Assembly: GCA_021817245.1 (NCBI GenBank)
Contig: JAKAVQ010000001.1
Coordinates: 212,265 to 276,264 of the forward strand
DNA: 64,000 nucleotides
Source of the DNA: Thermoplasmata archaeon
GTDB lineage: Archaea > Thermoplasmatota > Thermoplasmata > Lutacidiplasmatales > UBA184
Reading direction: 5' to 3'
In this document: positions 1 through 64,000 of the stretch, one piece after another
Position numbering within the stretch: position 1 is the first letter of the stretch
Layout of the letters: each line of letters opens with the position of its first letter
Notes under the pieces: model-generated
Database searches by the model: none
Told to the model about the DNA's origin: nothing
The model's input: only the letters and a program-made list of their open reading frames with translations
Translations under genes and position numbers: made by a program

Positions 1-321
1 GAGTCGGTCCATCCGGGAGTCGAGCCCTTGGCGGGCCGTCCCGAGAAGGTCGATGTCGTGGGAGAGCGTGGAGAGCCGCGCCGAGACGTTCCCGGCCCAC
101 AGATCGAATCGGCGGGTCGTGACCAGGTCAAAGTCCTCGACGATGTGCGGGAACCGGTCCTTGAAGTAGAGACCCAGGTGGCTGACGCCGGCCCGCTCGT
201 ACGCCCGACGCCGGCGGCTGTCCCGCAGTATCCAGGCGACGATCCAAGTGACCGCCGCGGCCAGCGCGACGATCAGGATCGCCACCAGCACCCCGACGAC
301 GACCGTGATGGTGTCGACCAT
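1..321 (-). CDS. membrane-anchored hypothetical protein (N-terminal part; C-terminus lies beyond the window start)
   Basis: Reading the minus strand from ATG at 319-321 gives MVDTITVVVGVLVAILIVALAAAVTWIVAWILRDSRRRRAYERAG..., a clear TM helix followed by a positive-inside stretch. A GGAGGAAC SD-like motif lies just upstream. The + ORF 28..357 is its antisense shadow. Confidence 0.5.
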   Translation of the reverse strand, partial: MVDTITVVVGVLVAILIVALAAAVTWIVAWILRDSRRRRAYERAGVSHLGLYFKDRFPHIVEDFDLVTTRRFDLWAGNVSARLSTLSHDIDLLGTARQGLDSRMDRL

Positions 322-331
322 GGTTCCTCCC

Positions 332-607
332 TCACCTCGCCCCTAGGCCGTACTTGACCTCGAGACGCGAGAGCCGCTTCTGGATCGTCTCGAGTCGGCG
401 GACCGAGGCTCCCCGCCAGCCCTCCAGGTCCGCGATCCGGTCGTGGTGGCGACCGATCTGCTCGTCCAGGGGCCGGATACGCTCCTCGGTCGCGAGCTCG
501 TGCTCGCGGATCAGACGGGGCATCTGCTCGGTGAGATACTGGTCGAGCCGGTGGGTGGGACCGCGGTCCCGGACGTAGGCCCGGGTCCGTTCTCCGATGT
601 TCGGCAT
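332..607 (-). CDS. small coiled-coil hypothetical protein (91 aa)
   Basis: Internal Met of the 332..1123 ORF (MPNIGERTRAYVRDRGPTHRLDQYLTEQ...RLSRLEVKYGLGAR) has non-Arg-biased helical composition. It lies 3 nt downstream of the preceding gene's stop, and the upstream ORF extension is Arg-rich junk. Confidence 0.5.
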   Translation of the reverse strand: MPNIGERTRAYVRDRGPTHRLDQYLTEQMPRLIREHELATEERIRPLDEQIGRHHDRIADLEGWRGASVRRLETIQKRLSRLEVKYGLGAR

Positions 608-609
608 CT

Positions 610-1011
610 TCACTCCTCTCCTTCGGACGGGAGTTTCTTGGGACGCAGCTTCCGCTCGATGCCGCGGCCGAGGTCCCGCGCGCCTTCGCGCACGATGACC
701 GCCGCAGGGAGGTACGGGCGGATCTCCACCTGCTCCCCGATGGCGACGCCGAGACGCCGCATGTCGGGCTCGCGCAGCAGGATCTCGTCCCTCCCGATCC
801 GCTCGTCGGCGAACAGTCGGAGGGCGAGCGTCCTCTTCCCGAAGTTCACCTCCACGAGCGTGTTCGACGCGAGACCGAGCTCGGCCCGGACGGACTCGTG
901 GATGCGGACCGCCCCGCCGGGGCGGATGTCGCTCGAGCGGACGGTGAGCGGGCGGCCTCCGATCCCCATCTGTGGCGCATGTTCGGGCACCGCTTCCTTC
1001 GCTGTGGCCAT
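610..1011 (-). CDS. hypothetical protein with beta-barrel-like (AbrB/VAT-N-like) composition, 133 aa
   Basis: MATAKEAVPEHAPQMGIGGRPLTVRSSDIRPGGAVRIHESVRAELGL...GEQVEIRPY. An AGGAGGGAAACTC motif lies immediately upstream of the ATG at 1009-1011 (strong SD). An AT-rich TATA-like sequence (CATAAATGG / GTATTTCAC) sits ~130 nt upstream. Confidence 0.55.
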   Translation of the reverse strand: MATAKEAVPEHAPQMGIGGRPLTVRSSDIRPGGAVRIHESVRAELGLASNTLVEVNFGKRTLALRLFADERIGRDEILLREPDMRRLGVAIGEQVEIRPYLPAAVIVREGARDLGRGIERKLRPKKLPSEGEE

Positions 1012-1410
1012 GAGTTTCCCTCCTGTTTTCCCGGTCCGAAGACCGCGACGCGGGCCGGGGGCCATCGCCCCGCTCGGCCTTCGGCCTCGTCGGGTCTCCC
1101 GATCGCTGGTTGTGGGTGCCCATCGGGAGCGCGCGACATAAATGGTCCGTTCACTGTATTTCACGGTGCGATTCCCCCGCAATTCCGGCGCGGAAACGGT
1201 CGTCCTATCGTGAGTGAGGATGGCTCCCGGTGCGGCGCTCCCGCCCCCCCGCGGTCGAGCCGTTCGGCTGAAGTGGCGCCGTCCGCCGGGGTCGTCGGGC
1301 TCCGGGGGCCAGGGCGCGGAAGATCCTCCCCGCGGGGGCCGAAGGGCGGAGGATGGGCCCGGCACGGTCCCGGCGCGGAGGGCCGAGGTGCGGGTCGCCC
1401 CGACCCCCCT

Positions 1411-4400
1411 TCATCGCGGAACTTCTCTCGGCTCCCCATCGCCGGCGGCCGATTCGCCCTGCGGCACCGAGCGCTCAACAGACCCCTGCGTCCCGGTGGA
1501 GGCGCCAGGACCCGGCGGCGGGGCCTCGAAGCCCCGAACCCGACGCTGCCACGCCCAGACCGCCGCAGCCCCGAGCACGATCAGACCCACGACGATGATC
1601 GTCCACGCCGCCCACGAACCCGGATTCTCGAGGTCGAGGACCGAGGTGGGGGAGGCGTCGACGGTGAAGCTCACCTCGCTCGAGTCGCGCGCCCCGACCG
1701 CGTCCGTGAGGTAGACGGTCACGTCGTGGCTCCCCCAGGTCGAGGTCGGGCAGTCGACGCTCGGGCGATCGTTCGCGACACACCCCTCGGGCAACCCGCT
1801 GTAGGCGTACGAGTACGGTTCTACCCCACCGGACACCTCGGTGGTCAGGGAGACGATAGCGCCGGCGCGAACGTGGCCCGCGCTCGCCGCGAACCGGTCG
1901 ATGTTCGGGAGCGGTTCCACGACGACCGTGACGCTGGTCTCCGACGACGCGCCGATCGTATCGTTGGCCCAGAGGGCGATCGTGTAGGTCCCCGGCTCGC
2001 GGAACGCGTGGTAGGCCGTCGCTCCCTCGCCGGATTGCCCGTCGCCGTAGCTCCACTGCCAGGCAAGATCGCCGGTGCCGCCGACGGCGGCCCCGGAGAA
2101 CTGCACGGGGAAACCGATGTCGGTGTGGTACGGTGCGGCAGAGCTCGCGGAGATCGAGGGGAGTGGGTTGACCACCACGACGGCGGTCGCGGCGGCCGCC
2201 TGTTCGAACGCATCGTCGACCTCGAGGTGGACCTCGTAGGTCCCGGAGAGACCGTAGGTATGGGTCGCCTCGGCCGTCTCTCCGACGGCGCCGTCTCCGA
2301 ACGACCAGTGGGCCCGGTGCGGCCCCACGCCGTCGAAGATATGGGCCGTGAAGTTCACCGGGAACCCGACGTCCGTCTCGAGGTGGGATGCCTGCACCTG
2401 GACCGACACGCGGCCCTTCACTTCGATGCCCGCCGCGGAGGAGGAGGCGGTGCCTCCGAAGCTGTGCGCCCCGAAGGTCACCGAGTAGTTGCCCGAGGCA
2501 CCGAACGTGTGGTTCGTGCTGGCACCGGTCGATCTCGTTCCGTCCCCGAAGTCCCAGTGGGTGCGCACGGGAGGCGCCCCTCCCGAGACCTCGGCGGAGT
2601 ACGCCCCCGAGACGCCGACCTCCGCATACGATCCTGCGGGGTGCCAGCTCGCCACGAGCGACGGGTAGACCCACGTGGAGAGGGTCCGGCGGCTGACGTT
2701 CCCGTTCGCATCGGTGACGGTCAGGCTGACCGGTCGTTCGACCGCGGTCGAGGCCGCGGTCGCGTAGGCGTGGAGCGGCGCAGCCTCCGTGCTCGTGTTC
2801 CCATCTCCGAAGTCCCACCCGTACGTGTAGGGGGTCGTCCCGCCGTAGATGGCGACCTGGTACTGCACCTCCACTCCCGCGTCGACGACCGGGTGGGTCA
2901 GCATCGGCTGAGCGAGCAGGACGATCCACGCCCACGTGTCGGAACGGACGGACGACCCGTCGAACCCTCCGAACGCGATCAGGTAACCGTCCGAGGGGCT
3001 ATAGATCGAAGCGCCGCCCGATCGGGGGGCCGGCGAAGTGGCCTCTGTCTCCCCCTCGGTAACCTCCCCGCGACCTTCGGGGGGTCCGCCGCCTCCCTCC
3101 GAGGCCGCGGGCGGGATGAGCTCCCAGGTGCCGCCGACGAACTTCCACATGTCGTTGATGGAGGCGTTCGTCAGGTTCGTGCCTCCGACCAGGACCGCAC
3201 TCGGCGACGGGACCGTCGGATTCCATGCCAGGCTCGCGTTCGAACGCGCGGACGGGCCCGAGTCGGAGAACGCGGTCCACTGCGAGGGGCCGGAGCCGTT
3301 CGGCGCGGTGACCTCCCAGGTGTCGCCGAGGTAGCCGCTCTCGCCGAGCCCGCCGAAGATCAGGACCGCGCCGGTCGCGGGGTCGAAGGTCGACGAAGCG
3401 AACGCCCGCGCGGACGGGGAGTACTCGTGTCCGGAAGACCCGGCGCGCTCGACCGGGGCCCAGCCCGGGACCGAAGCGTTGAACTGCCAGGTGTCCGAGA
3501 GATAGCCGGACGCTCCGAGTCCTCCGTAGAGGAAGAGCGAGCCCGTGGCCCCGTCGGGCGAGAGGACCATCCCGCTCCGCGGGCTGGGGGCGTCGGTCAC
3601 GGCGAGCGGAGTCCAGGTCCCGTTCGCGTACGCCCAGGTGTCTCCCAGGTAGGCGCCGTCGTACCCTCCGAAGAGAACGACAAACCCCTGCGTGCGGTCG
3701 GTTCCGTTCTGCACGTACGCGAGGCCCGCGTTCGCCCGAGGCGGCGGCGCGACCCCGCGGACGGGCGCCGGTGACCATACGCCCCGGGCATAGGTCCACG
3801 TGTCACTGAGGTATCCCGTCTCGGAGGAGCCGCCGAAAAGGAGCACCTCGCCGGTCGCGCCGTCCAGCGCGACGCTGGCCCCCGCCCGTGCGGCGATTTG
3901 GGCGTCGGCCGACCGTTGTGTCCAGCCGGAGTCCCCGAACAGCCAGACGTCGGCGTAGGCCCCCGAACCGCCGGTGCCGCCGAAAAGGACGACCTGCTCC
4001 AGGTTCGGGTCGTAGGCCATCATCGCTCCGGCGCGGGCCGAAGGTCCGGGGGGAAGCAGGTGCCAGCTCGCACCGCGGAACGCCCACGCGTCGCCGAGCG
4101 GTCCCGATGCGCCCTGGCCCCCGACCAGGACGATCTGGCGGTTCGCATCGTCCCACGTGACGGCCGCCGAACTACGGGCGGCCGGCGCGACCGCGCCGAC
4201 GGTCGAGGTGGCGTCCGTCCAGGCGCCCTCCCGGAACGTCCAGGTGTCGTTGAGGGGACGCCCGTTGAAGGCACCCCCGAAGAGGACGAGTTCGCCGAGC
4301 GCGGGGTCGTAGACCAGCGACGCATTGGCCCGGGGGCCGGGCGAGATTGCCAGCGGCGCTTGGGTCCAAGAGCCGCCCGCGTAGTACCAGGTGTCGCCGA

Positions 4401-5244
4401 AGTACGTCGAGCTGACCGCGCCGCCCTGATGGGTCGTCGAGTAGCCCCCGTAGAGCACGACGACATGGTCGGCCGGGTCGTAGGCCAGTGCCGCCCCCGC
4501 GCGGGGGGCCGGAGAGACCGGCAGGTCTCGCAGCCAGCTCCAGGCCCCGGACTGGTACGTCCAGGTCTCGGAGAGGTAGTGCGCGCCGCGGTACCCGCCG
4601 AACAGGAGGACATAGTCATCGAGGCCATCGTAGGCCATGCTGATGCCGGCATGGACGCTCAGGCTGGAGGCGATGAACAGCCGGGTCCAGTTCCCGTTCT
4701 GGTACTCCCAGGTGTCGCCGAGGGCCTCCCCCGATGCGATCCCGCCGAAGAGGATCTCGCTCTGAGTCACTGGATCGTAAACGAAACCGCCCGCACTGCG
4801 GGCATGCGCCACCGATAGCCACGTACCATTGCCGACGGCTTCGGTCCCGTTCTCCCCGCCGGTGTCGCCTTCTCCGGGGTTCGTGATCGTGAGGCCGGTG
4901 CCGCCTTCGGAACTGCTCGCGCCCGGCCCGCCGAGCACGCTCGGAGACGGGGAGGAACGCGGTGCGCAGACCACCTGCGTCTCGGTGATCGGGACGCAGT
5001 CAAGGGTTGCGTCGGACGGCGAGCGCTCGCCGTTGCCGAGAGTTCCCAGCGCGGGGTCCAGCTCCGACGGCGAGGTCGGGTCTCCCGCGCTGACCGCGGC
5101 CATCGGTGGCGGACTCGACAAACCTCCCGTGAGCGACCCTCCGACGGGGACCGCCATCAAGACGGCCACAAGGAGGGGAAGGAAGGGAACGGCCGGCGAA
5201 CGGCGAGCCCAGAGATGAGACGGCGATTCCGCTGCGCGCATCAA
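1411..5244 (-). CDS. cell-surface protein: signal peptide, Kelch-type beta-propeller repeats, four PKD domains, C-terminal TM anchor
   Basis: N-terminal hydrophobic leader; repeated ...LFGG...DTW... Kelch-like blades; PKD signatures (WDFGDGNTST, WDFGDGTRSTG, HWSFGDGAVGE, WQWSYGDGQSGE); C-terminal WAAWTIIVVGLIVLGAAAVWAWQRRVRG TM helix followed by basic residues. The + ORF 898..3774 is an Arg-rich shadow. Confidence 0.85.
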   Translation of the reverse strand: MMRAAESPSHLWARRSPAVPFLPLLVAVLMAVPVGGSLTGGLSSPPPMAAVSAGDPTSPSELDPALGTLGNGERSPSDATLDCVPITETQVVCAPRSSPSPSVLGGPGASSSEGGTGLTITNPGEGDTGGENGTEAVGNGTWLSVAHARSAGGFVYDPVTQSEILFGGIASGEALGDTWEYQNGNWTRLFIASSLSVHAGISMAYDGLDDYVLLFGGYRGAHYLSETWTYQSGAWSWLRDLPVSPAPRAGAALAYDPADHVVVLYGGYSTTHQGGAVSSTYFGDTWYYAGGSWTQAPLAISPGPRANASLVYDPALGELVLFGGAFNGRPLNDTWTFREGAWTDATSTVGAVAPAARSSAAVTWDDANRQIVLVGGQGASGPLGDAWAFRGASWHLLPPGPSARAGAMMAYDPNLEQVVLFGGTGGSGAYADVWLFGDSGWTQRSADAQIAARAGASVALDGATGEVLLFGGSSETGYLSDTWTYARGVWSPAPVRGVAPPPRANAGLAYVQNGTDRTQGFVVLFGGYDGAYLGDTWAYANGTWTPLAVTDAPSPRSGMVLSPDGATGSLFLYGGLGASGYLSDTWQFNASVPGWAPVERAGSSGHEYSPSARAFASSTFDPATGAVLIFGGLGESGYLGDTWEVTAPNGSGPSQWTAFSDSGPSARSNASLAWNPTVPSPSAVLVGGTNLTNASINDMWKFVGGTWELIPPAASEGGGGPPEGRGEVTEGETEATSPAPRSGGASIYSPSDGYLIAFGGFDGSSVRSDTWAWIVLLAQPMLTHPVVDAGVEVQYQVAIYGGTTPYTYGWDFGDGNTSTEAAPLHAYATAASTAVERPVSLTVTDANGNVSRRTLSTWVYPSLVASWHPAGSYAEVGVSGAYSAEVSGGAPPVRTHWDFGDGTRSTGASTNHTFGASGNYSVTFGAHSFGGTASSSAAGIEVKGRVSVQVQASHLETDVGFPVNFTAHIFDGVGPHRAHWSFGDGAVGETAEATHTYGLSGTYEVHLEVDDAFEQAAAATAVVVVNPLPSISASSAAPYHTDIGFPVQFSGAAVGGTGDLAWQWSYGDGQSGEGATAYHAFREPGTYTIALWANDTIGASSETSVTVVVEPLPNIDRFAASAGHVRAGAIVSLTTEVSGGVEPYSYAYSGLPEGCVANDRPSVDCPTSTWGSHDVTVYLTDAVGARDSSEVSFTVDASPTSVLDLENPGSWAAWTIIVVGLIVLGAAAVWAWQRRVRGFEAPPPGPGASTGTQGSVERSVPQGESAAGDGEPREVPR

Positions 5245-5345
5245 AGGAGAATCACCGAGGCCCGCCGATTTACAGCCTCGGTCAACCCCGGTTGATTCGA
5301 GGTCTCGGCCGGCGGGGATCGAGGGGACGGCCCGCCTTCGCGGGG

Positions 5346-5355
5346 CCCCCCCCCC
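5346..5355. repeat. poly-C homopolymer (~10 nt) in a divergent intergenic region
   Basis: CGGGGCCCCCCCCCCGCCTCCCCTCC between the Kelch/PKD gene (minus) and the 5477 gene (plus). Confidence 0.5.
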
Positions 5356-5476
5356 GCCTCCCCTCCAGGAAGAAAGCCGGTCGCGCGGCGGCCGAAAGGA
5401 GTTCGGTCGCGCAACACGTCATCTTACGTTGACATGAACCCTTTACGGGGTCCCGCGCTCCACGACGCGATGGCCT

Positions 5477-6811
5477 ATGTTCGCGGGATTGGATTCACCG
5501 GTTCGTAGCGTCGTGACGGTTGCGCTGCTGCTGACCGCATCGTTCCTTGGCGCATGGGCGGGAGCGGTGCCGGTCGCCGCGGGGGCCTCGGTGCCGGTCG
5601 TTCTCGCCGACTCCTGGGCGTTCGGCGCGGAGAAGTGGTTCAATCTCTCCGTGAGCACGCCTCAGGGGATCCATGTCATCCAGGCGTTCATGGGCTGGTA
5701 CTCGATCTTCGAGCGCACCAATGTCTCCTCCACGGTCACTCAGCTGAGCGTGGAGAACACCGTCGTCTCCAACTTCTCGGCGCAGTACTGCTCGCCGGAT
5801 TGCTCCTCGCCCCAGGTCAACGTGATCCTCCAGCACGCCACGTACGAGCACGTGCTCGGCTACCTCAATCTGACCCGCGCCGGCACGGTCTACGAGGGCG
5901 GCACGGCGGTGCCGGCGATCGCCCTGCTCGACTCCTCCGCGAGCGCGAACGGATGGGCCCGTTCGTCCGCGGACATCACGGTCGTCACTCCGCAGGGAAC
6001 GAAGCACGCGACCGAATCGTTCAGTGCCCAGGGCCAAGCGGCCGCGAGCCTCGCGTTCTCTCCGGCGCTCGGGCTGATCCCCTTGACGCTGAATCTCGGC
6101 GACACCTGGAACGCCACGAGCGCCTACACGGGCAGCGGCGCCTGGTCGGTAGGGTGGACCTACGAGAAGACCAACGCGAGCGGCGCGACCGTCGTGATCT
6201 CGGGAACTCCCTCGGGCAGCCTCAACGCGACCGGTGAGGTCTCGGTCGAAGGCACGGTCGTCGGCTCGATGCCGCTCCCGGGCGGGGTAGTCGTGCCGAC
6301 GGTCCTCCTGTCGTTCTCGAGCGACCTCGAGGTGCTCGACGGGATGATCATCCTTCCGCGGGGCGCCGGCTTCTTCGACGGCGCAGTCCAGCCGTGGGAC
6401 CAGTACCGGCTCGGCTTCGCCTCGCTCCAGATGCACCAGCTCGGCGTCCAGTACAACCCGGTCTCGGGCTCCTTCCGCCTTGTCGCGGCGACCGGCCTCT
6501 ACGGAACGAGCGACACCTCGGTGTCGATGGGCGACCAGATGCGTGCCTCGGTCGGTGTCGGAATGACGCCCTCGGTCGTCAACTCGACCCCCGGGGTCAC
6601 CGCCACCGAGGTCGCCGCAACCCCGGTGAGCGTCGCCGACGCCGAGACCGCGACGGCGTGCTTCAGCACCGGAGCCTCCTGCGGCGCGACCGCGCCGGCG
6701 TCGAGCGGTTCGGGGGACTTCACCTGGGTCTACCTCGCCATCGGGATCGCGGCGGTCCTCATCGTGGTCGCTGCCTCGGGATACCTGGTCCTGAGCCGGC
6801 GCCGGCCATAG
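5477..6811 (+). CDS. secreted/surface glycoprotein-like hypothetical with C-terminal TM anchor
   Basis: Signal peptide MFAGLDSPVRSVVTVALLLTASFLGAWAGA. At least 10 N-x-S/T sequons. Ser/Thr/Gly-rich. C-terminal WVYLAIGIAAVLIVVAASGYLVLSRRRP anchor. Confidence 0.75.
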   Translation: MFAGLDSPVRSVVTVALLLTASFLGAWAGAVPVAAGASVPVVLADSWAFGAEKWFNLSVSTPQGIHVIQAFMGWYSIFERTNVSSTVTQLSVENTVVSNFSAQYCSPDCSSPQVNVILQHATYEHVLGYLNLTRAGTVYEGGTAVPAIALLDSSASANGWARSSADITVVTPQGTKHATESFSAQGQAAASLAFSPALGLIPLTLNLGDTWNATSAYTGSGAWSVGWTYEKTNASGATVVISGTPSGSLNATGEVSVEGTVVGSMPLPGGVVVPTVLLSFSSDLEVLDGMIILPRGAGFFDGAVQPWDQYRLGFASLQMHQLGVQYNPVSGSFRLVAATGLYGTSDTSVSMGDQMRASVGVGMTPSVVNSTPGVTATEVAATPVSVADAETATACFSTGASCGATAPASSGSGDFTWVYLAIGIAAVLIVVAASGYLVLSRRRP

Positions 6812-6908
6812 CCCGGGGAGCGCCCCGAGATCGGCCGCGGGAATTCGCCGGGCAGCCCCGGACGAGACGGCTCCCCGGCGTACCGCGTTGGCCGCGGGTC
6901 CGTCCGCC

Positions 6909-7730
6909 TCACTTCCCGGGGGGAGGGTACGCACACGCGCTCGCGGGGGCCGGACAGGCGCTCGCGGCGACGGGGCGGGCGATTGCGCTCAGGAAGACCC
7001 CGTAGGGACTCGACGGGGGAAACTGGTTCCCGCTTCCGAGGTACAGCCCCGCAAGGGAGAAGTACGCACGGAACGCGGCCGCGCCCTGGCAGTTCGTCCC
7101 GCACCCGTCGCAGACCTCGGGGTTGCTCCCATCGGCCCGCGGATCGACCGTCATCTCGGCGATCTCGTGGCTGACCGCCTCCGCGTAGAGATCGGTCGGG
7201 TCCCCGAGGGCAAAGCCGGACCCGAGCAGGTTCACGAAGCTGTACGGGACGGTCGCGAGGCCGTGGTAGCCGAGCACGCCGACGCCCCCGGATTCCTTCG
7301 CGTCGCGATTCACCAGGCCGGGAGGATTGAGCACGAGGATCGCCGCGCCCGGTCCGAGGCGTTCCGCGATCACGAGCGCGTTGACCCACTGCTGGAGGTC
7401 GGCGTCGGAGTACTCCCCTCCGACCGTCGCCACCGTCCTCAAGGGAAGCGGGGGGCCCAGCGCGAGGGAGTTCGGACCGTACTGCGACGCGTAGGCCGAG
7501 ATTGGAGGAAGGACGTGCCCAAGGTACGCCCGTACGACCGCACTGTCGGCGGCAGCGACGGTGGCCGGTGCACCGGCGCCGGTGAACGCGAGGTTCGCGA
7601 GATAGACGGTCCCCGAGAGCAGCGGCCCGGACACGCTCGCGGTCGGAGGGGTCGGGGCGCGGCCCAATGCCCGATCGCGGGTCGTCTTCCATCGACGAGT
7701 CACGCACACTCGCGCGCCCACCTTGCCCAC
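6909..7730 (-). CDS. hypothetical protein (possible metal-binding; HEIAE motif plus Cys cluster)
   Basis: 273-aa ORF with non-Arg-biased composition. VSHEIAEMTVDPRADGSNPEVCDGCGTNC resembles a degenerate metzincin/archaemetzincin HExxH...C..C...C region. The N-terminal 30 aa are Arg-rich, so the true start may be internal or non-ATG. Confidence 0.45.
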   Translation of the reverse strand: MGKVGARVCVTRRWKTTRDRALGRAPTPPTASVSGPLLSGTVYLANLAFTGAGAPATVAAADSAVVRAYLGHVLPPISAYASQYGPNSLALGPPLPLRTVATVGGEYSDADLQQWVNALVIAERLGPGAAILVLNPPGLVNRDAKESGGVGVLGYHGLATVPYSFVNLLGSGFALGDPTDLYAEAVSHEIAEMTVDPRADGSNPEVCDGCGTNCQGAAAFRAYFSLAGLYLGSGNQFPPSSPYGVFLSAIARPVAASACPAPASACAYPPPGK

Positions 7731-7784
7731 CCTCGATCGGAATCCCCTGCCGTACCGGTGGCCGGTCGATAAGCTCTCGGTGCG

Positions 7785-8453
7785 ATGGCGCGAGCACGGG
7801 CCGTCGCGCCTCCGAGCTCCCCGCGCCGAGGTTCCGCCGGTTTCCGCCCGAGCGGAGGAGCGACCCGGCGCCGGGAACGTCGGAGCGGGGATTATCTCGG
7901 GCTAAGGGCTGGGGACCCCGCGAAGGGCATCGACGTGGGAGCGAGCTCCGGCGTCCATCCGCGGGTTCCGTCCGGCCACGACGGCTGCGCCCAAGTCCCG
8001 GGGGATCCGCTGGTCCGATTCGAGCTCTCCCGCCTCGATCTCTCCCGGTCGGAGCGGCTCATCTACCGTCTTTTCGAGGAGAGCCGGGCACGATGGCGCG
8101 CGCTCGAGACCGACCCGGGGAGCCAGATCCTCTTTCGGCAAGAGGGCACGGACCATTTCCGTAGCGTGGTCTGGGTTAACCCGAGCCGCCTGACCTCGGC
8201 GATCGATGTCCGCCGACGGTCTCCCGAAGCGATGATCTCCCACGGCCACCAGCTGCGCGGCGACGAGGTCAACTGCGCGATCCACCGGTACCGGGTCTCG
8301 GGAGAGGGAACGTCGGGACAGCTCCGGGAACGGGTCGAGCTGCGGTCGACGAGCCGCGTCGCGACCTTCTACCGAAAGCGGACCGAGCGCGACGCGATCC
8401 GCGCGGCGGAAGCGCGCCTCGACGAGCTCCTTCGGGAGTTCCGCGGGGCGTGA
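7785..8453 (+). CDS. hypothetical protein (true start probably ~7900-7940)
   Basis: The C-terminal ~170 aa (…RFELSRLDLSRSERLIYRLFEESRARWRALETDPGSQILFRQEGTDHF…RLDELLREFRGA) look protein-like. The first ~40 aa are Arg/Gly-rich and the overlapping minus ORF 7902..8807 looks spurious. Confidence 0.35.
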   Translation: MARARAVAPPSSPRRGSAGFRPSGGATRRRERRSGDYLGLRAGDPAKGIDVGASSGVHPRVPSGHDGCAQVPGDPLVRFELSRLDLSRSERLIYRLFEESRARWRALETDPGSQILFRQEGTDHFRSVVWVNPSRLTSAIDVRRRSPEAMISHGHQLRGDEVNCAIHRYRVSGEGTSGQLRERVELRSTSRVATFYRKRTERDAIRAAEARLDELLREFRGA

Positions 8454-8460
8454 GCCGGCC

Positions 8461-10164
8461 CTACCAGCGGGCCGGACGCGGGCGGCGACCGCCCGAAGGC
8501 GCCGGTGCCCCGGACGAGGGCCGCCGCCGGGCGTTTCGGGGGCCGCCGCCCCGGCGATCGCCGCGGCCGAACCGGCCCCGCATGCGGTCGCCCCGGCCCA
8601 TCGGTTCGGCCAGGCGGGGCGGCGGTGCCTGACGGTAGTCAAACCCCGGCAACGTCGATCGGGGGACCGAGAAGCCGAGCAGACGCTCGATGCCTGCGAA
8701 ATCGGCCGCCTCTTCGGGCGCCAGGAGCGTGTACGCATCGCCGCGGCGCTGGGCCCGCGCGGTCCGTCCGACCCGATGGATGTACGCCTCGGGTTCGTGC
8801 GGCACATCGAAGTTCACGACGTGGGAGACTCCCTCTACATCGATCCCCCGCGCGGCGATGTCGGTCGCGACCAGCACGCGATGCTCCCCTCCCCGGAACC
8901 CTTCGAGCGCGCGCTGCCGCTGGCTCTGGCTCCGGTTCCCGTGGATGACCCCGGCCGACAGCCCCCAGTGGCCGAGCTGGCGGGCCAGTCGGTCGGCACG
9001 ATGCTTCGTGCGGGTGAAGACGAGCACGCTCGTCATCGTCTCGTCGGCGAGGAGCTCGCGGAGCAGGAGGGCCTTGAGGTGGCCGGCCACCGGCAACGCG
9101 AGGTGCGAGACTCCGACGGCGGCCACGACCTTCGGGTCGACGTGGACCATCCGCGGGTCGCGCAGGAAATCCCGCGAGAGACGGACGACCTCGGGCGGCA
9201 TCGTCGCGGAGAACAGCATCGTCTGCCGGTGGGTCGGCAAGGTGGCGAGGATGCGCCGCACATCGGGGAGGAAGCCCATGTCGAGCATCCGGTCGGCCTC
9301 GTCGAGGACCAGGATCCGCAGCTCCCGGAAATCGACGTATCCCCGTTCCATGTGGTCGAGCAGGCGCCCCGGCGTAGCGACGATGATCTCGGTCCCCCCG
9401 CGCAGCGCGCGGACCTGGGGCTCCATCCCGACCCCCCCGTAGACGGCGGCGCCGCGGACCCGGGTGTACCGACCGAGCTTTCCCAAGAACTGCTCGGCCT
9501 GCACCGCAAGCTCGCGCGTCGGGGTGAGGACCAACGCGTGGATCCGGCCGGGCGGCATATCGAGCGTGCGCTCCAGGATCGGCAGCAGGAACGCGGCGGT
9601 CTTTCCGGTACCGGTCTGCGCCGTCGCGACGACGTCCCGGCCGAGGACCGCTTCGGGGATCGCCCGGCTCTGGATCGGGGTCGCGGAGTGGTAACCCATC
9701 TCCCGAGCGCCTCGGCGGAGTTCCGGACGCAGCGGGAGCTCCTCGATGGGAACGTTCGTCGACTCGGGAGCGTCCCGAGACTGCTCGGTGTCGGACGTGG
9801 GCACGGGCTCTGCCCCCTCGACGGCAGATAACGCTTCGGTGTCCCCCACCCCATCGGCCGGTCGACTCGCGTTGACCGAATCCTTACCCGATGGGCGGGG
9901 CGGCGCCCCCCCCCGAGGCGTCTCAGGGTGTCGCTCCACGCCAAGATCGGGATCGTCTTCCTTGGGTTCCTGCTCGCCCTCGAGCCCGATCCCGGCCCGG
10001 TGCCGACCGACGCGCACGTCGCGTTGGGGATCGGGACCCGCTGGCGCTGGCCTACCGGAACCTCTCGTGCCCCCAGGACGACGCCACCGGCGCGGTTCGA
10101 GCGCGTCGCGTCGGCCTCGGCAAGCCTTGCGCTCCCGGCCGCGCTCGTCGGACGGGCCGTCCAA
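8461..10164 (-). CDS. DEAD-box ATP-dependent RNA helicase with C-terminal RGG/Arg-Gly tail
   Basis: Q motif (GYHSATPIQ), motif I AQTGTGKT, PTRELA, DEADRMLDMGF, SAT, HRIGRTAR. The C-terminus carries RGDRMRGRFGRGDRRGGGPRNARRR. The N-terminal ~138-aa acidic, low-complexity extension has no internal Met, so the start may be a downstream GTG/TTG. Confidence 0.9.
   Translation of the reverse strand: MDGPSDERGRERKACRGRRDALEPRRWRRPGGTRGSGRPAPAGPDPQRDVRVGRHRAGIGLEGEQEPKEDDPDLGVERHPETPRGGAPPRPSGKDSVNASRPADGVGDTEALSAVEGAEPVPTSDTEQSRDAPESTNVPIEELPLRPELRRGAREMGYHSATPIQSRAIPEAVLGRDVVATAQTGTGKTAAFLLPILERTLDMPPGRIHALVLTPTRELAVQAEQFLGKLGRYTRVRGAAVYGGVGMEPQVRALRGGTEIIVATPGRLLDHMERGYVDFRELRILVLDEADRMLDMGFLPDVRRILATLPTHRQTMLFSATMPPEVVRLSRDFLRDPRMVHVDPKVVAAVGVSHLALPVAGHLKALLLRELLADETMTSVLVFTRTKHRADRLARQLGHWGLSAGVIHGNRSQSQRQRALEGFRGGEHRVLVATDIAARGIDVEGVSHVVNFDVPHEPEAYIHRVGRTARAQRRGDAYTLLAPEEAADFAGIERLLGFSVPRSTLPGFDYRQAPPPRLAEPMGRGDRMRGRFGRGDRRGGGPRNARRRPSSGAPAPSGGRRPRPARW
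9906..9914. repeat. poly-C homopolymer (~9 nt) within the putative 5' region / N-terminal extension of the DEAD-box helicase gene
   Basis: GGCGCCCCCCCCCGAGG; encodes …GGAPPRP… if the annotated ATG at 10164 is used. Confidence 0.4.
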
Positions 10165-10531
10165 TCCGAGGTCGGGAGCTCCGCATCCGTGCGGCCCGGG
10201 CGATCCCGTTGGGACCTGCGGACCGTCTTCCTGTCGTGCTGGGGGTCGCGATCATGACCCAATCGGCGGCGGTCGCCATCGCCTTCGACATGGGGGAGAA
10301 CCGGGAGTTCGAGCCGGAGACCACCCCCGGGGGAGATCCCGCGGCCGGCCCCGCGTCGTTCCGAGGGCTCGATAGCTCCTCCCACGGGCCGCCCCCGCGG
10401 CTCGCGATCCGCCCGTGTCCGCGGGTCCGCTCCGGCCGCTCGACCGCCCGACCTCACGGCGGTGCCGCTCCGAAACGCCTTCTAGGGGAGTTCCTTGTCT
10501 GTCGGAACTTGGCGGAGATCTGAGGAGCACC

Positions 10532-11182
10532 ATGACCGAGGGACGGAAGGTGGGGATCCTGGGAAGCGGGACGGTCGCGCAGCGCCTGGGCCGCGGGTTC
10601 GCCGAGCATCGGTTCGACGTGATGCTCGGGACCCGGGACCCGAAGAAGCTCGAAGAGTGGAAGGCCGCGTCGCACGGAAAGGTATCGGTCGGGAGCTTCG
10701 CCGCGGCCGCCGCCCATGGAGAGATCGTGGTCCTCGCGACGGCCGGCAGCGGGACCGAAGCCGCGCTCGACCTCGCGGGCCCAGAGCACTTCATCGGCAA
10801 GCTCGTGCTCGACGCGTCGAACCCTCTCGACTTCTCGCACGGAATGCCGCCCGGCCTCCTCTACGGAACGTCCGACTCCCTCGGCGAGCGGGTGCAGCGC
10901 AAGCTCTCCCACGCTCGGGTCGTGAAGTGTTTCAACACCGTCAGCCACGCCCAGATGGTCGACCCCCACTTTCGGGAGGGGATCCCGTTGATGATGATCT
11001 GCGGGGACGATCCCGGAGCGAAGGCCGAGACCGAGAAGATCCTCCGGGAGCTCGGCTGGCCGGGCGCGCTCGACGTCGGCGGCATCGACGCCGCCCGGTG
11101 GCTCGAGGCCCTCGTCCCGCTCTGGGTCCGGGTCGGGGGGCGGCTCGAGACCTACGAACACGCGTTCCGCGCGGTCCGCTAG
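10532..11182 (+). CDS. F420-dependent NADP(H) oxidoreductase (Fno/NpdG-like)
   Basis: MTEGRKVGILGSGTVAQRLG Rossmann N-terminus, ~216 aa, similar to Fno/NADPH-dependent F420 reductases. GGAGATCTGAGGAG SD lies upstream of the ATG. The upstream part of ORF 10415..11182 is Arg-rich. Confidence 0.8.
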   Translation: MTEGRKVGILGSGTVAQRLGRGFAEHRFDVMLGTRDPKKLEEWKAASHGKVSVGSFAAAAAHGEIVVLATAGSGTEAALDLAGPEHFIGKLVLDASNPLDFSHGMPPGLLYGTSDSLGERVQRKLSHARVVKCFNTVSHAQMVDPHFREGIPLMMICGDDPGAKAETEKILRELGWPGALDVGGIDAARWLEALVPLWVRVGGRLETYEHAFRAVR

Positions 11183-11253
11183 AGGGCTTCCCGACGCGCG
11201 TGGCGGCCGAGCCCCTCTCGAGGTCCGACGCCGTGGCGCGATTCCCGGAACCG

Positions 11254-12006
11254 ATGGACGCGGAGGAGGAGACGAGCGTTGCCGACCTCCTTCCCGACTC
11301 TCCGTCGTGCTTCGTCGTCCGGTCGGTCCTGCACCGCCATGCCGGGCGGGCCTGGACGTCCGAGCCCGGGGACCCCCTCCGCGCGCTCGTGGTGGAGCGG
11401 GCGAACGGGTCGGGCTCCTGCTACTGCCTCGGAACGGACACGGTCGAGATCGTCCGTCTGCTCGGGGGCGCTCCCGAGTGGCGGTGGATCCGCTGCCTCC
11501 CCGAGCAGTCCGGGGCGCTCCGGAACGCGCTCGAGGCCGGCAAAGGCCGCCCGGTCCGGAGCACGCGCGAGCGCGTCCAGCGACTGATCGCGCCGGTGGT
11601 CCCCATCGCCCACCCCTGGGTGCGCCGGCTCGGGGAGGACGATGCAGAGCTTCTCGACGGAGCGGCTCCCGCGCTCCGGCCGGTCGGTTTCCAGTCGAGC
11701 CTGGCGGCGCTCAGCGGAGGGGTCGCGGCCGGGGCGATCGTCGAGGGGCATCTGGTCGGCTCGGTGTCGATGGGTCTCTCCTCGGCCGATCACGCCGAGC
11801 TCACCGGTGGTGTGCTCCTTCCCTGGCGAGGCCGCGGGATCGGGACCGCCTCCATCAGCCTCGTGGCCGCGACCCTCCAGGAGCGGGCTCTCATCCCGGT
11901 CTGGACGATCGACGACGACGACCCGATCGCACGTCGGGTCGCGGATAAGCTCGGATTCGAAACGTGCGGCGAAACGGTCCGGTTCGTGCGGGAGCCCCGT
12001 TCTTAG
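11254..12006 (+). CDS. GNAT-family N-acetyltransferase-like protein
   Basis: C-terminal ...GGVLLPWRGRGIGTASISLVAATLQERALIPVWTIDDDDPIARRVADKLGFE matches the GNAT acetyl-CoA binding core. Start taken at MDAEEETSV; the 5' part of ORF 10495..12006 overlaps the F420 reductase gene and was discarded. Confidence 0.55.
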   Translation: MDAEEETSVADLLPDSPSCFVVRSVLHRHAGRAWTSEPGDPLRALVVERANGSGSCYCLGTDTVEIVRLLGGAPEWRWIRCLPEQSGALRNALEAGKGRPVRSTRERVQRLIAPVVPIAHPWVRRLGEDDAELLDGAAPALRPVGFQSSLAALSGGVAAGAIVEGHLVGSVSMGLSSADHAELTGGVLLPWRGRGIGTASISLVAATLQERALIPVWTIDDDDPIARRVADKLGFETCGETVRFVREPRS

Positions 12007-12103
12007 GGGGTTGATCGACCGCCCGGGTCGCGGCCCAGACCCGGTCCGCCCGCCGGGGGGGCGCCGAGGCGCCCGGGAGGCTCTCTCGGCCCGGTCCAAC
12101 GGC

Positions 12104-14539
12104 TCAGGGCCCGGCGGACCGGCCACCGCGGCGCGGGAGTGGAGCCGCGGTCACCGCATAGTCCCGGCCTTCCCATCGATCGGCGAGCGGCCAGTAGAAC
12201 GTGAACCGCCAGCTCCTTCCGGACGCGCCGAGCGGCGCGAGGTCGACGTAGTGGAGGTCGAGCCCGGTCGCCCGCGAGTCGAGATCCGAGGAGGACCTCC
12301 AGTCGTCCTCGCTCGCGTGGAGCCGGAAGGGTACGTCGGCGACGACCCGCACGACGGCCGAAGGGTCGGCCCCGGCCGGACGTCGCCGGAACGTCCAGAC
12401 CTCGATCGGGGCGCCCCGGCCCCGACCGTGCGCGTAGCGTTCTGAGACTTCGGGAACCTGGTCGAAGATCCGGCCGTCGGCGACGGAGCGGAGGAGGGAG
12501 ATGTACTCGGCATGCGCCCACGCGAGCGGCATCGCCGCCTCCGTCGGACGCCCCAGCGCGAGGTGAAGGGCCGGGCGGTCGGTCTCGTCCCAGACCTGCT
12601 CGGTCAGGAGGCCGGTCGCCGTCGCGAACCGCTCCATCGCCGAGAGGTACGGGCCGGGATCACGCCCCAGGGCGAGCTCATAATGGCCACGCTCCCCGGT
12701 CAAGAGCGGCCATGCCCGGCCCACGCCCCAGTCGGCGTACGGCCCACCGTCGTCGCGTTCTCCGTACCCGTCGTGGTTGTACCGGCGCCACACGGGGCCG
12801 TACGGCGTATCGACCCGCAGGAGCCGGTCGACGACCCTCAACGAGTCGGCGACGAGCGAGTCGTCCGGCCGGCGAACGCCGTATCGGACGAGGTCGAGGA
12901 AGCCCGCGCTGACGATCTCGCTCGCGCGGAACCGTCGGGGGGCCTCCGGCGGGAGGTTCGGCAGCTCGATCCAGCCGAGGTCCGCGCCCTCGTCGGGTGT
13001 TGGGTCATCGGTCGAGACCGGACGGATGCGGACGTAGTGCTCCGGGACTCCCGGTAGGAGCGTGCCCCCGGTCGTGACCGTCCACGGCTCCACGTGGGAC
13101 TCGAGGAAGTCCGCGTACCTCTGAACGAACTCTGCTGCGACTGCGTCGCCCGCGCTGCGTGCGAACCGGGCCGCCTCGGTGAGCCCCGCGATGCAGGCAG
13201 CGAGGGTCGAGGGAGAGTAGCCGCCGACCTCCTCCCAGCGGTCCTGCTGCGTCACCGGTCCGTGCGTGATCAGGAACCGCGCGGCGCGACGGACCATCGG
13301 ATACGGGTCGAAGTCGGCGAGGCCGCCGGCGCGGGCGAGCTGGCCCGCGAGGAGGATCGGGAGGGCGACCTCGTCCAGCTGCAGGCCTTGCCAGTACGGC
13401 GTCCCGTCGACCCAGAAGTTCTGCGGAAAGCCGCCGTCCGGCCGCTGCCGCGTCGCGAGGTAGACGAGCGCCCGTCGCGCGGACTCGGTCGCTCCCGAGG
13501 CGAGCAGCGCCCGGGCCGTATGGACCATGTCTCGGGTCCAGACGAGGTGATAGCCGCCGCGGTCCTCGTCGGACTTCGCGGCGCCCCAGGGAATAGAGAG
13601 CGAGGCGATGAACGCGCCCGGGAACGCCTTGTCCTCGTGCGCCAGCAGGATCGCGCGGCTCGCTCCGTAGAGCCGACCGCCGTCCCGCGCGGAGGAGGCG
13701 AGGGGGCGAGCGCTCGCGGCGGCGCGGTCCCATTGCTCCGCGAACCGACGGGCATGCACGTCGAACGGTTCACTCATCGCCTGGAAGAGCGAGGTCACCG
13801 CGGACGGGACCGACGTCCCGAACGCGAGCGCGACCGTGAACTCCTCGGTCGGCGCCGAGACCGGCAGCTCACCGAGGAGCGCGACGTTCCCGTTCGGCGC
13901 CCGGTCGAACTCCCAGGTCATCGAGCGGTGGTGCGCAAGGTCCGTCCAGCCATCGCTCGCCCCCACGTAGCCGACCGAGCTCCGCACGAACGGACGACTG
14001 GCCGCAAGGACGAGCGCGACGCCGTCCTTCTCCACCGTGAGGACCTCCTGCCCCGCGATCCGCTGGACCGATGCCGAGTTCCCCCAACCCCCGACGTCCA
14101 GATGGGGGGCCCCGAGGAGGAAGAGTCGCAGCCGGTCGGTCAGCTCGGGGCGCCGCACCTCGAGACGGGTGTGGAGGAGCAGGCAGGGAAGATGGGGGGC
14201 AGCGATGATGGTCTTCTCGAGCCGGTACCGCCCCTCGGGCTCCTCCGATCGCACGAGGTACCCGAGCGCGTGGTCGGACAGGCGCTCGATCCGACGGACC
14301 AGGTGACGCTTCTCCTCATGGAAGAACGTGGCCCCGTCGGTGAAGAGAAACTCGAGGTCCCGCAGCTGGGGGCGGTCGATCCGGGGGAAATAGACCTCGG
14401 TGACGATCCCCCGCCAGAGGGTGAACCACAGCGGGGAGTCGGCCGAGTACGCGGTCCCGATCCCGTCCTTGTTGCTGTGGGACCACCGCGGCTCGATCCC
14501 CGGCGCACCGAACGCCACCCGGTCTCCCCGCGGTTCCAA
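12104..14539 (-). CDS. glucoamylase / glucan 1,4-alpha-glucosidase (glycoside hydrolase family 15)
   Basis: 811 aa. N-terminal beta-sandwich plus (alpha/alpha)6 catalytic region with GYHLVWTRDMVHTARALL (GH15 WTRD signature) and ...QQDRWEEVGGYSPSTLA... Confidence 0.85.
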   Translation of the reverse strand: MEPRGDRVAFGAPGIEPRWSHSNKDGIGTAYSADSPLWFTLWRGIVTEVYFPRIDRPQLRDLEFLFTDGATFFHEEKRHLVRRIERLSDHALGYLVRSEEPEGRYRLEKTIIAAPHLPCLLLHTRLEVRRPELTDRLRLFLLGAPHLDVGGWGNSASVQRIAGQEVLTVEKDGVALVLAASRPFVRSSVGYVGASDGWTDLAHHRSMTWEFDRAPNGNVALLGELPVSAPTEEFTVALAFGTSVPSAVTSLFQAMSEPFDVHARRFAEQWDRAAASARPLASSARDGGRLYGASRAILLAHEDKAFPGAFIASLSIPWGAAKSDEDRGGYHLVWTRDMVHTARALLASGATESARRALVYLATRQRPDGGFPQNFWVDGTPYWQGLQLDEVALPILLAGQLARAGGLADFDPYPMVRRAARFLITHGPVTQQDRWEEVGGYSPSTLAACIAGLTEAARFARSAGDAVAAEFVQRYADFLESHVEPWTVTTGGTLLPGVPEHYVRIRPVSTDDPTPDEGADLGWIELPNLPPEAPRRFRASEIVSAGFLDLVRYGVRRPDDSLVADSLRVVDRLLRVDTPYGPVWRRYNHDGYGERDDGGPYADWGVGRAWPLLTGERGHYELALGRDPGPYLSAMERFATATGLLTEQVWDETDRPALHLALGRPTEAAMPLAWAHAEYISLLRSVADGRIFDQVPEVSERYAHGRGRGAPIEVWTFRRRPAGADPSAVVRVVADVPFRLHASEDDWRSSSDLDSRATGLDLHYVDLAPLGASGRSWRFTFYWPLADRWEGRDYAVTAAPLPRRGGRSAGP

Positions 14540-14646
14540 AATCCCCCCGTCGCGGCGCCCACCGTCCCGGGGGACTTGAAGCTTCGTGAGGTCGCCGGGC
14601 CCGGCGGCCGCGGGGGGGCTTTTCTGTCGGAGATGTTCCCGGCGGC

Positions 14647-15501
14647 GTGGACCTGTCGCTCTTCCTCGTGCTGATGCTCCTCACCGGCATCGTCGCGGGC
14701 ATCGTCGGCTCCCTCACCGGGCTCGGGGGTGCGGTGATCGTGATCCCGGTCCTCGTGATCGCCTTCGGGATCGACTTTGCGACGGCCGCCGGGGTCGGAT
14801 TCGTGACGATCCTCACCACCTCTTCGACGACCGGCGCGGCGTACGTCCGGGACCGTCTCAGCGATCTCCGCATCGGGATGTTCCTCGAGATCGCGACCGT
14901 TCCCGGGGCGTTCTTGGGCGCCGCCGGCACCGTGCTCCTCGCCCACGCCGACCTCAACAGCGTGCTCCTGATCGCGCTCGGCGGAGTGCTGCTCGCGATC
15001 ATCCCCGGCACCCTCGCCCGCCGCAACGTCGAGCTTCCCGCGGGGATCGTCCCCGATCGGCGGTCGCGTCGCCTCGGGTTCGAGGGCAGCTACCACGACG
15101 TCGCGCTGAAGCGAGAGGTGGAGTATGCGGCGGGCGACACCTCCTCGGCGCTCGGGGTGATGTTCGGCGCGGGGATCGTTTCGGGCATGTTCGGGATCGG
15201 CGCCGGGGTGTTCAAGGTGCTCGCGCTCGAGCGGTACCTCGGGCTGCCGATGAAGGTGGCGACGGCGACCAGCAACTTCATGATCGGCGTCACCGCGGCG
15301 GCCGGCGCCGGGATCATGCTCTCCGCGGGGTACATCAATCCGGTCGTCGCGGCACCGGTGGCGATGGGCACCGCCCTCGGGGCGTACCTCGGGAGCCGAC
15401 TGCTCCCGAAGCTGAAGAACCGCACGGTGCGCCTCCTGTTCGTGCCGGTGGTCGCCGCGCTCGCGATCGAGGTCATTCTCCGAGGGCTCGGATTGCCGTG
15501 A
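14647..15501 (+). CDS. TauE/SafE (DUF81) family sulfite/anion exporter permease
   Basis: GTG start. Polytopic membrane protein with internally duplicated Gly-rich TM segments typical of DUF81 (…GGAVIVIPVLV…, …GAGVFKVLALERYLGLPMKVATATSNFMIGVTAAAGAG…). Confidence 0.8.
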   Translation: MDLSLFLVLMLLTGIVAGIVGSLTGLGGAVIVIPVLVIAFGIDFATAAGVGFVTILTTSSTTGAAYVRDRLSDLRIGMFLEIATVPGAFLGAAGTVLLAHADLNSVLLIALGGVLLAIIPGTLARRNVELPAGIVPDRRSRRLGFEGSYHDVALKREVEYAAGDTSSALGVMFGAGIVSGMFGIGAGVFKVLALERYLGLPMKVATATSNFMIGVTAAAGAGIMLSAGYINPVVAAPVAMGTALGAYLGSRLLPKLKNRTVRLLFVPVVAALAIEVILRGLGLP

Positions 15502-15920
15502 CGGCCCCGGAGCCGACGGTCGCCGTCCCCTCCCGCGAGCGGTCGCTTCCCCCGGAAGCGTACCGACGGATGACGCTCGTCCTCCGGGCCGGCCTTCTCA
15601 CCGCGCTCGTCCTGCTCGTGGCCGGGGTGATCGCCTACCGCTTCGTCGACCCCTCGGTGGGGTCGGGGGAGGTCGTCCGCTCGAACCCGATCGCCGGGTA
15701 CCTCGACCCCCTCGGCCTCGCCCACGGGCTCGCCGCCGGCTCGGTCGAGGCATATCTCACGCTCGGGCTTCTCGCCCTGATCGCGACGCCGATCCTCCGC
15801 GTCTTCTCGGGGTTCTACTACTTCCGGCGCGGAAGGGAGCAGACGATGGCGGCCGTGACGCTCACGGTCTTTTTGCTCCTGCTCGCGGGCCTCTTCGTGG
15901 TGGGGCCGTTCCTGCGCTAA
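15498..15920 (+). CDS. DUF1634-like small membrane protein (partner of DUF81 permeases)
   Basis: GTG start overlapping the TGA stop of the preceding gene (GTGA). 140 aa with 3 TM helices (LTALVLLVAGVIAYRF…, LLALIATPILRVFSGFYYF…, VTLTVFLLLLAGLFVVGPFL). Confidence 0.6.
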   Translation: MTAPEPTVAVPSRERSLPPEAYRRMTLVLRAGLLTALVLLVAGVIAYRFVDPSVGSGEVVRSNPIAGYLDPLGLAHGLAAGSVEAYLTLGLLALIATPILRVFSGFYYFRRGREQTMAAVTLTVFLLLLAGLFVVGPFLR

Positions 15921-17305
15921 GCGCGCGGAGACTCCTCCGGCGGGAGTGCGTCCACGGCCGACCGGACGAGCGCGAGCCCGCGCTCCGCGAGCGCCCTCGC
16001 GCGCGCCGGCTCCTTCGCCTCGGCGAAGACGCGGAAGAGCGGCTCGGTCCCCGAGGGGCGGAGGAGGAGCCATCCGCCCTCCAGCCACGCCTTGACGCCG
16101 TCCAGCGTCTCGACGCGCTCGCTGTCCTTCTGGAGGGCGAGCAAGACCCGTTCGAGGACTGCCGCGCGATGCTCCGCCGGGCAGGCGACCTTCTCCTTGA
16201 CGAGGGTGTAGTGGGGAAGCTCGGAGAGCACCTCGGCGAGGCCGGAACCCCGCCGCGCGAGCAGATCCAGGACCGCGGCGGCGGTCATCGCGCCATCCCG
16301 CGCGAGCTGGTGAGCCGGGAAGATCAGTCCGCCGTTCTCCTCGCCTCCAAACACCGCGCGCCGGGTCTGCATCTCGTGAGTGACCGCCGGCGACCCGATG
16401 CGGGTGTAGACGACCGAACCCCCGAAGGGCTGGATCGCCTCTTCGACGGCCTGGGAGCCCGACACCGGTGTCACGACGATCCCGCCGCCCGCCCGGGCGA
16501 CGGAGTCCCGCGCGAGGAGGGTCAGCGTCTCCTCTCCCGGCACGTACCGTCCGCTCCCATCGACGAAGACCGCGCGGTCGGCGTCGCCGTCGTGCGCGAT
16601 CCCGAGGTCGGCCCCGACCGTGTGCACGAACCGGGTGAGGTCGACGAGGTTCGCGGGCGTGGGCTCGGAGAGATGGCCGGGGAACGTTCCGTCGACCTGC
16701 GCGTTCAGCGAGACGACCCGACAGCCGAGCCGGCGGAGCAGCCGCGGGCTCGTCATCGACGACGCGCCGTTCCCGCAGTCGAGGACGACCGTGAACTTCC
16801 GCTCGGAGATCTTCCCGACATCGACCCGGCTCAGGATCCCTTCGACGTACCGCTCCCCGCCGGTCGGATCCGGCAGGATCTCCCCGATCCCCGAGAACCG
16901 AGCGGCCGGGGTGGCCGAGCGATCGATCCCGGCCTCGATGCCCTCCTCGAAGGCCCGAGGGACCTCGAGCCCGTCCGGCCCGATGACCTTCACCCCGTTG
17001 AACTCGGGGGGATTATGCGACGCCGTCAGGATCACGCCGAGCGCCGCGTCGTGTCGGGGGACGAGGTACTGCACCGCCGGCGTGGGGAGCAGCCCGACCT
17101 CCACGACCCGGTGGCCGCCGAGCGCGAGGGTGGCGGTCATGATGCGCGCGAACGCGGGGCTCGAGGTCCGCCCGTCCCAGCCGACCACGATCGGCCGGCC
17201 GGGCGGGACCATCGCCGAGATCGCCCCCGCGACCCGCGTGACGAACGGCGCGGTGAGCTTTTCCCCGACGACCTCGCGGATGCCGTTCGTACCGAAGAGC
17301 CGCAC
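15917..17305 (-). CDS. phosphoglucosamine mutase / phosphomannomutase (alpha-D-phosphohexomutase family)
   Basis: VRLFGTNGIREVVGE N-terminus (GTG start), catalytic TASHNPPEFNG, Mg loop DGDADR, sugar-binding GGEENGG. The 5' 167 codons of ORF 15917..17806 are Arg/Gly junk. Confidence 0.85.
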   Translation of the reverse strand: MRLFGTNGIREVVGEKLTAPFVTRVAGAISAMVPPGRPIVVGWDGRTSSPAFARIMTATLALGGHRVVEVGLLPTPAVQYLVPRHDAALGVILTASHNPPEFNGVKVIGPDGLEVPRAFEEGIEAGIDRSATPAARFSGIGEILPDPTGGERYVEGILSRVDVGKISERKFTVVLDCGNGASSMTSPRLLRRLGCRVVSLNAQVDGTFPGHLSEPTPANLVDLTRFVHTVGADLGIAHDGDADRAVFVDGSGRYVPGEETLTLLARDSVARAGGGIVVTPVSGSQAVEEAIQPFGGSVVYTRIGSPAVTHEMQTRRAVFGGEENGGLIFPAHQLARDGAMTAAAVLDLLARRGSGLAEVLSELPHYTLVKEKVACPAEHRAAVLERVLLALQKDSERVETLDGVKAWLEGGWLLLRPSGTEPLFRVFAEAKEPARARALAERGLALVRSAVDALPPEESPRA

Positions 17306-17383
17306 GGTCGCTCGAGCAACGGCGCACACGTTCCGACCTATAAAGGGCCCGAGGGTGCCCGTCCCGGGCTCGAAGGAGGAGGA

Positions 17384-17860
17384 ATGACGGTACCGCGCTG
17401 GCTGGCCGACGAGATGGTCGGACGCCTCGCGCGGTACCTGCGCTTCGTGGGCTGCGACACCCTCTACGTCCGCGGCCTCTCCGACGACAAGATCCTCGCA
17501 TGGGCGCAGCGGGAGGACCGCGTCCTGCTCACCCGAGACCGTCGGCTCGCGGCCCGCGCTCCGCGGAGCCTCCTCCTCGACAGCCCCGAGATCGGGGCGC
17601 AATGGCGCTCCGTCCGCCGCGCCTATCCCGACCTCCCGAACGATGTCCGCTTCGAGCGGTGCACCGAGTGCAACGGCGAGCTGGAACTCTACCGTCCCGG
17701 CCCCGAAGCGCCGAGAGAAGGTCCCGTGCCCTGGGACCGGGTCGACCGGGGCCTTCTGCTCTACCGGTGCCGAGCGTGCGGCCACCTCTATTGGGAGGGT
17801 TCCCACACCGCCAGCATCCGGAGCCGGCTCGCAGCCTGGGCGGATCTCGGAGCGCGATGA
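17384..17860 (+). CDS. Mut7-C RNase-domain protein (PF01927-like) with C-terminal Zn ribbon
   Basis: MTVPRWLADEMVGRLARYLRFVGCDTLYV…; CTECNGEL…CRACGH zinc ribbon. GAAGGAGGAGGA SD lies immediately upstream. Confidence 0.7.
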   Translation: MTVPRWLADEMVGRLARYLRFVGCDTLYVRGLSDDKILAWAQREDRVLLTRDRRLAARAPRSLLLDSPEIGAQWRSVRRAYPDLPNDVRFERCTECNGELELYRPGPEAPREGPVPWDRVDRGLLLYRCRACGHLYWEGSHTASIRSRLAAWADLGAR

Positions 17861-18894
17861 TGCGCGTGTACGTCGAGCTCTCCGGCGAGGCGCCGTCGCT
17901 CGCGTCGGCCGAAGCGGAGGCGGCGGCCGAGGCGATCGGAGGAGGACCGGCGGCCGACGCGGTCGATCTCCCCGGCACGCGGGCGGTCGAGCTGGCGAGC
18001 GCGCGCGACGCCTCCCGGCTCGCCGCGCGGCTGGCGCTCGCCCGTCGATGCCTCGAGCTCCGGGCGGAGGCGGCCGCGGTAGGCGACACGACAGAACGCG
18101 AGGGCCGCACCGGACATGCGGCCGCGTTCCGGCGACTGGGACGTCCCACGGGGGGCGGAGACGTCGACCTCCTCGAACTGGGTCGGCGGTACAAGCACGG
18201 CGGGGGTCGGATCGACCTCGAGCGACCGGAGCGGTGCTTCTGGCTCGCCCGGAGCACCGAGGGGATCGACGTGCTGCTTGAGGAGATCGCGACGGTCGAC
18301 CGGCCGGCCGCCGGCCGGCGGCGGATGCCGCTCCTCCCCTTCCAGCGCCCGGTGAGTCTTCCCCCCCGGCTCGCCCGGGCCGCCGCGAACCTCGCCCGGG
18401 TGCGGCCGGCCGACCGGGTCGTCGATCCGTTCGTCGGCACCGGCGCGCTGCTCGCGGAGGCCGGGCTCCTCGGGGGCCGTACGTATGGGGTCGACCTCGA
18501 CGCGGAGATGGTGCGGGGGGCGTTGCGGAACTTCGCCCACCTGAAGGTGGTCGCCGAAGAGCTCCGGGTGGGGGACGCGGGAGAGGTCGAGTTCTCCGAG
18601 CCCGCCGCGCCCTTCGACAGCGTCCTCACCGACCCGCCCTACGGTCGCTCGTCGTCCACGGGCGGGGAGACGGCCGACGCGCTCGTGCTCCGGGTGCTGC
18701 CCCGCTGGGCCGAGCGGGTCCGCCCCGGGGGCCGGGTCGTGGTCGTGAGCCCGGCCGGCGCCGCCCGGCTGTCGGCTCCTTGGGAGCTGCGGACCGCGGT
18801 CCCCGTGCGGGTCCATCGCAGCCTGACCCGGGAGTTCCGGGTCTACGAGCGGTCGGAGGCTCCGGGCGGACCGATCAGCCAAAGACCGGCGTGA
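17857..18894 (+). CDS. tRNA (guanine-N2)-methyltransferase Trm11/Trm-G10-like (THUMP + SAM-MTase)
   Basis: Start ATGATG overlapping the upstream TGA. N-terminal THUMP-like region, methyltransferase motifs VVDPFVGTGALLAEA and LTDPPYG. Confidence 0.7.
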   Translation: MMRVYVELSGEAPSLASAEAEAAAEAIGGGPAADAVDLPGTRAVELASARDASRLAARLALARRCLELRAEAAAVGDTTEREGRTGHAAAFRRLGRPTGGGDVDLLELGRRYKHGGGRIDLERPERCFWLARSTEGIDVLLEEIATVDRPAAGRRRMPLLPFQRPVSLPPRLARAAANLARVRPADRVVDPFVGTGALLAEAGLLGGRTYGVDLDAEMVRGALRNFAHLKVVAEELRVGDAGEVEFSEPAAPFDSVLTDPPYGRSSSTGGETADALVLRVLPRWAERVRPGGRVVVVSPAGAARLSAPWELRTAVPVRVHRSLTREFRVYERSEAPGGPISQRPA

Positions 18895-20452
18895 ACTTCG
18901 CGTTGGCCGTGCCCCCGCCGCCGGACGGAGGGCACAGCTGCTCCACGTTGACGTAGAGGGTCGCGGCCCGGGCCGGCTCGGTGTTCCAGAACACCACCAG
19001 CAACGGATAGCTGTGGGCACCGGTCGAATTGATCGTGAGGAAGTCGCTCTCGGGCAGCGCGACCGAGGCACCGGACAGTCGGACGACGTTGCCCCCCGGG
19101 AGGAAGAACTCCCACGTCGAATTGACGGCCCAGTCCGTCAGATTGGCCCCGGTGAGGTAGTCACCGGTCGAGTTCGTGACGTTCGCGACCGACGCGGAAA
19201 GCAGGTAGCCGTGGGGGAGCGGGTCGCCGTTAACGATCGTGACCGAGAGGTTCGCCCCGACGGACGCCCCGATCGGCAGGTGCGCGGGGACCGACGAGGT
19301 CGCGCCCTCCGTGGAGAGCGCGCCGGGCGGCACCGCGATCGGGACGACGACGAAGCCGGTCACGAGGATCGCGAGGACGAGCGCACCGACGAGATAGCGG
19401 CCGGTGCCGAGCGGGGTCTGGTCGTTGAGCGGGGGCGGATGCCGTAGGCCGAGGAAGAGGACCAGGATCGCGAAGAACCACCAACCCGTGTAGTAGATCC
19501 CAAGCGCGAAGAGCAGGATCACGACCCCGTAGCTGACGTAGCGCGTCCGGTCGCCAAAGAGGGCGCGGAAGACGTGGCCGCCGTCGAGCTGGCCCGCGGG
19601 GAGGAGGTTGATCGCGGTGACGAAGATGCCGACCCACCCCGCCAGCGCGAGCGGGCTCAAGTTGACGAGTCCGCTCGGTACGAACAACGAGAGCACGCCC
19701 CAGAACAGCGGCGTTCCGATGAGGAGGTTCCCGTAGCTCTGGCCGAGGATCGTCGGCCCGCAGTAGCTCGCGGGCAGGACCGGCGCGTGGACCGAGAGGA
19801 ACAGCCCCGCGATCGCGATCGGGATCGACGCGGCGAACCCCGCCAGCGGTCCGGACGCCCCGATGTCGAAGAGCGCCTTCTTGTCGGGGAACGGCTCCCG
19901 GATGCTGACGAACGCGCCGAGCGTTCCGAAGAGGAACGGGGGGGGCACCGGGATGAAGTACGGCAGTGAGGCATCGAGCCGGCGCCGCCGGGCCATGAGG
20001 TAGTGGGCGAACTCGTGAAGCCCGAGGATCGCCATCACGGGCAGGCCGAAGTAGAGGCTGCCGTAGAGGAAGTCCGTCGCTCCGAGCTGCATCTGGCCGA
20101 TGTAGGTGAGCCAGATCACGGCGCCGGCGAACGTCGTGGTCGCGACCGTGCCGGCGAGGAGGAGGAGGTTGATCCACAGGCGCGTGCGACCGGCCTTCGG
20201 TCGCCGGACGACCTCGACGAAGTCCTCGCCGGAATCCCGACGGAGCACGGGGACGTACCCCTGCGTCCAGAGCTCCTGGCGCATGCGATCGAACTTGTCG
20301 GAGAGCACCGCGCGGTCGACGTGGACCGCGAACAGGACGGACTGTGGCCCGCTACGGGTCTCGTAGACGGGGAAGTAGGTGCTGACCGTCCGGCGCAGGC
20401 GGTCGAGCTCGGAGTTGCCGGAGGAGGGGAGCGGTCCGGCGCCGGTGGCCAT
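18875..20452 (-). CDS. site-2 protease family (M50) membrane metalloprotease with glycosylated C-terminal ectodomain
   Basis: LGLHEFAHYLMARRR (HExxH), NLLPAGQLDGGHV (LDG motif), multiple TM helices. The C-terminal ~130 aa are soluble with 6 N-x-S/T sequons. Contains an 8-G homopolymer (encoding PPP). Confidence 0.85.
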   Translation of the reverse strand: MATGAGPLPSSGNSELDRLRRTVSTYFPVYETRSGPQSVLFAVHVDRAVLSDKFDRMRQELWTQGYVPVLRRDSGEDFVEVVRRPKAGRTRLWINLLLLAGTVATTTFAGAVIWLTYIGQMQLGATDFLYGSLYFGLPVMAILGLHEFAHYLMARRRRLDASLPYFIPVPPPFLFGTLGAFVSIREPFPDKKALFDIGASGPLAGFAASIPIAIAGLFLSVHAPVLPASYCGPTILGQSYGNLLIGTPLFWGVLSLFVPSGLVNLSPLALAGWVGIFVTAINLLPAGQLDGGHVFRALFGDRTRYVSYGVVILLFALGIYYTGWWFFAILVLFLGLRHPPPLNDQTPLGTGRYLVGALVLAILVTGFVVVPIAVPPGALSTEGATSSVPAHLPIGASVGANLSVTIVNGDPLPHGYLLSASVANVTNSTGDYLTGANLTDWAVNSTWEFFLPGGNVVRLSGASVALPESDFLTINSTGAHSYPLLVVFWNTEPARAATLYVNVEQLCPPSGGGGTANAKFTPVFG

Positions 20453-20455
20453 CCG

Positions 20456-20785
20456 CTACGCTCCCGGACCGGTGGGGGCCGACGCGGACTTCCGCAGGCG
20501 CTTCGCGCGCTCCTTCGAGTTGAACCCGGTGACCTCCTCGAGGAACCGATTGTACCGAGCGATCGTCTCCCGGGCGACGTCCTCGGGGACCTTCGGGTTC
20601 ATCGTCACGTCGATCTCGAGCTCCCGGCCCACCGCGCGGCAGACGAGCCGGGAGATCGCGCCGAAGGAGGACGTCACCCGGTCCTCGGTGCGTTCGACGG
20701 TGTCGAAGTGGGCACGGGCGATCCTTTCGAGCTCCTCGGGGACCAGGTGGGCCCGGTGGCTCGCCCGGACGGGGTACTGCTGCAC
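20456..20785 (-). CDS. small conserved archaeal hypothetical protein (possibly DUF5611-like)
   Basis: 109 aa, MQQYPVRASHRAHLVPEELERIARAHFDTVERTEDRVTSSFGAISRL…ARYNRFLEEVTGFNSKERAKRLRK. Ends 4 nt before the S2P start, on the same strand. The family assignment is from memory only. Confidence 0.5.
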   Translation of the reverse strand: MQQYPVRASHRAHLVPEELERIARAHFDTVERTEDRVTSSFGAISRLVCRAVGRELEIDVTMNPKVPEDVARETIARYNRFLEEVTGFNSKERAKRLRKSASAPTGPGA

Positions 20786-20859
20786 GGCTCCGCGACGAAC
20801 CGGGCTCGGTAAATAGGCTCTCTGGGCCGACGCGAAGTCGCCGGGGGGCCCCGCAGGAA

Positions 20860-21081
20860 CTAGACGGTCTCGATCTCGACGAGCACGCGCAGACCCCGCA
20901 GCTGACGGGTCAGCTCGTCGGAGAGGTCAAGGATCTGCTCCCGGTTCGCCGGACCCGACCAGTCGTACACGAAGTCGTAGTTGCCCTGCGTCGGCGCGAA
21001 ACCGCACAGCCGCAGTCGGTCCGCGACGACCGAGGGCTTCGCGCCCTCGCTCGAGAACGTCACCCGGAGGTACGTCTCCAT
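20860..21081 (-). CDS. small hypothetical protein (73 aa)
   Basis: METYLRVTFSSEGAKPSVVADRLRLCGFAPTQGNYDFVYDWSGPANREQILDLSDELTRQLRGLRVLVEIETV. The upstream 285 codons of the ORF are Arg-rich junk. Confidence 0.45.
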   Translation of the reverse strand: METYLRVTFSSEGAKPSVVADRLRLCGFAPTQGNYDFVYDWSGPANREQILDLSDELTRQLRGLRVLVEIETV

Positions 21082-21920
21082 CGCTGGCGGGACGTCGGCG
21101 GGCGCACAAAGACCTTGCGGCCGAGATCCGGTCGTACGAGGGCGAGGAGCGTCCCTTCCAGGGCGCCGGCCCCCCCGGGGGGAAACCGGCGCGCCGGAAG
21201 CCCGACCCCCGCCGAACGGACCGCGACCGCGCCGCTCCCGCGGGCGGCCCTCGCGACGCCGATCCCGAGATCGGCCCCGTCGATCGCCGATTCGGCGAGA
21301 TGTCGAGCCCGCGCCGTGGTCCGCGCCCGCGATGAAACCCGGGGGGACCGCGCGGCTCGCACGCGGGGCGCGGGGAACGCCGCGGCGAGCGCGGCGACGA
21401 TCGCGGGAAGGTCGGCTCCGAGCTCGACCGCGACCCGGATCTCGAGCGGCGCCCGTCGACGTCCCTGGGCATCGATCGTCCCGGCCCGGATCCGGCGGGA
21501 GCTGACGGGCTCCAGGTCGTCGGCGAGGGCGACCGGGACGACCACGAGCGGCAGGCGGGATCGACCGAGACGGCGCCGCTCCGCGTTCACGGCCCGGCCG
21601 CCGGCGACCGTGTCCGCCGAGACGACCAGCGCATCGACCCCGTCCTCGACCGACCGTCCAAAGCGATTCTCGAGGGGGACGAGCCGCCAGCGCCGGGCCG
21701 GGTAGTGCGACCGAAGCCACCGCTCTAGGTTCGCCCGACGTCGTCGGTAAGGCTCGAGCTCGCGCGGGAACGGCTTCGGGTGCTCGGCGAGGTAGGCCTC
21801 GGTGGTGAGCCCGATCGACACCGACCGGCCGACCCGGAACGCCGTGGCGAGCAGGGCCTCGTGACCGACGTGCAGGTGGTCGAAGGTCCCCCCCAGCACG
21901 GCATGCCGGACGCGACCCAC
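21060..21920 (-). CDS. coaD: phosphopantetheine adenylyltransferase, archaeal type (cytidylyltransferase fold), with an unusual ~120-aa C-terminal extension
   Basis: AGGAGG SD then GTG. HAVLGGTFDHLHVGHEALL (H/TxGH nucleotidyltransferase motif). C-terminal …ISRRIRAGTID typical of archaeal PPAT. The frame then stays open ~120 codons further (Ala/Arg-rich); this may be a real extension or GC-driven read-through. Confidence 0.65.
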   Translation of the reverse strand: MGRVRHAVLGGTFDHLHVGHEALLATAFRVGRSVSIGLTTEAYLAEHPKPFPRELEPYRRRRANLERWLRSHYPARRWRLVPLENRFGRSVEDGVDALVVSADTVAGGRAVNAERRRLGRSRLPLVVVPVALADDLEPVSSRRIRAGTIDAQGRRRAPLEIRVAVELGADLPAIVAALAAAFPAPRVRAARSPRVSSRARTTARARHLAESAIDGADLGIGVARAARGSGAVAVRSAGVGLPARRFPPGGAGALEGTLLALVRPDLGRKVFVRPPTSRQRWRRTSG

Positions 21921-21928
21921 GGACCCTC

Positions 21929-22120
21929 CTAGGCAAAGAGCCGGCTCAGGAACGCGATCAGCAGGATGGCGATCGCGCCGTAGAGCAGGTAGGTGTACAT
22001 CCGCCGCGTCGCGATCTGCTGGGCCCGCTTCTCCCGACACGCCCGGCTGCAGGTCTCCTCGTCGACCGCGCAGACCCGTCCGCAGACCCGGCAATGTCGG
22101 TGGTCGGTCTCCGAGGGCAT
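21929..22120 (-). CDS. DUF2116-like small Zn-ribbon membrane protein
   Basis: 63 aa. CRVCGRVCAVDEETCSRAC (C-x2-C…C-x3-C) followed by a single TM helix LLYGAIAILLIAFLSRLF. Confidence 0.55.
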   Translation of the reverse strand: MPSETDHRHCRVCGRVCAVDEETCSRACREKRAQQIATRRMYTYLLYGAIAILLIAFLSRLFA

Positions 22121-22176
22121 GGCGGCGGCAGGAAGGGACTCGGCTTATCGTTGCGGGAGCTCGGGCCGCGGGGGGC

Positions 22177-25100
22177 CTAGGTCCGGCGAACGCGGCGACG
22201 CAGATCACGGTCCGACGGATCCGGCCCCAGCGCCGGCGTCGGGTCCATCGGGTTCGGGGGGTCCGATTCGGCAAAGGAGCGGTACGCCGCCGCCGCCCTC
22301 AGCTCCGCGTCGAGCTCGTCGTCGGTCGGGATCGGGGGCGGTGCGGGACGGGAGGGCCGGGCCGCCGGCCGGGGGCCGGCCTTCAGGACATCGTGGGTCT
22401 CTGCCGAGAGCTGCTTCAAGAGGTTCAGCCAGATCCGGCCCTGGTGGGCGATCGTCCCCTCGAGGCGATCGCGCAGGTCGCTCGTCTGCTCGAGGAGCTC
22501 GCCCTCCACGCGGCGGAGCTCACGGACCAGCTCCCGGCGTAGCTCGTTGACGCGCGACTCGGTCTCCTCGGAGGCCGGACCGCGCTTCTCGAGCTCGGCG
22601 ACCTTGAGCCAGGTCTTCCGGACGACGGGGAGGACCCGGTCGCTCAGCACCAGCAGGCGCCGGTCGAGGTCGTCGGCCTCCTGCCGGATCGACCGCTCGA
22701 CCCGCGCGAGGTCGGTCTCGCGCTGCTGCAGCTTCGTCTCGAGCCGCTCGAGCCGAAGGATCGACTCCGCCTGCGCGGCCTTGAGCCGGAGCTCCGCGTC
22801 GGCGAGTCCCGCGGCGACCACCTTCTCCTGGTCGCCCCGGGCCGACTCGAGCGCCCGCGCGACCCGGTCCCTCACCGCGGCATCGAACCGGCTCGAGTCG
22901 ATCGTCTTCGAAAGGGCCTGATCGACGTCGGCCTTGAGCCGCGCGAGCAGCTCGACGTACTTCTCGCGCTCCCGCTCCTGGTTCTCCCTCAGCTTCTGCT
23001 CGAAGAACGCCTGGAGCCGGACCTGGAGGCCCGCGACGGCCGACGAGTTCGCGTCCGCGATCTCCGCGATCCGCGCCTCGCGCTCGGTCTCCGCGCGCTT
23101 CTCGACGTCGTCGATCCGCTCGTCGGCCAGCTGGAGGAAGTGCTCCCGTTGGTCGGCGATCTGCGTGGCGAGACGGCTCTCGAGGTCCTTCGCGCGCCCC
23201 TCGACCAGGATCGCGACCCGTTGCTCGAGCTCGCGGACCTCCCGGACCCTGTGCTGTTCCGCCGCGTCCGACTGGGACTTGAGCAGCTCCCGAACGCGCG
23301 CCTCGAGCTCCTCCCGGACGGCGGTGACCTGTTCCTTCGATTCCGCCACCTCGAGGTCGAGCTGGGCGACGAGGGCGGCCCGCAGCTCCTCCTCGGATCG
23401 GGCGGACCGTGCCTTGATCTCCTCGAGGTTCTGGCGCAGCTCTTCGCGCAGGCGCTGGGCCCAGAGCTCCCCGGTCGACTGCACCGCCTGCCGGACCTTC
23501 TCCGAAAGGTCGGGAAGGGCGGCGTCCAGCGAGGCGCGCAGCCGCTGCTCAAGGTCGGTGGAGAGCGCGGTGACATCGACGGCCGGCCGGGCCTCGAGCG
23601 GGGCGAGGCGCGCGCCGAGATCGGTGCCGAGTCGAAGGATCCCCTGGGCGGACCGGTCCGAGACCTCGCGGAGGCGCGTCTCCATCGTTCCGAGGAGCTT
23701 CGTTTCGAGCATCGCCGGGTCCGGCGGGGCCGGGGAGCGCTCGAGCGCCGCGACACGAGATTCGAGGAGCCGAAGCGCCTCGCCGTCCGGTTCTCGGGCG
23801 GCCGGCGCCAAGGGGCGCGCGGTAGGAAGACCTGTCACCGGGGGGAACGGGCGGTCCGGCTCGGGGGCCGGCGGGGGTGCCACGGAGGCGAGCCCCGTGG
23901 GGCGGATCTCGGGAGGAGGGGCCGAGGGCCGGATCGACGGATCGTCGCTCACGGAGACGGGCACCGAGGCGGACGGCGGGACCCGTACCTCGGTCGGACG
24001 CTGGAGCCACGGCGGCACCGTCGACGCGACCGGGTCGGAGGGGTCGAGGACCGGTGGGGCGGTCGGAGAGAGACGGCTCTCTTCGAGTCGCGGCAGCAGG
24101 ACCGATGGCTGCGCCTGCACGTACTCGTTCGCGCGCTTCGCGGTCTCGCCGCTCATCGGGACCGAGCGACCCTTCGGGCGGCTCAGGAGGATCGCGGCGG
24201 TCTCCATCGCGGTCGCGATCCGCCACATCTCCTTGCGCCGGTCGCGGCCGCCCTGGCGCTCGGGGTCGTGAAGGTGCGTGACGGAGCGGCCGGACTCGAC
24301 CACGTCGACCCGCCGGGCGATCTCGGCGAGCTTCGATTCGAGCCCGTCCCGGGCGTACTGGAGAACGAGCGGCAGCGACTCCCGGGCGCGAGCGGTGGGC
24401 GGGTGGGTGAGGTCGCGGACGCTGACCGGGGCGAGTTCCCAGGACTGGATCCGCTTGGAGTGCCGGTCCCCCTGAGCCTCCCCCTTCGGCACGCGCATCA
24501 GCGCGAGCGTGAGCGGGATCTGCTCGGTGAACTCGTGGGTGTTGACCTTCGCCTCGGGCAGGAAGTAGGGGAAGACGAGGAACGCGCCGAGGGAGAGCAG
24601 GGAGCCGGGCAGGAGCCGCACCATGTCCTGGACGACCTGGTTCCCCGCCTCCCACTGGTCGGCGGCAACGACGACGACCGGATCGCTCGTCCCCCGATGG
24701 AAGAGGAACCCCTCGCCGACGGCCTGGTAGACCGACGGGTCCGGGTCGACGGTCGGGTGGGTCGGCTGCGCGGGCCCGCCCATCGTCGCGTGGGCCCGCA
24801 GCACCGCAGGTCCGAACTCGCCGGTCGCGAGCAGGTCGGCGGTCGCGAAGACGAGCGTCTTCATGCCGAGCCGGGGACGGTCCTCGGTGGAGAGGAACAT
24901 CCGGCCGACGCACGTGTACCGTCCGTTGGCCGCCGGGTACAGGAACAGGTTGGGGTAGAACGAGAGCGGCTGGGCCGGGTCCGGATCCCAGTAATCGTGG
25001 GTGTCGGCGATGTTGATCGTCAGGTTGCCGACGATCCGGATCGCCTCGAGCGTCTCGCGCCGGCCCGGGAACTCCTCGGGGATGGTCGTGTACCCCGGGC

Positions 25101-25185
25101 TCTCGGCCTCGTTGTCGACCTGGCGGCACCAGACGACCGCGACCGGCGAGAGTCCGGCCGCGACCGGCCCGGATCCGAGCGCCAT
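22177..25185 (-). CDS. 1002-aa protein: novel N-terminal globular domain (~330 aa), Pro-rich linker, ~500-aa coiled coil, acidic C-terminal region
   Basis: Start MALGSGPVAAG at 25183-25185, overlapping the TGA of the upstream GTPase gene (ATGA). The N-domain has an alpha/beta-like pattern (…AVVWCRQVDNEAESPGYTTIPEEFPGRRETLEAIRIVGNLTINIADTHDYWDPD…). The linker is PPxP-rich (residues ~500-600). Then comes a long heptad-rich Glu/Arg/Leu/Ala coiled coil. The 5' 176 codons of ORF 22177..25713 overlap the GTPase gene in another frame and were discarded. Confidence 0.7.
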   Translation of the reverse strand: MALGSGPVAAGLSPVAVVWCRQVDNEAESPGYTTIPEEFPGRRETLEAIRIVGNLTINIADTHDYWDPDPAQPLSFYPNLFLYPAANGRYTCVGRMFLSTEDRPRLGMKTLVFATADLLATGEFGPAVLRAHATMGGPAQPTHPTVDPDPSVYQAVGEGFLFHRGTSDPVVVVAADQWEAGNQVVQDMVRLLPGSLLSLGAFLVFPYFLPEAKVNTHEFTEQIPLTLALMRVPKGEAQGDRHSKRIQSWELAPVSVRDLTHPPTARARESLPLVLQYARDGLESKLAEIARRVDVVESGRSVTHLHDPERQGGRDRRKEMWRIATAMETAAILLSRPKGRSVPMSGETAKRANEYVQAQPSVLLPRLEESRLSPTAPPVLDPSDPVASTVPPWLQRPTEVRVPPSASVPVSVSDDPSIRPSAPPPEIRPTGLASVAPPPAPEPDRPFPPVTGLPTARPLAPAAREPDGEALRLLESRVAALERSPAPPDPAMLETKLLGTMETRLREVSDRSAQGILRLGTDLGARLAPLEARPAVDVTALSTDLEQRLRASLDAALPDLSEKVRQAVQSTGELWAQRLREELRQNLEEIKARSARSEEELRAALVAQLDLEVAESKEQVTAVREELEARVRELLKSQSDAAEQHRVREVRELEQRVAILVEGRAKDLESRLATQIADQREHFLQLADERIDDVEKRAETEREARIAEIADANSSAVAGLQVRLQAFFEQKLRENQEREREKYVELLARLKADVDQALSKTIDSSRFDAAVRDRVARALESARGDQEKVVAAGLADAELRLKAAQAESILRLERLETKLQQRETDLARVERSIRQEADDLDRRLLVLSDRVLPVVRKTWLKVAELEKRGPASEETESRVNELRRELVRELRRVEGELLEQTSDLRDRLEGTIAHQGRIWLNLLKQLSAETHDVLKAGPRPAARPSRPAPPPIPTDDELDAELRAAAAYRSFAESDPPNPMDPTPALGPDPSDRDLRRRVRRT

Positions 25186-26357
25186 CAGCTCCCCTTGGTC
25201 GCGCGGCGCTCGAGCACCCGCTCGCAGGCGCGGGCGAGGGGGAGGGTCGTGTTGACCATCACCGGTACCCCCATCGTGGGGGTTCCGACGTTCGGCGACT
25301 CCTCGCCGGTCTCCCCGACGAACATCGGATGGCCCTCCCCGGTCGAGACGGCGCTCGACACGAGGAAGACGTCCTCGCGGACGGATAGGCCACGACCGTC
25401 CTGGGCGACGAGGATCGTCCCCATCCCGGCACCGTCCCGACGGAGGAGGAACTCGACCGGATCGAACGCGCTGTGGTACGTCCGGTCGCGCACCGACTGC
25501 TCGACCTCGGAGTAGAAGTCCTTGAGCTTGTCTGCCTTCGAGATCGCGATCACGAGCGGGAGGTTGCGGCTGCGGACATAGCGGAAGACGCCGCGCGCGA
25601 GGTTGACCTGCTGGGCCTGGTCGCGGAGCGATGGGAGCGCCGGTGAGAGGAGCAGGATGACGGCGTCGGCCCCCTGGACGAACCGTCCCAGCAGGGTGAG
25701 ACCCCGACGCCACAGGTCGCGCCGGTCCGGGCGCCAGGAATCGAAGTGCGGGATCACGCGGCAGGTCTTCTCGCTGACCTCGCCCTCGGGGGAATCGATC
25801 CAGAGCCGGTCGTAGGTGAAGTAATCCGCGATGATCCCGCCGGCCTCGTCGATCGTGCGGAGCTCCATCGGGCGGGACGCCGCTTCGCCGTTCGGCGCCC
25901 CGTAGCGGAAGCGCATCGTCATCTCGACGAACTGGTTGAACTTCGTCGGCAGCGGATACTTCGTCAAGACGCCCTGATCTTCGCGTCCCGCCGCAAGCTC
26001 CACCCAGAGCTTCCGCCGGTCCTCCATCGGACGATTCACGTAGTACCGGGTCGTCGTCTCGAGGCTTCCCTCGGGGTCCGTGGGGTCGGTCGTCTCGTAC
26101 GTCGTCTCCTCGAGGGCGACGTCGTTCTCGAGCTCCCCGTAGAGCGGGAGCGTCCCGTTCTCCGGGCGGGTCGGCACGTAGAGGATCGGCAGGTTGAGGC
26201 CGAAGTGGCCCGAGAGGAAGCGGAAGTAGGTCGTCTTGCCGGACGCGGGGATCCCGACCACGGCGATGCGGGCCGTGTCGAACGACGGCTTCGACTCCCG
26301 TTCGCGTTTGGACCCGGCTCCCCGGCGGGTGCGCGTCGTGACCTTGACCTCGGGCAT
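25185..26357 (-). CDS. divergent Arf/Sar/SRbeta-like small GTPase with insertions and a C-terminal extension (390 aa)
   Basis: G1 VVGIPASGKTTYF (cf. Arf GLDxAGKTT), G3 TIDEAGG (DxxG), G4 ISKADKL ([NT]KxD-like), G5 VSSAVSTG (SAx). There is an ~80-aa insert between G1 and G3, and a ~100-aa Gly/Val-rich tail. Confidence 0.7.
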   Translation of the reverse strand: MPEVKVTTRTRRGAGSKRERESKPSFDTARIAVVGIPASGKTTYFRFLSGHFGLNLPILYVPTRPENGTLPLYGELENDVALEETTYETTDPTDPEGSLETTTRYYVNRPMEDRRKLWVELAAGREDQGVLTKYPLPTKFNQFVEMTMRFRYGAPNGEAASRPMELRTIDEAGGIIADYFTYDRLWIDSPEGEVSEKTCRVIPHFDSWRPDRRDLWRRGLTLLGRFVQGADAVILLLSPALPSLRDQAQQVNLARGVFRYVRSRNLPLVIAISKADKLKDFYSEVEQSVRDRTYHSAFDPVEFLLRRDGAGMGTILVAQDGRGLSVREDVFLVSSAVSTGEGHPMFVGETGEESPNVGTPTMGVPVMVNTTLPLARACERVLERRATKGS

Positions 26358-26376
26358 CGAACGGCCTAGCGCCTCC

Positions 26377-27879
26377 TCACCGCATCTCCGCGAGGCATAT
26401 CTCGATGAAGTCGAGCGCGCCCTCGACGGCGGGCCCGCCGGTCGAGAGCTCGAGGCGCGCGTCCTGCAGGAGGCCGAAGACCTCCTCGACGGCCGACTCG
26501 TGCTTCAGTGCGGCGTCCTGGAGATCGCCCTCCCCGGCGAGGCGGGTGAGCTGGTACGTTCCCCGCAGATCGAGCAGCTTGGCGAAGAGGTCCATGAGTT
26601 GCGTCCGCGCCCCGGCGTTCCCGTTCGCGAGCGCATGCTCGGTCGAGTCGATGAAGCGCACCAGCGTCTCGGTCTCCTTGTCGTTCTGCATCCGGGCCTG
26701 GAGCATCGCGAGCCGGCGGAGGACCGCGCCCTGCGACGGTGACGGGAGCTTCTCCGCTTCGGTCCACGCCTGGAGCAGCGCCCGTGCCGCCTCGACGACG
26801 GCATGGCGGGCGTACTGCACCCGGGCCTCCCAGTACAGTCGTGTCACCGCCGGGAGCACCAGTTGGGCTTTCGCGATGCGGGAGAGCGCAAGGTCGTACT
26901 CCCCCTGGAGGTACGCCTCGACGATCTCGCCGAGCGGACCGTACCGTTCCTTGAGGTACGCGGGAGGGCCGGCCGCGCTCGCGAGCACGCCGACCTCGAG
27001 GTCGGGCGCCTCCGTGTACGCGTTCACGCCGTTCGCCCGGGCCGCGACCTGCGCGCTGCGGATCCGCGCGACCGTCGCGTGCTGCTGCGGCTCTTTCAGC
27101 GCGCGGGCGGCGTTCGCGGCATGCCGAGCGAGCTCTTCGGGATGCATCTCTTCGAGTGCAAGGTCGCTGTCGTACGAGACGTCGATGAACGCATGGACCA
27201 TCTGGGTGAAGAGCGCGGTCCCCGTGGTCACCTCTTGGAATCCGAACGGCGCCGGCAGCCCGAGCGCCTGGGCGCGCGCGGTGAGCTGATCGATCAGCTG
27301 GTTCATCCGGCCGGCGTCGACGCCCTTGTCCCGCTCCGTCCCGTTCCCGATGCCGATCAGGCGCAGCGAGAGCCGGGAGTTCGCGGGGAGCAGGTACGGG
27401 ACGAGATCGACCTTTCCCTCGGGCAACGCGGCCCCGGGCGAAGCCCGGACATCGAAGCGGCCCGAGGCGTTGTCCCATCCGTCCGTCACGAGCACGAGGT
27501 TCCCGCGCACGCCGTCCGTGCCCTGGCGCAACAGGTCGGCGCCGGTCGCGATCGCGTCCCAGATGGCGGAGCGGCCGCTCGGCGTCAGGAGCGAGATGAG
27601 GTTCTCGATGTAGGGGAGGTTCTCCTTGTGGATCTCCCCGAGCGGTACGGGGACCCGGACCACTTCCGTGAACGTCACGAGACCGAAGAGCGCCCCCGAG
27701 TTGGCGGCCTCCTCGAGGATGCGAAAGACGGCGGTCCGGGCGACCTCGACCTTCTGGCGCTCCGGCCGGCTCGTGTCGGGATCCGGTAGCGGCGCGAGCA
27801 TGCTCTTCGAAAGGTCGAGCAGGAGCACATGGCGCTCGCGGGCAGCGGCCGGTACCGAAGCAGGTGCGTCGTTCAACAT
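26377..27879 (-). CDS. von Willebrand factor A (vWA) domain protein with MIDAS motif and C-terminal alpha-helical domain
   Basis: HVLLLDLSKSM (DxSxS), …SGRSAIWDAIATGADLL…, NLVLVTDGWDNAS (T…D of MIDAS). ~300-aa helical C-terminal half. Lies 19 nt upstream of the GTPase gene on the same strand. Confidence 0.8.
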   Translation of the reverse strand: MLNDAPASVPAAARERHVLLLDLSKSMLAPLPDPDTSRPERQKVEVARTAVFRILEEAANSGALFGLVTFTEVVRVPVPLGEIHKENLPYIENLISLLTPSGRSAIWDAIATGADLLRQGTDGVRGNLVLVTDGWDNASGRFDVRASPGAALPEGKVDLVPYLLPANSRLSLRLIGIGNGTERDKGVDAGRMNQLIDQLTARAQALGLPAPFGFQEVTTGTALFTQMVHAFIDVSYDSDLALEEMHPEELARHAANAARALKEPQQHATVARIRSAQVAARANGVNAYTEAPDLEVGVLASAAGPPAYLKERYGPLGEIVEAYLQGEYDLALSRIAKAQLVLPAVTRLYWEARVQYARHAVVEAARALLQAWTEAEKLPSPSQGAVLRRLAMLQARMQNDKETETLVRFIDSTEHALANGNAGARTQLMDLFAKLLDLRGTYQLTRLAGEGDLQDAALKHESAVEEVFGLLQDARLELSTGGPAVEGALDFIEICLAEMR

Positions 27880-28057
27880 CGGATGGTTGCAGGGAATCGG
27901 GAGGACGTCACTGGTTTCCTAGAGCCCCACGGTTCCCCGGTCCGCTCTGCCCATGTGCACGCCGTATTTACCTCGGAGAAGGTATTTGTGGCTTCCGACG
28001 GTTATACGCCGCGGAGGCCCGAAAGGACGCCAAATCCGTTCCGGCGCGGCTCGGGTA

Positions 28058-28068
28058 ACCTTATAGTC
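28058..28068 (+). promoter_or_regulatory. TATA-like box (CCTTATAGTC) ~27 nt upstream of the S17e ATG; leaderless-type promoter
   Basis: AT-rich hexamer in otherwise ~70% GC DNA at archaeal TATA spacing from the start codon; no SD. Confidence 0.4.
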
Positions 28069-28092
28069 CGGACTCGAAGTGGCCCCGCCCGC

Positions 28093-28317
28093 ATGGGCAA
28101 CATCCGCCAGACGTACATCAAGCGCGTCGCGATCGAGCTGATCCGTCACTATCCCGAATCGTTCGGCGGGGACTTCGCCCAGAACAAGCAGAAGGTCCTC
28201 GAGCTGACCGACCTCGGCGTGTCCGTCGACGGGAAGACGCACGTCACCCACAAGAAGCTCGCGAACCGGATCGCCGGCTATGCGACCCGGTACATGAAGC
28301 GCAAGCGCGGCACCTAG
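28093..28317 (+). CDS. rps17e: 30S ribosomal protein S17e
   Basis: MGNIRQTYIKRVAIELIRHYPESFGGDFAQNKQKVLELTDLGVSVDGKTHVTHKKLANRIAGYATRYMKRKRGT. The 5' part of ORF 27829..28317 is non-coding. Confidence 0.9.
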   Translation: MGNIRQTYIKRVAIELIRHYPESFGGDFAQNKQKVLELTDLGVSVDGKTHVTHKKLANRIAGYATRYMKRKRGT

Positions 28318-28346
28318 CCGTTGCGCTGAACCCGGGTCCCCCGGGC

Positions 28347-29012
28347 CTAGTCGAGGATCCCCAGCCCTTCCTGCAAGTGGACGATCTCGACCGGGGTGGT
28401 GGGCCGGCCGACGAGGAAACCGCGGGAGTTCGCGACGACGCAGGCGCCCACGATCGGTACTCCGAAGTTCGCGGTCGACCGGTGGATCGGGACCTTGAAG
28501 ATCTCGTGCAAGAGCTCGACCTCTCGCTCGGTCGCCTTCGGATGGACGACGACGCCCCGGTTCGTCGCCACGCCGGCCATGCCGACGGTCCCGAGCCCGG
28601 CGATCGTGGCGCGACGGGCGGGGACACCGAGCGCCCGGCCGATCGCGTTGACGGTCTCGGGGGGGAACTCCGGGTGCACGACGGCGCCCGTGTCGTTCGC
28701 AAGGATGTTGTTGCCCATCGCGTTCTGCCGCTGGCGCACGATGTGGACCGGGGCGATCTCTTCGAGGCGGCGGCGGTCCGCCGCGTCGACGTCGTCCCCG
28801 AGGACGATGCCGTGGGAGTTCGCGGCGACCATCGCGCCCACGACCTCCGAGTCGAAGACCCCGCAGCGAACGAGGCGGATTCCGAGTAGGCGTTCGAGGT
28901 CGTGCTCGATGGCGCGCGGAGCGCTCTGCGGTCCGATCGCCACCGCCTCCCCCGCCCGCAGGTAGACCCCGAGATAGGGGCTGCCCGCAAAGAGGGTGCG
29001 TCCGACCGGCAC
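28347..29012 (-). CDS. eif6: translation initiation factor 6 (aIF6)
   Basis: 221 aa with the pentameric repeat character of IF6 (…GSPYLGVYLRAGEAVAIGP…, …NSHGIVLGDD…, …NDTGAVVHPE…, …NRGVVVHPKA…, …NSRGFLVGRP…). Confidence 0.85.
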   Translation of the reverse strand: MPVGRTLFAGSPYLGVYLRAGEAVAIGPQSAPRAIEHDLERLLGIRLVRCGVFDSEVVGAMVAANSHGIVLGDDVDAADRRRLEEIAPVHIVRQRQNAMGNNILANDTGAVVHPEFPPETVNAIGRALGVPARRATIAGLGTVGMAGVATNRGVVVHPKATEREVELLHEIFKVPIHRSTANFGVPIVGACVVANSRGFLVGRPTTPVEIVHLQEGLGILD

Positions 29013-29034
29013 TCTAGGCGTCTCCCGGGGAGGG

Positions 29035-29331
29035 CTACTGGGTCTCGAGGAGGTCGACCTCGATCAGGCCGTCCTCGAAACGGATCGCCTTCACCCGGAC
29101 CTGGCGCGGAATGTGCTGGACTCCCCGTTCCCATATGCGCTCGTTGAGGCGCGGGTCGATCCAGACGTCCTCGGGCTGGCCCTTCATGTGTCGGACGACG
29201 AACCGCCGGACGGTCTCGAGGGCATGACCGGCGCGGCGCCGTCGGGAGGGCTGGTGCTGGCTGGCTCGCAGGGGGATCACGTACTCCCGCTCGAGCTCCT
29301 CGGCGTGTCGGGTCGTGGTCTTCGCAGGCAC
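29035..29331 (-). CDS. rpl31e: 50S ribosomal protein L31e
   Basis: MPAKTTTRHAEELEREYVIPLRASQHQPSRRRRAGHALETVRRFVVRHMKGQPEDVWIDPRLNERIWERGVQHIPRQVRVKAIRFEDGLIEVDL. GTG start with GGAGGAG SD 6 nt upstream. Confidence 0.9.
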   Translation of the reverse strand: MPAKTTTRHAEELEREYVIPLRASQHQPSRRRRAGHALETVRRFVVRHMKGQPEDVWIDPRLNERIWERGVQHIPRQVRVKAIRFEDGLIEVDLLETQ

Positions 29332-29346
29332 GGTCGTTCTCCTCCG

Positions 29347-29505
29347 TTACTTGTGCAGGTGGCCCCGCTTCCAGGTATGGCGCTTCGGGTGGCGGGTGAC
29401 CTGCCGGTTCGTTCGCTGCATGACCCAAGCCGGGACCCGGCGGTTCGAACGCACCAGGCGCAGCAGGCGGGTCTTGCGGGCGAGGCTCTTCCTACGGTTC
29501 GCCAT
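29347..29505 (-). CDS. rpl39e: 50S ribosomal protein L39e (52 aa; below the ORF-track length cutoff)
   Basis: Minus-strand translation gives [56 protein letters not shown] lies 8 nt upstream. Flanked by the L31e and PDCD5-like genes, as in the conserved archaeal cluster. Confidence 0.8.
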
Positions 29506-29517
29506 CGGTTCGACTCC

Positions 29518-29877
29518 TCAGCGGCGGGTGATCGTGATCTCGCGGCGGTCCGGCGCGATCCGCTCGAGCAGGGCTCGGAGCGTCGCGTCGTCGACCTGTC
29601 GCTGCAACCGCCCGCTCGCCGCCAGCGCGATCAGCTGCTGCTCGACCGTGGAGGCGACATCGGGCTTCGCGAGGCGAATGCGGCCGAGCCGTTCGCGGGC
29701 CTCGGGCGTGAGGATCCTCCGGAGCACCTCGCTCCGCTCCGACTCGCGGCGCTGCATCTCGGCCTCTTGGGCCGCGTACGCCTGAGCGTTCGCGCTTTCG
29801 GAGACCTGCATCTGCTGGAGCTGCTGAAGGCGACGCCGACGGATCTCGGTGAGCTCGGCATCCTCCCCGTACGCCAT
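29518..29877 (-). CDS. PDCD5-like DNA-binding protein (archaeal COG2118 family)
   Basis: MAYGEDAELTEIRRRRLQQLQQMQ…LRRILTPEARERLGRIRLAKPDVASTVEQQLIALAASGRLQ…; sits at the conserved position between S19e and L39e. The remainder of ORF 29518..31374 is shadow. Confidence 0.8.
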   Translation of the reverse strand: MAYGEDAELTEIRRRRLQQLQQMQVSESANAQAYAAQEAEMQRRESERSEVLRRILTPEARERLGRIRLAKPDVASTVEQQLIALAASGRLQRQVDDATLRALLERIAPDRREITITRR

Positions 29878-29909
29878 CGACCGCTCCCCCCCGCCCCACC
29901 GTACGGCCC

Positions 29910-30365
29910 TCAGAGGTACTTGGCGAGTTCGGGTCGCTCGGACGCCAGCTTCTCGAGGATCCCTTTCGAGATCGACGCGAGCAGCTTCTCGCCCTCCGCG
30001 CTGACCCGTCGACCCTGGGTCTTGTAGCGCTGGACCAGGCCGGACTTCTCGAGCTGGTGGACGATCTCCCGCAGGATCGCGCGTGAACCGGTGCGAGCGT
30101 GATAGGGGGCGCTGCCCCGGTCCCGCTTGCCGCCGTACTCGCTGCTGAGGCGGGTGACGCCGATGTGACCCTTCACGTAGATCTTCCGAAGGACCGAAGC
30201 GCTGCGGAGGTACCACCAGTCCGTGGCCACGGGCGCGCGCTGCTTGTGGACGCCGGTCTTGACGAAGGTCGCCCACTCGGGCGGCTGGACCGCTTGCCGG
30301 TTCTTGAGCTCCGTCGCGAGCTGGGGGAGCAGGAGGGACGGAGGGACGTCGTTCGGATGGGTCAT
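29910..30365 (-). CDS. rps19e: 30S ribosomal protein S19e
   Basis: MTHPNDVPPSLLLPQLATELKNRQAVQPPEWATFVKTGVHKQRAPVATDWWYLRSASVLRKIYVKGHIGVTRLSSEYGG…. Confidence 0.9.
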   Translation of the reverse strand: MTHPNDVPPSLLLPQLATELKNRQAVQPPEWATFVKTGVHKQRAPVATDWWYLRSASVLRKIYVKGHIGVTRLSSEYGGKRDRGSAPYHARTGSRAILREIVHQLEKSGLVQRYKTQGRRVSAEGEKLLASISKGILEKLASERPELAKYL

Positions 30366-30387
30366 GGAGCGGCGCGGCCACTCGGCT

Positions 30388-30402
30388 GAGGTATTTAAAA
30401 AC
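30388..30402 (-). promoter_or_regulatory. TATA box (TTTTTAAATAC on the minus strand) ~27 nt upstream of the S19e ATG; promoter of the S19e–PDCD5–L39e–L31e–aIF6 operon
   Basis: Plus strand reads GAGGTATTTAAAAACTAAC, the most AT-rich 17-mer in the region. The spacing implies a leaderless or short-leader transcript. Confidence 0.5.
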
Positions 30403-30577
30403 TAACGCCGGTCCACGGAGAGAGGGAGGGCTCCGGTTCCGGCCGTTCCGGTCGCCCGTGCGCCACCGGGAGGCGGGAGAGACGGGGTCGCAGGCCGTCC
30501 TCGCCGCCCCCGGAGCGCGGGACTCGAGGTTAACTAGCGGGCGCCGCGTGGGGGATGCGGAGCTCGAACGGAGCGCG

Positions 30578-31186
30578 ATGGCGAACGCGGCGCTCATCCT
30601 CGCGGCCGGAGCGTCGAGCCGCTTTGGCGGCTCTCCGAAGGCCCTTCTACCGGTCGACGAGCGCACGGCGGTGCGTCGGATTGCGGAAGTGGCGCTCGCC
30701 GAGGGCGCCTCGCCGGTCGTTGTCGTGATCGGGGCGCTCCGAGGTCCGATCGCGCACGAGCTGCGGGGACTGCCAGTTGAGCTGGTCGAGGCGGAGAACT
30801 GGTACGAGGGAAGGACCGCATCGATCCAGGCCGGCGTGCGCGCGCTCCCTGAGGAACACGACCTCCTGTTCTGGCCGGTCGACCACCCTTTCGTGACGGA
30901 ACGCACCGTGGGGACGTTGTTCGCGCTGAAAGAGCGGGACCTCCTTGGGACGTGGTTCATTCCGACGTACCAAGGGCGCGGCGGCCACCCGGTCCTCTGG
31001 CGGGCCTGCGTGCGGACGGCCTTGCTCGAGCTGCGCACCGACGCTCCGGTCCGGTCCCTGTTGCCCGAGCTGGGACCCCAGGTCCGGCGCTTTTCGGTCG
31101 ACGATCCCGGGGTGCTCGAGAACGTCGACGACCCCGAGCAGTTCCGGGCCGCCCACCAAGCGTGGCGTGCTCGCGAGGGGGTCTGA
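30578..31186 (+). CDS. MocA/MobA-like molybdenum-cofactor nucleotidyltransferase (probable MCD synthesis for the Mo-hydroxylase)
   Basis: MANAALILAAGASSRFGGSPKALLPVDERTAV… matches the NTP_transf_3 N-terminal motif (LAAGxSxRxG). ~200 aa. Confidence 0.75.
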   Translation: MANAALILAAGASSRFGGSPKALLPVDERTAVRRIAEVALAEGASPVVVVIGALRGPIAHELRGLPVELVEAENWYEGRTASIQAGVRALPEEHDLLFWPVDHPFVTERTVGTLFALKERDLLGTWFIPTYQGRGGHPVLWRACVRTALLELRTDAPVRSLLPELGPQVRRFSVDDPGVLENVDDPEQFRAAHQAWRAREGV

Positions 31187-31192
31187 CCGCCC

Positions 31193-32038
31193 GTGGATCG
31201 GCGAGAACTGCACGAGGCGCTCCGGCTCGTCGAGGCGCACCGGCCGTTCGTCCGCGCGGTGGTGGTGTCGGCGACGGGCTCCGTGCCGGGGAAGCCGGGG
31301 GCCTCGATGCTGGTGCGCGAGGACGGCTCGGCCATCGGGACGGTCGGCGGGGCCGCGCTCGAGGAGCGGGTCAAGGAGCTGGCCCGAGCCGCGTTCGAGC
31401 AAGGCTCGGGAGGGCTCCATCACTTCGACCTCGCCGCCTGGAGGTCCGGGGGGCTCCCGAGCCTCTGTGGCGGCTCCGTTGAGATCGCGATCGAGTACGT
31501 CGGAGCTCGCCCGCACCTTCTCCTCTGGGGCGGGGGCCACGTGGCACACGCCCTCGCCGCGCTCCTTCCTCCGCTCGAGTACGACTACAGCGTCGCCGAC
31601 GATCGGGAGGATTGGGTCGGCGAGGAACGGTTCCCCTTGGCGGGGCGACGGGCGGTGGTGGCGCCGACAGCGCTGTGGCAGACGTTCGAGCCCGATGAGT
31701 ACACGCACCTCTTCGTCCTCGGCTACGACGCACGCAAGGATCTCGAGGTGCTCGCCGCGTCGATCGAACGATTCCCGGGGGCGATCGGGCTCATCGCGAG
31801 CGCCGCGAAGCGCGAGCACGTGTTCGCGTCGCTCCGGGATCGAGGGTTCTCCCGGGAGTCGATCGACCGCGTCCGATCCCCGGTCGGGATCGGGATCGGG
31901 GCCGAGAGCCCGCCCGAGATCGCCGTGAGCATCGTCGCCGAGCTCGTCGCCGAGCGCCACCCCCCGCGGTTCCGTACTCGAACAGTTGATAGTCGAGCGC
32001 AGCTTCGCGAGCGCGATGGCCAGCCCCGACCGCGTTAG
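31193..32038 (+). CDS. XdhC/CoxI-family Mo-hydroxylase maturation factor
   Basis: GTG start. …RAVVVSATGSVPGKPGASMLV…, LLLWGGGHVAHALAAL…, HLFVLGYDARKDLEVL…, VRSPVGIGIGAESPPEIAVSIVAELVAERH (Rossmann-like XdhC C-terminal domain). The C-terminus overlaps the next gene by ~23 nt. Confidence 0.8.
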   Translation: MDRRELHEALRLVEAHRPFVRAVVVSATGSVPGKPGASMLVREDGSAIGTVGGAALEERVKELARAAFEQGSGGLHHFDLAAWRSGGLPSLCGGSVEIAIEYVGARPHLLLWGGGHVAHALAALLPPLEYDYSVADDREDWVGEERFPLAGRRAVVAPTALWQTFEPDEYTHLFVLGYDARKDLEVLAASIERFPGAIGLIASAAKREHVFASLRDRGFSRESIDRVRSPVGIGIGAESPPEIAVSIVAELVAERHPPRFRTRTVDSRAQLRERDGQPRPR

Positions 32039-32486
32039 CTTCCGGCTGAACGGACAGCCGGTCGAACCGTCCTGCCCACCGGAGCGGATCCTCCTCGATC
32101 TCCTCCGCGAGGAGCTGCGGCTCACCGGGACGAAGCGCGGGTGCGACCTCGGCACCTGCGGCTGCTGCACCGTCCTCGTTGACGGTCGGCCGACCTTGAG
32201 CTGTCTTACCCTCGCGCGCCTCGTCGACGGTCGGTCGGTCGATACGATCGAGGGCCTGTCGCCGGCCCAAGGCCTCTCGCCGGTCCAGCGGTCGTTCGTC
32301 GAGCACGGGGCGACCCAGTGCGGGTTCTGCACGCCCGGGTTCGTCGTGACGGCCACCGCCCTTCTCCGGCGGAACCCGCACCCCTCGCGCGCCGAGATCG
32401 AGGGCGCGATCGCGGGCAATCTCTGCCGGTGCACCGGATACCGGAAGATCGTCGAGGCGATCGAGGCGGCCGCCGGAGGACGCTGA
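32016..32486 (+). CDS. [2Fe-2S]-binding small subunit of a xanthine dehydrogenase/CO dehydrogenase-family molybdoenzyme
   Basis: …GTKRGCDLGTCGCCTVLVDGRP… (plant-ferredoxin-type cluster) and …QCGFCTPGFVV…CRCTGYRKI (second cluster). Confidence 0.9.
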   Translation: MASPDRVSFRLNGQPVEPSCPPERILLDLLREELRLTGTKRGCDLGTCGCCTVLVDGRPTLSCLTLARLVDGRSVDTIEGLSPAQGLSPVQRSFVEHGATQCGFCTPGFVVTATALLRRNPHPSRAEIEGAIAGNLCRCTGYRKIVEAIEAAAGGR

Positions 32487-34810
32487 TGGCGTCGGTGTCG
32501 GAGAGTCCGTACCGGTTGCTCGGCCGGCGGATCCCGTACGTGGAAGGGCCTCTCAAGGTCACCGGCCGGGCCGAGTACACGGACGATCTCCAGCGGCCCG
32601 GCATGCTGGTCGGCCGCCTGTTGCGGAGCCCCTGGCCGCACGCGCGTCTGCGCTCGATCGACGTCACCGCAGCCCGTGCCGTGCCGGGAGTGCACGCCGT
32701 GCTGACGGGCGACCGGTACCCGACCCCGTTCGGGGTCCTCCCGATCACGCACGACGAGACGGCGATCGCGGTCGGCAAGGCCCGCTACATCGGCGACATC
32801 GTCGCCGCCGTCGCGGCGAGCGACGAGCGTACGGCCGAGCGGGCCCTCTCGCTCGTGCGGTTCGACGTCGAGCCCCTGCCGGAGCACTCGGATCCGCGCA
32901 TGGGCGTCTCGAAGGTCGACGAACCGATCCACGCCCGGGGGCTTGCCGGTTCCAACGTCCAGAAGGAGGTCGTGCAGCACTTCGGAGATGTCGATCAGGC
33001 GTTCGCACGGGCCGCGCACTCGGTCCGGGTCCGCGGCACCTTCGCCGGCGTCACTCACGCATTCACCGAACCGATGGCCACGGTTGCGGAGGCGACGCCG
33101 GACGGGCGGCTCACCGTCTATAGCGCGACGCAGGTGCCGCACTACCTCCACCGCGCGCTCTCCGAGGTCCTGGGCCTCCCGATGCACCGGATCCGGGTGA
33201 TCAAACCCGAGGTCGGCGGCGGGTTCGGAGGGAAGTCCGATCCATTGCCCCACGAGATCGTCTGCGCCGCGCTCGCGATCGAGACCGGGCGCCCGGTGAA
33301 GATCCTCTTCGATCGGGAGGACGTCTTCTACACGAACCACGGGCGTCACCCGACCCAGAACGACGTCCGCATCGCGACCGACGCCGACGGAAACCTTCTC
33401 GCCTACGACATCGAAGCGCTGATCGACGGCGGCGCCTGGAGCTCGTTCGGGACCGTCACGACATACTACAACGGCGTCCTCTCCATGGGACCGTACCGCG
33501 TTCCGAACTTCCGGTACCGGGGACGACGCGTCTACACGAATCGGCCGCCGTCCGGCGCGATGCGCGCGCACGGCGGCACGAACATCCGCTACACCATCGA
33601 GGTCGCCCTCGACCGGCTCGCGGAGGAGATCGGGACCGACCCGTTCGACCTCCGCGTGCGGAACGCCCTCCCGCCGGACTCCACGACGATCAACCAGTTC
33701 CGCATCACCTCGAGCTCGTTCCTCGAATGCCTTTCCGCCGTCCGGACCGCGAGCGGATGGGACGAGAAGTTCCGAAAGCTCCCCTACGGCCGCGGCGTCG
33801 GGCTCGGCTGCGGCTTCTACATCTCGGGATCGAACAGCCCAATCCACTTCACGCCGAAGATGCCCCAGTCGACCGTCCATCTGAAGGTCGACATGGACGG
33901 CGGGATCGCGGTGCACTCGATGCAGGCCGACATCGGCCAAGGGTCGAACACGCTCCTCGCGGCGATCGTCGCCGAGGTCCTCGGCGTGGACCTCGATCGG
34001 GTGCACGTCCAGCGCGTCGACTCGGACGTGAGCCCGATCGATCTCGGATCGTACTCGAGCCGCGTGACGTTCATGATGGGCAACGCCGCCCGGCGCGCGG
34101 CCGAGGAGCTGAAGGAGCGCTTGCTCGCCGCCGCCGCCGAGCTGCTCGGACGGCCGGCGGCCTCCCTCAAGGTCGGCCACGAGCGGTTCGAACTCTCGGA
34201 GGACCCGTCGGTCGGCGTGCCGTTCCTCGAAGCCCTCCACCGCGCGATGGAGACGACCGGGGCGCTCACCTCGAGCGGGTCGTACCAGACCGACCCCCGG
34301 GGCGGCGCGTTCAAGGGGGCCAAGGCCGGGACGGCCCCGGCCTATTCGTTCGCGGCGTACGTCGCCGAGGTCGAGGTCGATCATGAGACCGGTGAGTACC
34401 GGGTCGAGAAGGTCTGGGCCGGGTTCGATTGCGGCCGGCCGCTCAACCGCCTGGCGGTCGAGGGCCAGATCGAGGGGTCGATCCACATGGGCCTCGGGCA
34501 GGTGCTCGGCGAGTCGATGAACTACCGGGGGGCCCGCCTGTTCAACCCGTCGCTCCTCGAGTACAAGATCCCGACGCCCCAGCAGATGCCCGAGGTCGAG
34601 ATCCTCCTGGTGGGACGGGACGACCCGGCCGGGCCGTTCGGCGCGAAGGAGGCGGGGGAAGGGCCGCTGATCGCCACGCTCCCGGCCGTGGGCAACGCGC
34701 TGTACGACGCGATCGGCGTGCGGTTCACCGAGCTGCCGATCACTCCGGATCGGGTCCTACGCGGGATCGACCGCCGGCACGCCGAGGGCCGCGGCTGGAA
34801 GGGGAGGTAG
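32486..34810 (+). CDS. molybdopterin-binding large subunit of a xanthine dehydrogenase/aldehyde oxidase/CO-dehydrogenase-family enzyme
   Basis: ATG overlaps the small-subunit TGA (TGATG). 774 aa with Ald_Xan_dh hammerhead and MoCo-binding regions (…AHGGTNIRYT…, …GQGSNTLLAAIVAEVLGV…, …GAKEAGEGPLIATLPAVGNAL…). Confidence 0.9.
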   Translation: MASVSESPYRLLGRRIPYVEGPLKVTGRAEYTDDLQRPGMLVGRLLRSPWPHARLRSIDVTAARAVPGVHAVLTGDRYPTPFGVLPITHDETAIAVGKARYIGDIVAAVAASDERTAERALSLVRFDVEPLPEHSDPRMGVSKVDEPIHARGLAGSNVQKEVVQHFGDVDQAFARAAHSVRVRGTFAGVTHAFTEPMATVAEATPDGRLTVYSATQVPHYLHRALSEVLGLPMHRIRVIKPEVGGGFGGKSDPLPHEIVCAALAIETGRPVKILFDREDVFYTNHGRHPTQNDVRIATDADGNLLAYDIEALIDGGAWSSFGTVTTYYNGVLSMGPYRVPNFRYRGRRVYTNRPPSGAMRAHGGTNIRYTIEVALDRLAEEIGTDPFDLRVRNALPPDSTTINQFRITSSSFLECLSAVRTASGWDEKFRKLPYGRGVGLGCGFYISGSNSPIHFTPKMPQSTVHLKVDMDGGIAVHSMQADIGQGSNTLLAAIVAEVLGVDLDRVHVQRVDSDVSPIDLGSYSSRVTFMMGNAARRAAEELKERLLAAAAELLGRPAASLKVGHERFELSEDPSVGVPFLEALHRAMETTGALTSSGSYQTDPRGGAFKGAKAGTAPAYSFAAYVAEVEVDHETGEYRVEKVWAGFDCGRPLNRLAVEGQIEGSIHMGLGQVLGESMNYRGARLFNPSLLEYKIPTPQQMPEVEILLVGRDDPAGPFGAKEAGEGPLIATLPAVGNALYDAIGVRFTELPITPDRVLRGIDRRHAEGRGWKGR

Positions 34811-34815
34811 GCCGG

Positions 34816-35802
34816 ATGCACCTCGATCCGTTCGAGCTCCACCGGCCCACGAGCGTGGAGGAGGCGGTGCGGCTGGCCCGCGAGCTCGCGGGCCGGTGCG
34901 ACTACCTCGCCGGCGGTACGGACCTCCTGCCCAACTACAAGATGCACCTCAATCTCCGGCCCCACCTCATCGCGCTCGGGGACGTCCGGGAACTTCGCGG
35001 ACATTCGCTCGACCGCGTCGGGGCCGCCGAACCCCTCGCCGATCTGGAGGCCGACCCGGAGTTCCGCGCCGCGTACCCCGGCGTCGCGGACGCCCTCGGC
35101 GAGGTCGCGACCCCCCTCGTGCGGGCGAGCGGGACGCTCGGCGGGAACCTATTGGTCGAGACCCGCTGTTTCTTCTTCAACCAGAGCTACTTCTGGCGCT
35201 CGAGCCTCGGCTTCTGCCTCAAGGCCGACGGGGACAAGTGCCACGTCGTTCCGCAGAAGGAACGGTGTTACGCGACGTTCTCGGGCGACCTCGCGCCGGC
35301 GTTCCTCACGCTCGACGCGGAGGTCGAGGTCGCCGGTCCCTCGGGCCGCCGACGCCGGCCACTTTCCGAGCTCTACGACGCCGCGGGCGATGGGATACGC
35401 CGTCTCTCGCTTGCACCGGGCGAGCTGGTGGTGGCATTGCATCTGCCGAGGGCCGCGCGGGGCCAGCGCGGTCGGTACAAGAAGCTGCGGGTGCGCCCCT
35501 CGTTCGACTTCCCCGAGCTCGGGGTCGCGGTCGCGGGTCGCTGGGACGAGCGCTCGGTGGACCGTCTCTCGCTCGCGGTCGGGGGCGTCGAGACCTACCC
35601 CCGCCGGTTCGACGAGCTCACCTCGCCGCTCCTCGGCGCCCCCCTCACGACCGACCGCGTGGACGAGCTCGCCGAAGCGGTCCTGAGAAAAGTACGGCCG
35701 GTCCACAACACGTTTCTCTTGCCGGATTACCGCCGGCGCATGGTGGCGGTCTACGTCCGACGCGCGCTGGCCGAGGCCCGAGAGGGCGGAGCCGCCGGAT
35801 GA
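34816..35802 (+). CDS. FAD-binding medium subunit (CoxM/XdhB-like) of the Mo-hydroxylase
   Basis: MHLDPFELHRPTSVEEAVRLARELAGRCDYLAGGTDLLP… (FAD_binding_5) and a CO-dehydrogenase flavoprotein C-terminal domain. The upstream 129 codons of the ORF are Arg/Gly junk. Confidence 0.85.
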   Translation: MHLDPFELHRPTSVEEAVRLARELAGRCDYLAGGTDLLPNYKMHLNLRPHLIALGDVRELRGHSLDRVGAAEPLADLEADPEFRAAYPGVADALGEVATPLVRASGTLGGNLLVETRCFFFNQSYFWRSSLGFCLKADGDKCHVVPQKERCYATFSGDLAPAFLTLDAEVEVAGPSGRRRRPLSELYDAAGDGIRRLSLAPGELVVALHLPRAARGQRGRYKKLRVRPSFDFPELGVAVAGRWDERSVDRLSLAVGGVETYPRRFDELTSPLLGAPLTTDRVDELAEAVLRKVRPVHNTFLLPDYRRRMVAVYVRRALAEAREGGAAG

Positions 35803-36275
35803 GCGAGCCGGAGTTCCGACTCGTCCCGATCGCCCACCTGAGGGCCCACGAACAGTACGAGGAGCCGAACGTCCGGGACCTGGTCGAGGAGATCCGGGCG
35901 AAGGGGGTCTTCGCCGACCCGATCTGGGTCGCCCGGGACACCTACGTCATCCTCAACGGACACCACCGCGTCGAAGCGGCCCGACGGCTCGGGCTCCGCG
36001 AGGTCCCGGCGTGGGTCATCGAGTACGACTGCGATCTGATCTCGCTCGAGCCGTGGTCGCCCGGTCCGCCGATCGCGAAGGCGGAGGTCGTCCGCCGGGC
36101 CCTCGCCGGCGAGCTGTTTCCGCCGAAAACCACCCGGCACCGGTTGCGCGTCACGCTGCCGATGCGGTCGATGTCGCTCGGGGAGCTCCTCCGGACGGGC
36201 GAGCGCCCCGCCGCTCAGGCCGATCGGGGGGACGTCGCGCCGGCGCGGAAGCTCTCGCCGGGGCGGAGCGGATAG
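35799..36275 (+). CDS. ParB/Srx-fold (ParB N-terminal nuclease-like) domain protein
   Basis: ATG overlaps the TGA of the FAD subunit (ATGA). …VRDLVEEIRAKGVFADPIWVARDTYVILNGHHRVEAARRLGL… matches the ParB/sulfiredoxin-like core. Confidence 0.55.
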   Translation: MSEPEFRLVPIAHLRAHEQYEEPNVRDLVEEIRAKGVFADPIWVARDTYVILNGHHRVEAARRLGLREVPAWVIEYDCDLISLEPWSPGPPIAKAEVVRRALAGELFPPKTTRHRLRVTLPMRSMSLGELLRTGERPAAQADRGDVAPARKLSPGRSG

Positions 36276-36874
36276 GGCAGCGGAAGCTCCCCGAGCGCGA
36301 ACCGCCGGATCGTCTCTGAGAGCAGGCGGACCTCGACGGGGTGCACCCGGTCCCGCAAGGTCGCCGGGGTGTCGCCCGGTTCTACCGGTACCGCTTCCTG
36401 GACGAGGGCGGGTCCGCCGTCGACCTCCTCGGTGACCAGCTGAACCGTGACTCCGGTCTCCGTCTCGCCACCGGCGAGGACGGCCTCGTGGACGTGCGCG
36501 CCGTACATCCCCATGCCTCCGTACTTCGGCAGGAGCGACGGATGGATGTTCAGCGCACGCCCCCGCCAGTGGGCGACCCAGGAGGCGGGGAGGATCGAAA
36601 GGAACCCGGTGAGCACGACGAGCCGGACGCCGTGGTCGTCGAGCTCGCGGGTGAGCCGGTCGGACCATTCCTCCCGATCGACGCCCCGCGACGGGAGGAG
36701 GAGCGTCGGGAGCTCTCGGCGACGCGCCCGCTCGATCGCGCGCGCGTTCGGCCGGTCAATGACGACGAGGGCGATCGCGGCCGGGAGACGTCCGATGGCG
36801 ATCTCCTCGGCCAGCGCGTCGAGGGTCGTCCCTTCTCCCGAGGCAAGGACCCCGAAGCGGAACGCCGCGTCCAC
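36215..36874 (-). CDS. purN: phosphoribosylglycinamide formyltransferase
   Basis: FGVLASGEGTTLDAL…, NIHPSLLPKYGGMGMYGAHVHEAVL…, LVTEEVDGGPAL (formyl_trans_N signature). Confidence 0.9.
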   Translation of the reverse strand: MDAAFRFGVLASGEGTTLDALAEEIAIGRLPAAIALVVIDRPNARAIERARRRELPTLLLPSRGVDREEWSDRLTRELDDHGVRLVVLTGFLSILPASWVAHWRGRALNIHPSLLPKYGGMGMYGAHVHEAVLAGGETETGVTVQLVTEEVDGGPALVQEAVPVEPGDTPATLRDRVHPVEVRLLSETIRRFALGELPLPYPLRPGESFRAGATSPRSA

Positions 36875-37110
36875 GTCGCCACGAGCGGTCCCGGTTAAAA
36901 GAGCGTGGCGGAAGCGAGGGACCGCGGCGGACGGGCCTTTCGGCGGAGAGGTCCCGTGGTTCCGGGGTCCTTCCCCGACGCCCTCTCTCTGTCCGGGAAG
37001 GTCGATCCCTTCTCGGGCCGCTCCGAGGATCCGACGCGAGGACAGGGCGGTTGCCGGCGGGCGCGGCCGGCCGGGGAACGCTCAAGTGGCCGCGCGCTCC
37101 GGTCCGGCCG

Positions 37111-37803
37111 ATGCCGGGAGACGAACGGTCGGGAGAGAGCTGGGCGGCGGTGGACCGGTACTTCGAGGAGCGGATGGCGCTCTCCGACCCGGTGCTCGAC
37201 GCGGCGCTCGAGGACAGCCGGGCCGCGGGGCTGCCCGACATCCAGGTGAGTCCGGCCCAGGGGAAGCTCTTGCAGCTCCTCGCTCGGGCCCTCCGCGCGC
37301 GGACGGTACTCGAGGTCGGCACGCTCGGAGGCTACAGTGCGATCTGGCTGGCCCGAGCTCTGCCTCCCGATGGGCGCCTCGTCTCGCTCGAGCTGAGCCC
37401 GGTGCATGCGGCCGTTGCGCGCAGGAACCTCGAGCGGGCCGGCGTCTCCGACCGGGTCGCGATCCGAGTCGGGCCGGCGATCGAAACCTTCCCGACGCTC
37501 CTCCGGGAGAAGTTCGGGCCGTTCGACCTCGCGTTCATCGACGCGGACAAGCCCTCGACCGCCGACTACTTCGAGTGGGCGCTGCGGCTCGCCCGGCCGG
37601 GGAGCGTCATCGTCGTCGACAACGTCGTCCGCAACGGGGCGGTCTCCGATCCCACGAGCCGGGACCCGAACGTTCTCGGGATCCGACGGTTCTTCGACCG
37701 GCTCGCGCGCGAGCCGCGGGCGAACGCGACCGCGATCCAGACCGTGGGTACGAAGTCGTACGACGGCTTCGCGGTGGTGCTCGTCGGGGAGACCCCGACG
37801 TAG
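37111..37803 (+). CDS. class I SAM-dependent O-methyltransferase (family 3, caffeoyl-CoA OMT-like)
   Basis: …VLEVGTLGGYSAIWLARAL…, …FDLAFIDADKPSTADYFEWALRLARPGSVIVVDNV…. Confidence 0.8.
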   Translation: MPGDERSGESWAAVDRYFEERMALSDPVLDAALEDSRAAGLPDIQVSPAQGKLLQLLARALRARTVLEVGTLGGYSAIWLARALPPDGRLVSLELSPVHAAVARRNLERAGVSDRVAIRVGPAIETFPTLLREKFGPFDLAFIDADKPSTADYFEWALRLARPGSVIVVDNVVRNGAVSDPTSRDPNVLGIRRFFDRLAREPRANATAIQTVGTKSYDGFAVVLVGETPT

Positions 37804-37856
37804 GCAGTCGCCGGGGGCCGCGGCCCCACCAGAGGCCGATCGCGACCGTCGCCCGA

Positions 37857-38825
37857 TCAGAGCATCACGCGAAGGTTCAGCTTGTCGGTGAGCTCCTTGT
37901 AGCGGTTGCGGATTGTCACTTCGGTCACGCCCGCGACCTCGGCGACCTCCCGCTGGGTGCGGCGTTCGCCGCATTGGACGCTGGCGATGTAGATCGCGGC
38001 GGCCGCGACGCCCGTGGGGCCACGGCCGCTCGTGAGCTCGCGCTCGGTCGCCTCCTTCAGGATGTCGTTCGCGCGAGTCTGGATCTCGCCCTTCAGCTTG
38101 AGCTCCGAGCAGAACCGCTGGATGTAGTCCTGCGGCCGGGTCGGCATGAGCTTCAGGTGGAGCTCCCGCGTCATGAAGCGGTACGTGCGGCCGATCTCCT
38201 TGCGACCGATCCGGGACTTCGACGCGATCTCGTCGAGGGTCCGCGGCACGTTGCACTGCCGGCAGCTGCCGTAGAGCGACGCCGCGACGACCCCTTCGAT
38301 CGAGCGGCCGCGGATCAGGTTGCGATTGACCGCCTTACGGTAGATCATCGCCGCGGTCTCCCGCACGTTCCGCGGGAGCGCCATCCCCGACGCGATGCGG
38401 TCGAGCTCGGCGAGCGCGAAGGCAAGGTTGCGTTCGGTCGCGTTCGAGACCCGGATCCGTCGCTGCCACTTGCGAAGTCGGTAGAGCTGCGCGCGGTTCC
38501 GGGTCGGGATCGACTTCCCGTACGGGTCCCGGTTCTTCCAACCGATCTCGGTCGAGAGACCCTTGTCGTGGATCGTCAGCGTCGTCGGAGCGCCGGTCCG
38601 CGCCCGCTTCTCTCCCTGCTCGGCGTCGAACGCCCGCCAGTCCGGTCCCTGGTCGATCATCGACTCCTCGAGGACGAGGCCGCACTCGTCGCAGACGAGC
38701 TCCCCGCGCTCGTAGTCGCGCGTGAGGTGCGTCGACCCGCAGCTCGTGCAGCGGGTCGGCACAGCGAGGTCCTCCGGTCGGGCCGCGGGCTTCTCCGGGT
38801 TCGTCGGCGCCTCTTCGTTCTGCAT
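37857..38825 (-). CDS. tfb: transcription initiation factor IIB (TFB)
   Basis: N-terminal Zn ribbon [25 protein letters not shown]-finger/linker, two cyclin-fold repeats. 322 aa. Confidence 0.95.
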
Positions 38826-38839
38826 TCGTTCCGGTCCTG

Positions 38840-39106
38840 CTACTCTCGGACGAGCGTCGAGCCGATCAGCGCGAGTCCCTCTTCCGGCGTCGGGGTGCGG
38901 CGGGGCCGCACGCTCAGGTACGGCCGGGCGACCGGGCCGAAGACCCGGACGACCTTGCCGCGGAGATGCCCCCGCGTGTCGCGGACCGGCGTCCCTTCGA
39001 TCGCGACCTCGGCCGACGGAGCGCGCACGGTCAGAGTTCCGGTGGGGGTCACCGAAAGAACCGTGCCGACCTCGCGCGTTGCCGACCGGACGCCGCCTCG
39101 CGACAA
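38840..39106 (-). CDS. gar1: H/ACA snoRNP protein Gar1 (probable TTG start)
   Basis: …[76 protein letters not shown] matches the archaeal Gar1 beta-barrel. It lies directly upstream of tfb, as in many archaea. The Arg/Pro-rich N-terminal ~100 codons of the ORF were rejected; no in-frame ATG is present. Confidence 0.7.
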
Positions 39107-39127
39107 GTGGTATAAACCACTTGCGAT

Positions 39128-39140
39128 ACGTATTAAAGGA
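39128..39140 (-). promoter_or_regulatory. TATA-like box (TCCTTTAATACG on the minus strand) ~25-31 nt upstream of the Gar1 start; promoter of gar1–tfb
   Basis: A 34-nt AT-rich island (TGGTATAAACCACTTGCGATACGTATTAAAGGA) sits between two minus-strand genes. Confidence 0.45.
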
Positions 39141-40328
39141 TTACGGTCGGGGGCGCGACCGGGTTCGAGCCCGCCCCGCCGGGGCGTCCGCGGACCCCTC
39201 CTCGGCCGGAAGGGAGAGGTCGCGGGGCGGGGAGAGATCCGGAGGAACGTACGGGACGTAGAGCGACTGACGGTACGCGCGCTCCTCGGGCAACTCCCTC
39301 GACTCCTCGGGGGGCCCCTCGGGGTCGGCCACCGGATCGGGCCCGAGCGGTTCGTCGACCTCGGCGAGCTCGTCCGTGCTCCCGGAGTCGGGCGGCGGCG
39401 TGGCATCGAGGTCGCTCTCCAGGCCTGAGGCGAGGTCGAGCGGCTCGTCCGTCGCTTCCTCGGTCGAGAGTGGTGGGCCCTCGGCGGCCAGCTTCCGCTC
39501 GTGCGTGAGCCGGCTGACCTCCGCCCAGAGCGCCTCGATCTCCTCCTCGGGGCTTCCGTACCGACGGTCCTCGCTGATCGCGGCGCGGACCTGCGCCATC
39601 AGCCGCGCCGCGCTCTGCGCGTTCTGCGCTCTCCCCTTGATGCGCTGGAGCCGGCGGGCGAGGTTCCGCGCCTCGATCAGGATCTCCTCCTCCTCGCTCG
39701 GGGTCACCGAAGGAAGCGCGGGCGCCCGCGGGATCCGGGCGACCGCCCGGCGAAGCTCGAGAAGCCGCTCCGCCGTCGACGGGATGTTCGCATCCTGCGC
39801 CGCTTGGACGAGAAGAGAGAACTGGCGGGTCGCTTCCGAGACTTCCTCGCCCCGGTTCCGGGCGCGGCGGATCGATTCGCCGAGCTGCTGGCCCTCCTGG
39901 AGGCAGAACTTCGGGATCGCATCGTTGAGGACGGCGAGCGCGAGGGAGGCGCTCGCCGCCGCCTTTTCGAGCGAACCCGCGCTGAGCGGCTCGTCCTTCA
40001 ACCGACGGCGGGGGTGGCCGACCCGGGCATCGAGGTGCGCGACGTCGACGCCGATCGTCTGCGCGATCGCGCGGAGATCGTCGACCCGTCGCAGGAGCTC
40101 GCGGACCCACGTCCAGTCCGGGCCGACCCGAGCGAGGAGCGCTTCGCCCCGCTTCACGACCGCGAGCGCCTGGAGGGGCGCGTCCTCGTCGAGCGCCTGC
40201 TCGAAGGCCGTCCCAATCTGTTCCGTCGGGAACGGCAGACCCTCCGCCTCGAGGAGCCGGCCACGCTCGAGCACCGCGCGCAGCCGGGCGCGTCCCTCCC
40301 CGAGCGCCGGGTCCTCCACGACCGCCAT
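39141..40328 (-). CDS. acidic alpha-helical hypothetical protein (395 aa)
   Basis: Ala/Leu/Glu-rich with low Arg bias: MAVVEDPALGEGRARLRAVLERGRLLEAEGLPFPTEQIGTAFEQALDEDAPLQALAVVKRGEALLARVGPDWTWVRELLRRVDDLRAIAQTIGVD… . Starts 3 nt after the stop of the upstream gene. Confidence 0.5.
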   Translation of the reverse strand: MAVVEDPALGEGRARLRAVLERGRLLEAEGLPFPTEQIGTAFEQALDEDAPLQALAVVKRGEALLARVGPDWTWVRELLRRVDDLRAIAQTIGVDVAHLDARVGHPRRRLKDEPLSAGSLEKAAASASLALAVLNDAIPKFCLQEGQQLGESIRRARNRGEEVSEATRQFSLLVQAAQDANIPSTAERLLELRRAVARIPRAPALPSVTPSEEEEILIEARNLARRLQRIKGRAQNAQSAARLMAQVRAAISEDRRYGSPEEEIEALWAEVSRLTHERKLAAEGPPLSTEEATDEPLDLASGLESDLDATPPPDSGSTDELAEVDEPLGPDPVADPEGPPEESRELPEERAYRQSLYVPYVPPDLSPPRDLSLPAEEGSADAPAGRARTRSRPRP

Positions 40329-40331
40329 GGC

Positions 40332-41597
40332 CTACGACCCTCCGCTGGCCGCGAGCACCCGCATCAGTTGCGTGAGCGTCTCGTCGGCCTCGCGCAGTCG
40401 GCGCGCGCGCAGCAGGTCGGTGGCCTGGCGGATCTGGACCGCGGCGTCGTGGGCGGTCTCGCTCTCCGGCGGGAGCGTGCGGACTCGGCCGGCGAGGCTG
40501 CGGGCCTTCCGAAGCAGCCGGTCGAGCATCGCGTCGTCGCTCTCCGTCGGGGAACCCGGGGCGGGAGCCGAGGAGGGAGGCGGGGGCAGTCGCTCGAGCT
40601 TTTCGAGCTCGCGGCGGAGCTCGCGAACGCTCTGGATCGCCTCGGAAAGCCTCCCCTTCTTCAAGTGGCGGGAGGCTTCGGCGTGGAGGCGGCGGGCGCT
40701 TGCGCCGACCGCATGCTCTTCGGGAAGCACGTCGAGGACCGAGCCGCTCCGCTGGAGCTCGGCTTCGAGCGATCCCGGGATCGCTTCGTGCAGCAGCATG
40801 AGGGTCTGCGCGGCCTCCTGGGCGAACGTGTCGAGCGCTTCCTCGGTGATCTCCGCGTCGCGGATCCGATCGCGCAACGCTTCGAGCTCTCCGGAGATCT
40901 CGCCGAGCGGGAGGCCGAGCTCCGCGGCGTCGTTGCGCAGCGACTCGATCCGGCCCAGCAGACCCTGAAGGCCCTTCCAGTCGGACTCGAGCTGGGATAG
41001 TCGGCGTTCGGCCTCGACCAGGAGCCCGACCGCCTCGGGCCGACGACCTCCCTCTAGGGCGTCCGCGATGCGTTCGAGCTCGTCGCCGAACGCGAAGCGG
41101 ACGTCCGCGCCGCGCAGCGCGTCGCGGCGCGCCCCGAGCGAGGCGAGCCGCTGCCGTACGACCTGGTCGGTCTCCGCTTCGATCCGGCTCTGGGCCGAGC
41201 GCAGGACCGTGAGCGCCTCCCCGACCTGGCCGTCGGCTTCCATTAGGGCCGCCTGGCAGAGCTCGCTCGTCACGTCGGGGCCCCGTCCGAGCTCGTGGCT
41301 CAGGTCCATGCGGGCGCGCAGGTCCCGGCTGATCGTGCCGTTGAGCTCGCTCTCGGGCGAAGGCGGCGGCCGGATCCGGGCCCGGGGGCCGGGGGTCGGG
41401 ACGCCGGGCACGGTCGGGGGGCCGGTTCCGCCGTCCGGCCCGGCCGGCCCGGAGGGGGTCGCCTCGACCGCGTGCAGCCCCTCGATCGCGAGCGCCGTCG
41501 GAAAGCCGCAGACCGAACAATGGGCCGCGGTGGAGACGATCGGTTGCTCACAGATCGGGCAGCTGGCTGGCACAGACCGTCGTCCTACGCCGGACAC
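40332..41597 (-). CDS. N-terminal Zn-ribbon plus coiled-coil hypothetical protein (421 aa)
   Basis: CPICEQPIVSTAAHCSVCGF (C-x2-C-x10-C-x2-C), a Pro-rich linker, then a long helical region. Start codon ambiguous (GTG). Confidence 0.5.
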   Translation of the reverse strand: MSGVGRRSVPASCPICEQPIVSTAAHCSVCGFPTALAIEGLHAVEATPSGPAGPDGGTGPPTVPGVPTPGPRARIRPPPSPESELNGTISRDLRARMDLSHELGRGPDVTSELCQAALMEADGQVGEALTVLRSAQSRIEAETDQVVRQRLASLGARRDALRGADVRFAFGDELERIADALEGGRRPEAVGLLVEAERRLSQLESDWKGLQGLLGRIESLRNDAAELGLPLGEISGELEALRDRIRDAEITEEALDTFAQEAAQTLMLLHEAIPGSLEAELQRSGSVLDVLPEEHAVGASARRLHAEASRHLKKGRLSEAIQSVRELRRELEKLERLPPPPSSAPAPGSPTESDDAMLDRLLRKARSLAGRVRTLPPESETAHDAAVQIRQATDLLRARRLREADETLTQLMRVLAASGGS

Positions 41598-41687
41598 GAC
41601 GATGTCCCAAGTTTATTCCCCTTTGCGTCGAGCGCGCGGCCGAAGGGAATCGGGCGGAACGGCCGGAATCGGGCACCGGCCGGGGGT

Positions 41688-41882
41688 TCAACCGCCGGAG
41701 AAGGTGGAGACGACCGTCAGCCGCATCGTTCGGTCGACCGGCGTGTCGAGCGGCACGGGGGTCTCCCCGTCGAGGACCGCGCAGCCCTCGGGGGCAGCGC
41801 CGATCCGGCGGAGCACCGAGCGCACGGTCGTCCCGCTCCGGACCGTGAGCGAGCGGAGCTCGACCGAACCGGCCCGGGTCAT
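41688..41882 (-). CDS. MoaD/ThiS-fold ubiquitin-like small protein ending in Gly-Gly (SAMP-like)
   Basis: MTRAGSVELRSLTVRSGTTVRSVLRRIGAAPEGCAVLDGETPVPLDTPVDRTMRLTVVSTFSGG. A 100-aa version starting at 41990 is the alternative. Confidence 0.6.
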   Translation of the reverse strand: MTRAGSVELRSLTVRSGTTVRSVLRRIGAAPEGCAVLDGETPVPLDTPVDRTMRLTVVSTFSGG

Positions 41883-42126
41883 CGCGAGGACGACCCCGAG
41901 CTCGGGGGCGGAGGCGCTGAGGGGGAGACTCTCCGTCGCGGGGGGGCGACCCGCCGCGTCCTTTGAACTCCCGCGATGCATACGCATCACCAGATCTCGA
42001 ATCTGGCGCCTTGGCCGAGCTAGGCTACCTCAGCACCCTGCCGGGGGGAAGGCCTCCCGTTCTTAGGTTTTGTCGGGGCGAGGAAGTCCGGTCGGCTCCT
42101 GGGGGATCCCGCGGAGCCGCAGGGGC

Positions 42127-43173
42127 TCATCGGGCGACGTTCGCCGGGTTTCCGATCGCCGCCTTCAGGCGTAGGATCGCCTCGACCGGCAGGGGATCGA
42201 CCTTCCGACGGTCGGCGAGGAAGAGGCTCACGTGGTCCCCGAGCGCGACGCCGGCGAGCAGCGCCTCGAGACGGTCCTCGGCCTCGAGCGGGACACGGAG
42301 GACCCGAGCCCCCCGGGCGCCCAGCAACCGCTCGAGGTAGCGGAAGCTCTTGCGGACCGGCGGGGACTCCTCGGACCACTCGAGCAGCGCCACCGCGTAC
42401 CGTCCCGCCTCCGCGCGGGGAGTGGCATCCCAGCCGACCAGGGCGTTGTGCAAGAGCTCGGGGACCTCGTCGAAGACGGCGAGACGCTTCGCGTTCTCCT
42501 CGATCTGGGTCTTCCACCGGCGGGCGAGCGCGAGGAACGGGTTCTCGGCGTAGATGAACGGAAGACGGGGACCGATCCGTTCCGCGAGGCCGGCCGCAGG
42601 CCCCCGCGGCCGGGCGTACGTCACGATCAGCGCCCGGGTCCGCTCGGCGACCCGCGCGATGCGAGCCTCGTTCGACTCCGGGAACGCCGGGTCGAGGAGC
42701 CCGAGGAGACCTCCCAGGAGATGACCGACGGCCGACCGCGGCGGGAGTCCCGGCGGGACCGCGAGTACCGGGACGCCGTCCGCCCGGGCCTTTTCGGTCA
42801 GCAGACCACCCGAGGAGATGACCGTCCGGCGCGCCCCCGCGCGGGCGGCCGCCGAATAGGCCCGGAGGGTCTCCCAGGTGTTGCCCGAATAGCTCACCAG
42901 CACGACGTGGCTCGTCGGCCCCACCGACCGGGGAAGGTCCGGCGCGCGCGCGATCGACAGCGCGACGGAACTCTCGGACTCGACCACGCCGCGCGCTAGG
43001 TCCGCGGCGATCCCGGAGCCGCCCATGCCGACCCCGACGACCATCGTCGCTCCGCTCTTCACCGGGGGGGCGAGCTCACGGCCGGCCCGGAAACCCTCTT
43101 CGAGCGAGCGCGGCAGGTTCGCCGCGAGCGCTCGCATCCGATCCCGCCCCTCTTCCCTGGCCGTGCGCGGCAT
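42127..43173 (-). CDS. bifunctional phosphoglucose/phosphomannose isomerase (archaeal SIS-domain PGI/PMI)
   Basis: Two SIS-like halves (…MVVGVGMGGSGIAADLA…, …HVVLVSYSGNTWETL…) and a C-terminal …NPAKRLA…-type region. Confidence 0.75.
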   Translation of the reverse strand: MPRTAREEGRDRMRALAANLPRSLEEGFRAGRELAPPVKSGATMVVGVGMGGSGIAADLARGVVESESSVALSIARAPDLPRSVGPTSHVVLVSYSGNTWETLRAYSAAARAGARRTVISSGGLLTEKARADGVPVLAVPPGLPPRSAVGHLLGGLLGLLDPAFPESNEARIARVAERTRALIVTYARPRGPAAGLAERIGPRLPFIYAENPFLALARRWKTQIEENAKRLAVFDEVPELLHNALVGWDATPRAEAGRYAVALLEWSEESPPVRKSFRYLERLLGARGARVLRVPLEAEDRLEALLAGVALGDHVSLFLADRRKVDPLPVEAILRLKAAIGNPANVAR

Positions 43174-43205
43174 GCCCGGAACCGGGGCCAGAGAAGAGAT
43201 ATTCC

Positions 43206-46040
43206 TTGCGGGGCCCCGCGAGTGCCGGGGAAACTACAAGAGGCCAGTCCTTCCATGCTGAGCCCACCGGATGCTCGCCAACCCGTTCGGCGATTGAGGG
43301 ACCCTTGCCCGAGGAGCGCGCGCACGAGCCGCCGCGCACGGGCCGAGTGTCGACCGGGAACACGGGCGTCGATACGATGCTCGAGGGGGGCCTCGTCCCT
43401 CGGCGACCGTACCTCATCGTCGGACCGTCGGGGACCGGAAAGACCACCCTCGCGCTCCAGTTCCTCATCGACGGTGCCCGCCGCGGAGAGCGGACGCTCT
43501 TCGTGACGACGGAGGAGCCCCCGAACGAGGTCCGCCTGAATCATCGCGCGCTGGGTTCCTCGCTCGACGATGTGGAGGTGTTCGACGCGATCCCGGACAT
43601 CATGCGCTACGAGCGCACCCCGTTCAAGGACATCGCGTCGGTGCGGGCGGTGACCCCGTTCCGGGAGGTGCCGCTCGAGATCCGACGCTCCCCCGAGCTC
43701 TCCGCGGTCGAGGTGACGATGACCGGGCTCGAGCAGATGATGCGCAGCGAGGTGCCCCGGCGCGGGTACTCCCGCATCGCGATCGACTCGCTGACCGCCC
43801 TTCAGTACTTCTGCATGAAGGGGTTCGACCCGGTGGCCGGAGCCCAGGCGTTCCTCCGCTTCCTCTCGGACCTCCGCGTCACGACGATCCTCACGGTCGA
43901 GTCCCCGCTCGAGGACGTCGAGACCCCCGAGCGGATGCTCGCGCGCGGCGAGATCCGGCTGTTCCGCTGGGAGCTCGACGGACGCACGGTCCGTGCGATC
44001 GGGGTCGAGAAGTTCCGCGGGAGCAGCCACGATGTCCGGCTTCACCCGTACCGGATCGGATCGCGCGGCCTCGACGTGAACCTGGACGTGACGATCTCCC
44101 GGGACACCCGGCAGATCTTGGAGACCCCGCTCCCTCCGCCGGAGGCCGTCTCCTCGCCCGTTCCCCCGATCCCCGAGGGCACCTCCTCCCCGGTCGACCC
44201 CTTGGGCGACGGGGTCCGAGACCTCGTGCTCGCCGGGGCCGAAGTGGGGCCGGTACGGACCGAGATCGAAGCGGCGCTCGGCGCGGCGGTGGCCGGGGAG
44301 ACCGACCGGCTCCAGGGCCACATCTCGCGCGCCGCCGCGCTCGTCGTCGCGGCGGGAGAGGGGCTGCACGACCGGCTGAAGGACACGGTGCCGAACGACG
44401 CGGTGGTCGCGGGGGCCTATCAGCGGATCCGACAGCGCAACGAAGCCGCGCGGGCCGGTCTGCCTCCCACGACGCTCCCGCCCCCGAAGCTTGTGGGGGC
44501 CCAGCTCGAGTGGGTGCTCTCCCTGTTGCCGCGGACCGCGCCAGGGGGGTCTGGGGGAACGCCGACGGTGGTCCCGCCGGCGACCATGGAGGCTCCGGCG
44601 AACGCCCCTGGGGCTCCGGAGACCCCGGCAGGGGAGCCTTTTGGGCTGGCGCTCGCCGACCGCCCGTCGCGCCTCACGCCCGATCGCCCCGTGGTCTCCG
44701 TTCCGGCCGTCCTCGGGCTCCCGCCCTCCGAGCCCGAGTCACTTCCGCCCATCTCCGTGAGCGGAGGCGAACCGTTGAAGGAGCTGACGACGGACGCGCT
44801 GACCGCCTCCCGCCGCACCGACCTCGGCACCCAAAGCGGAATGGCCGGGGAGGGTGCCCGCGATCCTGAGGTGCTCGCGTCGACGAGCCGTGCTTCTGTC
44901 GCTTCCGATCCGAGGTCCGACCGCCCGATCGAGCTCCGGCCCCTCACCCTGGAAGCGGAGTCCGCCAGTCCACGGGCGCCCCCGCCGCGCCCGGAAATGG
45001 CCGAAACCGGTCGGGTCGGAGAGCCGACCTCGACCCTCCCAGCTCCTCCCATGGCGCCCCCCTCCACGTCGGACGAAGCGGCGCCCACGCCGTCGATTGC
45101 GCACGGCCGATCGGAGCCGACCGGCATCCTCGCCGGCCCGATGGAGGCAACCGCGTCTCCGGCGGTTCCCGCGGCCGGCCCTCCGTCGCTCCCGGTGGGC
45201 GAGATCGCTGAACGGGCTCCGCGCGCTCCTGAGGAGACCCTTCTCCCCCCCGAGGACCGGTCGGCGCCGCCGACCGGCCGGCTGCCGTCTCCGCCCACGG
45301 CCATGGCGCGTCGGCCACCCCTCCCGACCGTCGCGAGCATGGCCCCGCGGCCGAGTCCCCGGCGCACGCCGTCGCGGGCCAGTACCGCCCCGGCGGCGGC
45401 CATCGCCACCGCCCGGGCGGCGGTACCTTTCGCTACCGCCGGCGCCGAGGCTGGACCTCCGGCCGGGTCTCCTACAGTCGCCCCGGTTCCGCCGGTCGCC
45501 GCCCCCCCCGCGGTGGACGCCGGCCCCGTCTCCCCCTCCTCGCCAGTCTCGGCCCCGGCGGGGGGATCCGTCTTCCCGGCCCCCAGCCCTCTGGCTCCGC
45601 CCGAAGCACCAGGGTCGCCCGCCACCGCTGCAGTCCCCCGTCGCCGACGCCGCACCTCCACGCCCAGGAAGAAGGCGGCAGCGCCGGCCCCCGCGGAGTC
45701 GGTTCCGACCGAGACTCCCTTGGTGACCTCGACGAGCGCGGAAGGCGGAGCCGTCGAGGGGACCATCGCCCCGGCAGTCCCTCTGGTGGAGGGTGCGGTG
45801 GCGGCCGGGTCGACGAAGCCGAAGCGCCGGCCGGCCCGTAAGCGCAAGGCGCCCCGAGTACTCGCCGCCAAACCCGGGCCGCTCCCACCCGAGTCGTCGG
45901 ATCCGTCCGGCGGGGACCCGCCACCGGTCGCGGCCCGGGATCCGCCCACCGATCCGATCCCCCGGTCATCCTCCGAGGCCCCGCCGAGCCCACCGTCGGA
46001 ACCGCCGCCGGAGCCCCCACCCCCGTCGGAGCCGTCGTGA
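43206..46040 (+). CDS. KaiC/RecA-superfamily ATPase domain (~300 aa) fused to a ~600-aa Pro/Ala/Ser-rich disordered region
   Basis: …VSTGNTGVDTMLEGGLVPRRPYLIVGPSGTGKTTLALQFLIDGARRGERTLFVTTEEPPNEV… (KaiC-like Walker A region), with an extra Walker-B-like segment RIAIDSLTAL. From residue ~330 onward, low-complexity P/A/S/T. Likely true start at GTG 43347. The downstream gene start overlaps this stop (GTGA). Confidence 0.7.
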   Translation: MRGPASAGETTRGQSFHAEPTGCSPTRSAIEGPLPEERAHEPPRTGRVSTGNTGVDTMLEGGLVPRRPYLIVGPSGTGKTTLALQFLIDGARRGERTLFVTTEEPPNEVRLNHRALGSSLDDVEVFDAIPDIMRYERTPFKDIASVRAVTPFREVPLEIRRSPELSAVEVTMTGLEQMMRSEVPRRGYSRIAIDSLTALQYFCMKGFDPVAGAQAFLRFLSDLRVTTILTVESPLEDVETPERMLARGEIRLFRWELDGRTVRAIGVEKFRGSSHDVRLHPYRIGSRGLDVNLDVTISRDTRQILETPLPPPEAVSSPVPPIPEGTSSPVDPLGDGVRDLVLAGAEVGPVRTEIEAALGAAVAGETDRLQGHISRAAALVVAAGEGLHDRLKDTVPNDAVVAGAYQRIRQRNEAARAGLPPTTLPPPKLVGAQLEWVLSLLPRTAPGGSGGTPTVVPPATMEAPANAPGAPETPAGEPFGLALADRPSRLTPDRPVVSVPAVLGLPPSEPESLPPISVSGGEPLKELTTDALTASRRTDLGTQSGMAGEGARDPEVLASTSRASVASDPRSDRPIELRPLTLEAESASPRAPPPRPEMAETGRVGEPTSTLPAPPMAPPSTSDEAAPTPSIAHGRSEPTGILAGPMEATASPAVPAAGPPSLPVGEIAERAPRAPEETLLPPEDRSAPPTGRLPSPPTAMARRPPLPTVASMAPRPSPRRTPSRASTAPAAAIATARAAVPFATAGAEAGPPAGSPTVAPVPPVAAPPAVDAGPVSPSSPVSAPAGGSVFPAPSPLAPPEAPGSPATAAVPRRRRRTSTPRKKAAAPAPAESVPTETPLVTSTSAEGGAVEGTIAPAVPLVEGAVAAGSTKPKRRPARKRKAPRVLAAKPGPLPPESSDPSGGDPPPVAARDPPTDPIPRSSSEAPPSPPSEPPPEPPPPSEPS

Positions 46041-46816
46041 GCGCTCCCGAGCTCCGACCGGAACACCGGGTCGCCACCGGCATCCCCGGGCTCGACCGGA
46101 TGCTGGGCGGAGGGCTTGTCAGCGGCCGACCGTACCTCGTTACCGGCGGCTCGGGGAGTGGAAAGACGCTCCTGGGGCTCATGTTCCTGCTCGAGGGGCT
46201 GCGTCGGGGCGAGCAGGTGCTCCTGGTCGCGGTCGACGAGCCGCCGGCCGAGATCATGGAGAACGTCGGGGCGTTCGGTTGGGACCTCTCCCAGGTCTCG
46301 ACCCTCGACGCGAACCCGGGCACGCGGGCGATCAAGCGGAACCTCGCCGTGCAGGAGATCCGCACCATGACCGACCTTCGCTCCCTGCGCGAACTATCCC
46401 AGGAGACGAAGCGGACGAGCGACGCCGAAGACGTGTCCGTACAGTCGATCCAGCTCAAGCTGCGGCAGCAGATGGCGGACCGCCCTTTCCGCCGGGTCCT
46501 CGTCGACTCGATCACGTCGGTCCGGCGTTTCACGGTCAAGGCCTCGGTCGACCCGCAGGCGGAGCGGACGGAGATCCAGTCGCTCCTGCGCTTCCTCTCG
46601 GAGTCCGGGGTCACGACGCTGATCACGGCGAATCCGAGCGACCCCGGGGTGCTCACGCCCGAGGAGGTCCTGACCCGGGGGGAGATCCTGCTGAGCCGCA
46701 AGTGGATCGATGACCGATCGGTCCGACAGGTCAAGATCGTCCGGATGCGCGGCTGCGCGCACGACCCCGAGCGTCGTCCGTTCGTCATCACGAACCAGGG
46801 GATCGTGGTCGGCTAG
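46037..46816 (+). CDS. KaiC-like single-domain RecA-superfamily ATPase
   Basis: GTG start. TGIPGLDRMLGGGLVSGRPYLVTGGSGSGKTLLGLMFLLEGLRRGEQVLLVAVDEPPAEIMENVGAFGWDL… and Walker B RVLVDSITSV. 259 aa. Confidence 0.8.
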   Translation: MSAPELRPEHRVATGIPGLDRMLGGGLVSGRPYLVTGGSGSGKTLLGLMFLLEGLRRGEQVLLVAVDEPPAEIMENVGAFGWDLSQVSTLDANPGTRAIKRNLAVQEIRTMTDLRSLRELSQETKRTSDAEDVSVQSIQLKLRQQMADRPFRRVLVDSITSVRRFTVKASVDPQAERTEIQSLLRFLSESGVTTLITANPSDPGVLTPEEVLTRGEILLSRKWIDDRSVRQVKIVRMRGCAHDPERRPFVITNQGIVVG

Positions 46817-46870
46817 TCGGGTCCCCCGCCCGCGACGGATAAAGGGGGGCGCTCCTATCGCCGCTCCGCC

Positions 46871-47371
46871 GTGGCGTTCTGGATCCTGAAGGAGGAGCCG
46901 ACGGTCTACTCCTACCACCACCTCGAGCGCGACGGCGCGACGCGCTGGACCGGCGTCCACAACGCCCTCGCCCTGCGCCACCTCCGGGCGATGCGTCCGA
47001 AGGACCGCGCGCTGTACTACCACACCGGGGCGGAGCGGTCGTGCGTCGGGATCGTCGAGGTCGCTTCGGAGCCTCAACCCGACCCATACGACGACCGCGG
47101 ATCCTACCGCGTGGACGTTCGTCCCGTCCGGGCTCTCCGCCGACCGATCCCGCTCTCCGAAGTGAGGCTCGACCCCGCGCTCGCCGGGATCGCGCTCGTA
47201 CGGCTCCCCCGGCTGTCGGTGCTTCCGCTCTCCGAGGACCAGTGGGTCCGTCTCCTCGCCCACGAAGACGCGACGCCGCGACCCGGGCCGGTCCTCACAC
47301 CAGGAGCGAAGGGTCGCGGGACAACGAGCGTCCCACGGCCCCGGCCCACCGGGGCGCGGCGTAGACGCTGA
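46871..47371 (+). CDS. EVE (PUA-like) domain protein
   Basis: MAFWILKEEPTVYSYHHLERDGATRWTGVHNALALRHLRAMRPKDRALYYHTGAERSCVGIVEVASEP… matches the EVE domain signature. The C-terminal ~30 aa overlap the convergent HD gene and may be read-through. Confidence 0.75.
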   Translation: MAFWILKEEPTVYSYHHLERDGATRWTGVHNALALRHLRAMRPKDRALYYHTGAERSCVGIVEVASEPQPDPYDDRGSYRVDVRPVRALRRPIPLSEVRLDPALAGIALVRLPRLSVLPLSEDQWVRLLAHEDATPRPGPVLTPGAKGRGTTSVPRPRPTGARRRR

Positions 47372-48560
47372 GCGCCCAGTCGGACGGGGGGCGCTCCGCC
47401 AGCGTGCGCCACGGGCTCGTCCCCCGGAACGGGAACGTCGTGCGGCCCCCGACGATCAGTCCGATTTCCCCCCAGTCGTCGCCGGGAGCCGTCCCGGGAG
47501 CGACGCCGATGAGATCGATGAGCACGGACCCGGGCGGCGCCTTCACGCGCGCGGCCACTTGGTCTTCGAGCGCTCGTCGTTCTGCCGGTCGGGCGAGGAG
47601 CCGCCGCCACGCCCGCCGCGCCCTTCCCTCGGCCGTTCGCCGACCGAAGGCCCGCTTGTACAGCCGACGCTCCGTCAATCCCGCGACCAGGGCGCCGCTC
47701 ATTCCCCCGGCCTCGGAAAGGCGCAGGAGAAGCTCGCCGTCGGTCGCCCGGAAGAGCGGACGGGCCGCCTCGGGGTAGCCCGGGAGCCGTTCCACCGCCC
47801 CCTGGGCCATCATCTCGGCGGCGCGGACGGTCTTGTGAAAGTAGACCGAGGAGTACATCAGCGCCCGTGCGACCAGGAACCCCTCGACCGCGCTCCGGCC
47901 CTTCTCGGCGAAAGCGATCCGCTCTCCGGCCGATCGGATCGTGTCGAGCAGGCGGACCGCGTCGACCGCCCCGTGAGCGACCCCGGTGTAGTACGCGTCG
48001 CGTTGCAGGTAGTCGATGCGATCCGCGTCGATCGCACCGTGCAGGATGCGGAGGAGGAGGGGAGCGCCGCCTGCCGCCGGGAGCCGGAGGAGGTCGGCGA
48101 CCGCGCGCGGCGAGATCCCGAACCGCTCGAGGACCCGGGGGACCTCGACCTTGTCGGCCGGCCAGTCCGGGTCCGTGCCCTCGACGCGGTCCCGGGAGAG
48201 CTTTTCGTGCGGACCCCCCAGCACCTCGGCCATCGGGCCGTCGAGGGTGTGGGAGAACGGACCATGGCCGAGGTCGTGGAGGAGCGCGCCGGCCGTCACC
48301 GTCTCTATCGTGGCGGTCGGCAACGCGAGTCCCTCCGCCATGCGGCGAGCGACCCAGTAGGTCCCGAGCGAGTGCTCGAGACGGGTGTGGTTCGCCCCGG
48401 GAAAGACGAGGTGGGCGAACCCGGTCTGCCGGATCCCCCAGAGCCGCTGGAACTCCGGGGTGCCGATCAGCGCGAGCGCGGCCCCCTCGAAGGAGATCGG
48501 TCCGTGTACCGGGTCGAAGATCGACTTCCGCGGACTTCGGCCCGGGCGGCCTCCGGCCAT
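47295..48560 (-). CDS. HD-domain phosphohydrolase (dGTPase/SAMHD1-like dNTP triphosphohydrolase family)
   Basis: …IFDPVHGPISF…FQRLWGIRQTGFAHLVFPGANHTRLEHSLGTY…LLHDLGHGPFSH…IDADRIDYLQRDAYYTGV. Start taken at MAGGRPGRSP (48560); a GTG at 48650 is the alternative. Confidence 0.8.
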   Translation of the reverse strand: MAGGRPGRSPRKSIFDPVHGPISFEGAALALIGTPEFQRLWGIRQTGFAHLVFPGANHTRLEHSLGTYWVARRMAEGLALPTATIETVTAGALLHDLGHGPFSHTLDGPMAEVLGGPHEKLSRDRVEGTDPDWPADKVEVPRVLERFGISPRAVADLLRLPAAGGAPLLLRILHGAIDADRIDYLQRDAYYTGVAHGAVDAVRLLDTIRSAGERIAFAEKGRSAVEGFLVARALMYSSVYFHKTVRAAEMMAQGAVERLPGYPEAARPLFRATDGELLLRLSEAGGMSGALVAGLTERRLYKRAFGRRTAEGRARRAWRRLLARPAERRALEDQVAARVKAPPGSVLIDLIGVAPGTAPGDDWGEIGLIVGGRTTFPFRGTSPWRTLAERPPSDWALSVYAAPRWAGAVGRSLSRDPSLLV

Positions 48561-48635
48561 CGCCCGGCGGCAGGCGTGCCCGACCTTAAGCCCCCGGCCG
48601 CCGGCCCGGCGCGCAACCCGCCAGTCGAGGACGAA

Positions 48636-48646
48636 CGTATTTATGA
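48636..48646 (+). promoter_or_regulatory. TATA-like box (CGTATTTATGA) ~27 nt upstream of the TPR-protein ATG
   Basis: AT-rich motif at archaeal TATA spacing; no SD; implies a leaderless start at 48671. Confidence 0.4.
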
Positions 48647-48670
48647 ACACGTTGACGTCGGAGAACGGTC

Positions 48671-51600
48671 ATGAGTACACAGGGGTCCGCCCAGGACCCG
48701 AACGGCGACCCGGTCGGGGGGATCCACGCGCACTGGCACGCGGTCGAGGAAGCGGAGTCGCGCCCCGACCGAGGGCGGTACCTGGGGGCGCTCAAGGGGT
48801 TCCTTGCGTTCGCCGAGGGCCACGCGGCGGAGCTCGCCAACGCCGCGGCGGAGGCGACCCCGCTGCTCGAGGAGGCCGCGATGGCGTTCTCTCGGGCGGG
48901 CCAGCCGGACTTCGCCCGTCGGGCGGTCGACCTCGGGCTCTCCCTCACCCCGGGCTCCGCCTCGCTGCTCCACCAGAAGGCGCTCGTCCTGCTCGCGCAG
49001 AACCAGGACCTTCCCGAGGTCGTCCGCCTTACCGACCAGGCTCTCGAGGCGAACCCGCACGACAAGGGCCTCTGGGCGACGCGGGCGGATGCGCTTCGGC
49101 TTGAGGGGCTTACGGCCGAGGCGGTCGAGTCGTATCTCAAGGCCCAGCAGCTCGACGCGGCATCGACCCAGTACGTCGACAAGGCCCTCAAGATCGCACC
49201 GCGCGACCCCCGCGTTCTCCGTACGAAGCTCGACCTCGCCCGCGCGCTCGGCGGCGAACTGCCGGCCCTCGCGGCGTGCGAGGAGCTCCTGAAGGAGCGG
49301 CCGGACGACCTCGAGCTCCTCGATGCCCGGGCGGAGCTCCTCGCCGCCCTCGGCCGGACCGAGGAGGCGCTCGAGCCGCTCGCCCGGGTGCGGGCCGCGC
49401 TCCCGGACGACGTCCGGTCCAACCTGCTCGCGGTCCGCCTGCTCGTCCGTCTCGGACGGGACGAGGAGCTGCTCCCGATCGCGAAGGCGATCGTGGAGGG
49501 CGTTAAGGCCCCGGATCCCGCGGCGCTCGGCGAGATCGCCCACCTCACCGAGACGAAGTTTCCCGAGCTGGCGCTCTCCGCGCGGGAGCACCTCAAGGAC
49601 CTCGACCCGAGGAACCTCCAGAACCTGCTCGATCTGCGGACGCTCGCGACGCGGCTCGACCAGCCCGAGATCGCGCTCGCGGCACTGCGCACCGTCCTCT
49701 CGACTCAGCCCGACAGCCTCGAGGCGATGCGGGGGATCGCCGAGATCGAGCTCGGCCAGGGCCACGGCGAAGCGGCCCTCGAAGCGTACCGCGCGCTCGC
49801 CAAGGCGCATCCCCACGCGGTGAGCGAGCTCCGGAAGGGGCTCGATGCCGCCCGGGAGCTCGGACGCCCGGACCTCCTCCTCGAGTTCGCGCGGGCGATC
49901 CTGGGCGAAGATCCCGCCGACCTCGCCGCGCAGGTCGCGCTGGCCCGAACGCTCGCGTCCGCCGGGCAGCTCGCCGAAGCGCTCCGGGCCTACGACGCCC
50001 TCCTCGCCGCGCACCCCGGCGATCTCGACTACCTTCTCGAGAAGAAGGACGTGGTGGCCCGCGCGGACGATCCGGTCGCTCTCGCCTCGGTGCTGGACGA
50101 CCTGTTCCGCCTCGATCCGACGCGCACCGAGGTCGCCGTGGAGCGCGGGAACCTCCACCTGAACCTCGCGTACGACCGGCCGGAAGGTTCGGCCGAGCGA
50201 GAGCGCGATGCGCGGACCGCGCTCGTCTCCTACGAGCGGGCATCCACGGACCCGCAGGCGGCCGCCATCGCCGGTCTCGGGATCGCCCGCGCCTCTCGAT
50301 TGATCGGGGACCACGAACGGGCGATCCGCGCCTACGAGAGCTTTCTCGCCCCCCCCTCGAACCAGGGGCGGTACGACATCCTGAAAGAGCTCGGTCACGC
50401 GCTCCGGGAGACCGGACGATACTCCGAGGCCGCGGAGGCCTACGGCCGCGCGATCTCGGGCGGCCTCGAGGACCCCGACCTTTTCTGGGGGGCCGCCGAG
50501 GTGCTCGCCCAGCTGAACCAGGACGCCCGGGCCCTGCAGCTGCTCGACCTCCTGCTGCGACGGGAGCCGTCGAACCCCCTCTATCTCCGACGCAAGGGCC
50601 AGCTCCTCCTCAAGGCCGGTCGCCGCGCGGACGCGCTCGCGGTCCTGCAGCAGGCGGTGGCGAGCGCGCACGGGGACCCCCACGCGTACTTCGAGGTCGC
50701 GGAAGCGCTGCGGGCCCAGGGAGCGTACGCCGACGCGGTCTCGTACTACCGGCGCGGGATCGGCCTCGACCCGAAGAACCGCCACGGGCGGCTCGCGCTC
50801 GCCGAGACGCTCGGGCTGGCCGGTCAGTACTCGGAGGTCGTCGACCTCATCGACCCGCTGCTCACCGAGGACCCGAACGATATCGCCGCTTGGAGGGTCC
50901 GGGGCGACGCGCTCCGGGCCCTCGGCCGGCCATCGGAGGTCCTCTACTCCCTACGGGCGATCCTCCTTCTCGAACCGGACAACGGCCCGGCCCTCCTCGA
51001 GATGTACCGTCTCCATCGCGACGCCAAGGAGACGAAGGAGGCGTTCGAGACGCTGAGCCGGCTTCTCGCCTCCGACGCTCCCGAGGCGCAGGACGCGACC
51101 CTCCAGCTCGAGCGCGGAGACCTCGCGGCCAGCCTCGGTCTTACCGAGGAAGCGAACGGCTCCTACGAGCGCGCCGCGCAGATCGACCCGGTCTACGGCG
51201 TCGAGATCGCGATCCGCCGCGCCCGACTGCGCCTCACCGCCGGTCGTCCGGATCTCGCCCTCGAGGTCCTCGACGAGGGGCTGAAGGGCCACCCGGAAGG
51301 TGCGCCGCCGAACCTCGGGGCGCTCCTCCTTCGGGCCGAGATCCTCGACGCGCTCGAGCGACCGGCCGAGTCCCGGGCCGTCTACGAAGAGGTCCGCCGC
51401 CGGGAGCCGAAATCCCCGGTCGCGCTCGCCGGCATCGCGCGGGCGATGCTCGCCCAGGGTCAGCACGCGGACGCCGCGGAGTTCCTGCGCGCTTCGATCC
51501 CTCAGGTGCCGCCGCAGGAATCCCTCTACCTCCTTCTCGCCGAGGCCGAAGGGGGGCTCGGCCACCTCGACCGAGCGACGGAGGCGGTCCGGGAGGGGAC

Positions 51601-53272
51601 CAAGGTCCTCCCGAAGAGCGTCGCGCTCTGGCGCCGCCTCGGAGAGCTCGGGGTGGCCCTGCAGGCCTGGGCCGACGCCGCGGGCGCGTTCGCGCACGCC
51701 CTCTCGATCGCTCCGGCGGAGCTCGAAGTGCTGCTGCGCGCCGGCTTCGTCGCCGAGCGGATGGGGCATCCGAACGAGGCGCTCGCGTTCTACGAGCGCG
51801 CGACGGAGGCCGATCCCGCGTCGAAGCAGGGCTGGACCAGCCGGGGGCTCGCGCTCCTCGCCACGTCCCGGCCCAATGACGCGACGCTCTCCTTCGACCG
51901 CGCGCTGGCGCTCGACTCGGACTACGCCCCCGCGAAGGACGGCAAGAAGGTCGCCTCCCAGAAGACCCGGGACGTCGAGATCCAGAAGCACGGCCGGGAG
52001 GCGCTTCTCCTCGAAGCCCGGCTGAACCGCACGGTCGCGAAGAACGATCTCTTCGTCACGCTCCACGTCCCGTACGAGTTCCTCGAGCCGGTGCTGAGCG
52101 CGATCGGACGGACGCCGAAGATCGACCTCGAGACGCTCGAGGCGGGGGAGGTCCGGGACCTCGAGAACGCCTCCTACCATCTCATCACGTCGGCCCTCGA
52201 GCGGCGTCCCCCCGGGATCGAACGCCGGGGGTTCACGCTCGCGGACGTGGCCGTCCTCGCCCCCCCCGCGTACGCCCTCGACCAGATCCAGCGGCTCTTC
52301 GGCTACCTGAAGGCGGTCCTCGAGGCCGACCTCCGCGCGGAGAACCTTTCGCTCACGCCCGACGTCGAGGAGCTCGCGCGCCAGGCGCTCGGGCTGCCGG
52401 CGGAGCAGCGCACCCTCTTCCAGATCGTGAAGAACCTGCGGGTCGGGATCTTCAAGGCCCGGCTCATCAAGGTCGTCGAGGCAGCGGGAAGCGCGGTCCA
52501 CGCGCCGCTGCCCTCGCTCGATCTCGGCGCCTACTCCCCCGAGTTCCGCAGGGCGGAAGGAGAGGAGGCCGCCTCCGACGGAGAGCGGTTTTTCGCCCCT
52601 GAAAACACCCCGGGGCCCTCCGCGATCGACGCCGTCCCGGCCGGGCACCCCGACTGGTCGGCCGAGCCGCTCCCGGCCGCCCACGTTCCCGAGGCCCTAG
52701 CGCCGTCGGGCCCGGCGGCGCCGGGGCCCGTCCCCGGAGGCTCGGCCCCGGCCCGGTGCGTCGGGTGCGGAGGGATCGCCTCCGTGGTCCACGTCTGTTC
52801 CGCTCCGCTCTGCCAGCACTGCATCGGCCAGTTCCCGAACTGCCCGAAGTGCGGGGAGCCGGTCTCCACCGACTCGACGCATCCGGTGGAGGGGGTGGTC
52901 GTCGTGCGAGCGGCCGCACCGCACTCGGCCGCGCATCCGACCGGTACGCTGAGCGGCTTGCGCGGGGTCTTCGGCCGGTCCAAGTCCGGCCCGTCGAAGG
53001 GCGAGGCGCCGACCGCCCACCCGACCGCGGGAAAGCAGGAGCACCCGCTGAAGCCGGCCCACACCCCGCCCGAGAAGTCGCATCCCTCCGCGGCGCCGGC
53101 CACCGCGCTGCCGGCGCCGAAGAGGGACACCCCCTCTCCGACGCCGGGCCACCCGCCGACCGCCAAGGAACCGAAGCCGGTTCCCGGAAAGCCGATCGCC
53201 GAACCGCCCCCGCCTCCACCCACCCCTCCGCGCCCTCGCCGGGAGAAGCGGGACGACGAGCCCCGTCTCTGA
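48671..53272 (+). CDS. giant TPR-repeat protein (1533 aa) with C-terminal Zn ribbon and Pro-rich tail
   Basis: Dozens of 34-residue TPR-like repeats (A/L/E/R-rich with a W/Y-x-x-A/G-x-A pattern); …CVGCGGIASVVHVCSAPLCQHCIGQFPNCPKCGEP…; final ~150 aa P/K/T-rich. Confidence 0.8.
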   Translation: MSTQGSAQDPNGDPVGGIHAHWHAVEEAESRPDRGRYLGALKGFLAFAEGHAAELANAAAEATPLLEEAAMAFSRAGQPDFARRAVDLGLSLTPGSASLLHQKALVLLAQNQDLPEVVRLTDQALEANPHDKGLWATRADALRLEGLTAEAVESYLKAQQLDAASTQYVDKALKIAPRDPRVLRTKLDLARALGGELPALAACEELLKERPDDLELLDARAELLAALGRTEEALEPLARVRAALPDDVRSNLLAVRLLVRLGRDEELLPIAKAIVEGVKAPDPAALGEIAHLTETKFPELALSAREHLKDLDPRNLQNLLDLRTLATRLDQPEIALAALRTVLSTQPDSLEAMRGIAEIELGQGHGEAALEAYRALAKAHPHAVSELRKGLDAARELGRPDLLLEFARAILGEDPADLAAQVALARTLASAGQLAEALRAYDALLAAHPGDLDYLLEKKDVVARADDPVALASVLDDLFRLDPTRTEVAVERGNLHLNLAYDRPEGSAERERDARTALVSYERASTDPQAAAIAGLGIARASRLIGDHERAIRAYESFLAPPSNQGRYDILKELGHALRETGRYSEAAEAYGRAISGGLEDPDLFWGAAEVLAQLNQDARALQLLDLLLRREPSNPLYLRRKGQLLLKAGRRADALAVLQQAVASAHGDPHAYFEVAEALRAQGAYADAVSYYRRGIGLDPKNRHGRLALAETLGLAGQYSEVVDLIDPLLTEDPNDIAAWRVRGDALRALGRPSEVLYSLRAILLLEPDNGPALLEMYRLHRDAKETKEAFETLSRLLASDAPEAQDATLQLERGDLAASLGLTEEANGSYERAAQIDPVYGVEIAIRRARLRLTAGRPDLALEVLDEGLKGHPEGAPPNLGALLLRAEILDALERPAESRAVYEEVRRREPKSPVALAGIARAMLAQGQHADAAEFLRASIPQVPPQESLYLLLAEAEGGLGHLDRATEAVREGTKVLPKSVALWRRLGELGVALQAWADAAGAFAHALSIAPAELEVLLRAGFVAERMGHPNEALAFYERATEADPASKQGWTSRGLALLATSRPNDATLSFDRALALDSDYAPAKDGKKVASQKTRDVEIQKHGREALLLEARLNRTVAKNDLFVTLHVPYEFLEPVLSAIGRTPKIDLETLEAGEVRDLENASYHLITSALERRPPGIERRGFTLADVAVLAPPAYALDQIQRLFGYLKAVLEADLRAENLSLTPDVEELARQALGLPAEQRTLFQIVKNLRVGIFKARLIKVVEAAGSAVHAPLPSLDLGAYSPEFRRAEGEEAASDGERFFAPENTPGPSAIDAVPAGHPDWSAEPLPAAHVPEALAPSGPAAPGPVPGGSAPARCVGCGGIASVVHVCSAPLCQHCIGQFPNCPKCGEPVSTDSTHPVEGVVVVRAAAPHSAAHPTGTLSGLRGVFGRSKSGPSKGEAPTAHPTAGKQEHPLKPAHTPPEKSHPSAAPATALPAPKRDTPSPTPGHPPTAKEPKPVPGKPIAEPPPPPPTPPRPRREKRDDEPRL

Positions 53273-53331
53273 AGGGACCGGGGGAACGAGCCCTCTTATA
53301 GTCGGCCCGGCCTTTTCGCGCCAGGTGGTCC

Positions 53332-53889
53332 ATGGCGAGCCCTTCGACCGGTCTTCGGCCGGTGCGCGACCGTTGGAGCGGCGCGGTGCTGACCGCGCTG
53401 TTCCTCGTCCTCGCGGTCCTCATCTTCGCGGCGCTGTACTTCGCCTTGCCGGCGCAGTCCCACTTCTACGCGTTGATCGCGATCGGAATCGTCTCCCTCC
53501 TCTTCGCGCTCGGATCCTACCTCGCGGAGGCCGCGTCGAAGCAGCCGACCGCCCAGCGGTCGCTCGCGTGGGGGTTCTTCGGTATGGGGTTCGCCGTGCT
53601 CCTGCTCACGGTCGGTCTCAGCACGACCTACGGGATCCTTGGCATCACGGCGGCGCTTGTCGGCCTCATCCTGATCGTCGTGGTCCTCTTCGTCACGGTC
53701 CTGCTGATCGCCTGGCGGGGCCGGGCCGTGCGCGCGACCGAGAACCAGCAGGTCGCCCGCGCGGCCTGGAGGGCGGAGTCCGCTCCGTCGGCGTTCTCCT
53801 ACGCGACCGCGAACTCGCCGAGCGTCCCCCAGACCGTGCCGGCGCCCCCGACCGGCGGTCCGGCGTCCCCGCCTCCCCGGAGTCCGTAA
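53332..53889 (+). CDS. integral membrane protein (4 TM helices) with Pro-rich C-terminal tail
   Basis: AVLTALFLVLAVLIFAALYFAL…, YALIAIGIVSLLFALGSYL…, LAWGFFGMGFAVLLLTVGL…, ITAALVGLILIVVVLFVTVLLIAW…. Stop is 1 nt before the next ATG. Confidence 0.65.
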   Translation: MASPSTGLRPVRDRWSGAVLTALFLVLAVLIFAALYFALPAQSHFYALIAIGIVSLLFALGSYLAEAASKQPTAQRSLAWGFFGMGFAVLLLTVGLSTTYGILGITAALVGLILIVVVLFVTVLLIAWRGRAVRATENQQVARAAWRAESAPSAFSYATANSPSVPQTVPAPPTGGPASPPPRSP

Positions 53890-53890
53890 G

Positions 53891-54592
53891 ATGGCGACCA
53901 ACGCAAATCCTGCGCCCGCACCGGTCCCGACCCCGACCGTCTGCCCAAAGTGCGGCACCCCGGCCCCCGCCGGGGTCCGCTTCTGCGGAGCGTGCGGTTC
54001 GTCGCTGACGGTCGTCTCGGGCAGCTCGACCGGGACGCTTCCGCCCGCGGCCGCTCCCCCGGTCGATCTCCGTCAGACGGTCGAGGCGAACCGGGGGTGG
54101 CTCAAGCGGCTCCAGCTGCTGATCCCCGGTTTCCGAGGCTACCGTCAGGGGGAGGATATCCGGGAGGCGGACGCCTTCCTGCGCCTCCAGGTCGCCGACA
54201 AGATCCGCAACGCACGCACGACCGTCGAGAACAGCCGCGCGGGCCTCGCGAACGCCGGCCAGTTCGGGGTCCTGAACGACCTGTCGCCGCTGATCGCGAA
54301 CCTCTGGCAGCTCGAAGGAGAGGTCCGCCATGCCGAGCAGGGGTATACGGGCATCTCGCCGGCGGTGCGCGTCAACCCCCAGCAGCTCGACCGCCTCTAC
54401 GAGTACGACTACGGGTTCGCGCAGGCGGCCGACCAGCTGAACACCACCGTCTCCTCGCTCCCCGAGTTGCTCCTGGGTGGGGACGCAACGAAGGCGCCCG
54501 GGGTGATCGCGGCGGCCCGCGGCGAGGTCAACCAGCTCGGCCAGGCGTTCAAGGCGCGTCTCCAGGTGATCGAGGGGATCCGCATCTCGTAG
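53891..54592 (+). CDS. N-terminal Zn-ribbon protein with helical C-terminal domain
   Basis: CPKCGTPAPAGVRFCGACGS (C-x2-C-x10-C-x2-C), a Pro/Ala linker, then a ~170-aa mostly helical domain. Confidence 0.6.
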   Translation: MATNANPAPAPVPTPTVCPKCGTPAPAGVRFCGACGSSLTVVSGSSTGTLPPAAAPPVDLRQTVEANRGWLKRLQLLIPGFRGYRQGEDIREADAFLRLQVADKIRNARTTVENSRAGLANAGQFGVLNDLSPLIANLWQLEGEVRHAEQGYTGISPAVRVNPQQLDRLYEYDYGFAQAADQLNTTVSSLPELLLGGDATKAPGVIAAARGEVNQLGQAFKARLQVIEGIRIS

Positions 54593-54619
54593 CGAGTACC
54601 GGCCGAACGGAGGAGAACG

Positions 54620-55780
54620 ATGGTCACGAACAACCCGATCCCGGCGAAGGGCGGCAGTCTCATCGGCGCGACGACGATCAACTGGGAGGACGTCTACAAG
54701 GGCAACAACGTCCTCTGGCGCGTTCCGCGGAACATCCGCTGGAACGACAACATCGTGGTCCGTGAGGACGAGACCGCGGTCTTCTACCGGGACGGAAAGG
54801 TCCTTGCGTACCTCGATAAGCCGGACCGGTACGCGCTCACCAGCATGAACACCCGCCTGGTCGGCGGGGTGATTCAGGCGCTCTCGGGGGTCCGCCAGGA
54901 GGCGGAGGTCTACTACCTCCAGCGCCGCATCTTCGACGGGAAGTTCGGCAGCGCCGAACCGTACGTCTTCCGCGACCCGGACTTCGGCCTCGTGAACCTG
55001 CGAGTCTTCGGCAGCTACCGCTGGCGCGTCGGCGCGCCGGACAACTTCATCAATCAGTTCGTCGGGACGTTCGGCGCCGTCTCGACGCCCGACGTCGAGG
55101 CGCGTCTGCGGGACCAGATGGTCCTTTTGATCTACAACACGCTCGGCAAGATGAAGGAGCAGGGGCTGCGGGTCACCGACCTCGCCGCCCAGGTGATGAC
55201 GATCGAGCAAGCCGTGCTCGGCTTCGCCCCCCAGCATTTCGGACCTCTCGGGGTCGAGATCAACCAGCTCCAGGGCCTTTCGATCAACCTGCCCGACGAG
55301 GTCACGAAGGCCGTCAACACCCGCTCGAAGATGGGGGTGCTCGGCGTGAACTACATGCAGTACCAGGCCGGCCAAGCGATGACCACCGCGGCCGCGAACC
55401 CCTCCGGAGGTGCCGGCGCGATGGCCGGCGCCGGTGTCGGGCTCGGAGCGGGCCTCGGGATCGGGTACGGCATGGTCGGCCAGATGCAGGGCGCCTACGC
55501 CGCCGGGCCGAGCCAGCCGTGCCGGAAGTGCGGGGCGATGGTCCCGGCCGGGACCCGGTTCTGCCCGAGCTGTGGCAACCCGATGACGGCGCCGCCTCCG
55601 GAGGCGGCCGGGCCCCCATGCCCGAAGTGCGGGCAACCGACCGCTCCGGGCGCGAAGTTCTGCCCGAGCTGCGGAGCGTCGCTCGCACCGGCTCCTCCCC
55701 GAAAGTGCCCGAAGTGCTCGGCGGACGTTCCGGCGGCGAGCAGGTTCTGCCCGAGCTGCGGCACCGCTATGGGGCCGTGA
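54620..55780 (+). CDS. SPFH/Band-7-like (Band_7_1, YdjI-type) protein with three C-terminal Zn ribbons
   Basis: N-terminus …WEDVYKGNNVLWRVPRNIRWNDNIVVREDETAVFYRDGKVLAYLDKPDRYALTSMNTRL…EVYYLQRRIFDGKFG… resembles the PF13421-type SPFH family. The C-terminus carries CRKCGAMVPAGTRFCPSCG, CPKCGQPTAPGAKFCPSCG and CPKCSADVPAASRFCPSCG. Confidence 0.7.
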   Translation: MVTNNPIPAKGGSLIGATTINWEDVYKGNNVLWRVPRNIRWNDNIVVREDETAVFYRDGKVLAYLDKPDRYALTSMNTRLVGGVIQALSGVRQEAEVYYLQRRIFDGKFGSAEPYVFRDPDFGLVNLRVFGSYRWRVGAPDNFINQFVGTFGAVSTPDVEARLRDQMVLLIYNTLGKMKEQGLRVTDLAAQVMTIEQAVLGFAPQHFGPLGVEINQLQGLSINLPDEVTKAVNTRSKMGVLGVNYMQYQAGQAMTTAAANPSGGAGAMAGAGVGLGAGLGIGYGMVGQMQGAYAAGPSQPCRKCGAMVPAGTRFCPSCGNPMTAPPPEAAGPPCPKCGQPTAPGAKFCPSCGASLAPAPPRKCPKCSADVPAASRFCPSCGTAMGP

Positions 55781-55835
55781 CCCCGACGGAGCGCACGGGC
55801 GGACCGACCACCCTCCCCCACCAAGGTAGAGACTG

Positions 55836-56813
55836 ATGTTCTGCGAGAAGTGCGGCACGCAACTGCCCGACGACGCACGCTTCTGCTCCAAGTGCGGCAC
55901 GCCGACCGGGGGAGGGGGCGCGTCCCCGACCGCGGCGTCCTCCGCCCCTTCGCCTCCCTCTCTCGCGCCTTCGGGAGCCCAGGAGCTGAAGTGCCCGAAT
56001 TGCGGTGCGCCGATCAAGCCGGTCCTCGGCGAGATGGTCATCACCTGCGACTACTGCGGTGGCTCGGTCACGCTCGGTGGCGCCGGATGGAAGGAGATTA
56101 ACAAACACACGATGCTGACGCTCAAGGTCGCGGACCGCGCGGCGGCCCTCGAAGTCGTCCGCGCGTACCTCGACCAGGGCTTCTTCCACCGCCACTTCTT
56201 CGAGGAGGCGAAGCTCGTCGAGGGGCGGCTCAGCTTCGTGCCGTTCTGGGTCCTGCCGGCGTCGGCGTCGACGACGTACCAGTACCAGGCCGTTGCGACG
56301 AGCGTCGGCGCGACGGTCGGCACGATCGCCGCGGGCGCCTTGCTCGGCAGCGCGCTCAGCGGCGGCCGCGGGGGCGGCGGGTTCGGTGTGATCCCGATCA
56401 TGGCCGGCCCGGTCGTGAACCCTACCCGCTCTGCCACGATCTCGGGACAGTACGAGTACCCGGTCGTCGCCGTCAAGGCGATGGATCAGTACCAGCCGAA
56501 GGACTACCGGTTCGCCCTCGGCGACCGGACGCTGTTCGACCGCAAGTCGATCCCGAGCGGCACCGCGGTCCTGAACGGAGATCTCGGCGAGGATGCCGCG
56601 CAGCACGCCGCGAAGGCGTACGTCCAGCAGATCCAGTCGGAGGAGGCGCATCACAAGCACAGCATGGTCTCGAACCTCCGGTGCGAGGTCGATGTCTCGG
56701 ACGGGGAGCTCCTCCACGTTCCGATCTGGTACTTCCGGTTCGAGCACAAGGATGCCCAGCCCGCGGTGATCGTGGACGGGAACGCCGGTCGGGTCATCCA
56801 GACGGTCACCTAG
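55836..56813 (+). CDS. double Zn-ribbon protein with C-terminal beta-rich domain (YdjG-like?)
   Basis: MFCEKCGTQLPDDARFCSKCG and CPNCGAPIK…CDYCGG, followed by a ~230-aa domain (…RLSFVPFWVLP…LLHVPIWYFRFEH…). Confidence 0.6.
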   Translation: MFCEKCGTQLPDDARFCSKCGTPTGGGGASPTAASSAPSPPSLAPSGAQELKCPNCGAPIKPVLGEMVITCDYCGGSVTLGGAGWKEINKHTMLTLKVADRAAALEVVRAYLDQGFFHRHFFEEAKLVEGRLSFVPFWVLPASASTTYQYQAVATSVGATVGTIAAGALLGSALSGGRGGGGFGVIPIMAGPVVNPTRSATISGQYEYPVVAVKAMDQYQPKDYRFALGDRTLFDRKSIPSGTAVLNGDLGEDAAQHAAKAYVQQIQSEEAHHKHSMVSNLRCEVDVSDGELLHVPIWYFRFEHKDAQPAVIVDGNAGRVIQTVT

Positions 56814-56903
56814 GCGCCCCTCGGACCGTGGGGAGCGCGTCCCCCCGGCCCGCCGCGCGGGGGAAGGTTTACGTATAGGTCCCTGACCTCGTTCTCAGAT
56901 AGG

Positions 56904-59900
56904 ATGGGCGCCGCGCCGGGGGAGGGATTCGCTCGTCAGTGGGCCGGGACGCGCGGACCGTTCGTGGTCCCCCTCATCATCGCGCTGCTCCTTCTGGCCC
57001 CGACCGGGGCTGCGGCCGTCGGCACCGGGCCTCACGGGACCGCGGTCCCCCTGCTCGGCTTCGCAGGCACCGACGGAACGGTGCGCCTCGCCGCTCGCGC
57101 CATCTCTCCGGCTGCGTTCGTGCCGAGCCCTTCCGGGATCCGAGGAGCAACGCTGCTATCGCCCGCGAGCGCCGGGGCGGTCCTCCGAACCCTCTTCCCC
57201 AACTACAACGCGACGCTTCCCGGCAACTTTTCCGGATCCGTCGCCGGTTGGCAGATCGGTACCCCAGCGTACGACCCCGTGACCGGCCTCTTGTGGCTCC
57301 CGAACCGGGCCGTCGCCGTAGGCTCCGCCCTCCCTCCCCCGGTCGCACCCGCGATCCTGTACAACGCGACCACGAACCAGTTCGAGGGATTCGTCCCCTC
57401 GCTGGAGAACACCTCCGCCTTTGCGTATGATCCAGCGAATGGGCGGATCTACTCGGCCGACTACGCGAACGGGACAGTCGGCGTGGTCGACCCATCAACG
57501 CGCGCGTGGATCCACCGAGCGATCCCCGTGGGGGTTCAGCCGGCAGCTCTCGCCCTGAACGGCACCACCGGACAGCTTTACGTGGCGAACAAGGGCTCCG
57601 ACAATATCACGATCATCGACACCGGCAACGAGTCCGTGGCCATCGGCGGAATCCCGCTGGGAGGAAGCCAGCCGTTCGCACTCGCGCTGGACGGTGTCGA
57701 TCGCCGCCTCTTCGTCGCGGATGCTGGTGACAAGACTGTTCAGACTATCGACACCAAGACCAACACAACTGGCCCTAGCATCCCTTTGTTCGCAAACCCG
57801 GGAGGTCTCGCATTCTCAGCGTCCACCGACACGCTCGGAGTGACGATGCCTTCACAGGCGTTACTCGTTCTCGCAGCCGGTAGCAACCTCGCGGTCAAGA
57901 CCGTTCCAGTGCAGACCGGGATGTCCCCTATCTTATCGAACGTGACTGGAACCTCGTTCATCGTCGGTAACCAAGCTGGCTCAGATCTACAAGTTGTCAA
58001 CCTCACCGCGGCACCCCCAGCAGTTGTGGGTTCTCCAATCTCCGTGGGCACCAACGTCACCCAGCTTACCGGGGGCCCTACTCGCAACTCCCTGTTCGCC
58101 TGGGCCACAGGTTCGAGGAACCTAAGCGTGGTTGACCTGAATACGAGCAGCGTCTTGGCGGTCTCGCCGACTCTCGGTCCCCTACCGGGGAGCGTGGCGT
58201 ACGACCCCACGACCAATCGACTGTTCGTGGCGGACCGCTCCGGTAGCTCCGTCATCGTCCTGAACGCGACGTCGGGCGCTGCATCCGCCCGCAACATCGG
58301 GTTCGGCTCCGAGGTGTTCTCGGTGGCCGTGGACCCCATCTCCAACCTCCTCTACGTCGGGACGATGGGCGCCGTCGATGCCCTCGATGCCCAGACGGGG
58401 TCGCTTGTGGCGAGCAACACCGGTCTCTCGGGCGTCAATGATCCGTTGCTCATCGACGCTGGGGATTCCGAGCTCTGGGTCGCGAACAACCAGACTTCCT
58501 TGGTGGCGCTTGATATCGGCAACCTCACCACGCGGTTCGCGGTCGCGGTACCGGTCCGCGGGACCGGCGAGGACACGATGGCGCTCGATCCGTCCCTGCA
58601 CGAGCTGTTCGTGATCAACGCGATCTCGGGCGCGTTGGACGTGATCGACACCGTTACCGGAGAGATTCTCACCTCAGGAGTTCCCGCGGGACCCGCCCCT
58701 TCGGCGCTGGCGTACGATTCGGCGGACGGGCTCCTCTACGTGCTCGGATCGAACCTCACCGCGATCGACCCAGTGACGCGTCAGATCGTGGCCTCGGACC
58801 TTCCCCTGCCGGCGCATTCGTTCTCCCTGAGCATCGCGTTCGATGCCTCCCGCTCCTTCCTCTACATCACGACCTCGGGGCCCGCACCCGCATACCCCTC
58901 CACCGTCACCGTCCTGGACGGTTCGTCCCTCACCGCCAGTTCGGTTTCGATGGTAACGATCCCCGTCGGACAGCTCGCATCGGACGTGGTGCCGGCGATG
59001 CTCTCGGGGTCGTCGACCTCGTCCTACGCCCCCATCTGGGTCACGAACTACGCCGCGGAGACCGTGAGCCTCATCACGAGTCCGCCCGCGATCACCTACT
59101 TCCGGGCATCTCCCGACCGGGTCGATGCGGGTCAGTCCGCTCAGTTCCTGCTCGGCATCTCGGGAGGGTCGGGCGCGGTGATGGTCTCCTACTCCGGACT
59201 CCCTCCGGGGTGCTCCTCTGCCAACACGGCCACGCTGAATTGCACCGCGCTCGCCGCGGGGAACTACACCGTGAGCGCGACCGTGACCGACAGCTACGGG
59301 CTCGCGGCGAGCGCGACCACAGCGCTCGTCGTGGGAATCGGACCCACCGCCCGTATCGGTTTCGGTCCCGGTAGTGGGCCCATCGTGGACGTGGGCACGA
59401 ACCTCTCGATGCTCGCGAACGTCACCGGGGGGACGAGCCCGTACAACGAGACCTGGTACTTCGGAGACAACAGCGTCGCGTACGGCCCGACCGTTGTTCA
59501 CCGGTACCTCGCACCCGGCTTCTACCTGGTGAACCTGACCGTGAAGGACGCCTCTCAGGTCGTCGTCGCGACCTCGGCCGGTGTCCAGGTCAACCCTCCG
59601 CCCGCGTGTGCGATCGCGGTCTCTCCGTCGAACCGCACGGACCTCGGCGTCCCGATCAGCTTGCGGGCGACCGTGGCAGGTGGCACTTCGCCGGGCACAT
59701 CGACTTGGGCCTTCGGAGACGGATCGAACGCGACCGGCCTCGCGGTCTCCCATGCATGGGTTCGGGCCGGTACCTACACCGTGGACTTCCGCTACGTCGA
59801 TGCGGTGGGCTCGGTGGCTACCGCCGTCCTCGGCATCACGGTCGGAGCTACCCTCAACGCGGTCTTTTCGATCCGCACCCCCGCTTCGGGCACCTCCTTC

Positions 59901-60287
59901 GATGCCGGCCAAGCCCTCGACTTCGTCGCGACGGTGACGGGCGGGGTCGCCCCCTACAACGTCTCCTGGTCGTTCGGCGACGGCTCGTTCGGTGGCGGCC
60001 TCTTTACGACCCACAGCTACGGGAACGCGGGCTCCTACTCCATCTCGGTCGTGCTCACCGACGCGGGAGGCGGGAGAGTCAATGCGACGCTCCCGCTCAG
60101 TGTCGGGGGAGTCGGGACCGGGACCGCTTCGCCGGACGCGCAGCTCTTCCTCGGCATCCTGATCGGCGGCGCCATCGCCGCGATCATCCTCTTCGTCACG
60201 GGCCGCCCGCGCCGGGGCCCGCCGCCCCCGCCGTCGCCGTACGTTCCGCCCGCCGGGATCGCCGAGCCTGAGTGGAAGGAGTCCTAG
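56904..60287 (+). CDS. cell-surface protein: signal peptide, YVTN-type beta-propeller repeats, PKD domains, C-terminal TM anchor
   Basis: FVVPLIIALLLLAPTGAAAV leader; repeated …G..P.(G/A)(L/I)A(Y/L)D…..LYV(A/T)N… ~40-aa units; PKD signatures WYFGDNSVAYGP, WAFGDGSNATG, WSFGDGSFGGG; LFLGILIGGAIAAIILFVTGRPRRG anchor. The minus ORF 58674..60362 is shadow. Confidence 0.85.
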   Translation: MGAAPGEGFARQWAGTRGPFVVPLIIALLLLAPTGAAAVGTGPHGTAVPLLGFAGTDGTVRLAARAISPAAFVPSPSGIRGATLLSPASAGAVLRTLFPNYNATLPGNFSGSVAGWQIGTPAYDPVTGLLWLPNRAVAVGSALPPPVAPAILYNATTNQFEGFVPSLENTSAFAYDPANGRIYSADYANGTVGVVDPSTRAWIHRAIPVGVQPAALALNGTTGQLYVANKGSDNITIIDTGNESVAIGGIPLGGSQPFALALDGVDRRLFVADAGDKTVQTIDTKTNTTGPSIPLFANPGGLAFSASTDTLGVTMPSQALLVLAAGSNLAVKTVPVQTGMSPILSNVTGTSFIVGNQAGSDLQVVNLTAAPPAVVGSPISVGTNVTQLTGGPTRNSLFAWATGSRNLSVVDLNTSSVLAVSPTLGPLPGSVAYDPTTNRLFVADRSGSSVIVLNATSGAASARNIGFGSEVFSVAVDPISNLLYVGTMGAVDALDAQTGSLVASNTGLSGVNDPLLIDAGDSELWVANNQTSLVALDIGNLTTRFAVAVPVRGTGEDTMALDPSLHELFVINAISGALDVIDTVTGEILTSGVPAGPAPSALAYDSADGLLYVLGSNLTAIDPVTRQIVASDLPLPAHSFSLSIAFDASRSFLYITTSGPAPAYPSTVTVLDGSSLTASSVSMVTIPVGQLASDVVPAMLSGSSTSSYAPIWVTNYAAETVSLITSPPAITYFRASPDRVDAGQSAQFLLGISGGSGAVMVSYSGLPPGCSSANTATLNCTALAAGNYTVSATVTDSYGLAASATTALVVGIGPTARIGFGPGSGPIVDVGTNLSMLANVTGGTSPYNETWYFGDNSVAYGPTVVHRYLAPGFYLVNLTVKDASQVVVATSAGVQVNPPPACAIAVSPSNRTDLGVPISLRATVAGGTSPGTSTWAFGDGSNATGLAVSHAWVRAGTYTVDFRYVDAVGSVATAVLGITVGATLNAVFSIRTPASGTSFDAGQALDFVATVTGGVAPYNVSWSFGDGSFGGGLFTTHSYGNAGSYSISVVLTDAGGGRVNATLPLSVGGVGTGTASPDAQLFLGILIGGAIAAIILFVTGRPRRGPPPPPSPYVPPAGIAEPEWKES

Positions 60288-60748
60288 CGCGCCGATCGCC
60301 CGTCGATGCCGGCCTGGGAGAACACGTAGCGGACCGGGACCCGTCGGGTCCCGTGGGTCCAATAGTCGCAGCGGGTGCAGCGCTGGCCCAGGGTCACGGT
60401 GTCGCCGGTGAGCGTCCGATTCTTGATCGGGTGCAGCTCCGAGGCACAGACCGGGCAGCGTTCGAGGGGCCGCGGGTCGTCCCGCTCGGTGTAGCGCACG
60501 CTCAGCCGAACGCCGGGGACGTCGATCAGCAGACGACGGAGTCGGGCCCCTCCCAGCGCCGCGAGCGGTTCGTCCCGGCGGATCTGACGGAGCAGCGCAT
60601 CCAGGAACGCCGTCTGCGAAGAGAACGTCGCCTTGCTTCCACGAACGACCCGGCGCGCGGCCCGCTGGACGAGCTCGGCGGCCGGACGGCGGAACTTCAC
60701 CGACCCGGTGACCTTATCCGGCACGGCCGTGGCCCCCTTCTCGGGCAC
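60284..60748 (-). CDS. hypothetical protein with C-terminal Zn ribbon
   Basis: …RCPVCASELHPIKNRTLTGDTVTLGQRCTRCDYW…. Overlaps the upstream AAA+ gene's 3' end by ~35 nt (possibly a later GTG start). Confidence 0.45.
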   Translation of the reverse strand: MPEKGATAVPDKVTGSVKFRRPAAELVQRAARRVVRGSKATFSSQTAFLDALLRQIRRDEPLAALGGARLRRLLIDVPGVRLSVRYTERDDPRPLERCPVCASELHPIKNRTLTGDTVTLGQRCTRCDYWTHGTRRVPVRYVFSQAGIDGRSAR

Positions 60749-62165
60749 GGATCTCCTCCTCGTAGAACCGGCGGGCGAGGTCGACCTCGAGCTTCCCGAT
60801 CGTGAGCGCGGAGGACGCGGGTTCCTCGAAGTAGCGGAGCAGGGCGGCGGCCGCGGCGAGTCGGACCGCGCGGAGCTTGAGGCGGGGGGAGAACTTCGGG
60901 AAGTTGGTCTTCGATAGCGCGCGCTCCGAGACCTCCCTCAGGCGGTCGTAGAGGTTCCGGTCGAGACGCACGGGCCGTGCGCGAAACTTCCCGGAGAGGA
61001 GCGGATGGCCGGTCTCGATCGCGTGGACCAGGGTCAGGTGGTCCCGGATCGCGGCGGCAAGGGCGAACTCGAGCTCGCCCAGCTCCAGCCGCTCGGCGCT
61101 CGCCTCGACCGCGCGGAACCGCGCGCGGGTCATCGGGTGGAAGCGCAGCAGCATGCGGTCCTCGAGGGCGGCGAAGTTGGGGTCGCCGATCGTAGTCCAA
61201 TAGTCCTGCGCGCCCGAGACACGGACGTTGTAGTTCACCGAGAAGAAGGAGCGGAAAGTGTAGGGGCCGACCGTGCCGAGGGTGGTCTCCCACTTCACCT
61301 CCCGCTGCTCCATGACGAGCTTGAGCGGCTCGACCATCCCCCGATACTTGAACCAGTCATTGAACTCCGGCACGATGAAGTTGAACGTGCGCCCGGAGTA
61401 GGATGACCCGACTCGGAGGAACTGTACGGGAGTGATCCCGCCGCAGTAGCGATTGCGCCCGGGGAGTCCGTGCGCAGGGACCCCGCTCCGCGGATTCCCG
61501 CGGATCAGGTCATCGATCGAGAACGTCTTCCCGGTCCCCGGGGGCCCGAAGAGCGCCAGATGGAACCCGGTCGCGCCGGTCGTGCGCCCCGTCGGCGCGA
61601 TCATCGGGGCGTCCGCGAGCGCGTACTGCTGCAGGATCGAGATCAGCGAGTCGAAGTAGAGCTCCTCGCCGAAGAGGTCCTTGAGGTACTCGGCGAGCTT
61701 CGCGACCTGGAACGACCGGCCGAAAGCAACGGTCGGTTCGAGCCGTGCGCGCAGCACGTCCCGGAGGTGATCGAGGAACTCCGAGTCCATCGAGCGGATC
61801 TCGGCCCGCTCGTCGGGGACGGGCATCACGGGTCCAGGTTCCGGGCTTTCGGACCGCTCGGCCTCGTCCAGCAGGAGCCGGAGGAGTTCCTCGGGGTACG
61901 GCACCTGATAGGTCCGATCCCCGCTTCCGGCCGTCAGCTCGAGGAGGAGCCCCCTTCGCTTAAGGCGGGTCAGGAGGCGGGCCGGGTCCTCGAAGATCCG
62001 GTCGCGGAGGAGTCGACCGCGCAGTTCGGAGAGACGGAAGCGGGCGACCTGCTGGGCCACGCCCCGCACCGTGCGGCGGCGGTCCGAATCGCCGACGACC
62101 TGGGCAAGCACCCGCGCGATGGGAACCTCGCCCGCGCTCAGGTCGACCGACACCGGTGCGGCCAT
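60714..62165 (-). CDS. AAA+/P-loop ATPase-domain protein of unassigned family (483 aa)
   Basis: Walker A FHLALFGPPGTGKTF preceded by an N-terminal ~180-aa helical region. Start chosen at MAAPVSVDL (62165) because a TATA-like GAATATAAGG lies 25 nt upstream on the minus strand. The ORF's first 116 codons were rejected. Confidence 0.6.
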   Translation of the reverse strand: MAAPVSVDLSAGEVPIARVLAQVVGDSDRRRTVRGVAQQVARFRLSELRGRLLRDRIFEDPARLLTRLKRRGLLLELTAGSGDRTYQVPYPEELLRLLLDEAERSESPEPGPVMPVPDERAEIRSMDSEFLDHLRDVLRARLEPTVAFGRSFQVAKLAEYLKDLFGEELYFDSLISILQQYALADAPMIAPTGRTTGATGFHLALFGPPGTGKTFSIDDLIRGNPRSGVPAHGLPGRNRYCGGITPVQFLRVGSSYSGRTFNFIVPEFNDWFKYRGMVEPLKLVMEQREVKWETTLGTVGPYTFRSFFSVNYNVRVSGAQDYWTTIGDPNFAALEDRMLLRFHPMTRARFRAVEASAERLELGELEFALAAAIRDHLTLVHAIETGHPLLSGKFRARPVRLDRNLYDRLREVSERALSKTNFPKFSPRLKLRAVRLAAAAALLRYFEEPASSALTIGKLEVDLARRFYEEEIRAREGGHGRAG

Positions 62166-62188
62166 CGGCCCGGCGAGTCCGCCCACCG

Positions 62189-62199
62189 CCTTATATTCG
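62189..62199. promoter_or_regulatory. shared quasi-palindromic TATA element (CTTATATTC / GAATATAAG) ~25 nt from both divergent start codons (62165 minus, 62223 plus)
   Basis: The only AT-rich 9-mer in a 58-nt divergent intergenic region; its spacing on both strands is consistent with leaderless transcripts. Confidence 0.45.
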
Positions 62200-62222
62200 T
62201 CCCCCATCCGAGAAGGGGGACC

Positions 62223-62777
62223 GTGGTCGGGCGCAGCTTTTCCGGGTACGAACGGGAGCTCCGGACCCTGCTCGAGGGGGACCCTTCCGCGGTCCGGGCC
62301 TACGCACGGTCGCTCTCGCCGACCGAGCGGGCCGGGTTCGAGCGGCTGATCGACCTGCCGTTCCTCGTGATCCGGGGGGCCGGCTCCCTCGGCCTCGACT
62401 TGGTCGCCATGCGCTGGGGGCTTTCGTTCCCGATCGAGGTGAAGGCCTCGTCCGACGACGTGATCCGTTTCACCGCGGCGAGCGGCCGGGCGAACGCCCA
62501 GCTCGCGGCGCACCGCCGGTCGATCGCCCGGGCGGGCCTCGCGGTCCTCTACGCCTACCGCCGTCTCGGAGTGCGGTCCGAGGAAACCTGGAAGATCTTT
62601 CTCGGCAGCGACCTCCCGCCGAGCGGCCGCCTTCGGATCCTCTGCCGAGGGTTGCCTCTTGTCGGCGAGACGCGCAACGGCAACGGGATCCTGCGCTGGC
62701 AGGACGGCCAGCGGCTCTCCCAGTTCCTCGACCGGGCCCGGGTACTGATGGAACCGGACGGGAGCGTGAGCTCCTGA
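62223..62777 (+). CDS. Hjc-like (archaeal Holliday-junction resolvase / PD-(D/E)xK nuclease fold) protein with C-terminal extension
   Basis: GTG start. …SFSGYERELRTLLEG…LVIRGAGSLGLDLVAMRWGLSFPIEVKASSDD… matches the Hjc core (E…D…EVK). ~45-aa C-terminal extension. The upstream 250 codons of the ORF are Arg-rich junk. Confidence 0.55.
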   Translation: MVGRSFSGYERELRTLLEGDPSAVRAYARSLSPTERAGFERLIDLPFLVIRGAGSLGLDLVAMRWGLSFPIEVKASSDDVIRFTAASGRANAQLAAHRRSIARAGLAVLYAYRRLGVRSEETWKIFLGSDLPPSGRLRILCRGLPLVGETRNGNGILRWQDGQRLSQFLDRARVLMEPDGSVSS

Positions 62778-62800
62778 GCGTCCACGTCTCGGCGGTCGGC

Positions 62801-63907
62801 ATGGGCCGGTTCGGCAAGCGGCCGGAGGGGCTCATCGATCTCGCGACGGAGGCGGGGTCGCTCGCGCTCGAAGGCGTCGGTCGCAAACCGATCGATCTGC
62901 TGGTGGGCGCGACCATGCTCGCGCACGGGCCGCATGGCTCGGAGGCTTTCCTGCCCCGGCTGGCCGGGCGGCTGGGCCTCGAGTCGGCCTCGGGATTGCG
63001 CGTCGACTCGGCGAGCGGTACTGGAGGCATGGCGTTCCACGCCGCGGTCCTCGCGCTCGAATCCGGCCGGTTCGAACGCGCGCTCGTGGTGGCCGCGGAG
63101 AAGATGACCGACCGCCCCACGGCCGTGATCACCAAGGAGCTCTCCGCCTCGCTCCACACTAGCGAGGTCGCGGCCGGGGCGACAATGCCGGCTCTGGCGG
63201 CGCTGGTGGTCGAGCAGTACCTGGCCCGGTACAGCCTTCCGACGTCGGTCGTCGACCTCGCTACGGTCCACGGACGGGCGATGGCGGCGCGGAACCCGAC
63301 CGCCCACTTTCGTACCGCGGTGACGTCGGCAGAGGTCGCGGCGAGCCGACCGATCGCGCTCCCGCTCCGCCTCCTCCACTGCTCGGCGATCTCGGACGGC
63401 GCGACTGCCGTCGTCCTCGAGCGGGGCGTCGGTCCGGCGACCGTCCTCGGACTCGGCCAGGGCTTCGATGCGTTCCGACTCGTCGACCGGCCGGACCCTA
63501 CGACGTTCACCGCGACGCGGATCGCCGCGAAGCGCGCCTACGAGTCCGCGCACCTGACCCGCAAGGAGGTCAACGTCGCCGAGGTCCACGATGCCTTCTC
63601 CCCCTTCGGGATGATCCACATCGAGGACCTCGGGATCTGCGGGCCGGGAGAGGGGCCGGCGTGGTTCGAGAAGGGCCGCGCGAACCTCGACGGTTCGGTC
63701 CCGATCAATCCGAGCGGGGGGGTCATCGGGCGGGGCCATCCGATCGCGGCCTCCGGGCTCGCCGAGGTCGCCGAGGTCGCCCTCCAGCTGCGCGGCGAAG
63801 CGGGAGATCACACCATCGGGAGACGGCCAAAGGTGGGCGTCGCCCAGGCTTTGAGCGGGATCGGGGCGCACAACTTCGTGACGATCCTCGGCCGGGAGGC
63901 GACGTGA
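62801..63907 (+). CDS. archaeal-type thiolase (acetyl-CoA acetyltransferase family; SCP-x-like thiolase)
   Basis: …VSAVGMGRFGKRPEG… N-terminus typical of archaeal thiolases; …CSAISDGATAVVL…; C-terminal …NPSGGVIGRGHPIAASGL…. The true start may be ~30 nt upstream (no ATG there). Confidence 0.8.
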   Translation: MGRFGKRPEGLIDLATEAGSLALEGVGRKPIDLLVGATMLAHGPHGSEAFLPRLAGRLGLESASGLRVDSASGTGGMAFHAAVLALESGRFERALVVAAEKMTDRPTAVITKELSASLHTSEVAAGATMPALAALVVEQYLARYSLPTSVVDLATVHGRAMAARNPTAHFRTAVTSAEVAASRPIALPLRLLHCSAISDGATAVVLERGVGPATVLGLGQGFDAFRLVDRPDPTTFTATRIAAKRAYESAHLTRKEVNVAEVHDAFSPFGMIHIEDLGICGPGEGPAWFEKGRANLDGSVPINPSGGVIGRGHPIAASGLAEVAEVALQLRGEAGDHTIGRRPKVGVAQALSGIGAHNFVTILGREAT

Positions 63908-64000
63908 GCGCGCCAACCGTCGGGACCGTGGAGCTTTCCCGCTGCCGCTCCTGCGAGACGCGGTTCCTCCCGACCGACGGCCCGTGCCCGCACTGCGGGG
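63904..64000 (+). CDS. DUF35 (Zn-ribbon + OB-fold) thiolase-partner protein, 5' fragment running off the window
   Basis: GTG overlapping the thiolase TGA (GTGA). VSAPTVGTVELSRCRSCETRFLPTDGPCPHCG is the rubredoxin-like Zn ribbon of DUF35. Confidence 0.6.
   Translation, partial: MSAPTVGTVELSRCRSCETRFLPTDGPCPHCG

Follow-up and report, generated by a model that had tools for sequence, protein, structure and literature searches.

In eukaryotes, membrane traffic and nutrient signalling depend centrally on small GTPases that work with longin or roadblock regulators; discussion of the prokaryotic roots of such pairs is at present almost confined to MglA/MglB and the Asgard archaea. The locus described here, from a Thermoplasmata archaeon, raises the question of whether an open reading frame that the initial annotation had read as an Arf/Sar/SRbeta-like GTPase with large insertions encodes a genuine G protein, and if so of what class and with which partners. 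The ORF list of the 64-kb window (the whole stretch of DNA that was analysed, 64,000 nucleotides) gives minus-strand coordinates of 25185..26357 for the frame, which starts with ATG and encodes 390 aa, and its codon-position GC (GC3 0.92, GC2 0.48, in a genome of 70% GC) is typical of a real gene. Its parts are as follows.

25185..26357, minus strand: gene for a predicted orphan TRAFAC-class GTPase, 390 aa
26274..26357, minus strand: N-terminal tail, aa 1-28, basic (8 K/R in 28 aa), hydrophilic, predicted disordered (pLDDT <35)
26229..26255, minus strand: G1 / Walker A GIPASGKTT, aa 35-43, invariant, after predicted strand b1 (31-35)
25962..26195, minus strand: insertion 1, aa 55-132, separating helix a1 from switch I, strongly conserved
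25944..25946, minus strand: T138 in invariant YPLPTK, candidate G2 / switch-I Thr
25836..25850, minus strand: G3 / Walker B DEAGG, aa 170-174, invariant, after strand b3 (162-170)
25731..25814, minus strand: insertion 2, aa 182-209, separating switch II from the helix that precedes strand b4, placed by spacing and secondary structure
25530..25541, minus strand: G4 SKAD, aa 273-276, an NKxD variant after strand b5 (268-272), with S273, K274 and D276 invariant
25371..25484, minus strand: insertion 3, aa 292-329, separating helix a4 from strand b6, placed by spacing and a low-confidence model
25338..25358, minus strand: G5, SSA then V-S-TGE, aa 334-340, after strand b6 (330-333)
25224..25271, minus strand: near-invariant C-terminal block GVPVMVNTTLPLARAC, aa 363-378, running into the final predicted helix

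The ordered series G1, DxxG, SKAD and SAx recognized at the outset is indeed present and colinear (G35-T43, T168-174, S273-276, S334-338) and is invariant in about 80 relatives. In an alignment of 49 sequences, one of them a relative of only 59% identity, G35, S39, G40, K41, T42, T43, D170, E171, A172, G173, G174, S273, K274, D276, S335 and A336 do not vary, and the motif residues are likewise invariant in 80 sequences taken from genomes; G4 reads SKSD in one GTPase of the sister clade. The G3 context is MELRTI-D170-EA-G173, in which an invariant Glu follows the Asp, and a Gly-Ile pair (G174 and I175, both invariant) stands at the place of the catalytic Gln of Ras and Arf. Around G5, S335, A336, S338, T339, G340 and E341 are invariant and G342 nearly so, which amounts to a Ras/Era-like SAxTGEG. 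The candidate switch-I residue T138 is also invariant and lies just ahead of predicted strand b2 (143-152), part of a predicted b2-b3 hairpin in a region with pLDDT <50.

The spacing of these motifs is unusual. About 80 extra residues between G1 and G3 had been noted before, and rightly, the distance from K41 to D170 being 129 residues and that of Ras and Arf roughly 85-90 residues shorter. Two further insertions escaped the initial annotation, one between G3 and G4 (104 residues, against roughly 59 in Ras) and one between G4 and G5 (62, against roughly 29). Insertion 1 holds an acidic, Thr-rich stretch, LEETTYETTDPTDPEGSLETTT, and is modelled by AlphaFold, at low confidence, as additional strands. 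At the C-terminus, the supposed tail of ~100 Gly/Val-rich residues was a misreading: 54 residues follow the SAx alanine (Gly plus Val 26%, vs 16% in the whole protein), and they are highly conserved, with G363-x-PVMVNT-x-LP-xx-R-x-C378 invariant and a C-terminal helix predicted at 371-387.

The family alignment is too shallow to yield more than a poor structural model of the GTPase (pLDDT 46.6), and the fold-search results obtained with it, in which the first 12 matches were all GTPases, are therefore only indicative. Within that model the secondary-structure order is nonetheless b1-a1-[insert]-b2-b3-a2-[insert]-b4-a3-b5-a4-[insert]-b6-a5, with G1, G3, G4 and G5 directly after b1, b3, b5 and b6 as in Ras. 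The intact protein gave no family-level match to Pfam, NCBIfam, PADLOC or PDB sequences, and no curated profile threshold was reached by it or by an insertion-deleted core. Below threshold, the GTP_EFTU profile matches the G4 region (NKxD) weakly in 43 of the 49 family members (E 0.012-0.26), and the best Pfam match of the core, over model positions 1-111 of 113, is MMR_HSR1, a generic GTPase-domain profile and that of the Era/EngA/FeoB type (E 0.0011, 19.5 bits, cut-off 21.9). Alignment of the family profile by hhalign with single sequences of H-Ras, Arf1, Sar1, Era, MglA and Adk did not discriminate among them (probabilities 1-67%) and was therefore left out of the classification. Motif order, predicted strand and helix order, the two weak profile matches and the fold search support the view, already taken in the initial annotation, that this is a genuine G protein and not a kinase; on these grounds the product is classed as a predicted P-loop GTPase of the TRAFAC class.

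The family is narrowly distributed. An exhaustive phmmer search against 1.84 billion representative proteins returned 15 matches, which, bar two repetitive and apparently spurious proteins, were members of the same family or fragments of it, from its own clade and one sister clade at 59% identity, of Lutacidiplasmatales-type Thermoplasmata; among those representatives the family was not found in any other archaea. The GTPase is carried by 153 species-level genomes, and 79 of the 80 listed loci are labelled Thermoplasmata, Thermoplasmatales, Thermoplasmatota or Lutacidiplasmatales, the exception (L006) being titled 'bacterium'. As judged from sequence, the GTPase is thus an orphan, lineage-restricted and previously unclassified family, without detectable sequence relatives, universal and unusually conserved in a widespread, uncultured order of soil and peat archaea. 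Identity to the counterpart encoded in the window has a median of 82.8% for the GTPase, 76.8% for S19e, 72.3% for the vWA protein encoded upstream, 67.9% for eIF6 and 53.6% for the protein encoded downstream, and the GTPase is the most conserved of this set in 55 of 55 loci. Such extreme conservation, together with vertical inheritance, points to a core cellular function rather than to defence; that this function lies in the organisation of the cell envelope, membrane or cytoskeleton is our guess.

The GTPase gene is the middle member of a fixed three-gene operon, in the order vWA, GTPase and a downstream 1002-aa protein, with the following features.

26377..27879, minus strand: vWA protein, 500 aa, with intact MIDAS site (Pfam VWA_2 35.8 bits, cut-off 27)
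27802..27816, minus strand: vWA MIDAS D22-L-S24-K-S26, invariant in both clades
26358..26376, minus strand: vWA-GTPase spacer of 19 nt carrying GGAGG, read directly
22177..25185, minus strand: downstream protein, 1002 aa, its ATG overlapping the GTPase stop
24787..25140, minus strand: longin-type lobe, aa 16-133, order b-b-a-b-b-b-a-a in the model
24406..24738, minus strand: alpha/beta lobe, aa 150-260, repeated helix-strand units in the model
24184..24369, minus strand: all-helical lobe, aa 273-334, in the model
23716..24168, minus strand: Pro-rich linker by composition, aa 340-490, length varying among genomes
22396..23715, minus strand: Ala/Glu/Arg/Leu-rich, Pro-free region, aa 491-930, read from composition only as helical/coiled coil

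The ATG of the downstream gene shares one base (25185) with the TGA stop of the GTPase gene, as read directly in the string TGATG, and the downstream gene is translationally coupled to the GTPase. The same coupling and gene order recur in the sister clade, where the overlap is likewise 1 or 4 nt and where the GTPase is 59% and its partners 40% identical. The vWA gene lies immediately upstream of the GTPase in all fetched loci of sufficient extent from both clades, and the wider order S19e-eIF6-vWA-GTPase-downstream protein-DUF2116-PPAT-...-M50 is fixed; synteny was constant in the 80 listed loci. None of the three module proteins has a predicted membrane anchor.

In the vWA protein, D22, S24, S26, T132 and D133 complete the metal-site motif, the distal T132-D133-G134 being also invariant, and the C-terminus is a unique 270-aa helical domain that matches no known family. 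Among solved structures the BatB vWA domain is closest (E 1e-4). A Sec23/24 trunk was considered for this protein; the only relatives found are BatB-type MIDAS vWA domains. The arrangement recalls the MoxR AAA+-vWA pairs (BatA/BatB, CoxD/CoxE), in which a MIDAS vWA protein is likewise encoded beside a P-loop NTPase that presumably acts as regulator of the vWA protein; in those pairs, however, the NTPase is an AAA+ ATPase and not a GTPase, and the vWA protein described here differs from theirs in its helical C-terminus and in lacking membrane segments.

The downstream protein varies from 945 to 1209 aa among genomes and measures 555-580 aa in the sister clade, to which its conserved C-terminal block (aa 827-927, ...QGRIWLNLLKQ) is 33% identical. 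Searches of this protein with Pfam longin, DENN and folliculin models, PDB profiles and hhalign gave no sequence signal; hhalign of its head against C9orf72, and a search of the head profile against PDB sequences, likewise yielded nothing. The head is nevertheless modelled confidently by AF2 (pLDDT 84.2, pTM 0.88) as a module of a longin, an alpha/beta and a helical lobe, the longin topology consisting of strands 16-23 and 26-28, helix 42-58, strands 81-85, 90-99 and 105-114, and helices 115-120 and 124-133. The top Foldseek match of this model was C9orf72 from its ARF1 complex (E 2.8e-4, probability 0.87, 387 columns), followed by the Lst4 longin, a pilus ATPase (probability 0.12) and TagF; C9orf72 and DENND10 align over 131 and 169 residues, which together with the 387-column alignment speaks for the alpha/beta lobe, and the structural matches also include MglC, LAMTOR3, Rag C-terminal domains and Asgard longin/roadblock proteins. 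The longin lobe carries the invariant motifs W19-CRQVD-x-EAESP-30 and G94-RM-x-LSTE-x-RPR-x-G-x-KT-110 (F97, D102, L106 and M108 vary).

GAP-type longins carry a catalytic Arg finger next to a GP (and WD) motif of the b1-b2 loop (PMC12290439). The head of the downstream protein has invariant W19, D24 and S29-P30 in its b1-b2 region and R103 and R105 in the b4-b5 loop, elements that its topology would place next to one another; the exact GP motif is replaced by SP.

We propose, with a probability of about one half, that the operon encodes a GTPase switch particular to this lineage, together with a longin-type protein that serves it as GAP/GEF and scaffold and a vWA protein as adaptor. The GTPase, whose Ras-like core is interrupted by three conserved insertions and preceded by a basic, disordered tail, would be the nucleotide switch of this three-protein module and would bind GTP, for which we take it to be specific, through its canonical G1, G3, G4 and G5. 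Intrinsic hydrolysis would probably be slow, because neither a catalytic Gln or His after DxxG nor a P-loop Asn is present. The downstream protein would dock on the GTPase, in a putative physical complex, through its longin, alpha/beta and helical (DENN-like) head, which may serve as GAP and/or GEF of the GTPase, and its long coiled coil and Pro-rich linkers may form a scaffold or tether. The MIDAS metal site of the vWA protein would clamp an acidic residue of a target or of one of its module partners, for which the EETTYETTDPTDPE stretch in insertion 1 of the GTPase is a candidate.

Such a switch would resemble MglA-MglB, Rag-Ragulator and the Asgard Rag/longin pairs in setting a Ras-like G domain beside a presumed regulator of longin/roadblock fold. 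It would differ from them in that there is no sequence relationship, in its three large insertions and its DEAGG Walker B, in a partner that is not a ~15-kDa roadblock dimer but a 1002-aa protein with a three-lobed head and a coiled coil, and in its obligatory third member, the vWA protein. MglA has a TxxGQ motif with an intrinsic Arg, which is not seen in the present GTPase. Here a GTPase is firmly tied to two partners, one with a longin/DENN-type head resembling C9orf72 and the other a MIDAS adaptor, and if the proposed roles hold, the module would be a compact and experimentally tractable three-protein switch outside the Asgard archaea; it would give a function to three 'hypothetical' genes that are apparently essential to the lineage, and would offer a test of whether the longin-DENN architecture is older or more widespread than has been assumed, or convergent.

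A bolder version of this proposal sees in the operon a genuine, ancient homologue of the longin-DENN GAP/GEF and small-GTPase machinery of eukaryotes (C9orf72-SMCR8, folliculin or GATOR1 type), kept in a non-Asgard order; the regulator would be a single-chain longin-DENN protein fused to a coiled-coil tether, its client a strongly derived switch of the Ras superfamily, and a MIDAS vWA adaptor would accompany them. Were it true, longin-DENN regulation would extend beyond eukaryotes and Asgard archaea, and the architecture would serve an essential organising process in the wall-poor cells of Thermoplasmatota. Compared with the eukaryotic longin-DENN modules, the head has moderate scores and a different inter-lobe geometry (TM about 0.24); those modules are longin heterodimers, whereas here one chain carries both the head and a coiled coil; its cognate GTPase is none of Arf, Rab and Rag; and sequence similarity of the head to C9orf72-SMCR8, folliculin-FNIP, GATOR1 Nprl2/3, DENND proteins or TagF is undetectable. 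We consider true homology unlikely.

About equally unlikely is a ribosome-assembly or translation GTPase of the Era/EngA/Nog1 (MMR_HSR1) type, whose basic tail would bind rRNA and which would be tied to the neighbouring eIF6, S17e and S19e. Besides the MMR_HSR1 match, the protein shares with Era, EngA and FeoB the P-loop context GxPxxGK[ST]T...L.G, a non-catalytic residue after DxxG and the TGEG after SAx. However, cation-activated Era/FeoB-type GTPases carry a P-loop Asn, at whose position this GTPase has Ala, and KH or other RNA-binding domains are missing from it. Its conserved partners are also other ones, MIDAS vWA and longin/coiled-coil proteins without RNA-binding domains. The eIF6/S19e neighbourhood is missing in the sister clade, and S17e, on the opposite strand, separates the two gene units; absence of the family from all other archaea would in addition be odd for a ribosome factor.

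The idea that the module is a domesticated or highly divergent NTP-dependent conflict (defence) system is somewhat less probable again. In DO-GTPase-GAP1 systems a TRAFAC GTPase with a Walker-B Glu is followed by a multi-domain GAP1, sometimes with vWA or coiled-coil components (Kaur, Burroughs, Iyer, Aravind 2020, PMC7159879). Gene order here, a GTPase and then a large three-lobed protein, fits that description, vWA and coiled-coil components are present, and Glu171 is invariant in Walker B, the exact position of the Glu not being given in PMC7159879. DO-GTPase2 is moreover a recurrent weak Pfam match, found in 18 of 49 members; as it spans only the P-loop (model positions 3-16/17 of 226, E 0.054-0.18 and hence at least 0.05), it was discarded as evidence of membership. 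The GAP1-N1, N2, M and C models were not matched by the downstream protein and nine relatives even at E<=10, PADLOC gave no match, and no effector domain, GASH or FNIII component was found. In this comparison, made by Pfam models and the published description, extreme conservation and synteny also set the module apart: it is single-copy and vertically inherited, keeps strict synteny among housekeeping genes and surpasses ribosomal proteins in conservation, the opposite of how mobile, fast-evolving conflict systems behave.

The assignment from which the question arose, a divergent Arf/Sar/SRbeta member cycling on membranes with a Sec23/24-trunk-like vWA protein and an SRalpha/Sec22-like longin protein, we regard as improbable. 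A Ras-like fold, the GxxxxGKTT P-loop and a longin partner (for SRbeta, the SRX domain of SRalpha) are shared features, but the likeness of GIPASGKTT to the Arf GLDxAGKTT is that of any generic GxxxxGKT(T). Profiles of Arf (PF00025), SRPRB (PF09439), Ras and Roc, whose use the initial annotation had suggested, and of Rag gave no match even at E<=10 with the intact GTPase, the 49 members or the insertion-deleted core, and hhalign probabilities against Arf proteins were 10-36%, the alignment to them not being reliable. G3 reads I-DEAGG-I rather than WDxGGQ, DxGGH or DxPGH, and G4 also argues against the assignment. The N-terminus was correctly described as basic and non-amphipathic: residues 1-28 are strongly hydrophilic (mean hydrophobicity -0.4 to -1.06, vs +0.3 to +0.6 for the Arf1 helix), and neither an Arf/Sar-type amphipathic helix nor an SRbeta-type transmembrane anchor is predicted; sister-clade N-termini are longer, about 60 aa, and Pro/Ala/Lys-rich. 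A tempting reading as a non-Asgard Arf is thereby corrected.

Least probable of all is a P-loop kinase or ATPase with coincidental NKxD-like and SAx-like strings, for although AAA_18 has the lowest Pfam E-value with the intact protein, as the initial annotation's counter-case of a kinase-type best profile would have it, that match is sub-threshold and confined to the P-loop region, and kinase-like profiles are reduced to the P-loop alone once the three insertions are deleted.

In the 64-kb window, tRNA and Rfam scans were empty and no paralogue of the GTPase was found; a weak tblastn match at 38010-38210, considered as a possible paralogue, corresponds to the TFB gene.

The GTPase gene (25185..26357, minus strand) starts with ATG, encodes 390 aa, and shows the codon-position GC content of a real gene (GC3 0.92, GC2 0.48) in surrounding sequence of 70% GC. 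The initial annotation had read it as a genuine small GTPase with Arf-like features, and all four of the motifs on which that reading relied were found in the order claimed:

aa 35-43, GIPASGKTT, G1
aa 168-174, TIDEAGG, G3
aa 273-276, SKAD, G4
aa 334-338, SSAVS, G5

No variation was seen at G35, K41, T42, D170, G173, S273, K274, D276, S335 and A336, either among 49 aligned sequences, a relative at 59% identity included, or among 80 sequences drawn from genomes. K41 and D170 are 129 residues apart; the equivalent distance in Ras or Arf is shorter by about 85-90, and the approximately 80 extra residues noted between G1 and G3 are thus correct. Two further insertions had been overlooked, the distance from G3 to G4 being 104 residues and that from G4 to G5 62. 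The N-terminus is basic, as described, very hydrophilic, and devoid of an amphipathic helix. The Gly/Val-rich tail of about 100 aa was not borne out, as just 54 residues follow the SAx motif, with Gly and Val making up 26% of them vs 16% of the whole protein. This segment contains an invariant TGE, a nearly invariant G342 and an invariant block, G363-x-PVMVNT-x-LP-xx-R-x-C378, and a terminal helix is predicted in it by a weak structure model of the GTPase.

The intact protein gave nothing significant in Pfam, NCBIfam, PADLOC or PDB sequences. Its weak matches were confined to the P-loop (AAA_18, the GPN-loop family ATP_bind_1, DO-GTPase2 positions 3-16, FeoB and Der), apart from one in the G4 region, where 43 of the 49 members weakly matched GTP_EFTU. 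When the three insertions were deleted, the best match became the generic GTPase domain MMR_HSR1, covering model positions 1-111 of 113 (E 0.0011; 19.5 bits, just below the 21.9-bit cut-off), and the kinase-like profiles shrank to the P-loop. This upholds the GTPase reading over a kinase, and, judged from its sequence, the protein belongs to the TRAFAC class of GTPases but to no assigned family. The proposed Arf/Sar/SRbeta membership, on the other hand, was not supported: the profile searches (Arf, Ras, SRPRB, Roc and Rag unmatched at any setting), the G3 (DEAGG-I, with neither Gln nor His), the G4 and the N-terminus are all against it.

Two alike short strings follow G3, YDRLWIDS (aa 183-189) and RRDLWRRG (aa 212-217), each resembling the Arf/Sar switch-II "RxLW" segment; insertion 2 may be the outcome of a local duplication.

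A scan of species-representative genomes yielded 153 carriers of the family. Among 80 loci listed, 79 bear Thermoplasmata, Thermoplasmatales or Thermoplasmatota labels, Candidatus Lutacidiplasmatales and Lutacidiplasma silvani among them, the exception being one titled "bacterium" (L006); close homologues of the GTPase carry the name "Thermoplasmata archaeon". Searched exhaustively with phmmer, 1.84 billion representative proteins yielded 15 hits in all, comprising same-family fragments, P0121, which is full-length and 59% identical, and two proteins that are repetitive and seemingly spurious. Given both distributions, the GTPase is an orphan family restricted to this order plus a single sister clade, and no published description of it turned up in full-text searches. 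The Lutacidiplasmatales are uncultured inhabitants of acidic soils and peat, with genomes of about 69% GC and about 2.1 Mb (PMC9287336).

The gene lies near others encoding eIF6, S19e, an S17e-like protein, TFB and similar functions, and immediately within the following series:

26377-27879, minus strand, vWA protein, 500 aa
25185-26357, minus strand, GTPase
22177-25185, minus strand, large downstream protein, 1002 aa
21929-22120, minus strand, DUF2116 zinc-ribbon protein, 63 aa, hydrophobic C-terminus

The vWA gene stops 19 nt ahead of the GTPase start, with GGAGG in the spacer, and the GTPase stop and downstream start overlap as TGATG, base 25185 being common to both. Wherever a retrieved locus reaches far enough, it shows the order vWA-GTPase-large protein, within a wider synteny of S19e-eIF6-...-DUF2116-PPAT-like-DUF5611-M50. 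In the sister clade the three genes remain together, those for the GTPase and the large protein again overlapping by 1 or 4 nt, and DUF2116-CTP_transf-M50 is retained; the large protein is shorter there, at 555-580 aa, and the eIF6/S19e neighbours are absent. Between the clades the GTPases are 59% identical and both partners 40%.

Downstream of the operon, three genes (20860-22120, minus strand) are syntenic in both clades: DUF2116, a CTP_transf_like (PPAT-type) gene and a conserved ORF of about 73 aa (METYLRVTFSSEG...), after which come DUF5611 and an M50 peptidase. Directly upstream of the vWA gene the sister clade has an extra small gene of 79-89 aa without a Pfam match:

L001, 6243-6506, overlapping the vWA start by 4 nt
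L082, 4010-4279, ending 2 nt before the vWA start
L083, 3850-4089, overlapping the vWA start by 4 nt

The arrangement makes a four-gene operon there; no counterpart was seen upstream of the window vWA gene. About 3 kb upstream of the sister-clade operon (L083/L084, 1159-2268, minus strand) lies a canonical Nog1-type GTPase gene; the orphan GTPase is therefore present alongside this ribosome-biogenesis GTPase rather than in its place.

Identity to the window GTPase ranges from 75 to 89% across 80 genomes, and the GTPase ranks first in conservation among the compared genes in all 55 loci with every comparator complete. The window holds no paralogue of it.

Median identity of the compared proteins
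GTPase, 82.8%
S19e, 76.8%
vWA, 72.3%
eIF6, 67.9%
Downstream protein, 53.6%

The vWA protein has an above-threshold VWA_2 domain (Pfam) with invariant MIDAS residues (D22, S24, S26, T132 and D133), its closest solved relative being a BatB-type vWA; no relatives were found for its 270-aa C-terminal helical domain. The downstream protein has no Pfam match and no predicted transmembrane segment. It opens with a conserved head of 335 aa, continues through a Pro-rich linker and about 440 Pro-free residues, and closes with a conserved C-terminal block; by composition we read the Pro-free, Ala/Glu/Arg/Leu-rich region as helical or coiled coil. The head was modelled confidently (pLDDT 84.2, pTM 0.88) as three lobes:

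aa 16-133, longin-type lobe, b-b-a-b-b-b-a-a
aa 150-260, alpha/beta lobe
aa 273-334, helical lobe

Its top Foldseek match was C9orf72 of the C9orf72-SMCR8-WDR41-ARF1 complex (E 2.8e-4, probability 0.87, 387 columns), followed by the Lst4 longin, an E. coli pilus ATPase (probability 0.12), TagF and a Loki longin. Structural matches were also seen to TCA17, CCZ1, Asgard and human Rag C-terminal domains, Npr2/NPRL3, Mon1, Sec22b, folliculin, DENND10 (169 residues aligned), LAMTOR3, MglC, again Lst4, SRalpha-SRX and Fuzzy. Because these scores are moderate and sequence support is absent, we treat the modelled head as a longin/DENN-like fold, not as a proven homologue. Its invariant residues cluster in the b1-b2 region (W19-CRQVD-x-EAESP-30) and the b4-b5 hairpin (G94-RM-x-LSTE-x-RPR-105, with F97 and D102 nearly invariant at the x positions), and such loops adjoin each other in a longin sheet. 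GAP-type longins carry WD and GP motifs in the b1-b2 loop, next to an arginine finger (PMC12290439). Going by the topology of the model, the parallel is suggestive.

From the anatomy of the module we infer a mechanism. Since the GTPase lacks a catalytic Gln or His in cis (its DxxG is followed by G174-I175), and has Ala38 at the P-loop position where cation-activated Era/FeoB-type enzymes have Asn, GTP hydrolysis would depend on a partner; the invariant Walker-B Glu171 may participate. Their coupled translation and co-evolution suggest that the GTPase and the downstream protein form a stoichiometric complex; the head of the latter would be the natural GAP and/or GEF, and its coiled coil could serve as a tether or scaffold. 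For the MIDAS vWA protein, the role would be to clamp an acidic side chain on either a partner or a target, a candidate being the acidic Thr-rich stretch in insertion 1 of the GTPase.

The module would work in the manner of pairs such as MglA-MglB, Rag-Ragulator, or Arf with a C9orf72-SMCR8-type partner, but membership in those families failed on every test run. A small GTPase with a longin-type regulator, as proposed here, is of a kind already known; the GTPase itself is an orphan family. The pairing of a vWA protein with an NTPase recalls MoxR-vWA, except that a GTPase here replaces the AAA+ ATPase. Bacterial GTPase-centred conflict systems (DO-GTPase-GAP1) share the Walker-B Glu, the multi-domain partner downstream, and vWA and coiled-coil accessories (PMC7159879), but, compared by profile and published description, their Pfam models are unmatched and the module's evolutionary behaviour is the opposite. 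With its vertical inheritance, single copy, synteny, lack of effector domains and a conservation above that of ribosomal proteins, the module has the appearance of a core cellular switch, not of a defence system.

Elsewhere in the window, 39141-40328 and 40332-41597 (both minus strand) are adjacent, well-coding genes of 395 and 421 aa with no Pfam family at E<=0.001. A 944-aa protein (43206-46040, plus strand) has an N-terminus that by eye is of RecA/KaiC-like ATPase type (PSGTGKTT...) and a low-complexity tail, about 650 aa long and rich in Pro, Ala and Ser, which accounts for a local GC peak (0.757); the start of a second KaiC-like gene (46037-46816, plus strand) overlaps its stop. A very large TPR-repeat protein (48671-53272, plus strand, 1533 aa) is overlapped by an antisense ORF (48641-50785, 714 aa) that has coding-like GC3 and is probably spurious. 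Two proteins have the look of surface proteins, a Kelch beta-propeller and PKD protein of 1277 aa (1411-5244, minus strand) and a PKD/Ig-like protein of 1127 aa (56904-60287, plus strand), the latter in a stretch of lower GC (0.67).

Follow-up and report, generated by a model that had tools for sequence, protein, structure and literature searches.

Two paralogous KaiC-type RecA-like ATPases are encoded in tandem in the 64,000-nt stretch of Thermoplasmata archaeon DNA analyzed here (the window). Comparative sequence data indicate that the ~640-aa extension of the first, ORF1, is translated and under purifying selection. The extension is not one disordered region but modular, being built of a folded bundle, a spacer and short conserved motifs. 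This tailed ORF1 family has never been studied, the source databases naming its members only generically (“KaiC/GvpD/RAD55 family”), and the tail is a trait of the whole family and not of one genome. Coordinates are collected in Table 1.

A translationally coupled pair of KaiC-like genes

Both ORFs match Pfam PF06745, whose cut-off is 26.6 bits: ORF1 with 113 bits (E = 1.8e-32, aa 48–291 of the 944-aa maximal ORF) and ORF2 with 155.6 bits (E = 1.7e-45). In a Foldseek comparison of the N-terminal AF2 model of ORF1 with the PDB, KaiC structures took the first 45 places (E ~3e-11, probability 1.0) and PH0284 came next; ORF2 matches KaiC chains by sequence with E ~1e-40, and the two proteins share 38% identity over 250 aa (E = 2e-51). 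This bears out the original prediction of two back-to-back single KaiC-type domains. Walker A, Walker B and catalytic-Glu motifs are intact in both. ORF1 carries GPSGTGKT, TTEEPP and IDS; no exchange of the Walker A Lys, of one catalytic Glu or of the Walker B Asp is seen in 43 orthologs, and the second Glu is kept in at least 90%. The corresponding ORF2 motifs (GGSGSGKT, VDEPP and VDS) are conserved in at least 99% of 121 sequences; ORF2 orthologs are 77–99% identical, and half of the positions are invariant in the same set, including Walker A/B and DEPP. The nearly invariant insertion FDAIPDIMRYERTPFKDIASVR in the ORF1 ATPase domain is a candidate interface with a subunit or partner. The ORF1 model falls below pLDDT 50 at residues 85–96, which are part of this insertion, and at 114–122, and the paralogous segment of ORF2 is likewise conserved.

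The maximal ORF1 reading frame (944 aa) begins at 43206, with an alternative GTG at 43347, and had been taken to start at that first position, which is probably unused. TTG 43305 falls on an NTG column conserved in at least 80% of 83 loci, orthologs start about 14 aa ahead of RVSTGN, and a database protein of 911 aa (P0001) is 100% identical to ORF1 at rounding; on this alignment evidence, TTG 43305 is the likely start. Upstream, box 1 (GAGATATTCCTT) lies ~27 nt ahead of the PGI ATG (43173, minus strand) and, going by archaeal promoter geometry, probably serves a leaderless PGI transcript as its TATA element. Box 2 (GAAACTACAAGAGG), ~60–75 nt 5′ of the ORF1 start codon, is a candidate promoter element for an ORF1–ORF2 operon.

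The overlap of the downstream GTG with the upstream stop, pointed out in the original prediction, is part of a conserved junction. It is tight in 57 of 63 loci (44 with the 4-nt NTGA overlap, 13 with a gap of 0–6 nt), and a GGAG(G) stands 5–10 nt before the ORF2 start in most loci; here, the GGAG is five bases ahead of the GTG, inside the last ORF1 codons. In all 37 long loci the genes are side by side. The GGAG and the GTGA overlap point to one message with tightly coupled translation.

An EVE-domain gene found downstream of ORF2, and at the same position in 21 of the 37 long loci, may belong to the same operon. The neighbors also encode an HD dNTPase-like gene, an acidic 1,500-aa TPR protein that always accompanies the pair, an SPFH protein (54593–55780) and several membrane-associated or zinc-ribbon Pro-linker proteins. 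Pro-rich segments of 63–193 aa occur in other proteins of the window as well. Against the PADLOC defence-system models, nothing emerged beyond a weak P-loop likeness to mad8 (24 bits) and, for the HD gene, a dGTPase fragment. Around the pair, synteny with core genes is kept; it is no guide to function, since the genomes sampled are all rather closely related and share the entire neighborhood. Among GTDB species representatives, 161 matching stretches were found; among the matches listed, 80 of 80 come from different isolates and 78 of 80 are titled Thermoplasmata archaeon. The family occurs only in high-GC Thermoplasmata from soil and peat (Lutacidiplasmatales/TMEG-type MAGs), and its distribution is of the housekeeping type.

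Table 1. Features of the ORF1–ORF2 locus (positions in the window).
Feature	Position	Strand	Basis or remark
AT-rich box 1 (GAGATATTCCTT), divergent PGI/ORF1 intergenic region	43196..43207	.	A.ATAT..TT pattern conserved, 83 loci
AT-rich box 2 (GAAACTACAAGAGG)	43230..43243	+	GAA..T....GA; at least 80% conservation, 83 aligned upstream regions
ORF1, long-tailed KaiC-like ATPase	43305..46040	+	911 aa, likely TTG start 43305
ORF1 KaiC/RecA-like ATPase domain	43347..44111	+	PF06745; Foldseek best matches KaiC
ORF1 catalytic sites	Walker A GPSGTGKT 43422-43445; catalytic EE 43512-43517; Walker B Asp 43785-43787		
Insertion FDAIPDIMRYERTPFKDIASVR within ORF1 ATPase domain	43581..43646	+	nearly invariant; columns F79-R100
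Short Pro-rich linker, ATPase to bundle	44112..44186	+	low pLDDT at model residues 255-273; variable in orthologs
Five-helix bundle (aa 295-412), family-specific, predicted	44187..44540	+	AF2 pLDDT 88.9, pTM 0.80
Pro/Ala/Ser/Glu-rich spacer, variable, net acidic	44541..45308	+	composition; ortholog comparison
RRPPLP motif (aa 669-674)	45309..45326	+	three Pro columns at least 90% conserved
Basic motif 1 RRRRRTSTPRKK (aa 779-790)	45639..45674	+	C-terminal alignment, 60 orthologs
Basic motif 2 KPKRRPARKRKAPRVLAAKPGPLPP (aa 838-862)	45816..45890	+	core R..RK.KAP.V nearly invariant, columns at least 90%
Acidic Pro-rich C-terminal end of ORF1	45891..46037	+	median charge -13.7 per 100 aa; carries GGAG 46028-46031
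GTGA overlap: ORF2 start GTG 46037-46039, ORF1 stop TGA 46038-46040	46037..46040	+	window sequence
ORF2, single-domain KaiC-like ATPase	46037..46816	+	259 aa; Walker A 46145-46168
EVE-domain gene	46871..47371	+	Pfam EVE E=3.7e-34; 54 nt 3′ of ORF2, same strand

A modular extension under selection

The post-ATPase extension spans 642 aa, with P 20.7%, A 16.5%, S 9.0% and less than 1% aromatics. The original prediction of a long P/A/S-rich disordered tail holds as regards composition but not as regards disorder throughout, as ~120 aa are predicted to fold into a five-helix bundle. Its “many PxxP” do not stand out: 29 are observed and 26 are expected from composition. The bundle alignment has invariant D, G, R, A, R, R, R, G, P and L positions, and no match to it was found in Pfam, PDB or Foldseek. 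A search of 1.84 billion representatives returned only 42 matches; apart from truncated fragments and one spurious 3,945-aa match, they follow a KaiC domain just as the bundle does here. The models describe a new small helical domain of ~120 aa with a confidently predicted fold.

The spacer that follows varies about ten-fold in length among orthologs (31–313 aa), with a median net charge of −4.4 per 100 aa, and is presumed disordered on account of its composition and of a low pLDDT limited to its opening residues. Past it, PPLP is present in 119 of 120 orthologs, where ~0.3 chance occurrences per tail would be expected. The basic patches foreseen near the end are RRRRRTSTPRKK and KPKRRPARKRKAP. 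Basic motif 1 has the family consensus KRRRK-x(4-8)-RKK (AKRRRK..A..RK), and basic motif 2 is kept in most of the divergent members, several of these copies being degenerate. In their sequence, both polybasic motifs (KRRRK..RKK and KPKRRxxRKRKAPxV) resemble nuclear localization signals (NLS). Basic NLS-type segments of archaeal ribosomal proteins contact RNA. The presence of NLS-type motifs in these proteins has been described by Melnikov et al. (bioRxiv 10.1101/671966). Short tandem repeats were observed in the tail at 45383–45440 of the window and in the spacer of a related protein (P0006).

The ORF1 frame stays open in more than 150 orthologs of 558–923 aa, a range into which all 120 of the listed orthologs fall. 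Extensions of 289–656 aa are present in every one, and none stops after the ATPase domain with an intergenic gap. An RKRKAP-like motif lies 33–67 aa from the C-terminus in 107 of 120 orthologs, and the most divergent family members retain the same layout. The dN/dS ratio is 0.02–0.13 in the ATPase, 0.13–0.39 in the bundle and 0.34–0.45 in the tail. For the tail, four other frames give 0.9–2.1; the ORF1 frame is the lowest of six, and only the mirror frame comes close. That the long frame is real and not read-through, as first argued from the overlap, is supported by the extended orthologs, the motifs near the far end and the kept junction.

The opposite reading is that the frame beyond the ATPase domain is not translated, being open by chance because of the high GC or else an artefact of read-through. 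It draws on the abundance of long ORFs that high GC creates in many frames, such as the 548-aa antisense ORF (44420–46066) over the tail, and on the weak codon-usage signal at 45000–46040. GC3 and codon bias are weak checks here: four-fold GC3 of the tail is 0.82 in frame versus 0.72–0.80 in other frames, and the codon log-likelihood is ~0 and indistinguishable between frames beyond ~45000. The untranslated reading is effectively refuted by the comparative data, given conserved peptide motifs 500–850 aa into the frame in more than 100 orthologs, the frame-specific dN/dS, a frame that ends at the ORF2 start in 57 of 63 loci, and an RKRKAP motif that resurfaces in the shifted frame of two frameshifted assemblies (L055 and L075). 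The antisense ORF is best read as a high-GC shadow ORF: frame by frame, dN/dS places selection on the ORF1 frame or else on its mirror, and only the sense strand yields the conserved motifs as peptide. It is conceivable, though unlikely, that only the ATPase and bundle are functional and that most of the Pro/Ala-rich region is near-neutral, grown by GC pressure (72% GC favors CCN and GCN codons) and replication slippage, and tolerated. The ranges of tail and spacer length would fit, as would a close-species identity of 48–60% in the tail versus 90–97% in the ATPase, the four-fold GC3 falling to 0.82 with a log-likelihood near zero, the tandem repeats, and the Pro-rich segments of other window proteins. 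However, tail dN/dS is well under 1 and frame-specific, nearly invariant motifs lie past the spacer with the frame held open to reach them, the acidic/basic/acidic charge pattern of the tail is conserved, and no ortholog has lost the spacer. Near-neutrality can fit the spacer alone, which evolves fast and much of which may be nearly neutral, and it is then compatible with a tether.

Known systems and possible roles

Cyanobacterial KaiC (PF06745; PDB 2gbl, 4o0m) is the best sequence and structure match, with the same RecA-like fold, Walker A/B and catalytic Glu, and it also has two homologous ATPase modules per functional unit. C-terminal “tentacles” stick out from the KaiC ring and bind the partner KaiA. 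In the pair described here, by contrast, the modules are separate, translationally coupled genes, and the tail is ~640 aa instead of ~30 and sits on the first module. The NCBIfam KaiC equivalogs TIGR02655 and NF006799 score 47–131 bits against cut-offs of 408 and 546, with one domain per gene and not two; neither KaiA nor KaiB is listed among the Pfam annotations of the called genes at three related loci. Disordered scaffold tails with docking motifs are known from the RNase E C-terminal half, the FtsZ C-terminal linker and peptide, and the SSB linker and tip. The shared design (folded core, fast-evolving variable linker, short conserved motifs including Arg/Lys-rich segments) is an analogy only and not homology, as those proteins are bacterial and have other core folds.

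Archaeal single-domain KaiC-like ATPases (PH0284/2dr3, PH0186, the TIGR03877/TIGR03878 “thermo_KaiC” pairs and ArlH) likewise have one KaiC domain of ~250 aa, and ORF2 aligns end to end with PH0284 (E = 7e-25). Thermococcales have adjacent pairs of single-domain KaiC genes, according to TIGRFAM descriptions. Both ORFs differ from this class in a conserved ~40-aa insertion, and the ORF1 bundle and tail were found nowhere else among the 1.84 billion representatives. No cut-off was reached with TIGR03877 (thermo_KaiC_1), TIGR03878, TIGR03880 or TIGR03881, the best being thermo_KaiC_1 with 64 bits for ORF1 and 95.5 for ORF2 against 307, and the ArlH/FlaH profile gave 21 bits against 215. This class, PH0284 included, has been proposed on bioinformatic grounds to act as signal-transduction hubs (Makarova et al. 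2017, as cited in PMC8978795). A signaling role for the pair would be, by analogy, a case of that published proposal for archaeal KaiC-like ATPases in general.

We hypothesize, giving it about an even chance, that ORF1 and ORF2 are the two subunits of a KaiC-like ATPase which is specific to one Thermoplasmata lineage and would be tethered by its long tails to an anionic partner. Like KaiC and PH0284, which are hexameric, they would assemble into rings, either mixed or stacked, a heteromer being predicted because of paralogy, strict co-occurrence and translational coupling. The five-helix bundle would sit as a collar on the ring and the spacer would be a flexible tether whose length and composition count more than its sequence. 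PPLP and the polybasic motifs would dock the ATPase onto partners, and the polybasic tip would bind an anionic surface. Nucleic acid is a reasonable candidate for this surface, if somewhat short of an even bet; an acidic protein, such as the neighboring TPR protein, is possible but doubtful, and membrane is improbable. The strict A-P-x-V after the basic run speaks against generic nucleic-acid binding and better fits specific protein docking. Which partners the tentacles hold would be governed by the ring through its ATP or phosphorylation state, in keeping with the proposed hub role. In a more speculative form, to which we assign little probability, the tail would work as a multivalent tentacle: its NLS-like R..RK.KAP.V peptide, in up to six copies per ring on entropic spacers of 300–600 aa, would be read in an extended conformation by an alpha-solenoid receptor (the acidic TPR protein being a candidate), or else the peptide would bridge the ATPase to nucleic acid. 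Either version, if true, would be an ATP-gated archaeal scaffold or condensate system on a KaiC ring, and recognition by a solenoid would amount to a prokaryotic counterpart of the importin-alpha/NLS system.

Other roles could be envisaged for a basic tail. A recombination or repair mediator like Rad55–Rad57 or the archaeal RadA paralogs (RadB, aRadC Sso2452) would also be a RecA-fold paralog pair acting as a heteromer, with the polybasic tail binding DNA, and it is in line with the weak matches to RadA, RadB and RecA and with the nucleic-acid-related neighbors (EVE, HD dNTPase-like gene). We hold it to be rather improbable: the best sequence and structure matches are to KaiC, the likeness to RadA/RadB is limited to the P-loop region with scores far under the cut-offs (RadB profile 16–19 bits versus 172–278, RadA/Sms 25–32 versus 403), and the neighborhood is without other repair genes, EVE itself being present in just 21 of 37 loci. 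More improbable still is a membrane anchor, in which the polybasic tip would hold the ring at the anionic cytoplasmic membrane and the spacer would set the distance between them. The +8 charge packed into 20 residues and the small hydrophobic residues after it (APPVV..A) would suit such an anchor, as would the nearby membrane-associated or zinc-ribbon Pro-linker proteins and SPFH protein, but an amphipathic helix or transmembrane segment is not evident and the acidic tail of 30–55 aa after the motif would oppose binding.

The tethered KaiC-like ATPase that we favor concerns a class of archaeal proteins that is abundant and almost entirely uncharacterised. Archaeal proteomes are commonly regarded as containing few long disordered regions; in this family, a KaiC-type motor is clearly linked to a long tether maintained by selection, which bears a handful of sharply conserved short motifs and a helical domain of its own. 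The family also illustrates that GC3 and codon-bias tests can fail for truly coding low-complexity sequence in DNA of more than 70% GC, where comparative tests succeed. PPLP, the two polybasic motifs and three invariant Arg of the bundle are mutable handles with which to trace what an archaeal KaiC-like “hub” connects, and ORF1 might serve as a marker protein for the uncultured TMEG/Lutacidiplasmatales lineage of soil and peat.

The ATPase pair and its junction

The upstream, long-tailed gene ORF1 (maximal frame 43206-46040, 944 aa) and its downstream neighbor ORF2 (46037-46816, 259 aa) both encode KaiC domains of Pfam family PF06745 (E = 1.8e-32 for aa 48-291 of the maximal ORF1 frame; E = 1.7e-45 for ORF2), as the original prediction proposed. 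Searches with ORF2 gave E values of about 1e-40 for solved KaiC chains and 7e-25 for PH0284, and KaiC structures are the best Foldseek match to an AF2 model of the N-terminal 431 aa of ORF1 (E about 3e-11, probability 1.0). The two ATPase domains align end to end with 38% identity over 250 aa (E = 2e-51); we therefore regard the genes as tandem paralogs, ORF1 being the one that carries a C-terminal extension. Catalytic motifs are intact in both. Clock KaiC, ArlH, RadB and the curated archaeal KaiC subfamilies were rejected as identities, since neither protein reached the cut-off of the curated NCBIfam KaiC, ArlH, RadA and RadB models. Among orthologs, ORF2 is conserved at 77-99% identity versus 55-79% for the ORF1 ATPase domain. 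The insertion within the latter was modelled in part at pLDDT below 50; its ORF2 counterpart (about 46295-46370) is likewise conserved, and the insertion may be a subunit or partner interface.

ORF1 translation probably does not begin at 43206, as was first assumed. An NTG column kept in at least 80% of 83 aligned upstream regions equals TTG 43305 in the window, which fits the 911 aa of the database copy of the protein, and orthologs start about 14 residues ahead of RVSTGN. The divergent intergenic region shared with PGI has two conserved AT-rich boxes, with position 43206 between them; both boxes are probably promoter elements, judging from archaeal promoter geometry. A conserved AT(G) at 43246-43248, about 3 nt past the second box, does not share the reading frame of ORF1.

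The predicted GTGA coupling stood. At the junction (...GGAGCCGTCGTGAGC), the ORF2 start GTG (46037-46039) overlaps the ORF1 stop TGA (46038-46040), with GGAG five bases upstream of the GTG. The ORF1 frame ends in an NTGA overlap with the ORF2 start in 44 of 63 loci and within a 0-6-nt gap of it in 13 more, so that 57 of 63 share an arrangement which indicates that expression of the two genes is coupled. A C-terminal "...PEG" recurs in orthologs and was rejected as a peptide motif, because it is accounted for at the nucleotide level: the codons concerned contain GGAGG, the site at which ribosomes bind for ORF2.

Translation of the extension

The window has a GC content of about 72% and hence long open frames on both strands. 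The GC3 and codon-usage test suggested with the original prediction gave weak signals. In-frame GC3 is 0.90-0.98 across the ATPase domain but drops to 0.76-0.86 in the tail, where GC2 is higher; four-fold GC3 of the tail is 0.82 in frame, versus 0.72-0.80 in other frames and 0.90 in training genes. The codon log-likelihood is near zero in the tail and, past about 45000, not separable from some other frames. This signal was too weak, especially over 45000-46040, and the test was dropped in favor of ortholog architecture and frame-specific dN/dS.

Comparative evidence is decisive for translation of the tail. More than 120 orthologs were found among 5.8 billion proteins, with alignments that span about 44% of the query, made up of the ATPase and some 150 aa more; those listed are all 558-923 aa long, and the best 120 matches listed are all family members, none being a tail-less outgroup ortholog. 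An RKRKAP-like motif is found in 107 of these 120, at 320-610 aa past the end of the ATPase domain and 33-67 aa ahead of the C-terminus, and PPLP in 119, where chance would give about 0.3 per tail. In profile searches, the order of elements is unchanged in the most divergent members. None of the listed orthologs ends after the ATPase, and both tail motifs and junction are conserved; neither this comparison nor the GC3 analysis refutes the original prediction.

For five pairs of species representatives, dN/dS was 0.02-0.13 in the ATPase domain, 0.13-0.39 in the helical bundle and 0.34-0.45 in the tail. When the same alignments were re-partitioned in six frames, the ORF1 frame gave the lowest values, its mirror frame 0.42-0.55 and the other four 0.87-2.1. 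Ortholog lengths, far-end motifs, tail dN/dS and a frame that ends at the ORF2 start all bear out the original view that the long frame is real. The overlapping antisense ORF is most plausibly a shadow ORF of high-GC DNA, because the six-frame dN/dS comparison places selection on the frame of ORF1 or on the mirror of that frame, and because the conserved motifs appear only when the sense strand is read.

In six of the 63 loci (L055, L061, L065, L073, L075 and L083), the ORF1 frame overruns the ORF2 start or ends early. The RKRKAP motif recurs in a shifted frame in at least two of them, L055 and L075, which are therefore frameshifted assemblies or pseudogenes and not short-tailed orthologs. One ortholog, P0104, ends in Arg-rich, out-of-frame-looking sequence. 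Together with the six loci, it looks like a case of frameshifts in low-complexity tail, be they assembly errors or real pseudogenisation.

Anatomy and possible action of the extension

The ORF1 tail is selected and modular. Its composition (P 20.7%, A 16.5%, S 9.0%, aromatics below 1%) agrees with the predicted Pro/Ala/Ser-rich tail; the expectation that it would be disordered throughout did not survive, since a confidently modelled five-helix bundle lies within it. The remainder is presumably disordered, judging from composition. The first residues past the bundle, the only post-bundle part modelled, have pLDDT below 50. Basic patches near the end were found as announced (RRRRRTSTPRKK and KPKRRPARKRKAPRVLAAKPGPLPP), but the claimed wealth of PxxP was rejected as a signal (29 counted versus 26 expected from composition).

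Features in and around the ORF1-ORF2 pair (window positions; aa numbers count from 43305)
Feature	Position	Strand	Remarks
Two adjacent genes	39141-40331 and 40332-41597	-	no Pfam match; conserved in 32-33/37 loci
SAMP2-like ORF, 100 aa	41688-41990	-	ends ...STFSGG; resembles ubiquitin-like small archaeal modifier SAMP2
Conserved AT-rich box 1	43196-43207		~27 nt from PGI start codon, which is on the other strand
Conserved AT-rich box 2	43230-43243		PGI/ORF1 divergent intergenic region
Insertion FDAIPDIMRYERTPFKDIASVR	43581-43646	+	near-invariant, ~22 aa; conserved columns inside ORF1 ATPase domain
Pro-rich linker	aa 270-294		from AF2 model
Five-helix bundle	aa 295-412		AF2 pLDDT 88.9, pTM 0.80; invariant D, G, R, A, R, R, R, G, P, L positions
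Variable spacer	aa 413-668		31-313 aa in orthologs; net acidic, -4.4 per 100 aa
RRPPLP	aa 669-674		contains PPLP
Mildly basic stretch with RRRRRTSTPRKK	motif aa 779-790		
KPKRRPARKRKAPRVLAAKPGPLPP	aa 838-862		core R..RK.KAP.V at least 90% conserved
Acidic Pro-rich end	aa 863-911		-13.7 per 100 aa
Antisense Gly/Ala/Ser-rich ORF, 548 aa	44420-46066	-	overlaps ORF1 tail
EVE-domain gene	46871-47371	+	3' end overlaps convergent HD gene by 77 nt
HD/HD_assoc_2 (dNTPase-like) gene	47295-48650	-	convergent with EVE gene
TPR protein, 1,533 aa	48671-53272	+	net charge -44; C-terminal Cys-rich zinc ribbon, Pro-rich basic tail
Zinc ribbon + Pro-rich segment (74-102 aa) proteins	53708-54592 and 54593-55780	+	

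No relatives of the bundle were detected in Pfam, PDB sequences or PDB structures. Its profile matched just 42 of 1.84 billion representative proteins. Apart from truncated fragments and a 3,945-aa match that is spurious, these are proteins of 600-900 aa that have a Walker A near the N-terminus and the bundle at residues about 290-410. Outside the family, the RKRKAP motif appeared in 872 kb of related loci just as out-of-frame Arg-rich noise, besides the frameshifted ORF1 of L055 and L075. A 24-bp unit is repeated 2.3 times at 45383-45440, and the spacer of one ortholog (P0006) holds EPAPEE[A/T]V[V/I]AS in four tandem copies. The roughly ten-fold variation in spacer length is probably driven by slippage-type duplication.

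We hypothesize, by analogy with KaiC and PH0284 hexamers, that the paralogs assemble into a heteromeric ring or stacked rings, on which the bundle would form a collar. The spacer would serve as a flexible tether, a reading that fits selection keeping the charge pattern and the open frame but not the sequence, and PPLP and the polybasic motifs would be docking sites. Compared with the KaiC ring, the pair would work most like a KaiC with greatly elongated C-terminal "tentacles"; in design, and by analogy only, the tail is similar to the motif-bearing disordered scaffold tails of RNase E, FtsZ and SSB. As to what is docked, the basic motifs resemble NLS-type segments, which are known from ribosomal proteins of archaea (Melnikov et al., 10.1101/671966), and this likeness makes nucleic acid the leading candidate ligand. 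The invariant A-P-x-V past the basic run argues instead for a specific protein groove; the acidic TPR protein is a speculative candidate receptor of the tail motifs. Membrane anchoring by the tail is less likely.

Neighborhood and distribution

The strongly conserved gene order starts with TFIIB and two unknown proteins, of which one has a zinc ribbon and a coiled coil. Next come the SAMP2-like gene and, on the minus strand, PGI; then ORF1 and ORF2, in many loci EVE, the minus-strand HD/HD_assoc_2 gene and a gene for a TPR protein of roughly 1,500 aa. All 37 long loci have ORF1, ORF2, HD and TPR together, and 21 of them also have EVE, although such synteny says little on functional linkage because all sampled genomes are fairly close relatives. 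In each of the 37, the TPR gene is two genes away from the KaiC pair. A defence-system reading of KaiC, EVE and HD was rejected, as PADLOC gave nothing meaningful. The SAMP2-like ORF, upstream of PGI in 34 of 37 related loci, scores 26.5 bits (cut-off 27; E = 8.7e-6) with Pfam PF21965 and E = 2.9e-5 with NCBIfam SAMP2.

Gene calls in loci L002 and L003 show a similar EVE/HD overlap (70-77 nt), and L003 carries a 495-aa GvpD-type P-loop gene (5320-6807) between the SAMP2-like gene and PGI, beside the KaiC pair. The protein encoded at 40332-41597 combines an N-terminal zinc ribbon with a Pro-rich linker of 98 aa and a coiled-coil region that weakly matches an archaea-specific SMC-related protein; those encoded at 53708-55780 include one of the SPFH/Band-7 type, which carries several zinc ribbons at its C-terminal end. 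The lineage seems to use the combination of zinc ribbon and Pro-rich linker repeatedly.

In GTDB species representatives, 161 stretches matched. Each of the 80 that were listed is from a different isolate; the sources are soil, peat and acid-soil metagenomes, and UBA184 is included. The record title is "Thermoplasmata archaeon" for 78 of them, Methanobacteriota archaeon for one and bacterium for another. Sheridan et al. 2022 (PMC9287336) assign UBA184 to the order Lutacidiplasmatales (TMEG), in which GC content is about 69% and genome size about 2.1 Mb; the window would belong to the same order. Existing annotations of the family are generic ("ATPase domain-containing protein", "KaiC/GvpD/RAD55 family"), and our literature search found no paper on this protein or architecture, nor one pairing KaiC-like with proline-rich. 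The proteins are thus already in databases, uncharacterised, and the bundle-plus-tail architecture is, on these matches, private to one archaeal order. The family offers a clean, testable case, in an archaeon, of a long disordered tether that is under selection and bears conserved motifs, the function proposed for it being inferred.

What the first reader, a model, noticed from the sequence alone, without database searches (positions are those of the whole stretch)
53332..56813. Four-gene zinc-ribbon-rich SPFH module (membrane protein – Zn-ribbon/helical – SPFH with 3 Zn ribbons – double-Zn-ribbon protein)
Four co-directional, closely spaced genes carry six predicted Zn ribbons, an SPFH (Band_7_1-like) scaffold domain and a 4-TM membrane protein. 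The architecture recalls the B. subtilis ydjG–ydjH–ydjI envelope-stress module (double Zn-ribbon protein + SPFH protein linked to PspA). An archaeal counterpart with this many ribbons has not, to my knowledge, been characterised. It may be a membrane-remodelling or stress scaffold.
Basis: partly seen in the sequence, partly recalled or inferred. Interest (0 to 1): 0.65.

Follow-up and report, generated by a model that had tools for sequence, protein, structure and literature searches.

The report
Conserved archaeal SPFH zinc-ribbon membrane module
Four neighbouring genes of a soil Thermoplasmata archaeon encode a conserved, uncharacterised membrane-scaffold complex, part of which is related to a Bacillus subtilis membrane-stress module, and it includes a partner protein family that has not been described.

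Summary
Window 53332-56813 holds four real, co-directional genes:
- g1: a 4-TM protein.
- g2: a Zn ribbon plus a four-helix bundle.
- g3: a Band_7_1 SPFH domain, a Gly/Ala-rich segment and 3 Zn ribbons.
- g4: 2 Zn ribbons plus an alpha/beta domain.

All six ribbons have (near-)invariant cysteines.

The order g1-g2-g3-g4 is kept in 70-77 of 74-77 testable Thermoplasmata species genomes, behind a conserved TATA-like element.

In mostly Bathyarchaeia metagenome loci, a g2-like gene is always followed by the SPFH gene (62/62). It usually comes with a g4-like gene (36/51) and a different small 4-TM protein (28/35).

g3 and g4 are homologues of the bacterial YdjI/YdjG-type pair. The g4 profile matches proteins encoded next to Band_7_1 genes in Paracoccus and Enterococcus (hhalign 97%).

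The module has no YdjH (TPM/DUF4178) counterpart. No PspA/ESCRT-III gene lies in the 64-kb window or near the Bathyarchaeia modules.

g2 is an unannotated family with only a weak link to Leptospira LIMLP_15305. It is not PspA-like by sequence or by fold search.

Best reading: a membrane-anchored SPFH scaffold or sensor complex, an archaeal variant of the YdjGHI/SamGHI kind. Its function is inferred, not shown.

The parts
53296..53301 (+). TATA-like element (TTATAG) 31-36 nt upstream of the g1 start codon. It is the probable archaeal promoter of a g1-g4 transcription unit.
   Evidence: An A/T run (TTATA, TAATA or ATATA) lies at -33 to -41 of the g1 start in 73 of 75 Thermoplasmata loci, in a GC-rich background. 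Promoter function is inferred, not tested.
53332..53889 (+). g1: a 185-aa basic (pI 10.9) integral membrane protein with four predicted TM helices and a roughly 55-aa Pro-rich basic C-terminal tail. It is the presumed membrane anchor.
   Evidence: Hydropathy is. There is no Pfam or NCBIfam family above cutoff. It is present directly upstream of g2 in 74/74 testable Thermoplasmata loci at 36-72% identity. Its stop codon and the g2 start are 1 nt apart (TAAGATG). It is not demonstrably homologous to the Bathyarchaeia 4-TM protein (hhalign prob 0.8%).
53891..54592 (+). g2: a 233-aa protein made of an N-terminal Zn ribbon, a disordered linker, a conserved PGFRGY motif and a four-helix bundle. It is the obligate partner of the SPFH gene.
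   Evidence: Pfam Zn_Ribbon_1 matches aa 18-39. The AF2 model has helices 89-121, 125-151, 163-188 and 199-232 at pLDDT about 90. It is adjacent to g3 in 77/77 Thermoplasmata loci. g2-like genes are followed by the SPFH gene in 62/62 metagenome loci. hhalign to the L087 homologue gives 98.8%, E 6e-17. The NCBIfam LIMLP_15305 match is weak (E 2.5e-8, below cutoff).
53942..53995 (+). g2 Zn ribbon (CPKC...CGAC, aa 18-35).
   Evidence: C18, C21, C32 and C35 are invariant in 45 sequences. The ribbon is absent from the Bathyarchaeia g2-like proteins.
54092..54184 (+). g2 signature motif LKRLQLLIPGFRGYRQGEDIREADxFLR (aa 68-98).
   Evidence: P, G, G, Y, E, R, D and R are invariant across the Thermoplasmata, Bathyarchaeia and L087 lineages. 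It was used as the search pattern that retrieved 518 metagenome relatives.
54620..55780 (+). g3: a 386-aa cytoplasmic SPFH (Band_7_1) scaffold protein with a Gly/Ala-rich segment and three C-terminal Zn ribbons.
   Evidence: Pfam results are. More than 2246 homologues were found, and the top 120 are 78-99% identical. At least 579 GTDB species genomes encode a relative. Mean column identity is 84%.
54722..55339 (+). SPFH / Band_7_1 domain of g3 (aa 35-240).
   Evidence: PF13421 matches at E 1.2e-32, covering profile positions 7-211 of 211.
55385..55498 (+). Near-invariant Gly/Ala-rich, glycine-zipper-like segment of g3 (aa 256-293).
   Evidence: Invariant columns run from G263 to G287. Hydropathy is moderate, with a maximum of 1.33. 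Equivalent segments occur in the Bathyarchaeia, L087 and Paracoccus homologues. YdjI is reported to have a low-complexity region at the same place (PMC8581546).
55520..55759 (+). Three tandem Zn ribbons of g3 (aa 301-318, 334-351 and 363-380).
   Evidence: There are three Zn_Ribbon_1 stretches. All 12 Cys are invariant.
55836..56813 (+). g4: a 325-aa protein with an accessory Zn ribbon (aa 3-20), the family-core Zn ribbon (aa 53-74) and an alpha/beta domain carrying a conserved Gly/Ala-rich insert (aa 150-195). It is a YdjG-family relative without a TM anchor.
   Evidence: Pfam results are and the alignment. The AF2 model is of low to moderate confidence (pLDDT 60). The profile search found 50 clusters at E<1e-30 and 244 at E<1e-10; distant members carry C-terminal TMs. 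hhalign to bacterial YdjG-like proteins gives 97%. g4 is adjacent to g3 in 70/74 loci.
48671..53272 (+). A 1533-aa TPR protein with a C-terminal Cys-rich ribbon (aa 1363-1394) and a Pro-rich tail. It is a clade-specific upstream neighbour and only a possible accessory, not part of the core.
   Evidence: Pfam TPR families match. It lies upstream in 51/56 Thermoplasmata loci but is absent from the L087 and Bathyarchaeia modules. It appears to be a separate transcription unit, because the TATA-like element lies between it and g1.

Best explanation
The four genes encode one membrane-associated SPFH complex.

- g3 is a soluble Band_7_1 SPFH protein and is the oligomerising scaffold.
- g3 is held at the cytoplasmic face of the membrane by the 4-TM protein g1 and by g4, a YdjG-family Zn-ribbon/alpha-beta protein.
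- g2, a four-helix-bundle protein with a conserved PGFRGY motif, binds g3 stoichiometrically as an adaptor or regulator.
- The short PF13240-type Zn ribbons hang on flexible linkers at the ends of g2, g3 and g4. They act as protein-protein (or membrane-proximal) tethering modules.
- The near-invariant Gly/Ala-rich segments of g3 and g4 mediate membrane-interface contact or glycine-zipper-type packing.

By analogy with B. subtilis SamGHI/YdjGHI, the complex most likely senses or buffers perturbation of the cytoplasmic membrane, or organises a membrane microdomain. It does so without a genomically linked PspA/ESCRT-III effector.

Shown here: gene reality, domain content, homology of g3 and g4 to the YdjI/YdjG families, and strict gene linkage across two archaeal phyla.

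Inferred: physical complex formation, topology, the roles of the ribbons and the Gly-rich segments, and the physiological function.
For: Linkage within Thermoplasmata: in 80 GTDB species genomes, g2, g1 and g4 are adjacent to g3 in 77/77, 74/74 and 70/74 testable loci. A TATA-like element is conserved upstream of g1 in 73/75 loci. The intergenic gaps are tight and g1/g2 nearly overlap.

Linkage in other lineages:
- In 80 metagenome loci, those checked named as Bathyarchaeia, the g2-like gene is followed by Band_7_1 in 62/62. A g4-like gene lies upstream in 36/51 and a 4-TM protein downstream in 28/35.
- In L087 the order is g2-like, then SPFH, then two g4-like proteins that each carry 2 TM helices.

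The membrane anchor is therefore always provided, but in three different ways.

Homology of g4 to bacterial Band_7_1-linked ZnR proteins rests on hhalign at 97%, with the operon contexts.

Published function of the bacterial relatives: YdjG and YdjH recruit soluble YdjI to the membrane, and SamI restrains SamGH signalling (PMC8581546; bioRxiv 10.64898/2026.02.06.704340).
Against: No interaction, localisation or expression data exist for any archaeal member.

The g4 structural model is weak (pLDDT 60) and no g3 model was made.

Fold searches against the PDB gave no significant match for g2 or g4, so their biochemical roles rest on context only.

g4 is missing from two Ca. Lutacidiplasma loci, and no g4-like gene was found upstream of g2 in 15/51 of the mostly Bathyarchaeia loci. 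g4 may therefore be dispensable.

All 80 Thermoplasmata loci also share flanking synteny (d154/d599 in 38/38). Within that clade, conservation of gene order alone is weak evidence. The argument rests on the cross-phylum comparison.

The B. subtilis sequences themselves could not be compared directly.
Confidence: 0.6

Rival explanations
1. The module works exactly, as a recruitment platform for a PspA/Vipp1 or ESCRT-III membrane-remodelling protein encoded elsewhere in the genome. This would mirror YdjI localising PspA in B. subtilis.
For: g3 and g4 are homologues of the YdjI/YdjG families. YdjI is required for PspA foci (PMC8581546). Thermoplasmata are reported to carry minimal Vps4/ESCRT-III systems, and SPFH+ZnR proteins occur in some archaeal ESCRT loci (PMC11188069).
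Against: No PspA_IM30, Snf7 or Vps4 gene lies in the 64-kb window, in the Bathyarchaeia +/-10 kb neighbourhoods, or in the Paracoccus, Enterococcus or Comamonas loci. In B. subtilis the developmental phenotype of samI is PspA-independent (bioRxiv 10.64898/2026.02.06.704340). Whole genomes were not available to test co-occurrence.
Confidence: 0.2
2. The complex is an SPFH cage or regulator for a membrane protease or another membrane enzyme encoded elsewhere. This would be the HflK/C-FtsH, stomatin-NfeD or QmcA-YbbJ logic, and would serve membrane-protein quality control.
For: This is the commonest established role of prokaryotic SPFH proteins (summarised in bioRxiv 10.64898/2026.02.06.704340). 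A solo g4-like gene in Nitrososphaeria lies between an M48 (HtpX-like) and an HtrA-like protease gene.
Against: No protease or NfeD gene lies in any of the modules examined. No long coiled-coil was seen in the g3 sequence between the SPFH domain and the Gly/Ala-rich segment; this region was read by eye and no coiled-coil prediction was run. Such a coiled-coil forms the cage wall in HflK/C-type proteins.
Confidence: 0.12
3. The module is an anti-virus or abortive-infection system that uses a membrane effector.
For: It consists of small multi-gene cassettes with Zn ribbons, and membrane proteins are common in defence islands. PspA-type systems were first seen as phage-induced.
Against: There are no PADLOC hits for any of the genes. 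The module sits at a fixed syntenic position in the core genome of 80 species, not in variable islands. It is highly conserved in sequence (g3 72-88% identical). There are no nuclease, NTPase or toxin domains.
Confidence: 0.04
4. The four genes are functionally unrelated neighbours kept together only by shared ancestry of closely related genomes.
For: Flanking synteny is also conserved in the Thermoplasmata set: d154/d599 in 38/38 and TPR in 51/56.
Against: The g2-SPFH pair, with g4-like and a TM component, recurs in loci of another phylum (those checked are Bathyarchaeia) and in L087, with different flanks and a permuted order. The SPFH/g4-like pair also recurs in Proteobacteria, Actinobacteria and Firmicutes.
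Confidence: 0.03

Closest known systems
Bacillus subtilis PspA-YdjGHI (renamed SamGHI) envelope-stress module
   Same: Both have a soluble Band_7_1 SPFH protein with a low-complexity Gly-rich region and C-terminal Zn finger(s) (YdjI compared with g3). Both have a partner with Zn ribbons followed by an alpha/beta domain (YdjG compared with g4). The g4 profile matches YdjG-type proteins of Enterococcus and Paracoccus at hhalign 97%. In both, membrane anchoring is supplied by partner proteins and the genes form one operon.
   Different: There is no pspA in or near the archaeal module and no TPM/DUF4178 YdjH-type protein. g4 has lost the C-terminal TM, and a separate 4-TM protein (g1) is present. 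An extra, strictly linked four-helix-bundle protein (g2) has no Bacillus counterpart. The archaeal module has six ribbons instead of about three.
Bacterial Band_7_1 + 'TFIIB-type zinc ribbon-containing protein' dyads (Paracoccus pPAN3, Comamonas, Tsukamurella, Vibrio, Enterococcus megaplasmids)
   Same: The SPFH(Band_7_1)-Gly-rich protein is followed by a 2xZnR-alpha/beta protein. The g3/g4 order is the same.
   Different: The bacterial SPFH C-termini carry GYF_2, HTH or DZR instead of three ribbons. The bacterial partner has its own TM. The neighbours differ (TelA/DUF2927, TPM). No g2-like gene was found: tblastn of the L087 g2-like protein against 72,556 plasmids found nothing.
Ralstonia-type DUF350 - Band_7_1 - DUF4178 - SpeD operons (polyamine-linked PSP-like contexts of PMC11237479)
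   Same: A Band_7_1 SPFH protein is flanked by a small membrane protein and a Zn-ribbon-bearing partner.
   Different: The partner domain is DUF4178, not the g4 alpha/beta domain. Polyamine genes are present. There is no g2.
SPFH-NfeD and HflK/C-FtsH systems (stomatin/PH1511-PH1510, QmcA-YbbJ)
   Same: An SPFH scaffold is encoded in an operon with a dedicated membrane partner.
   Different: The SPFH subfamily is different: those proteins are membrane-anchored and form a coiled-coil cage. No NfeD or protease is present here.
SPFH + coiled-coil + Zn-ribbon proteins of the 'Meth_adaptin' archaeal ESCRT loci (PMC11188069)
   Same: Both are archaeal SPFH proteins fused to a Zn ribbon.
   Different: Those lie next to Vps4/ESCRT-III and adaptin-like genes and contain a coiled-coil. 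The present module has neither.

Membership tests
SPFH superfamily, Band_7_1 subfamily (PF13421) - g3 | Sequence match to the family model above the curated threshold over the full domain. | tested here: met
   113.7 bits against a cutoff of 24, E 1.2e-32, profile positions 7-211 of 211.
SPFH superfamily, Band_7_1 subfamily (PF13421) - g3 | SPFH alpha/beta fold and higher-order oligomerisation. | not tested
No Band_7_1 structure was found in the PDB by sequence.
YdjI/SamI-type architecture | No TM segment; SPFH followed by a low-complexity region and C-terminal Zn finger(s) (PMC8581546). | tested here: met
   No segment reaches KD 1.6. The Gly/Ala-rich segment spans aa 256-293 and there are three ribbons at aa 301-380.
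YdjG/SamG-type protein - g4 | Zn ribbons followed by the family's alpha/beta domain, homologous to bacterial Band_7_1-linked proteins. | tested here: met
   hhalign of A1 against the Paracoccus 428-aa protein gives 97.1%, E 5e-11 over 245 columns. Against the Enterococcus 374-aa Zn_Ribbon_TF protein it gives 97.4%, E 1.2e-11 over 98 columns. B. subtilis YdjG itself was not available.
YdjG/SamG-type protein - g4 | C-terminal transmembrane anchor. | tested here: not met
   g4 has no C-terminal hydrophobic segment. It has only an internal Gly/Ala-rich stretch at aa 150-177 (KD 1.65). Distant relatives and the bacterial proteins do have C-terminal TMs.
   No TPM or DUF4178 hit at E<=0.1 in g1, g2 or g4. 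Both domains were readily detected in the bacterial loci.
PspA-YdjGHI/SamGHI module | A pspA (ESCRT-III superfamily) gene in the operon or nearby. | tested here: not met
   Pfam gene tables and scans covering the whole window show no PspA_IM30, Snf7 or Vps4. None lies within +/-10 kb of the Bathyarchaeia module. The rest of the genome was not available.
PspA-YdjGHI/SamGHI module | Stress-inducible expression and recruitment of the SPFH protein to membrane foci. | not testable with these tools
   This requires experiments.
PspA / ESCRT-III superfamily - g2 | Match to PspA_IM30 or Snf7 models, or to the ESCRT-III fold. | tested here: not met
   No such Pfam hit for g2 or for 15 diverse family members at E<=1. 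PDB profile searches found nothing. The Foldseek top hits are generic four-helix bundles at E>0.1, with no PspA, Vipp1 or CHMP among the 50 best-ranked hits shown.
NCBIfam LIMLP_15305 family (NF047596) - g2 | Score above the equivalog cutoff (210 bits). | tested here: not met
   g2 scores 34 bits (E 2.5e-8, aa 85-226). L087 g2-like scores 42 bits (E 8e-11). This suggests a shared helical domain, not membership.
SPFH-NfeD / SPFH-protease operons | An NfeD or membrane protease gene adjacent to the SPFH gene. | tested here: not met
   None was found in the window module or in the L087 and Bathyarchaeia modules.
Known anti-phage defence systems | Match to any PADLOC-DB model. | tested here: not met
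   0 families for g1-g4, TPR, d154 and d599.

The most novel reading that the evidence does not exclude
The g2/SPFH pair, together with g4-like and a 4-TM anchor, is a previously unrecognised, PspA-independent archaeal membrane-integrity machine shared by Thermoplasmatota and Bathyarchaeia. In it the new four-helix-bundle family (g2) is the functional effector or regulator. It would occupy the slot that PspA or YdjH fills in bacteria, which would make the SPFH/YdjG-like dyad an ancient core onto which different effectors were grafted in Bacteria and Archaea.
Probability: 0.3. Interest if true: 0.7.

Novelty: new variant of a known kind. Interest (0 to 1): 0.5.

Why it matters
SPFH proteins are universal membrane organisers, but the Band_7_1 branch has been studied only in B. 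subtilis (YdjI/SamI). This finding has three consequences.

1. It shows that the YdjI/YdjG-type pair extends into two archaeal phyla that are abundant in soils, peat and sediments.
2. It shows that the archaeal version has no genomic link to PspA/ESCRT-III.
3. It shows that the SPFH gene has a strictly linked partner family (g2) with no annotation and no structural relative.

The result is a defined, small, highly conserved set of four proteins. That set could be expressed and imaged to ask how Band_7_1 scaffolds assemble, and what archaeal membranes, which have ether lipids and no peptidoglycan, use for stress sensing.

Tried and rejected
- **PDB sequence-profile searches.** Searches with the g2, g3 and g4 alignments found only Zn-ribbon matches.
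- **g2 as PspA/ESCRT-III.** Rejected.
- **g1 as a homologue of the Bathyarchaeia 4-TM protein.** Not supported (hhalign prob 0.8%). There is only a suggestive local similarity of the TM2-TM3 loop.
- **Defence-system reading.** Rejected.
- **First window gene look-up.** The look-up with ORF 16169-17860 failed because no such gene was called.
- **L003 as an annotation source.** L003, from a sister assembly, turned out to diverge from the window beyond position 42038. Window 41-46 kb was therefore re-scanned directly.
- **Taxon of L087.** The taxon (GCA_040961035.1) could not be named because the sources give no organism.
- **g2-like proteins on plasmids.** Searching 72,556 plasmids for g2-like proteins (query: the L087 homologue) found none.
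- **B. subtilis YdjG/H/I sequences.** None of the accessible collections holds them. The link to that module goes through the Enterococcus and Paracoccus homologues and the published domain descriptions.

Full report
**Observation**

The window is about 71% GC and comes from a Thermoplasmata MAG (ENA ERZ27237336 contig k141_87850; also GCA_021827545.1). It carries archaeal ribosomal protein genes, TFB and eIF6.

Four + strand ORFs lie exactly at the stated coordinates:

| Gene | Coordinates | Length |
|---|---|---|
| g1 | 53332-53889 | 185 aa |
| g2 | 53891-54592 | 233 aa |
| g3 | 54620-55780 | 386 aa |
| g4 | 55836-56813 | 325 aa |

Public gene calls on two assemblies are identical.

Pfam gives the following:
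- g3: Band_7_1 at E 1.2e-32, plus three Zn_Ribbon_1 stretches.
- g2: one Zn ribbon.
- g4: two ribbons.

g1 has four hydrophobic helices. All 24 ribbon cysteines are invariant across the aligned homologues, except g4 C3, which is nearly invariant (at least 90%).

Five of the six ribbons are the same short CxKCG..(x)..FCxxCG type (PF13240). They sit on low-complexity linkers at protein termini. The sixth (g4 aa 53-74) is the ribbon intrinsic to the g4 family.

**Anatomy**

*g1* is basic. The positively charged N-terminus and four TM helices predict an N-in/C-in topology, with a roughly 55-aa Pro-rich tail in the cytoplasm (inference).

*g2* was modelled with AF2. The model shows a ribbon, a disordered linker (aa 41-87) and a confident four-helix bundle (aa 89-232, pLDDT about 90). 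The bundle is preceded by the invariant motif IPGFRGYRQxEDxRxAD.

*g3* has no TM segment. After the SPFH domain comes a near-invariant Gly/Ala-rich segment (aa 256-293), followed by three ribbons.

*g4* has an alpha/beta domain after its ribbons, with a conserved Gly/Ala-rich insert (aa 150-195). The AF2 model is only moderately confident (pLDDT 60).

The g1 stop codon and the g2 start are 1 nt apart. A Shine-Dalgarno-like GGAGGAG sequence precedes g3.

**Conservation within Thermoplasmata**

Each of g2, g3 and g4 has 700 to more than 2200 homologues, and the top 120 of each are all from Thermoplasmata MAGs.

A scan of one genome per GTDB species found at least 579 relatives of g3. The best 80 loci are all Thermoplasmata apart from one record titled only 'bacterium' (L013). 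They include Ca. Lutacidiplasmatales.

By tblastn, adjacency to g3 in the same order and orientation is as follows:

| Gene | Testable loci with the gene |
|---|---|
| g2 | 77/77 |
| g1 | 74/74 |
| g4 | 70/74 |
| TPR gene (upstream) | 51/56 |
| PKD surface-protein gene (downstream) | 19/38 |
| Convergent d154/d599 pair | 38/38 |

Two Lutacidiplasma-type loci lack g4. In two others it is displaced or fragmented.

Because the wider synteny is also conserved, this set alone cannot prove functional linkage.

A TATA-like element (TTATA, TAATA or ATATA) lies 33-41 nt upstream of the g1 start in 73/75 loci, in an otherwise GC-rich spacer. This suggests that g1-g4 form their own transcription unit, separate from the TPR gene.

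**Conservation beyond Thermoplasmata (the decisive evidence)**

A profile of g4 against 1.8 billion representative proteins found 50 clusters at E<1e-30 and 244 at E<1e-10. The distant members consist of one ribbon, the alpha/beta domain and usually two C-terminal TM helices.

One of these distant members lies in L087, a 49% GC, archaeal-looking MAG. Its context is:
- a g2-like protein (27% identity; hhalign 98.8%, E 6e-17);
- a Band_7_1 protein with a Gly-rich segment and ribbons (27.5% identity to g3);
- two paralogous g4-like proteins, each with 2 TM helices.

A metagenome scan seeded with the g2 motifs returned 518 relatives. The 80 best loci (39-70% GC) are largely Bathyarchaeia, a different phylum. 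ORF and HMM analysis of these loci shows:
- Band_7_1 SPFH immediately downstream of g2-like in 62/62 testable loci;
- a g4-like gene (about 250 aa, one ribbon, no TM) upstream in 36/51;
- a roughly 115-aa 4-TM protein right after the SPFH gene in 28/35.

The typical Bathyarchaeia unit is g4-like, g2-like (without a ribbon), SPFH (two ribbons), then the 4-TM protein. Its flanks are unrelated housekeeping genes, and no PspA or Snf7 gene lies within +/-10 kb.

The Bathyarchaeia 4-TM protein is not demonstrably homologous to g1 (hhalign prob 0.8%).

The four functional slots therefore recur across phyla with a permuted order: the SPFH scaffold, the g2 bundle, the g4 ribbon/alpha-beta protein and a membrane anchor. 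The anchor is supplied in three different ways: g1, an unrelated 4-TM protein, or TM helices fused to g4. The g2-SPFH pair is the invariant core.

**Relation to bacterial systems**

Band_7_1 homologues on bacterial chromids and megaplasmids were retrieved. Their contexts are:

| Organism | Gene order |
|---|---|
| Paracoccus pantotrophus | TelA, DUF2927, Band_7_1+GYF_2, then a 428-aa protein with two ribbons, an alpha/beta domain and a TM |
| Enterococcus gallinarum | Band_7_1+DZR, a 374-aa Zn_Ribbon_TF protein, a TPM-domain protein |
| Comamonas | SPFH+HTH, 'TFIIB-type zinc ribbon-containing protein' |
| Tsukamurella | SPFH, then a homologue of the 428-aa protein |
| Ralstonia | DUF350, SPFH, DUF4178, SpeD |

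The g4 profile matches the Paracoccus 428-aa protein (hhalign 97.1%, E 5e-11) and the Enterococcus 374-aa protein (97.4%, E 1.2e-11).

The published description of the B. subtilis operon is:
- YdjI: band-7 plus a Zn ribbon;
- YdjG: two ribbons, a YpeB-like alpha/beta domain and a TM;
- YdjH: a TPM domain.

These descriptions come from PMC11237479, with the TF_Zn_Ribbon assignment for YdjG from PMC9239133. They fit the Enterococcus trio.

On this basis g3 and g4 are archaeal members of the YdjI and YdjG families.

In B. subtilis, YdjG and YdjH recruit soluble YdjI to the membrane, and YdjI is needed for PspA foci (PMC8581546). More recent work shows that SamI (YdjI) restrains signalling by the SamGH membrane complex, with phenotypes independent of PspA (bioRxiv 10.64898/2026.02.06.704340).

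**What is different**

No TPM or DUF4178 protein is present.

No PspA_IM30, Snf7 or Vps4 gene is in the window. Gene tables from the same contig cover window 1-30452 and 44620-64000. A 99.6% identical sister assembly covers 27857-42038. A direct Pfam scan covers 39-46 kb.

g2 has no Pfam family beyond its ribbon. It has only a sub-threshold match to the Leptospira LIMLP_15305 NCBIfam model. Its L087 homologue has no plasmid-borne relatives. Fifteen diverse members show no PspA or ESCRT-III signal. It has no significant structural neighbour in the PDB.

No PADLOC defence model matches any of the genes.

**Mechanism**

The best-supported reading is a membrane-anchored SPFH complex of the YdjGHI/SamGHI kind (confidence 0.6). 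In this reading:
- g3 oligomerises through its SPFH domain;
- g1 and g4 tether it to the cytoplasmic face of the membrane;
- g2 binds it as an adaptor or regulator, because the g2-SPFH pairing is strict and the genes are tightly coupled;
- the terminal PF13240 ribbons and the Gly/Ala-rich segments provide multivalent contacts.

The physiological role is inferred from the bacterial relatives. It is membrane-stress sensing or buffering, or microdomain organisation.

The rivals are listed with their evidence in the Rival explanations section:
- a PspA/ESCRT-III recruitment platform with the effector encoded elsewhere;
- a protease-regulating cage;
- a defence system;
- fortuitous synteny.

**Novelty and score**

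Literature searches for YdjI/YdjG/PspA, PSP partners, SPFH + zinc ribbon + archaea, PF13421 and LIMLP_15305 found no description of this archaeal module or of the g2 family. The nearest is a remark on SPFH+CC+ZnR proteins in methanogen ESCRT loci (PMC11188069).

It is a new variant of a known kind. Part of a known bacterial SPFH module is shown to extend into archaea, with a new obligate partner and without PspA. A specialist would find this useful but not startling, so the interest score is 0.5.

Noticed in passing
window 60284-60748 (-) and 60714-62513 (-): A convergent pair lies downstream of the module: a 154-aa Zn-ribbon protein and a 599-aa P-loop protein (GPPGTGKT, with only a weak AAA_22 hit). 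Neither has a Pfam, NCBIfam or PADLOC family. The 599-aa gene lies downstream of the module in 38/38 Thermoplasmata loci with enough sequence, whether or not the PKD gene intervenes; the 154-aa gene is detected in most of these but not all. A functional link to the module is unknown.
   Followed up: partly
window 56904-60287 (+): A 1127-aa beta-propeller/PKD surface protein with a C-terminal TM lies between the module and the convergent pair. It is present in only 19/38 related loci, so it is a variable insertion. It has its own TATA-like element (GTATAG) upstream.
   Followed up: partly
window 48671-53272 (+): A giant 1533-aa TPR protein ends in a Cys-rich ribbon (aa 1363-1394, CVGC...CQHC...CPKC) and a Pro-rich tail. 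It lies upstream of the module in 51/56 Thermoplasmata loci but is absent from the Bathyarchaeia and L087 modules.
   Followed up: partly
window about 42038 onward, compared with L003 1-6787 (GCA_027316005.1): A sister assembly is 99.6% identical to window 27857-42038 and then diverges. It carries a resolvase, an N6/N4 DNA methyltransferase and a run of small unannotated ORFs where the window has phosphoglucose isomerase and KaiC-like ATPases. This could be a mobile element or strain-level rearrangement, or an assembly break.
   Followed up: partly
window 43206-46816 (+), 46871-47371 (+), 47295-48560 (-): Two adjacent KaiC-like ATPase genes (one about 911-944 aa), an EVE-domain gene and an HD-domain gene lie just upstream of the TPR gene.
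   Followed up: no
L084/L085 6001-6741 (Nitrososphaeria MAGs): A solo g4-like gene (one ribbon plus the alpha/beta domain, no SPFH or g2 nearby) sits between an M48 (HtpX-like) protease gene and an HtrA-like Trypsin-PDZ protease gene, close to tatA/tatC. This hints at an envelope quality-control context for the g4 family.
   Followed up: no
L051 and L054 (Ca. Lutacidiplasma-type loci): These two loci keep TPR, g1, g2 and g3 but lack g4. The convergent pair follows g3 directly.
   Followed up: no
window 55385-55498 (g3 aa 256-293) and 56283-56420 (g4 aa 150-195): Two Gly/Ala-rich, glycine-zipper-like segments are almost invariant among Thermoplasmata homologues. They are predicted disordered or only moderately hydrophobic. 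A similar segment follows the SPFH domain in the Bathyarchaeia, L087 and Paracoccus proteins. Their role is unexplained.
   Followed up: partly
L091 3476-5898 (Paracoccus pantotrophus pPAN3): In Paracoccus the Band_7_1/YdjG-like pair is preceded by a TelA (toxic anion resistance) gene and a DUF2927 gene. The SPFH protein ends in a GYF_2 domain instead of Zn ribbons.
   Followed up: no
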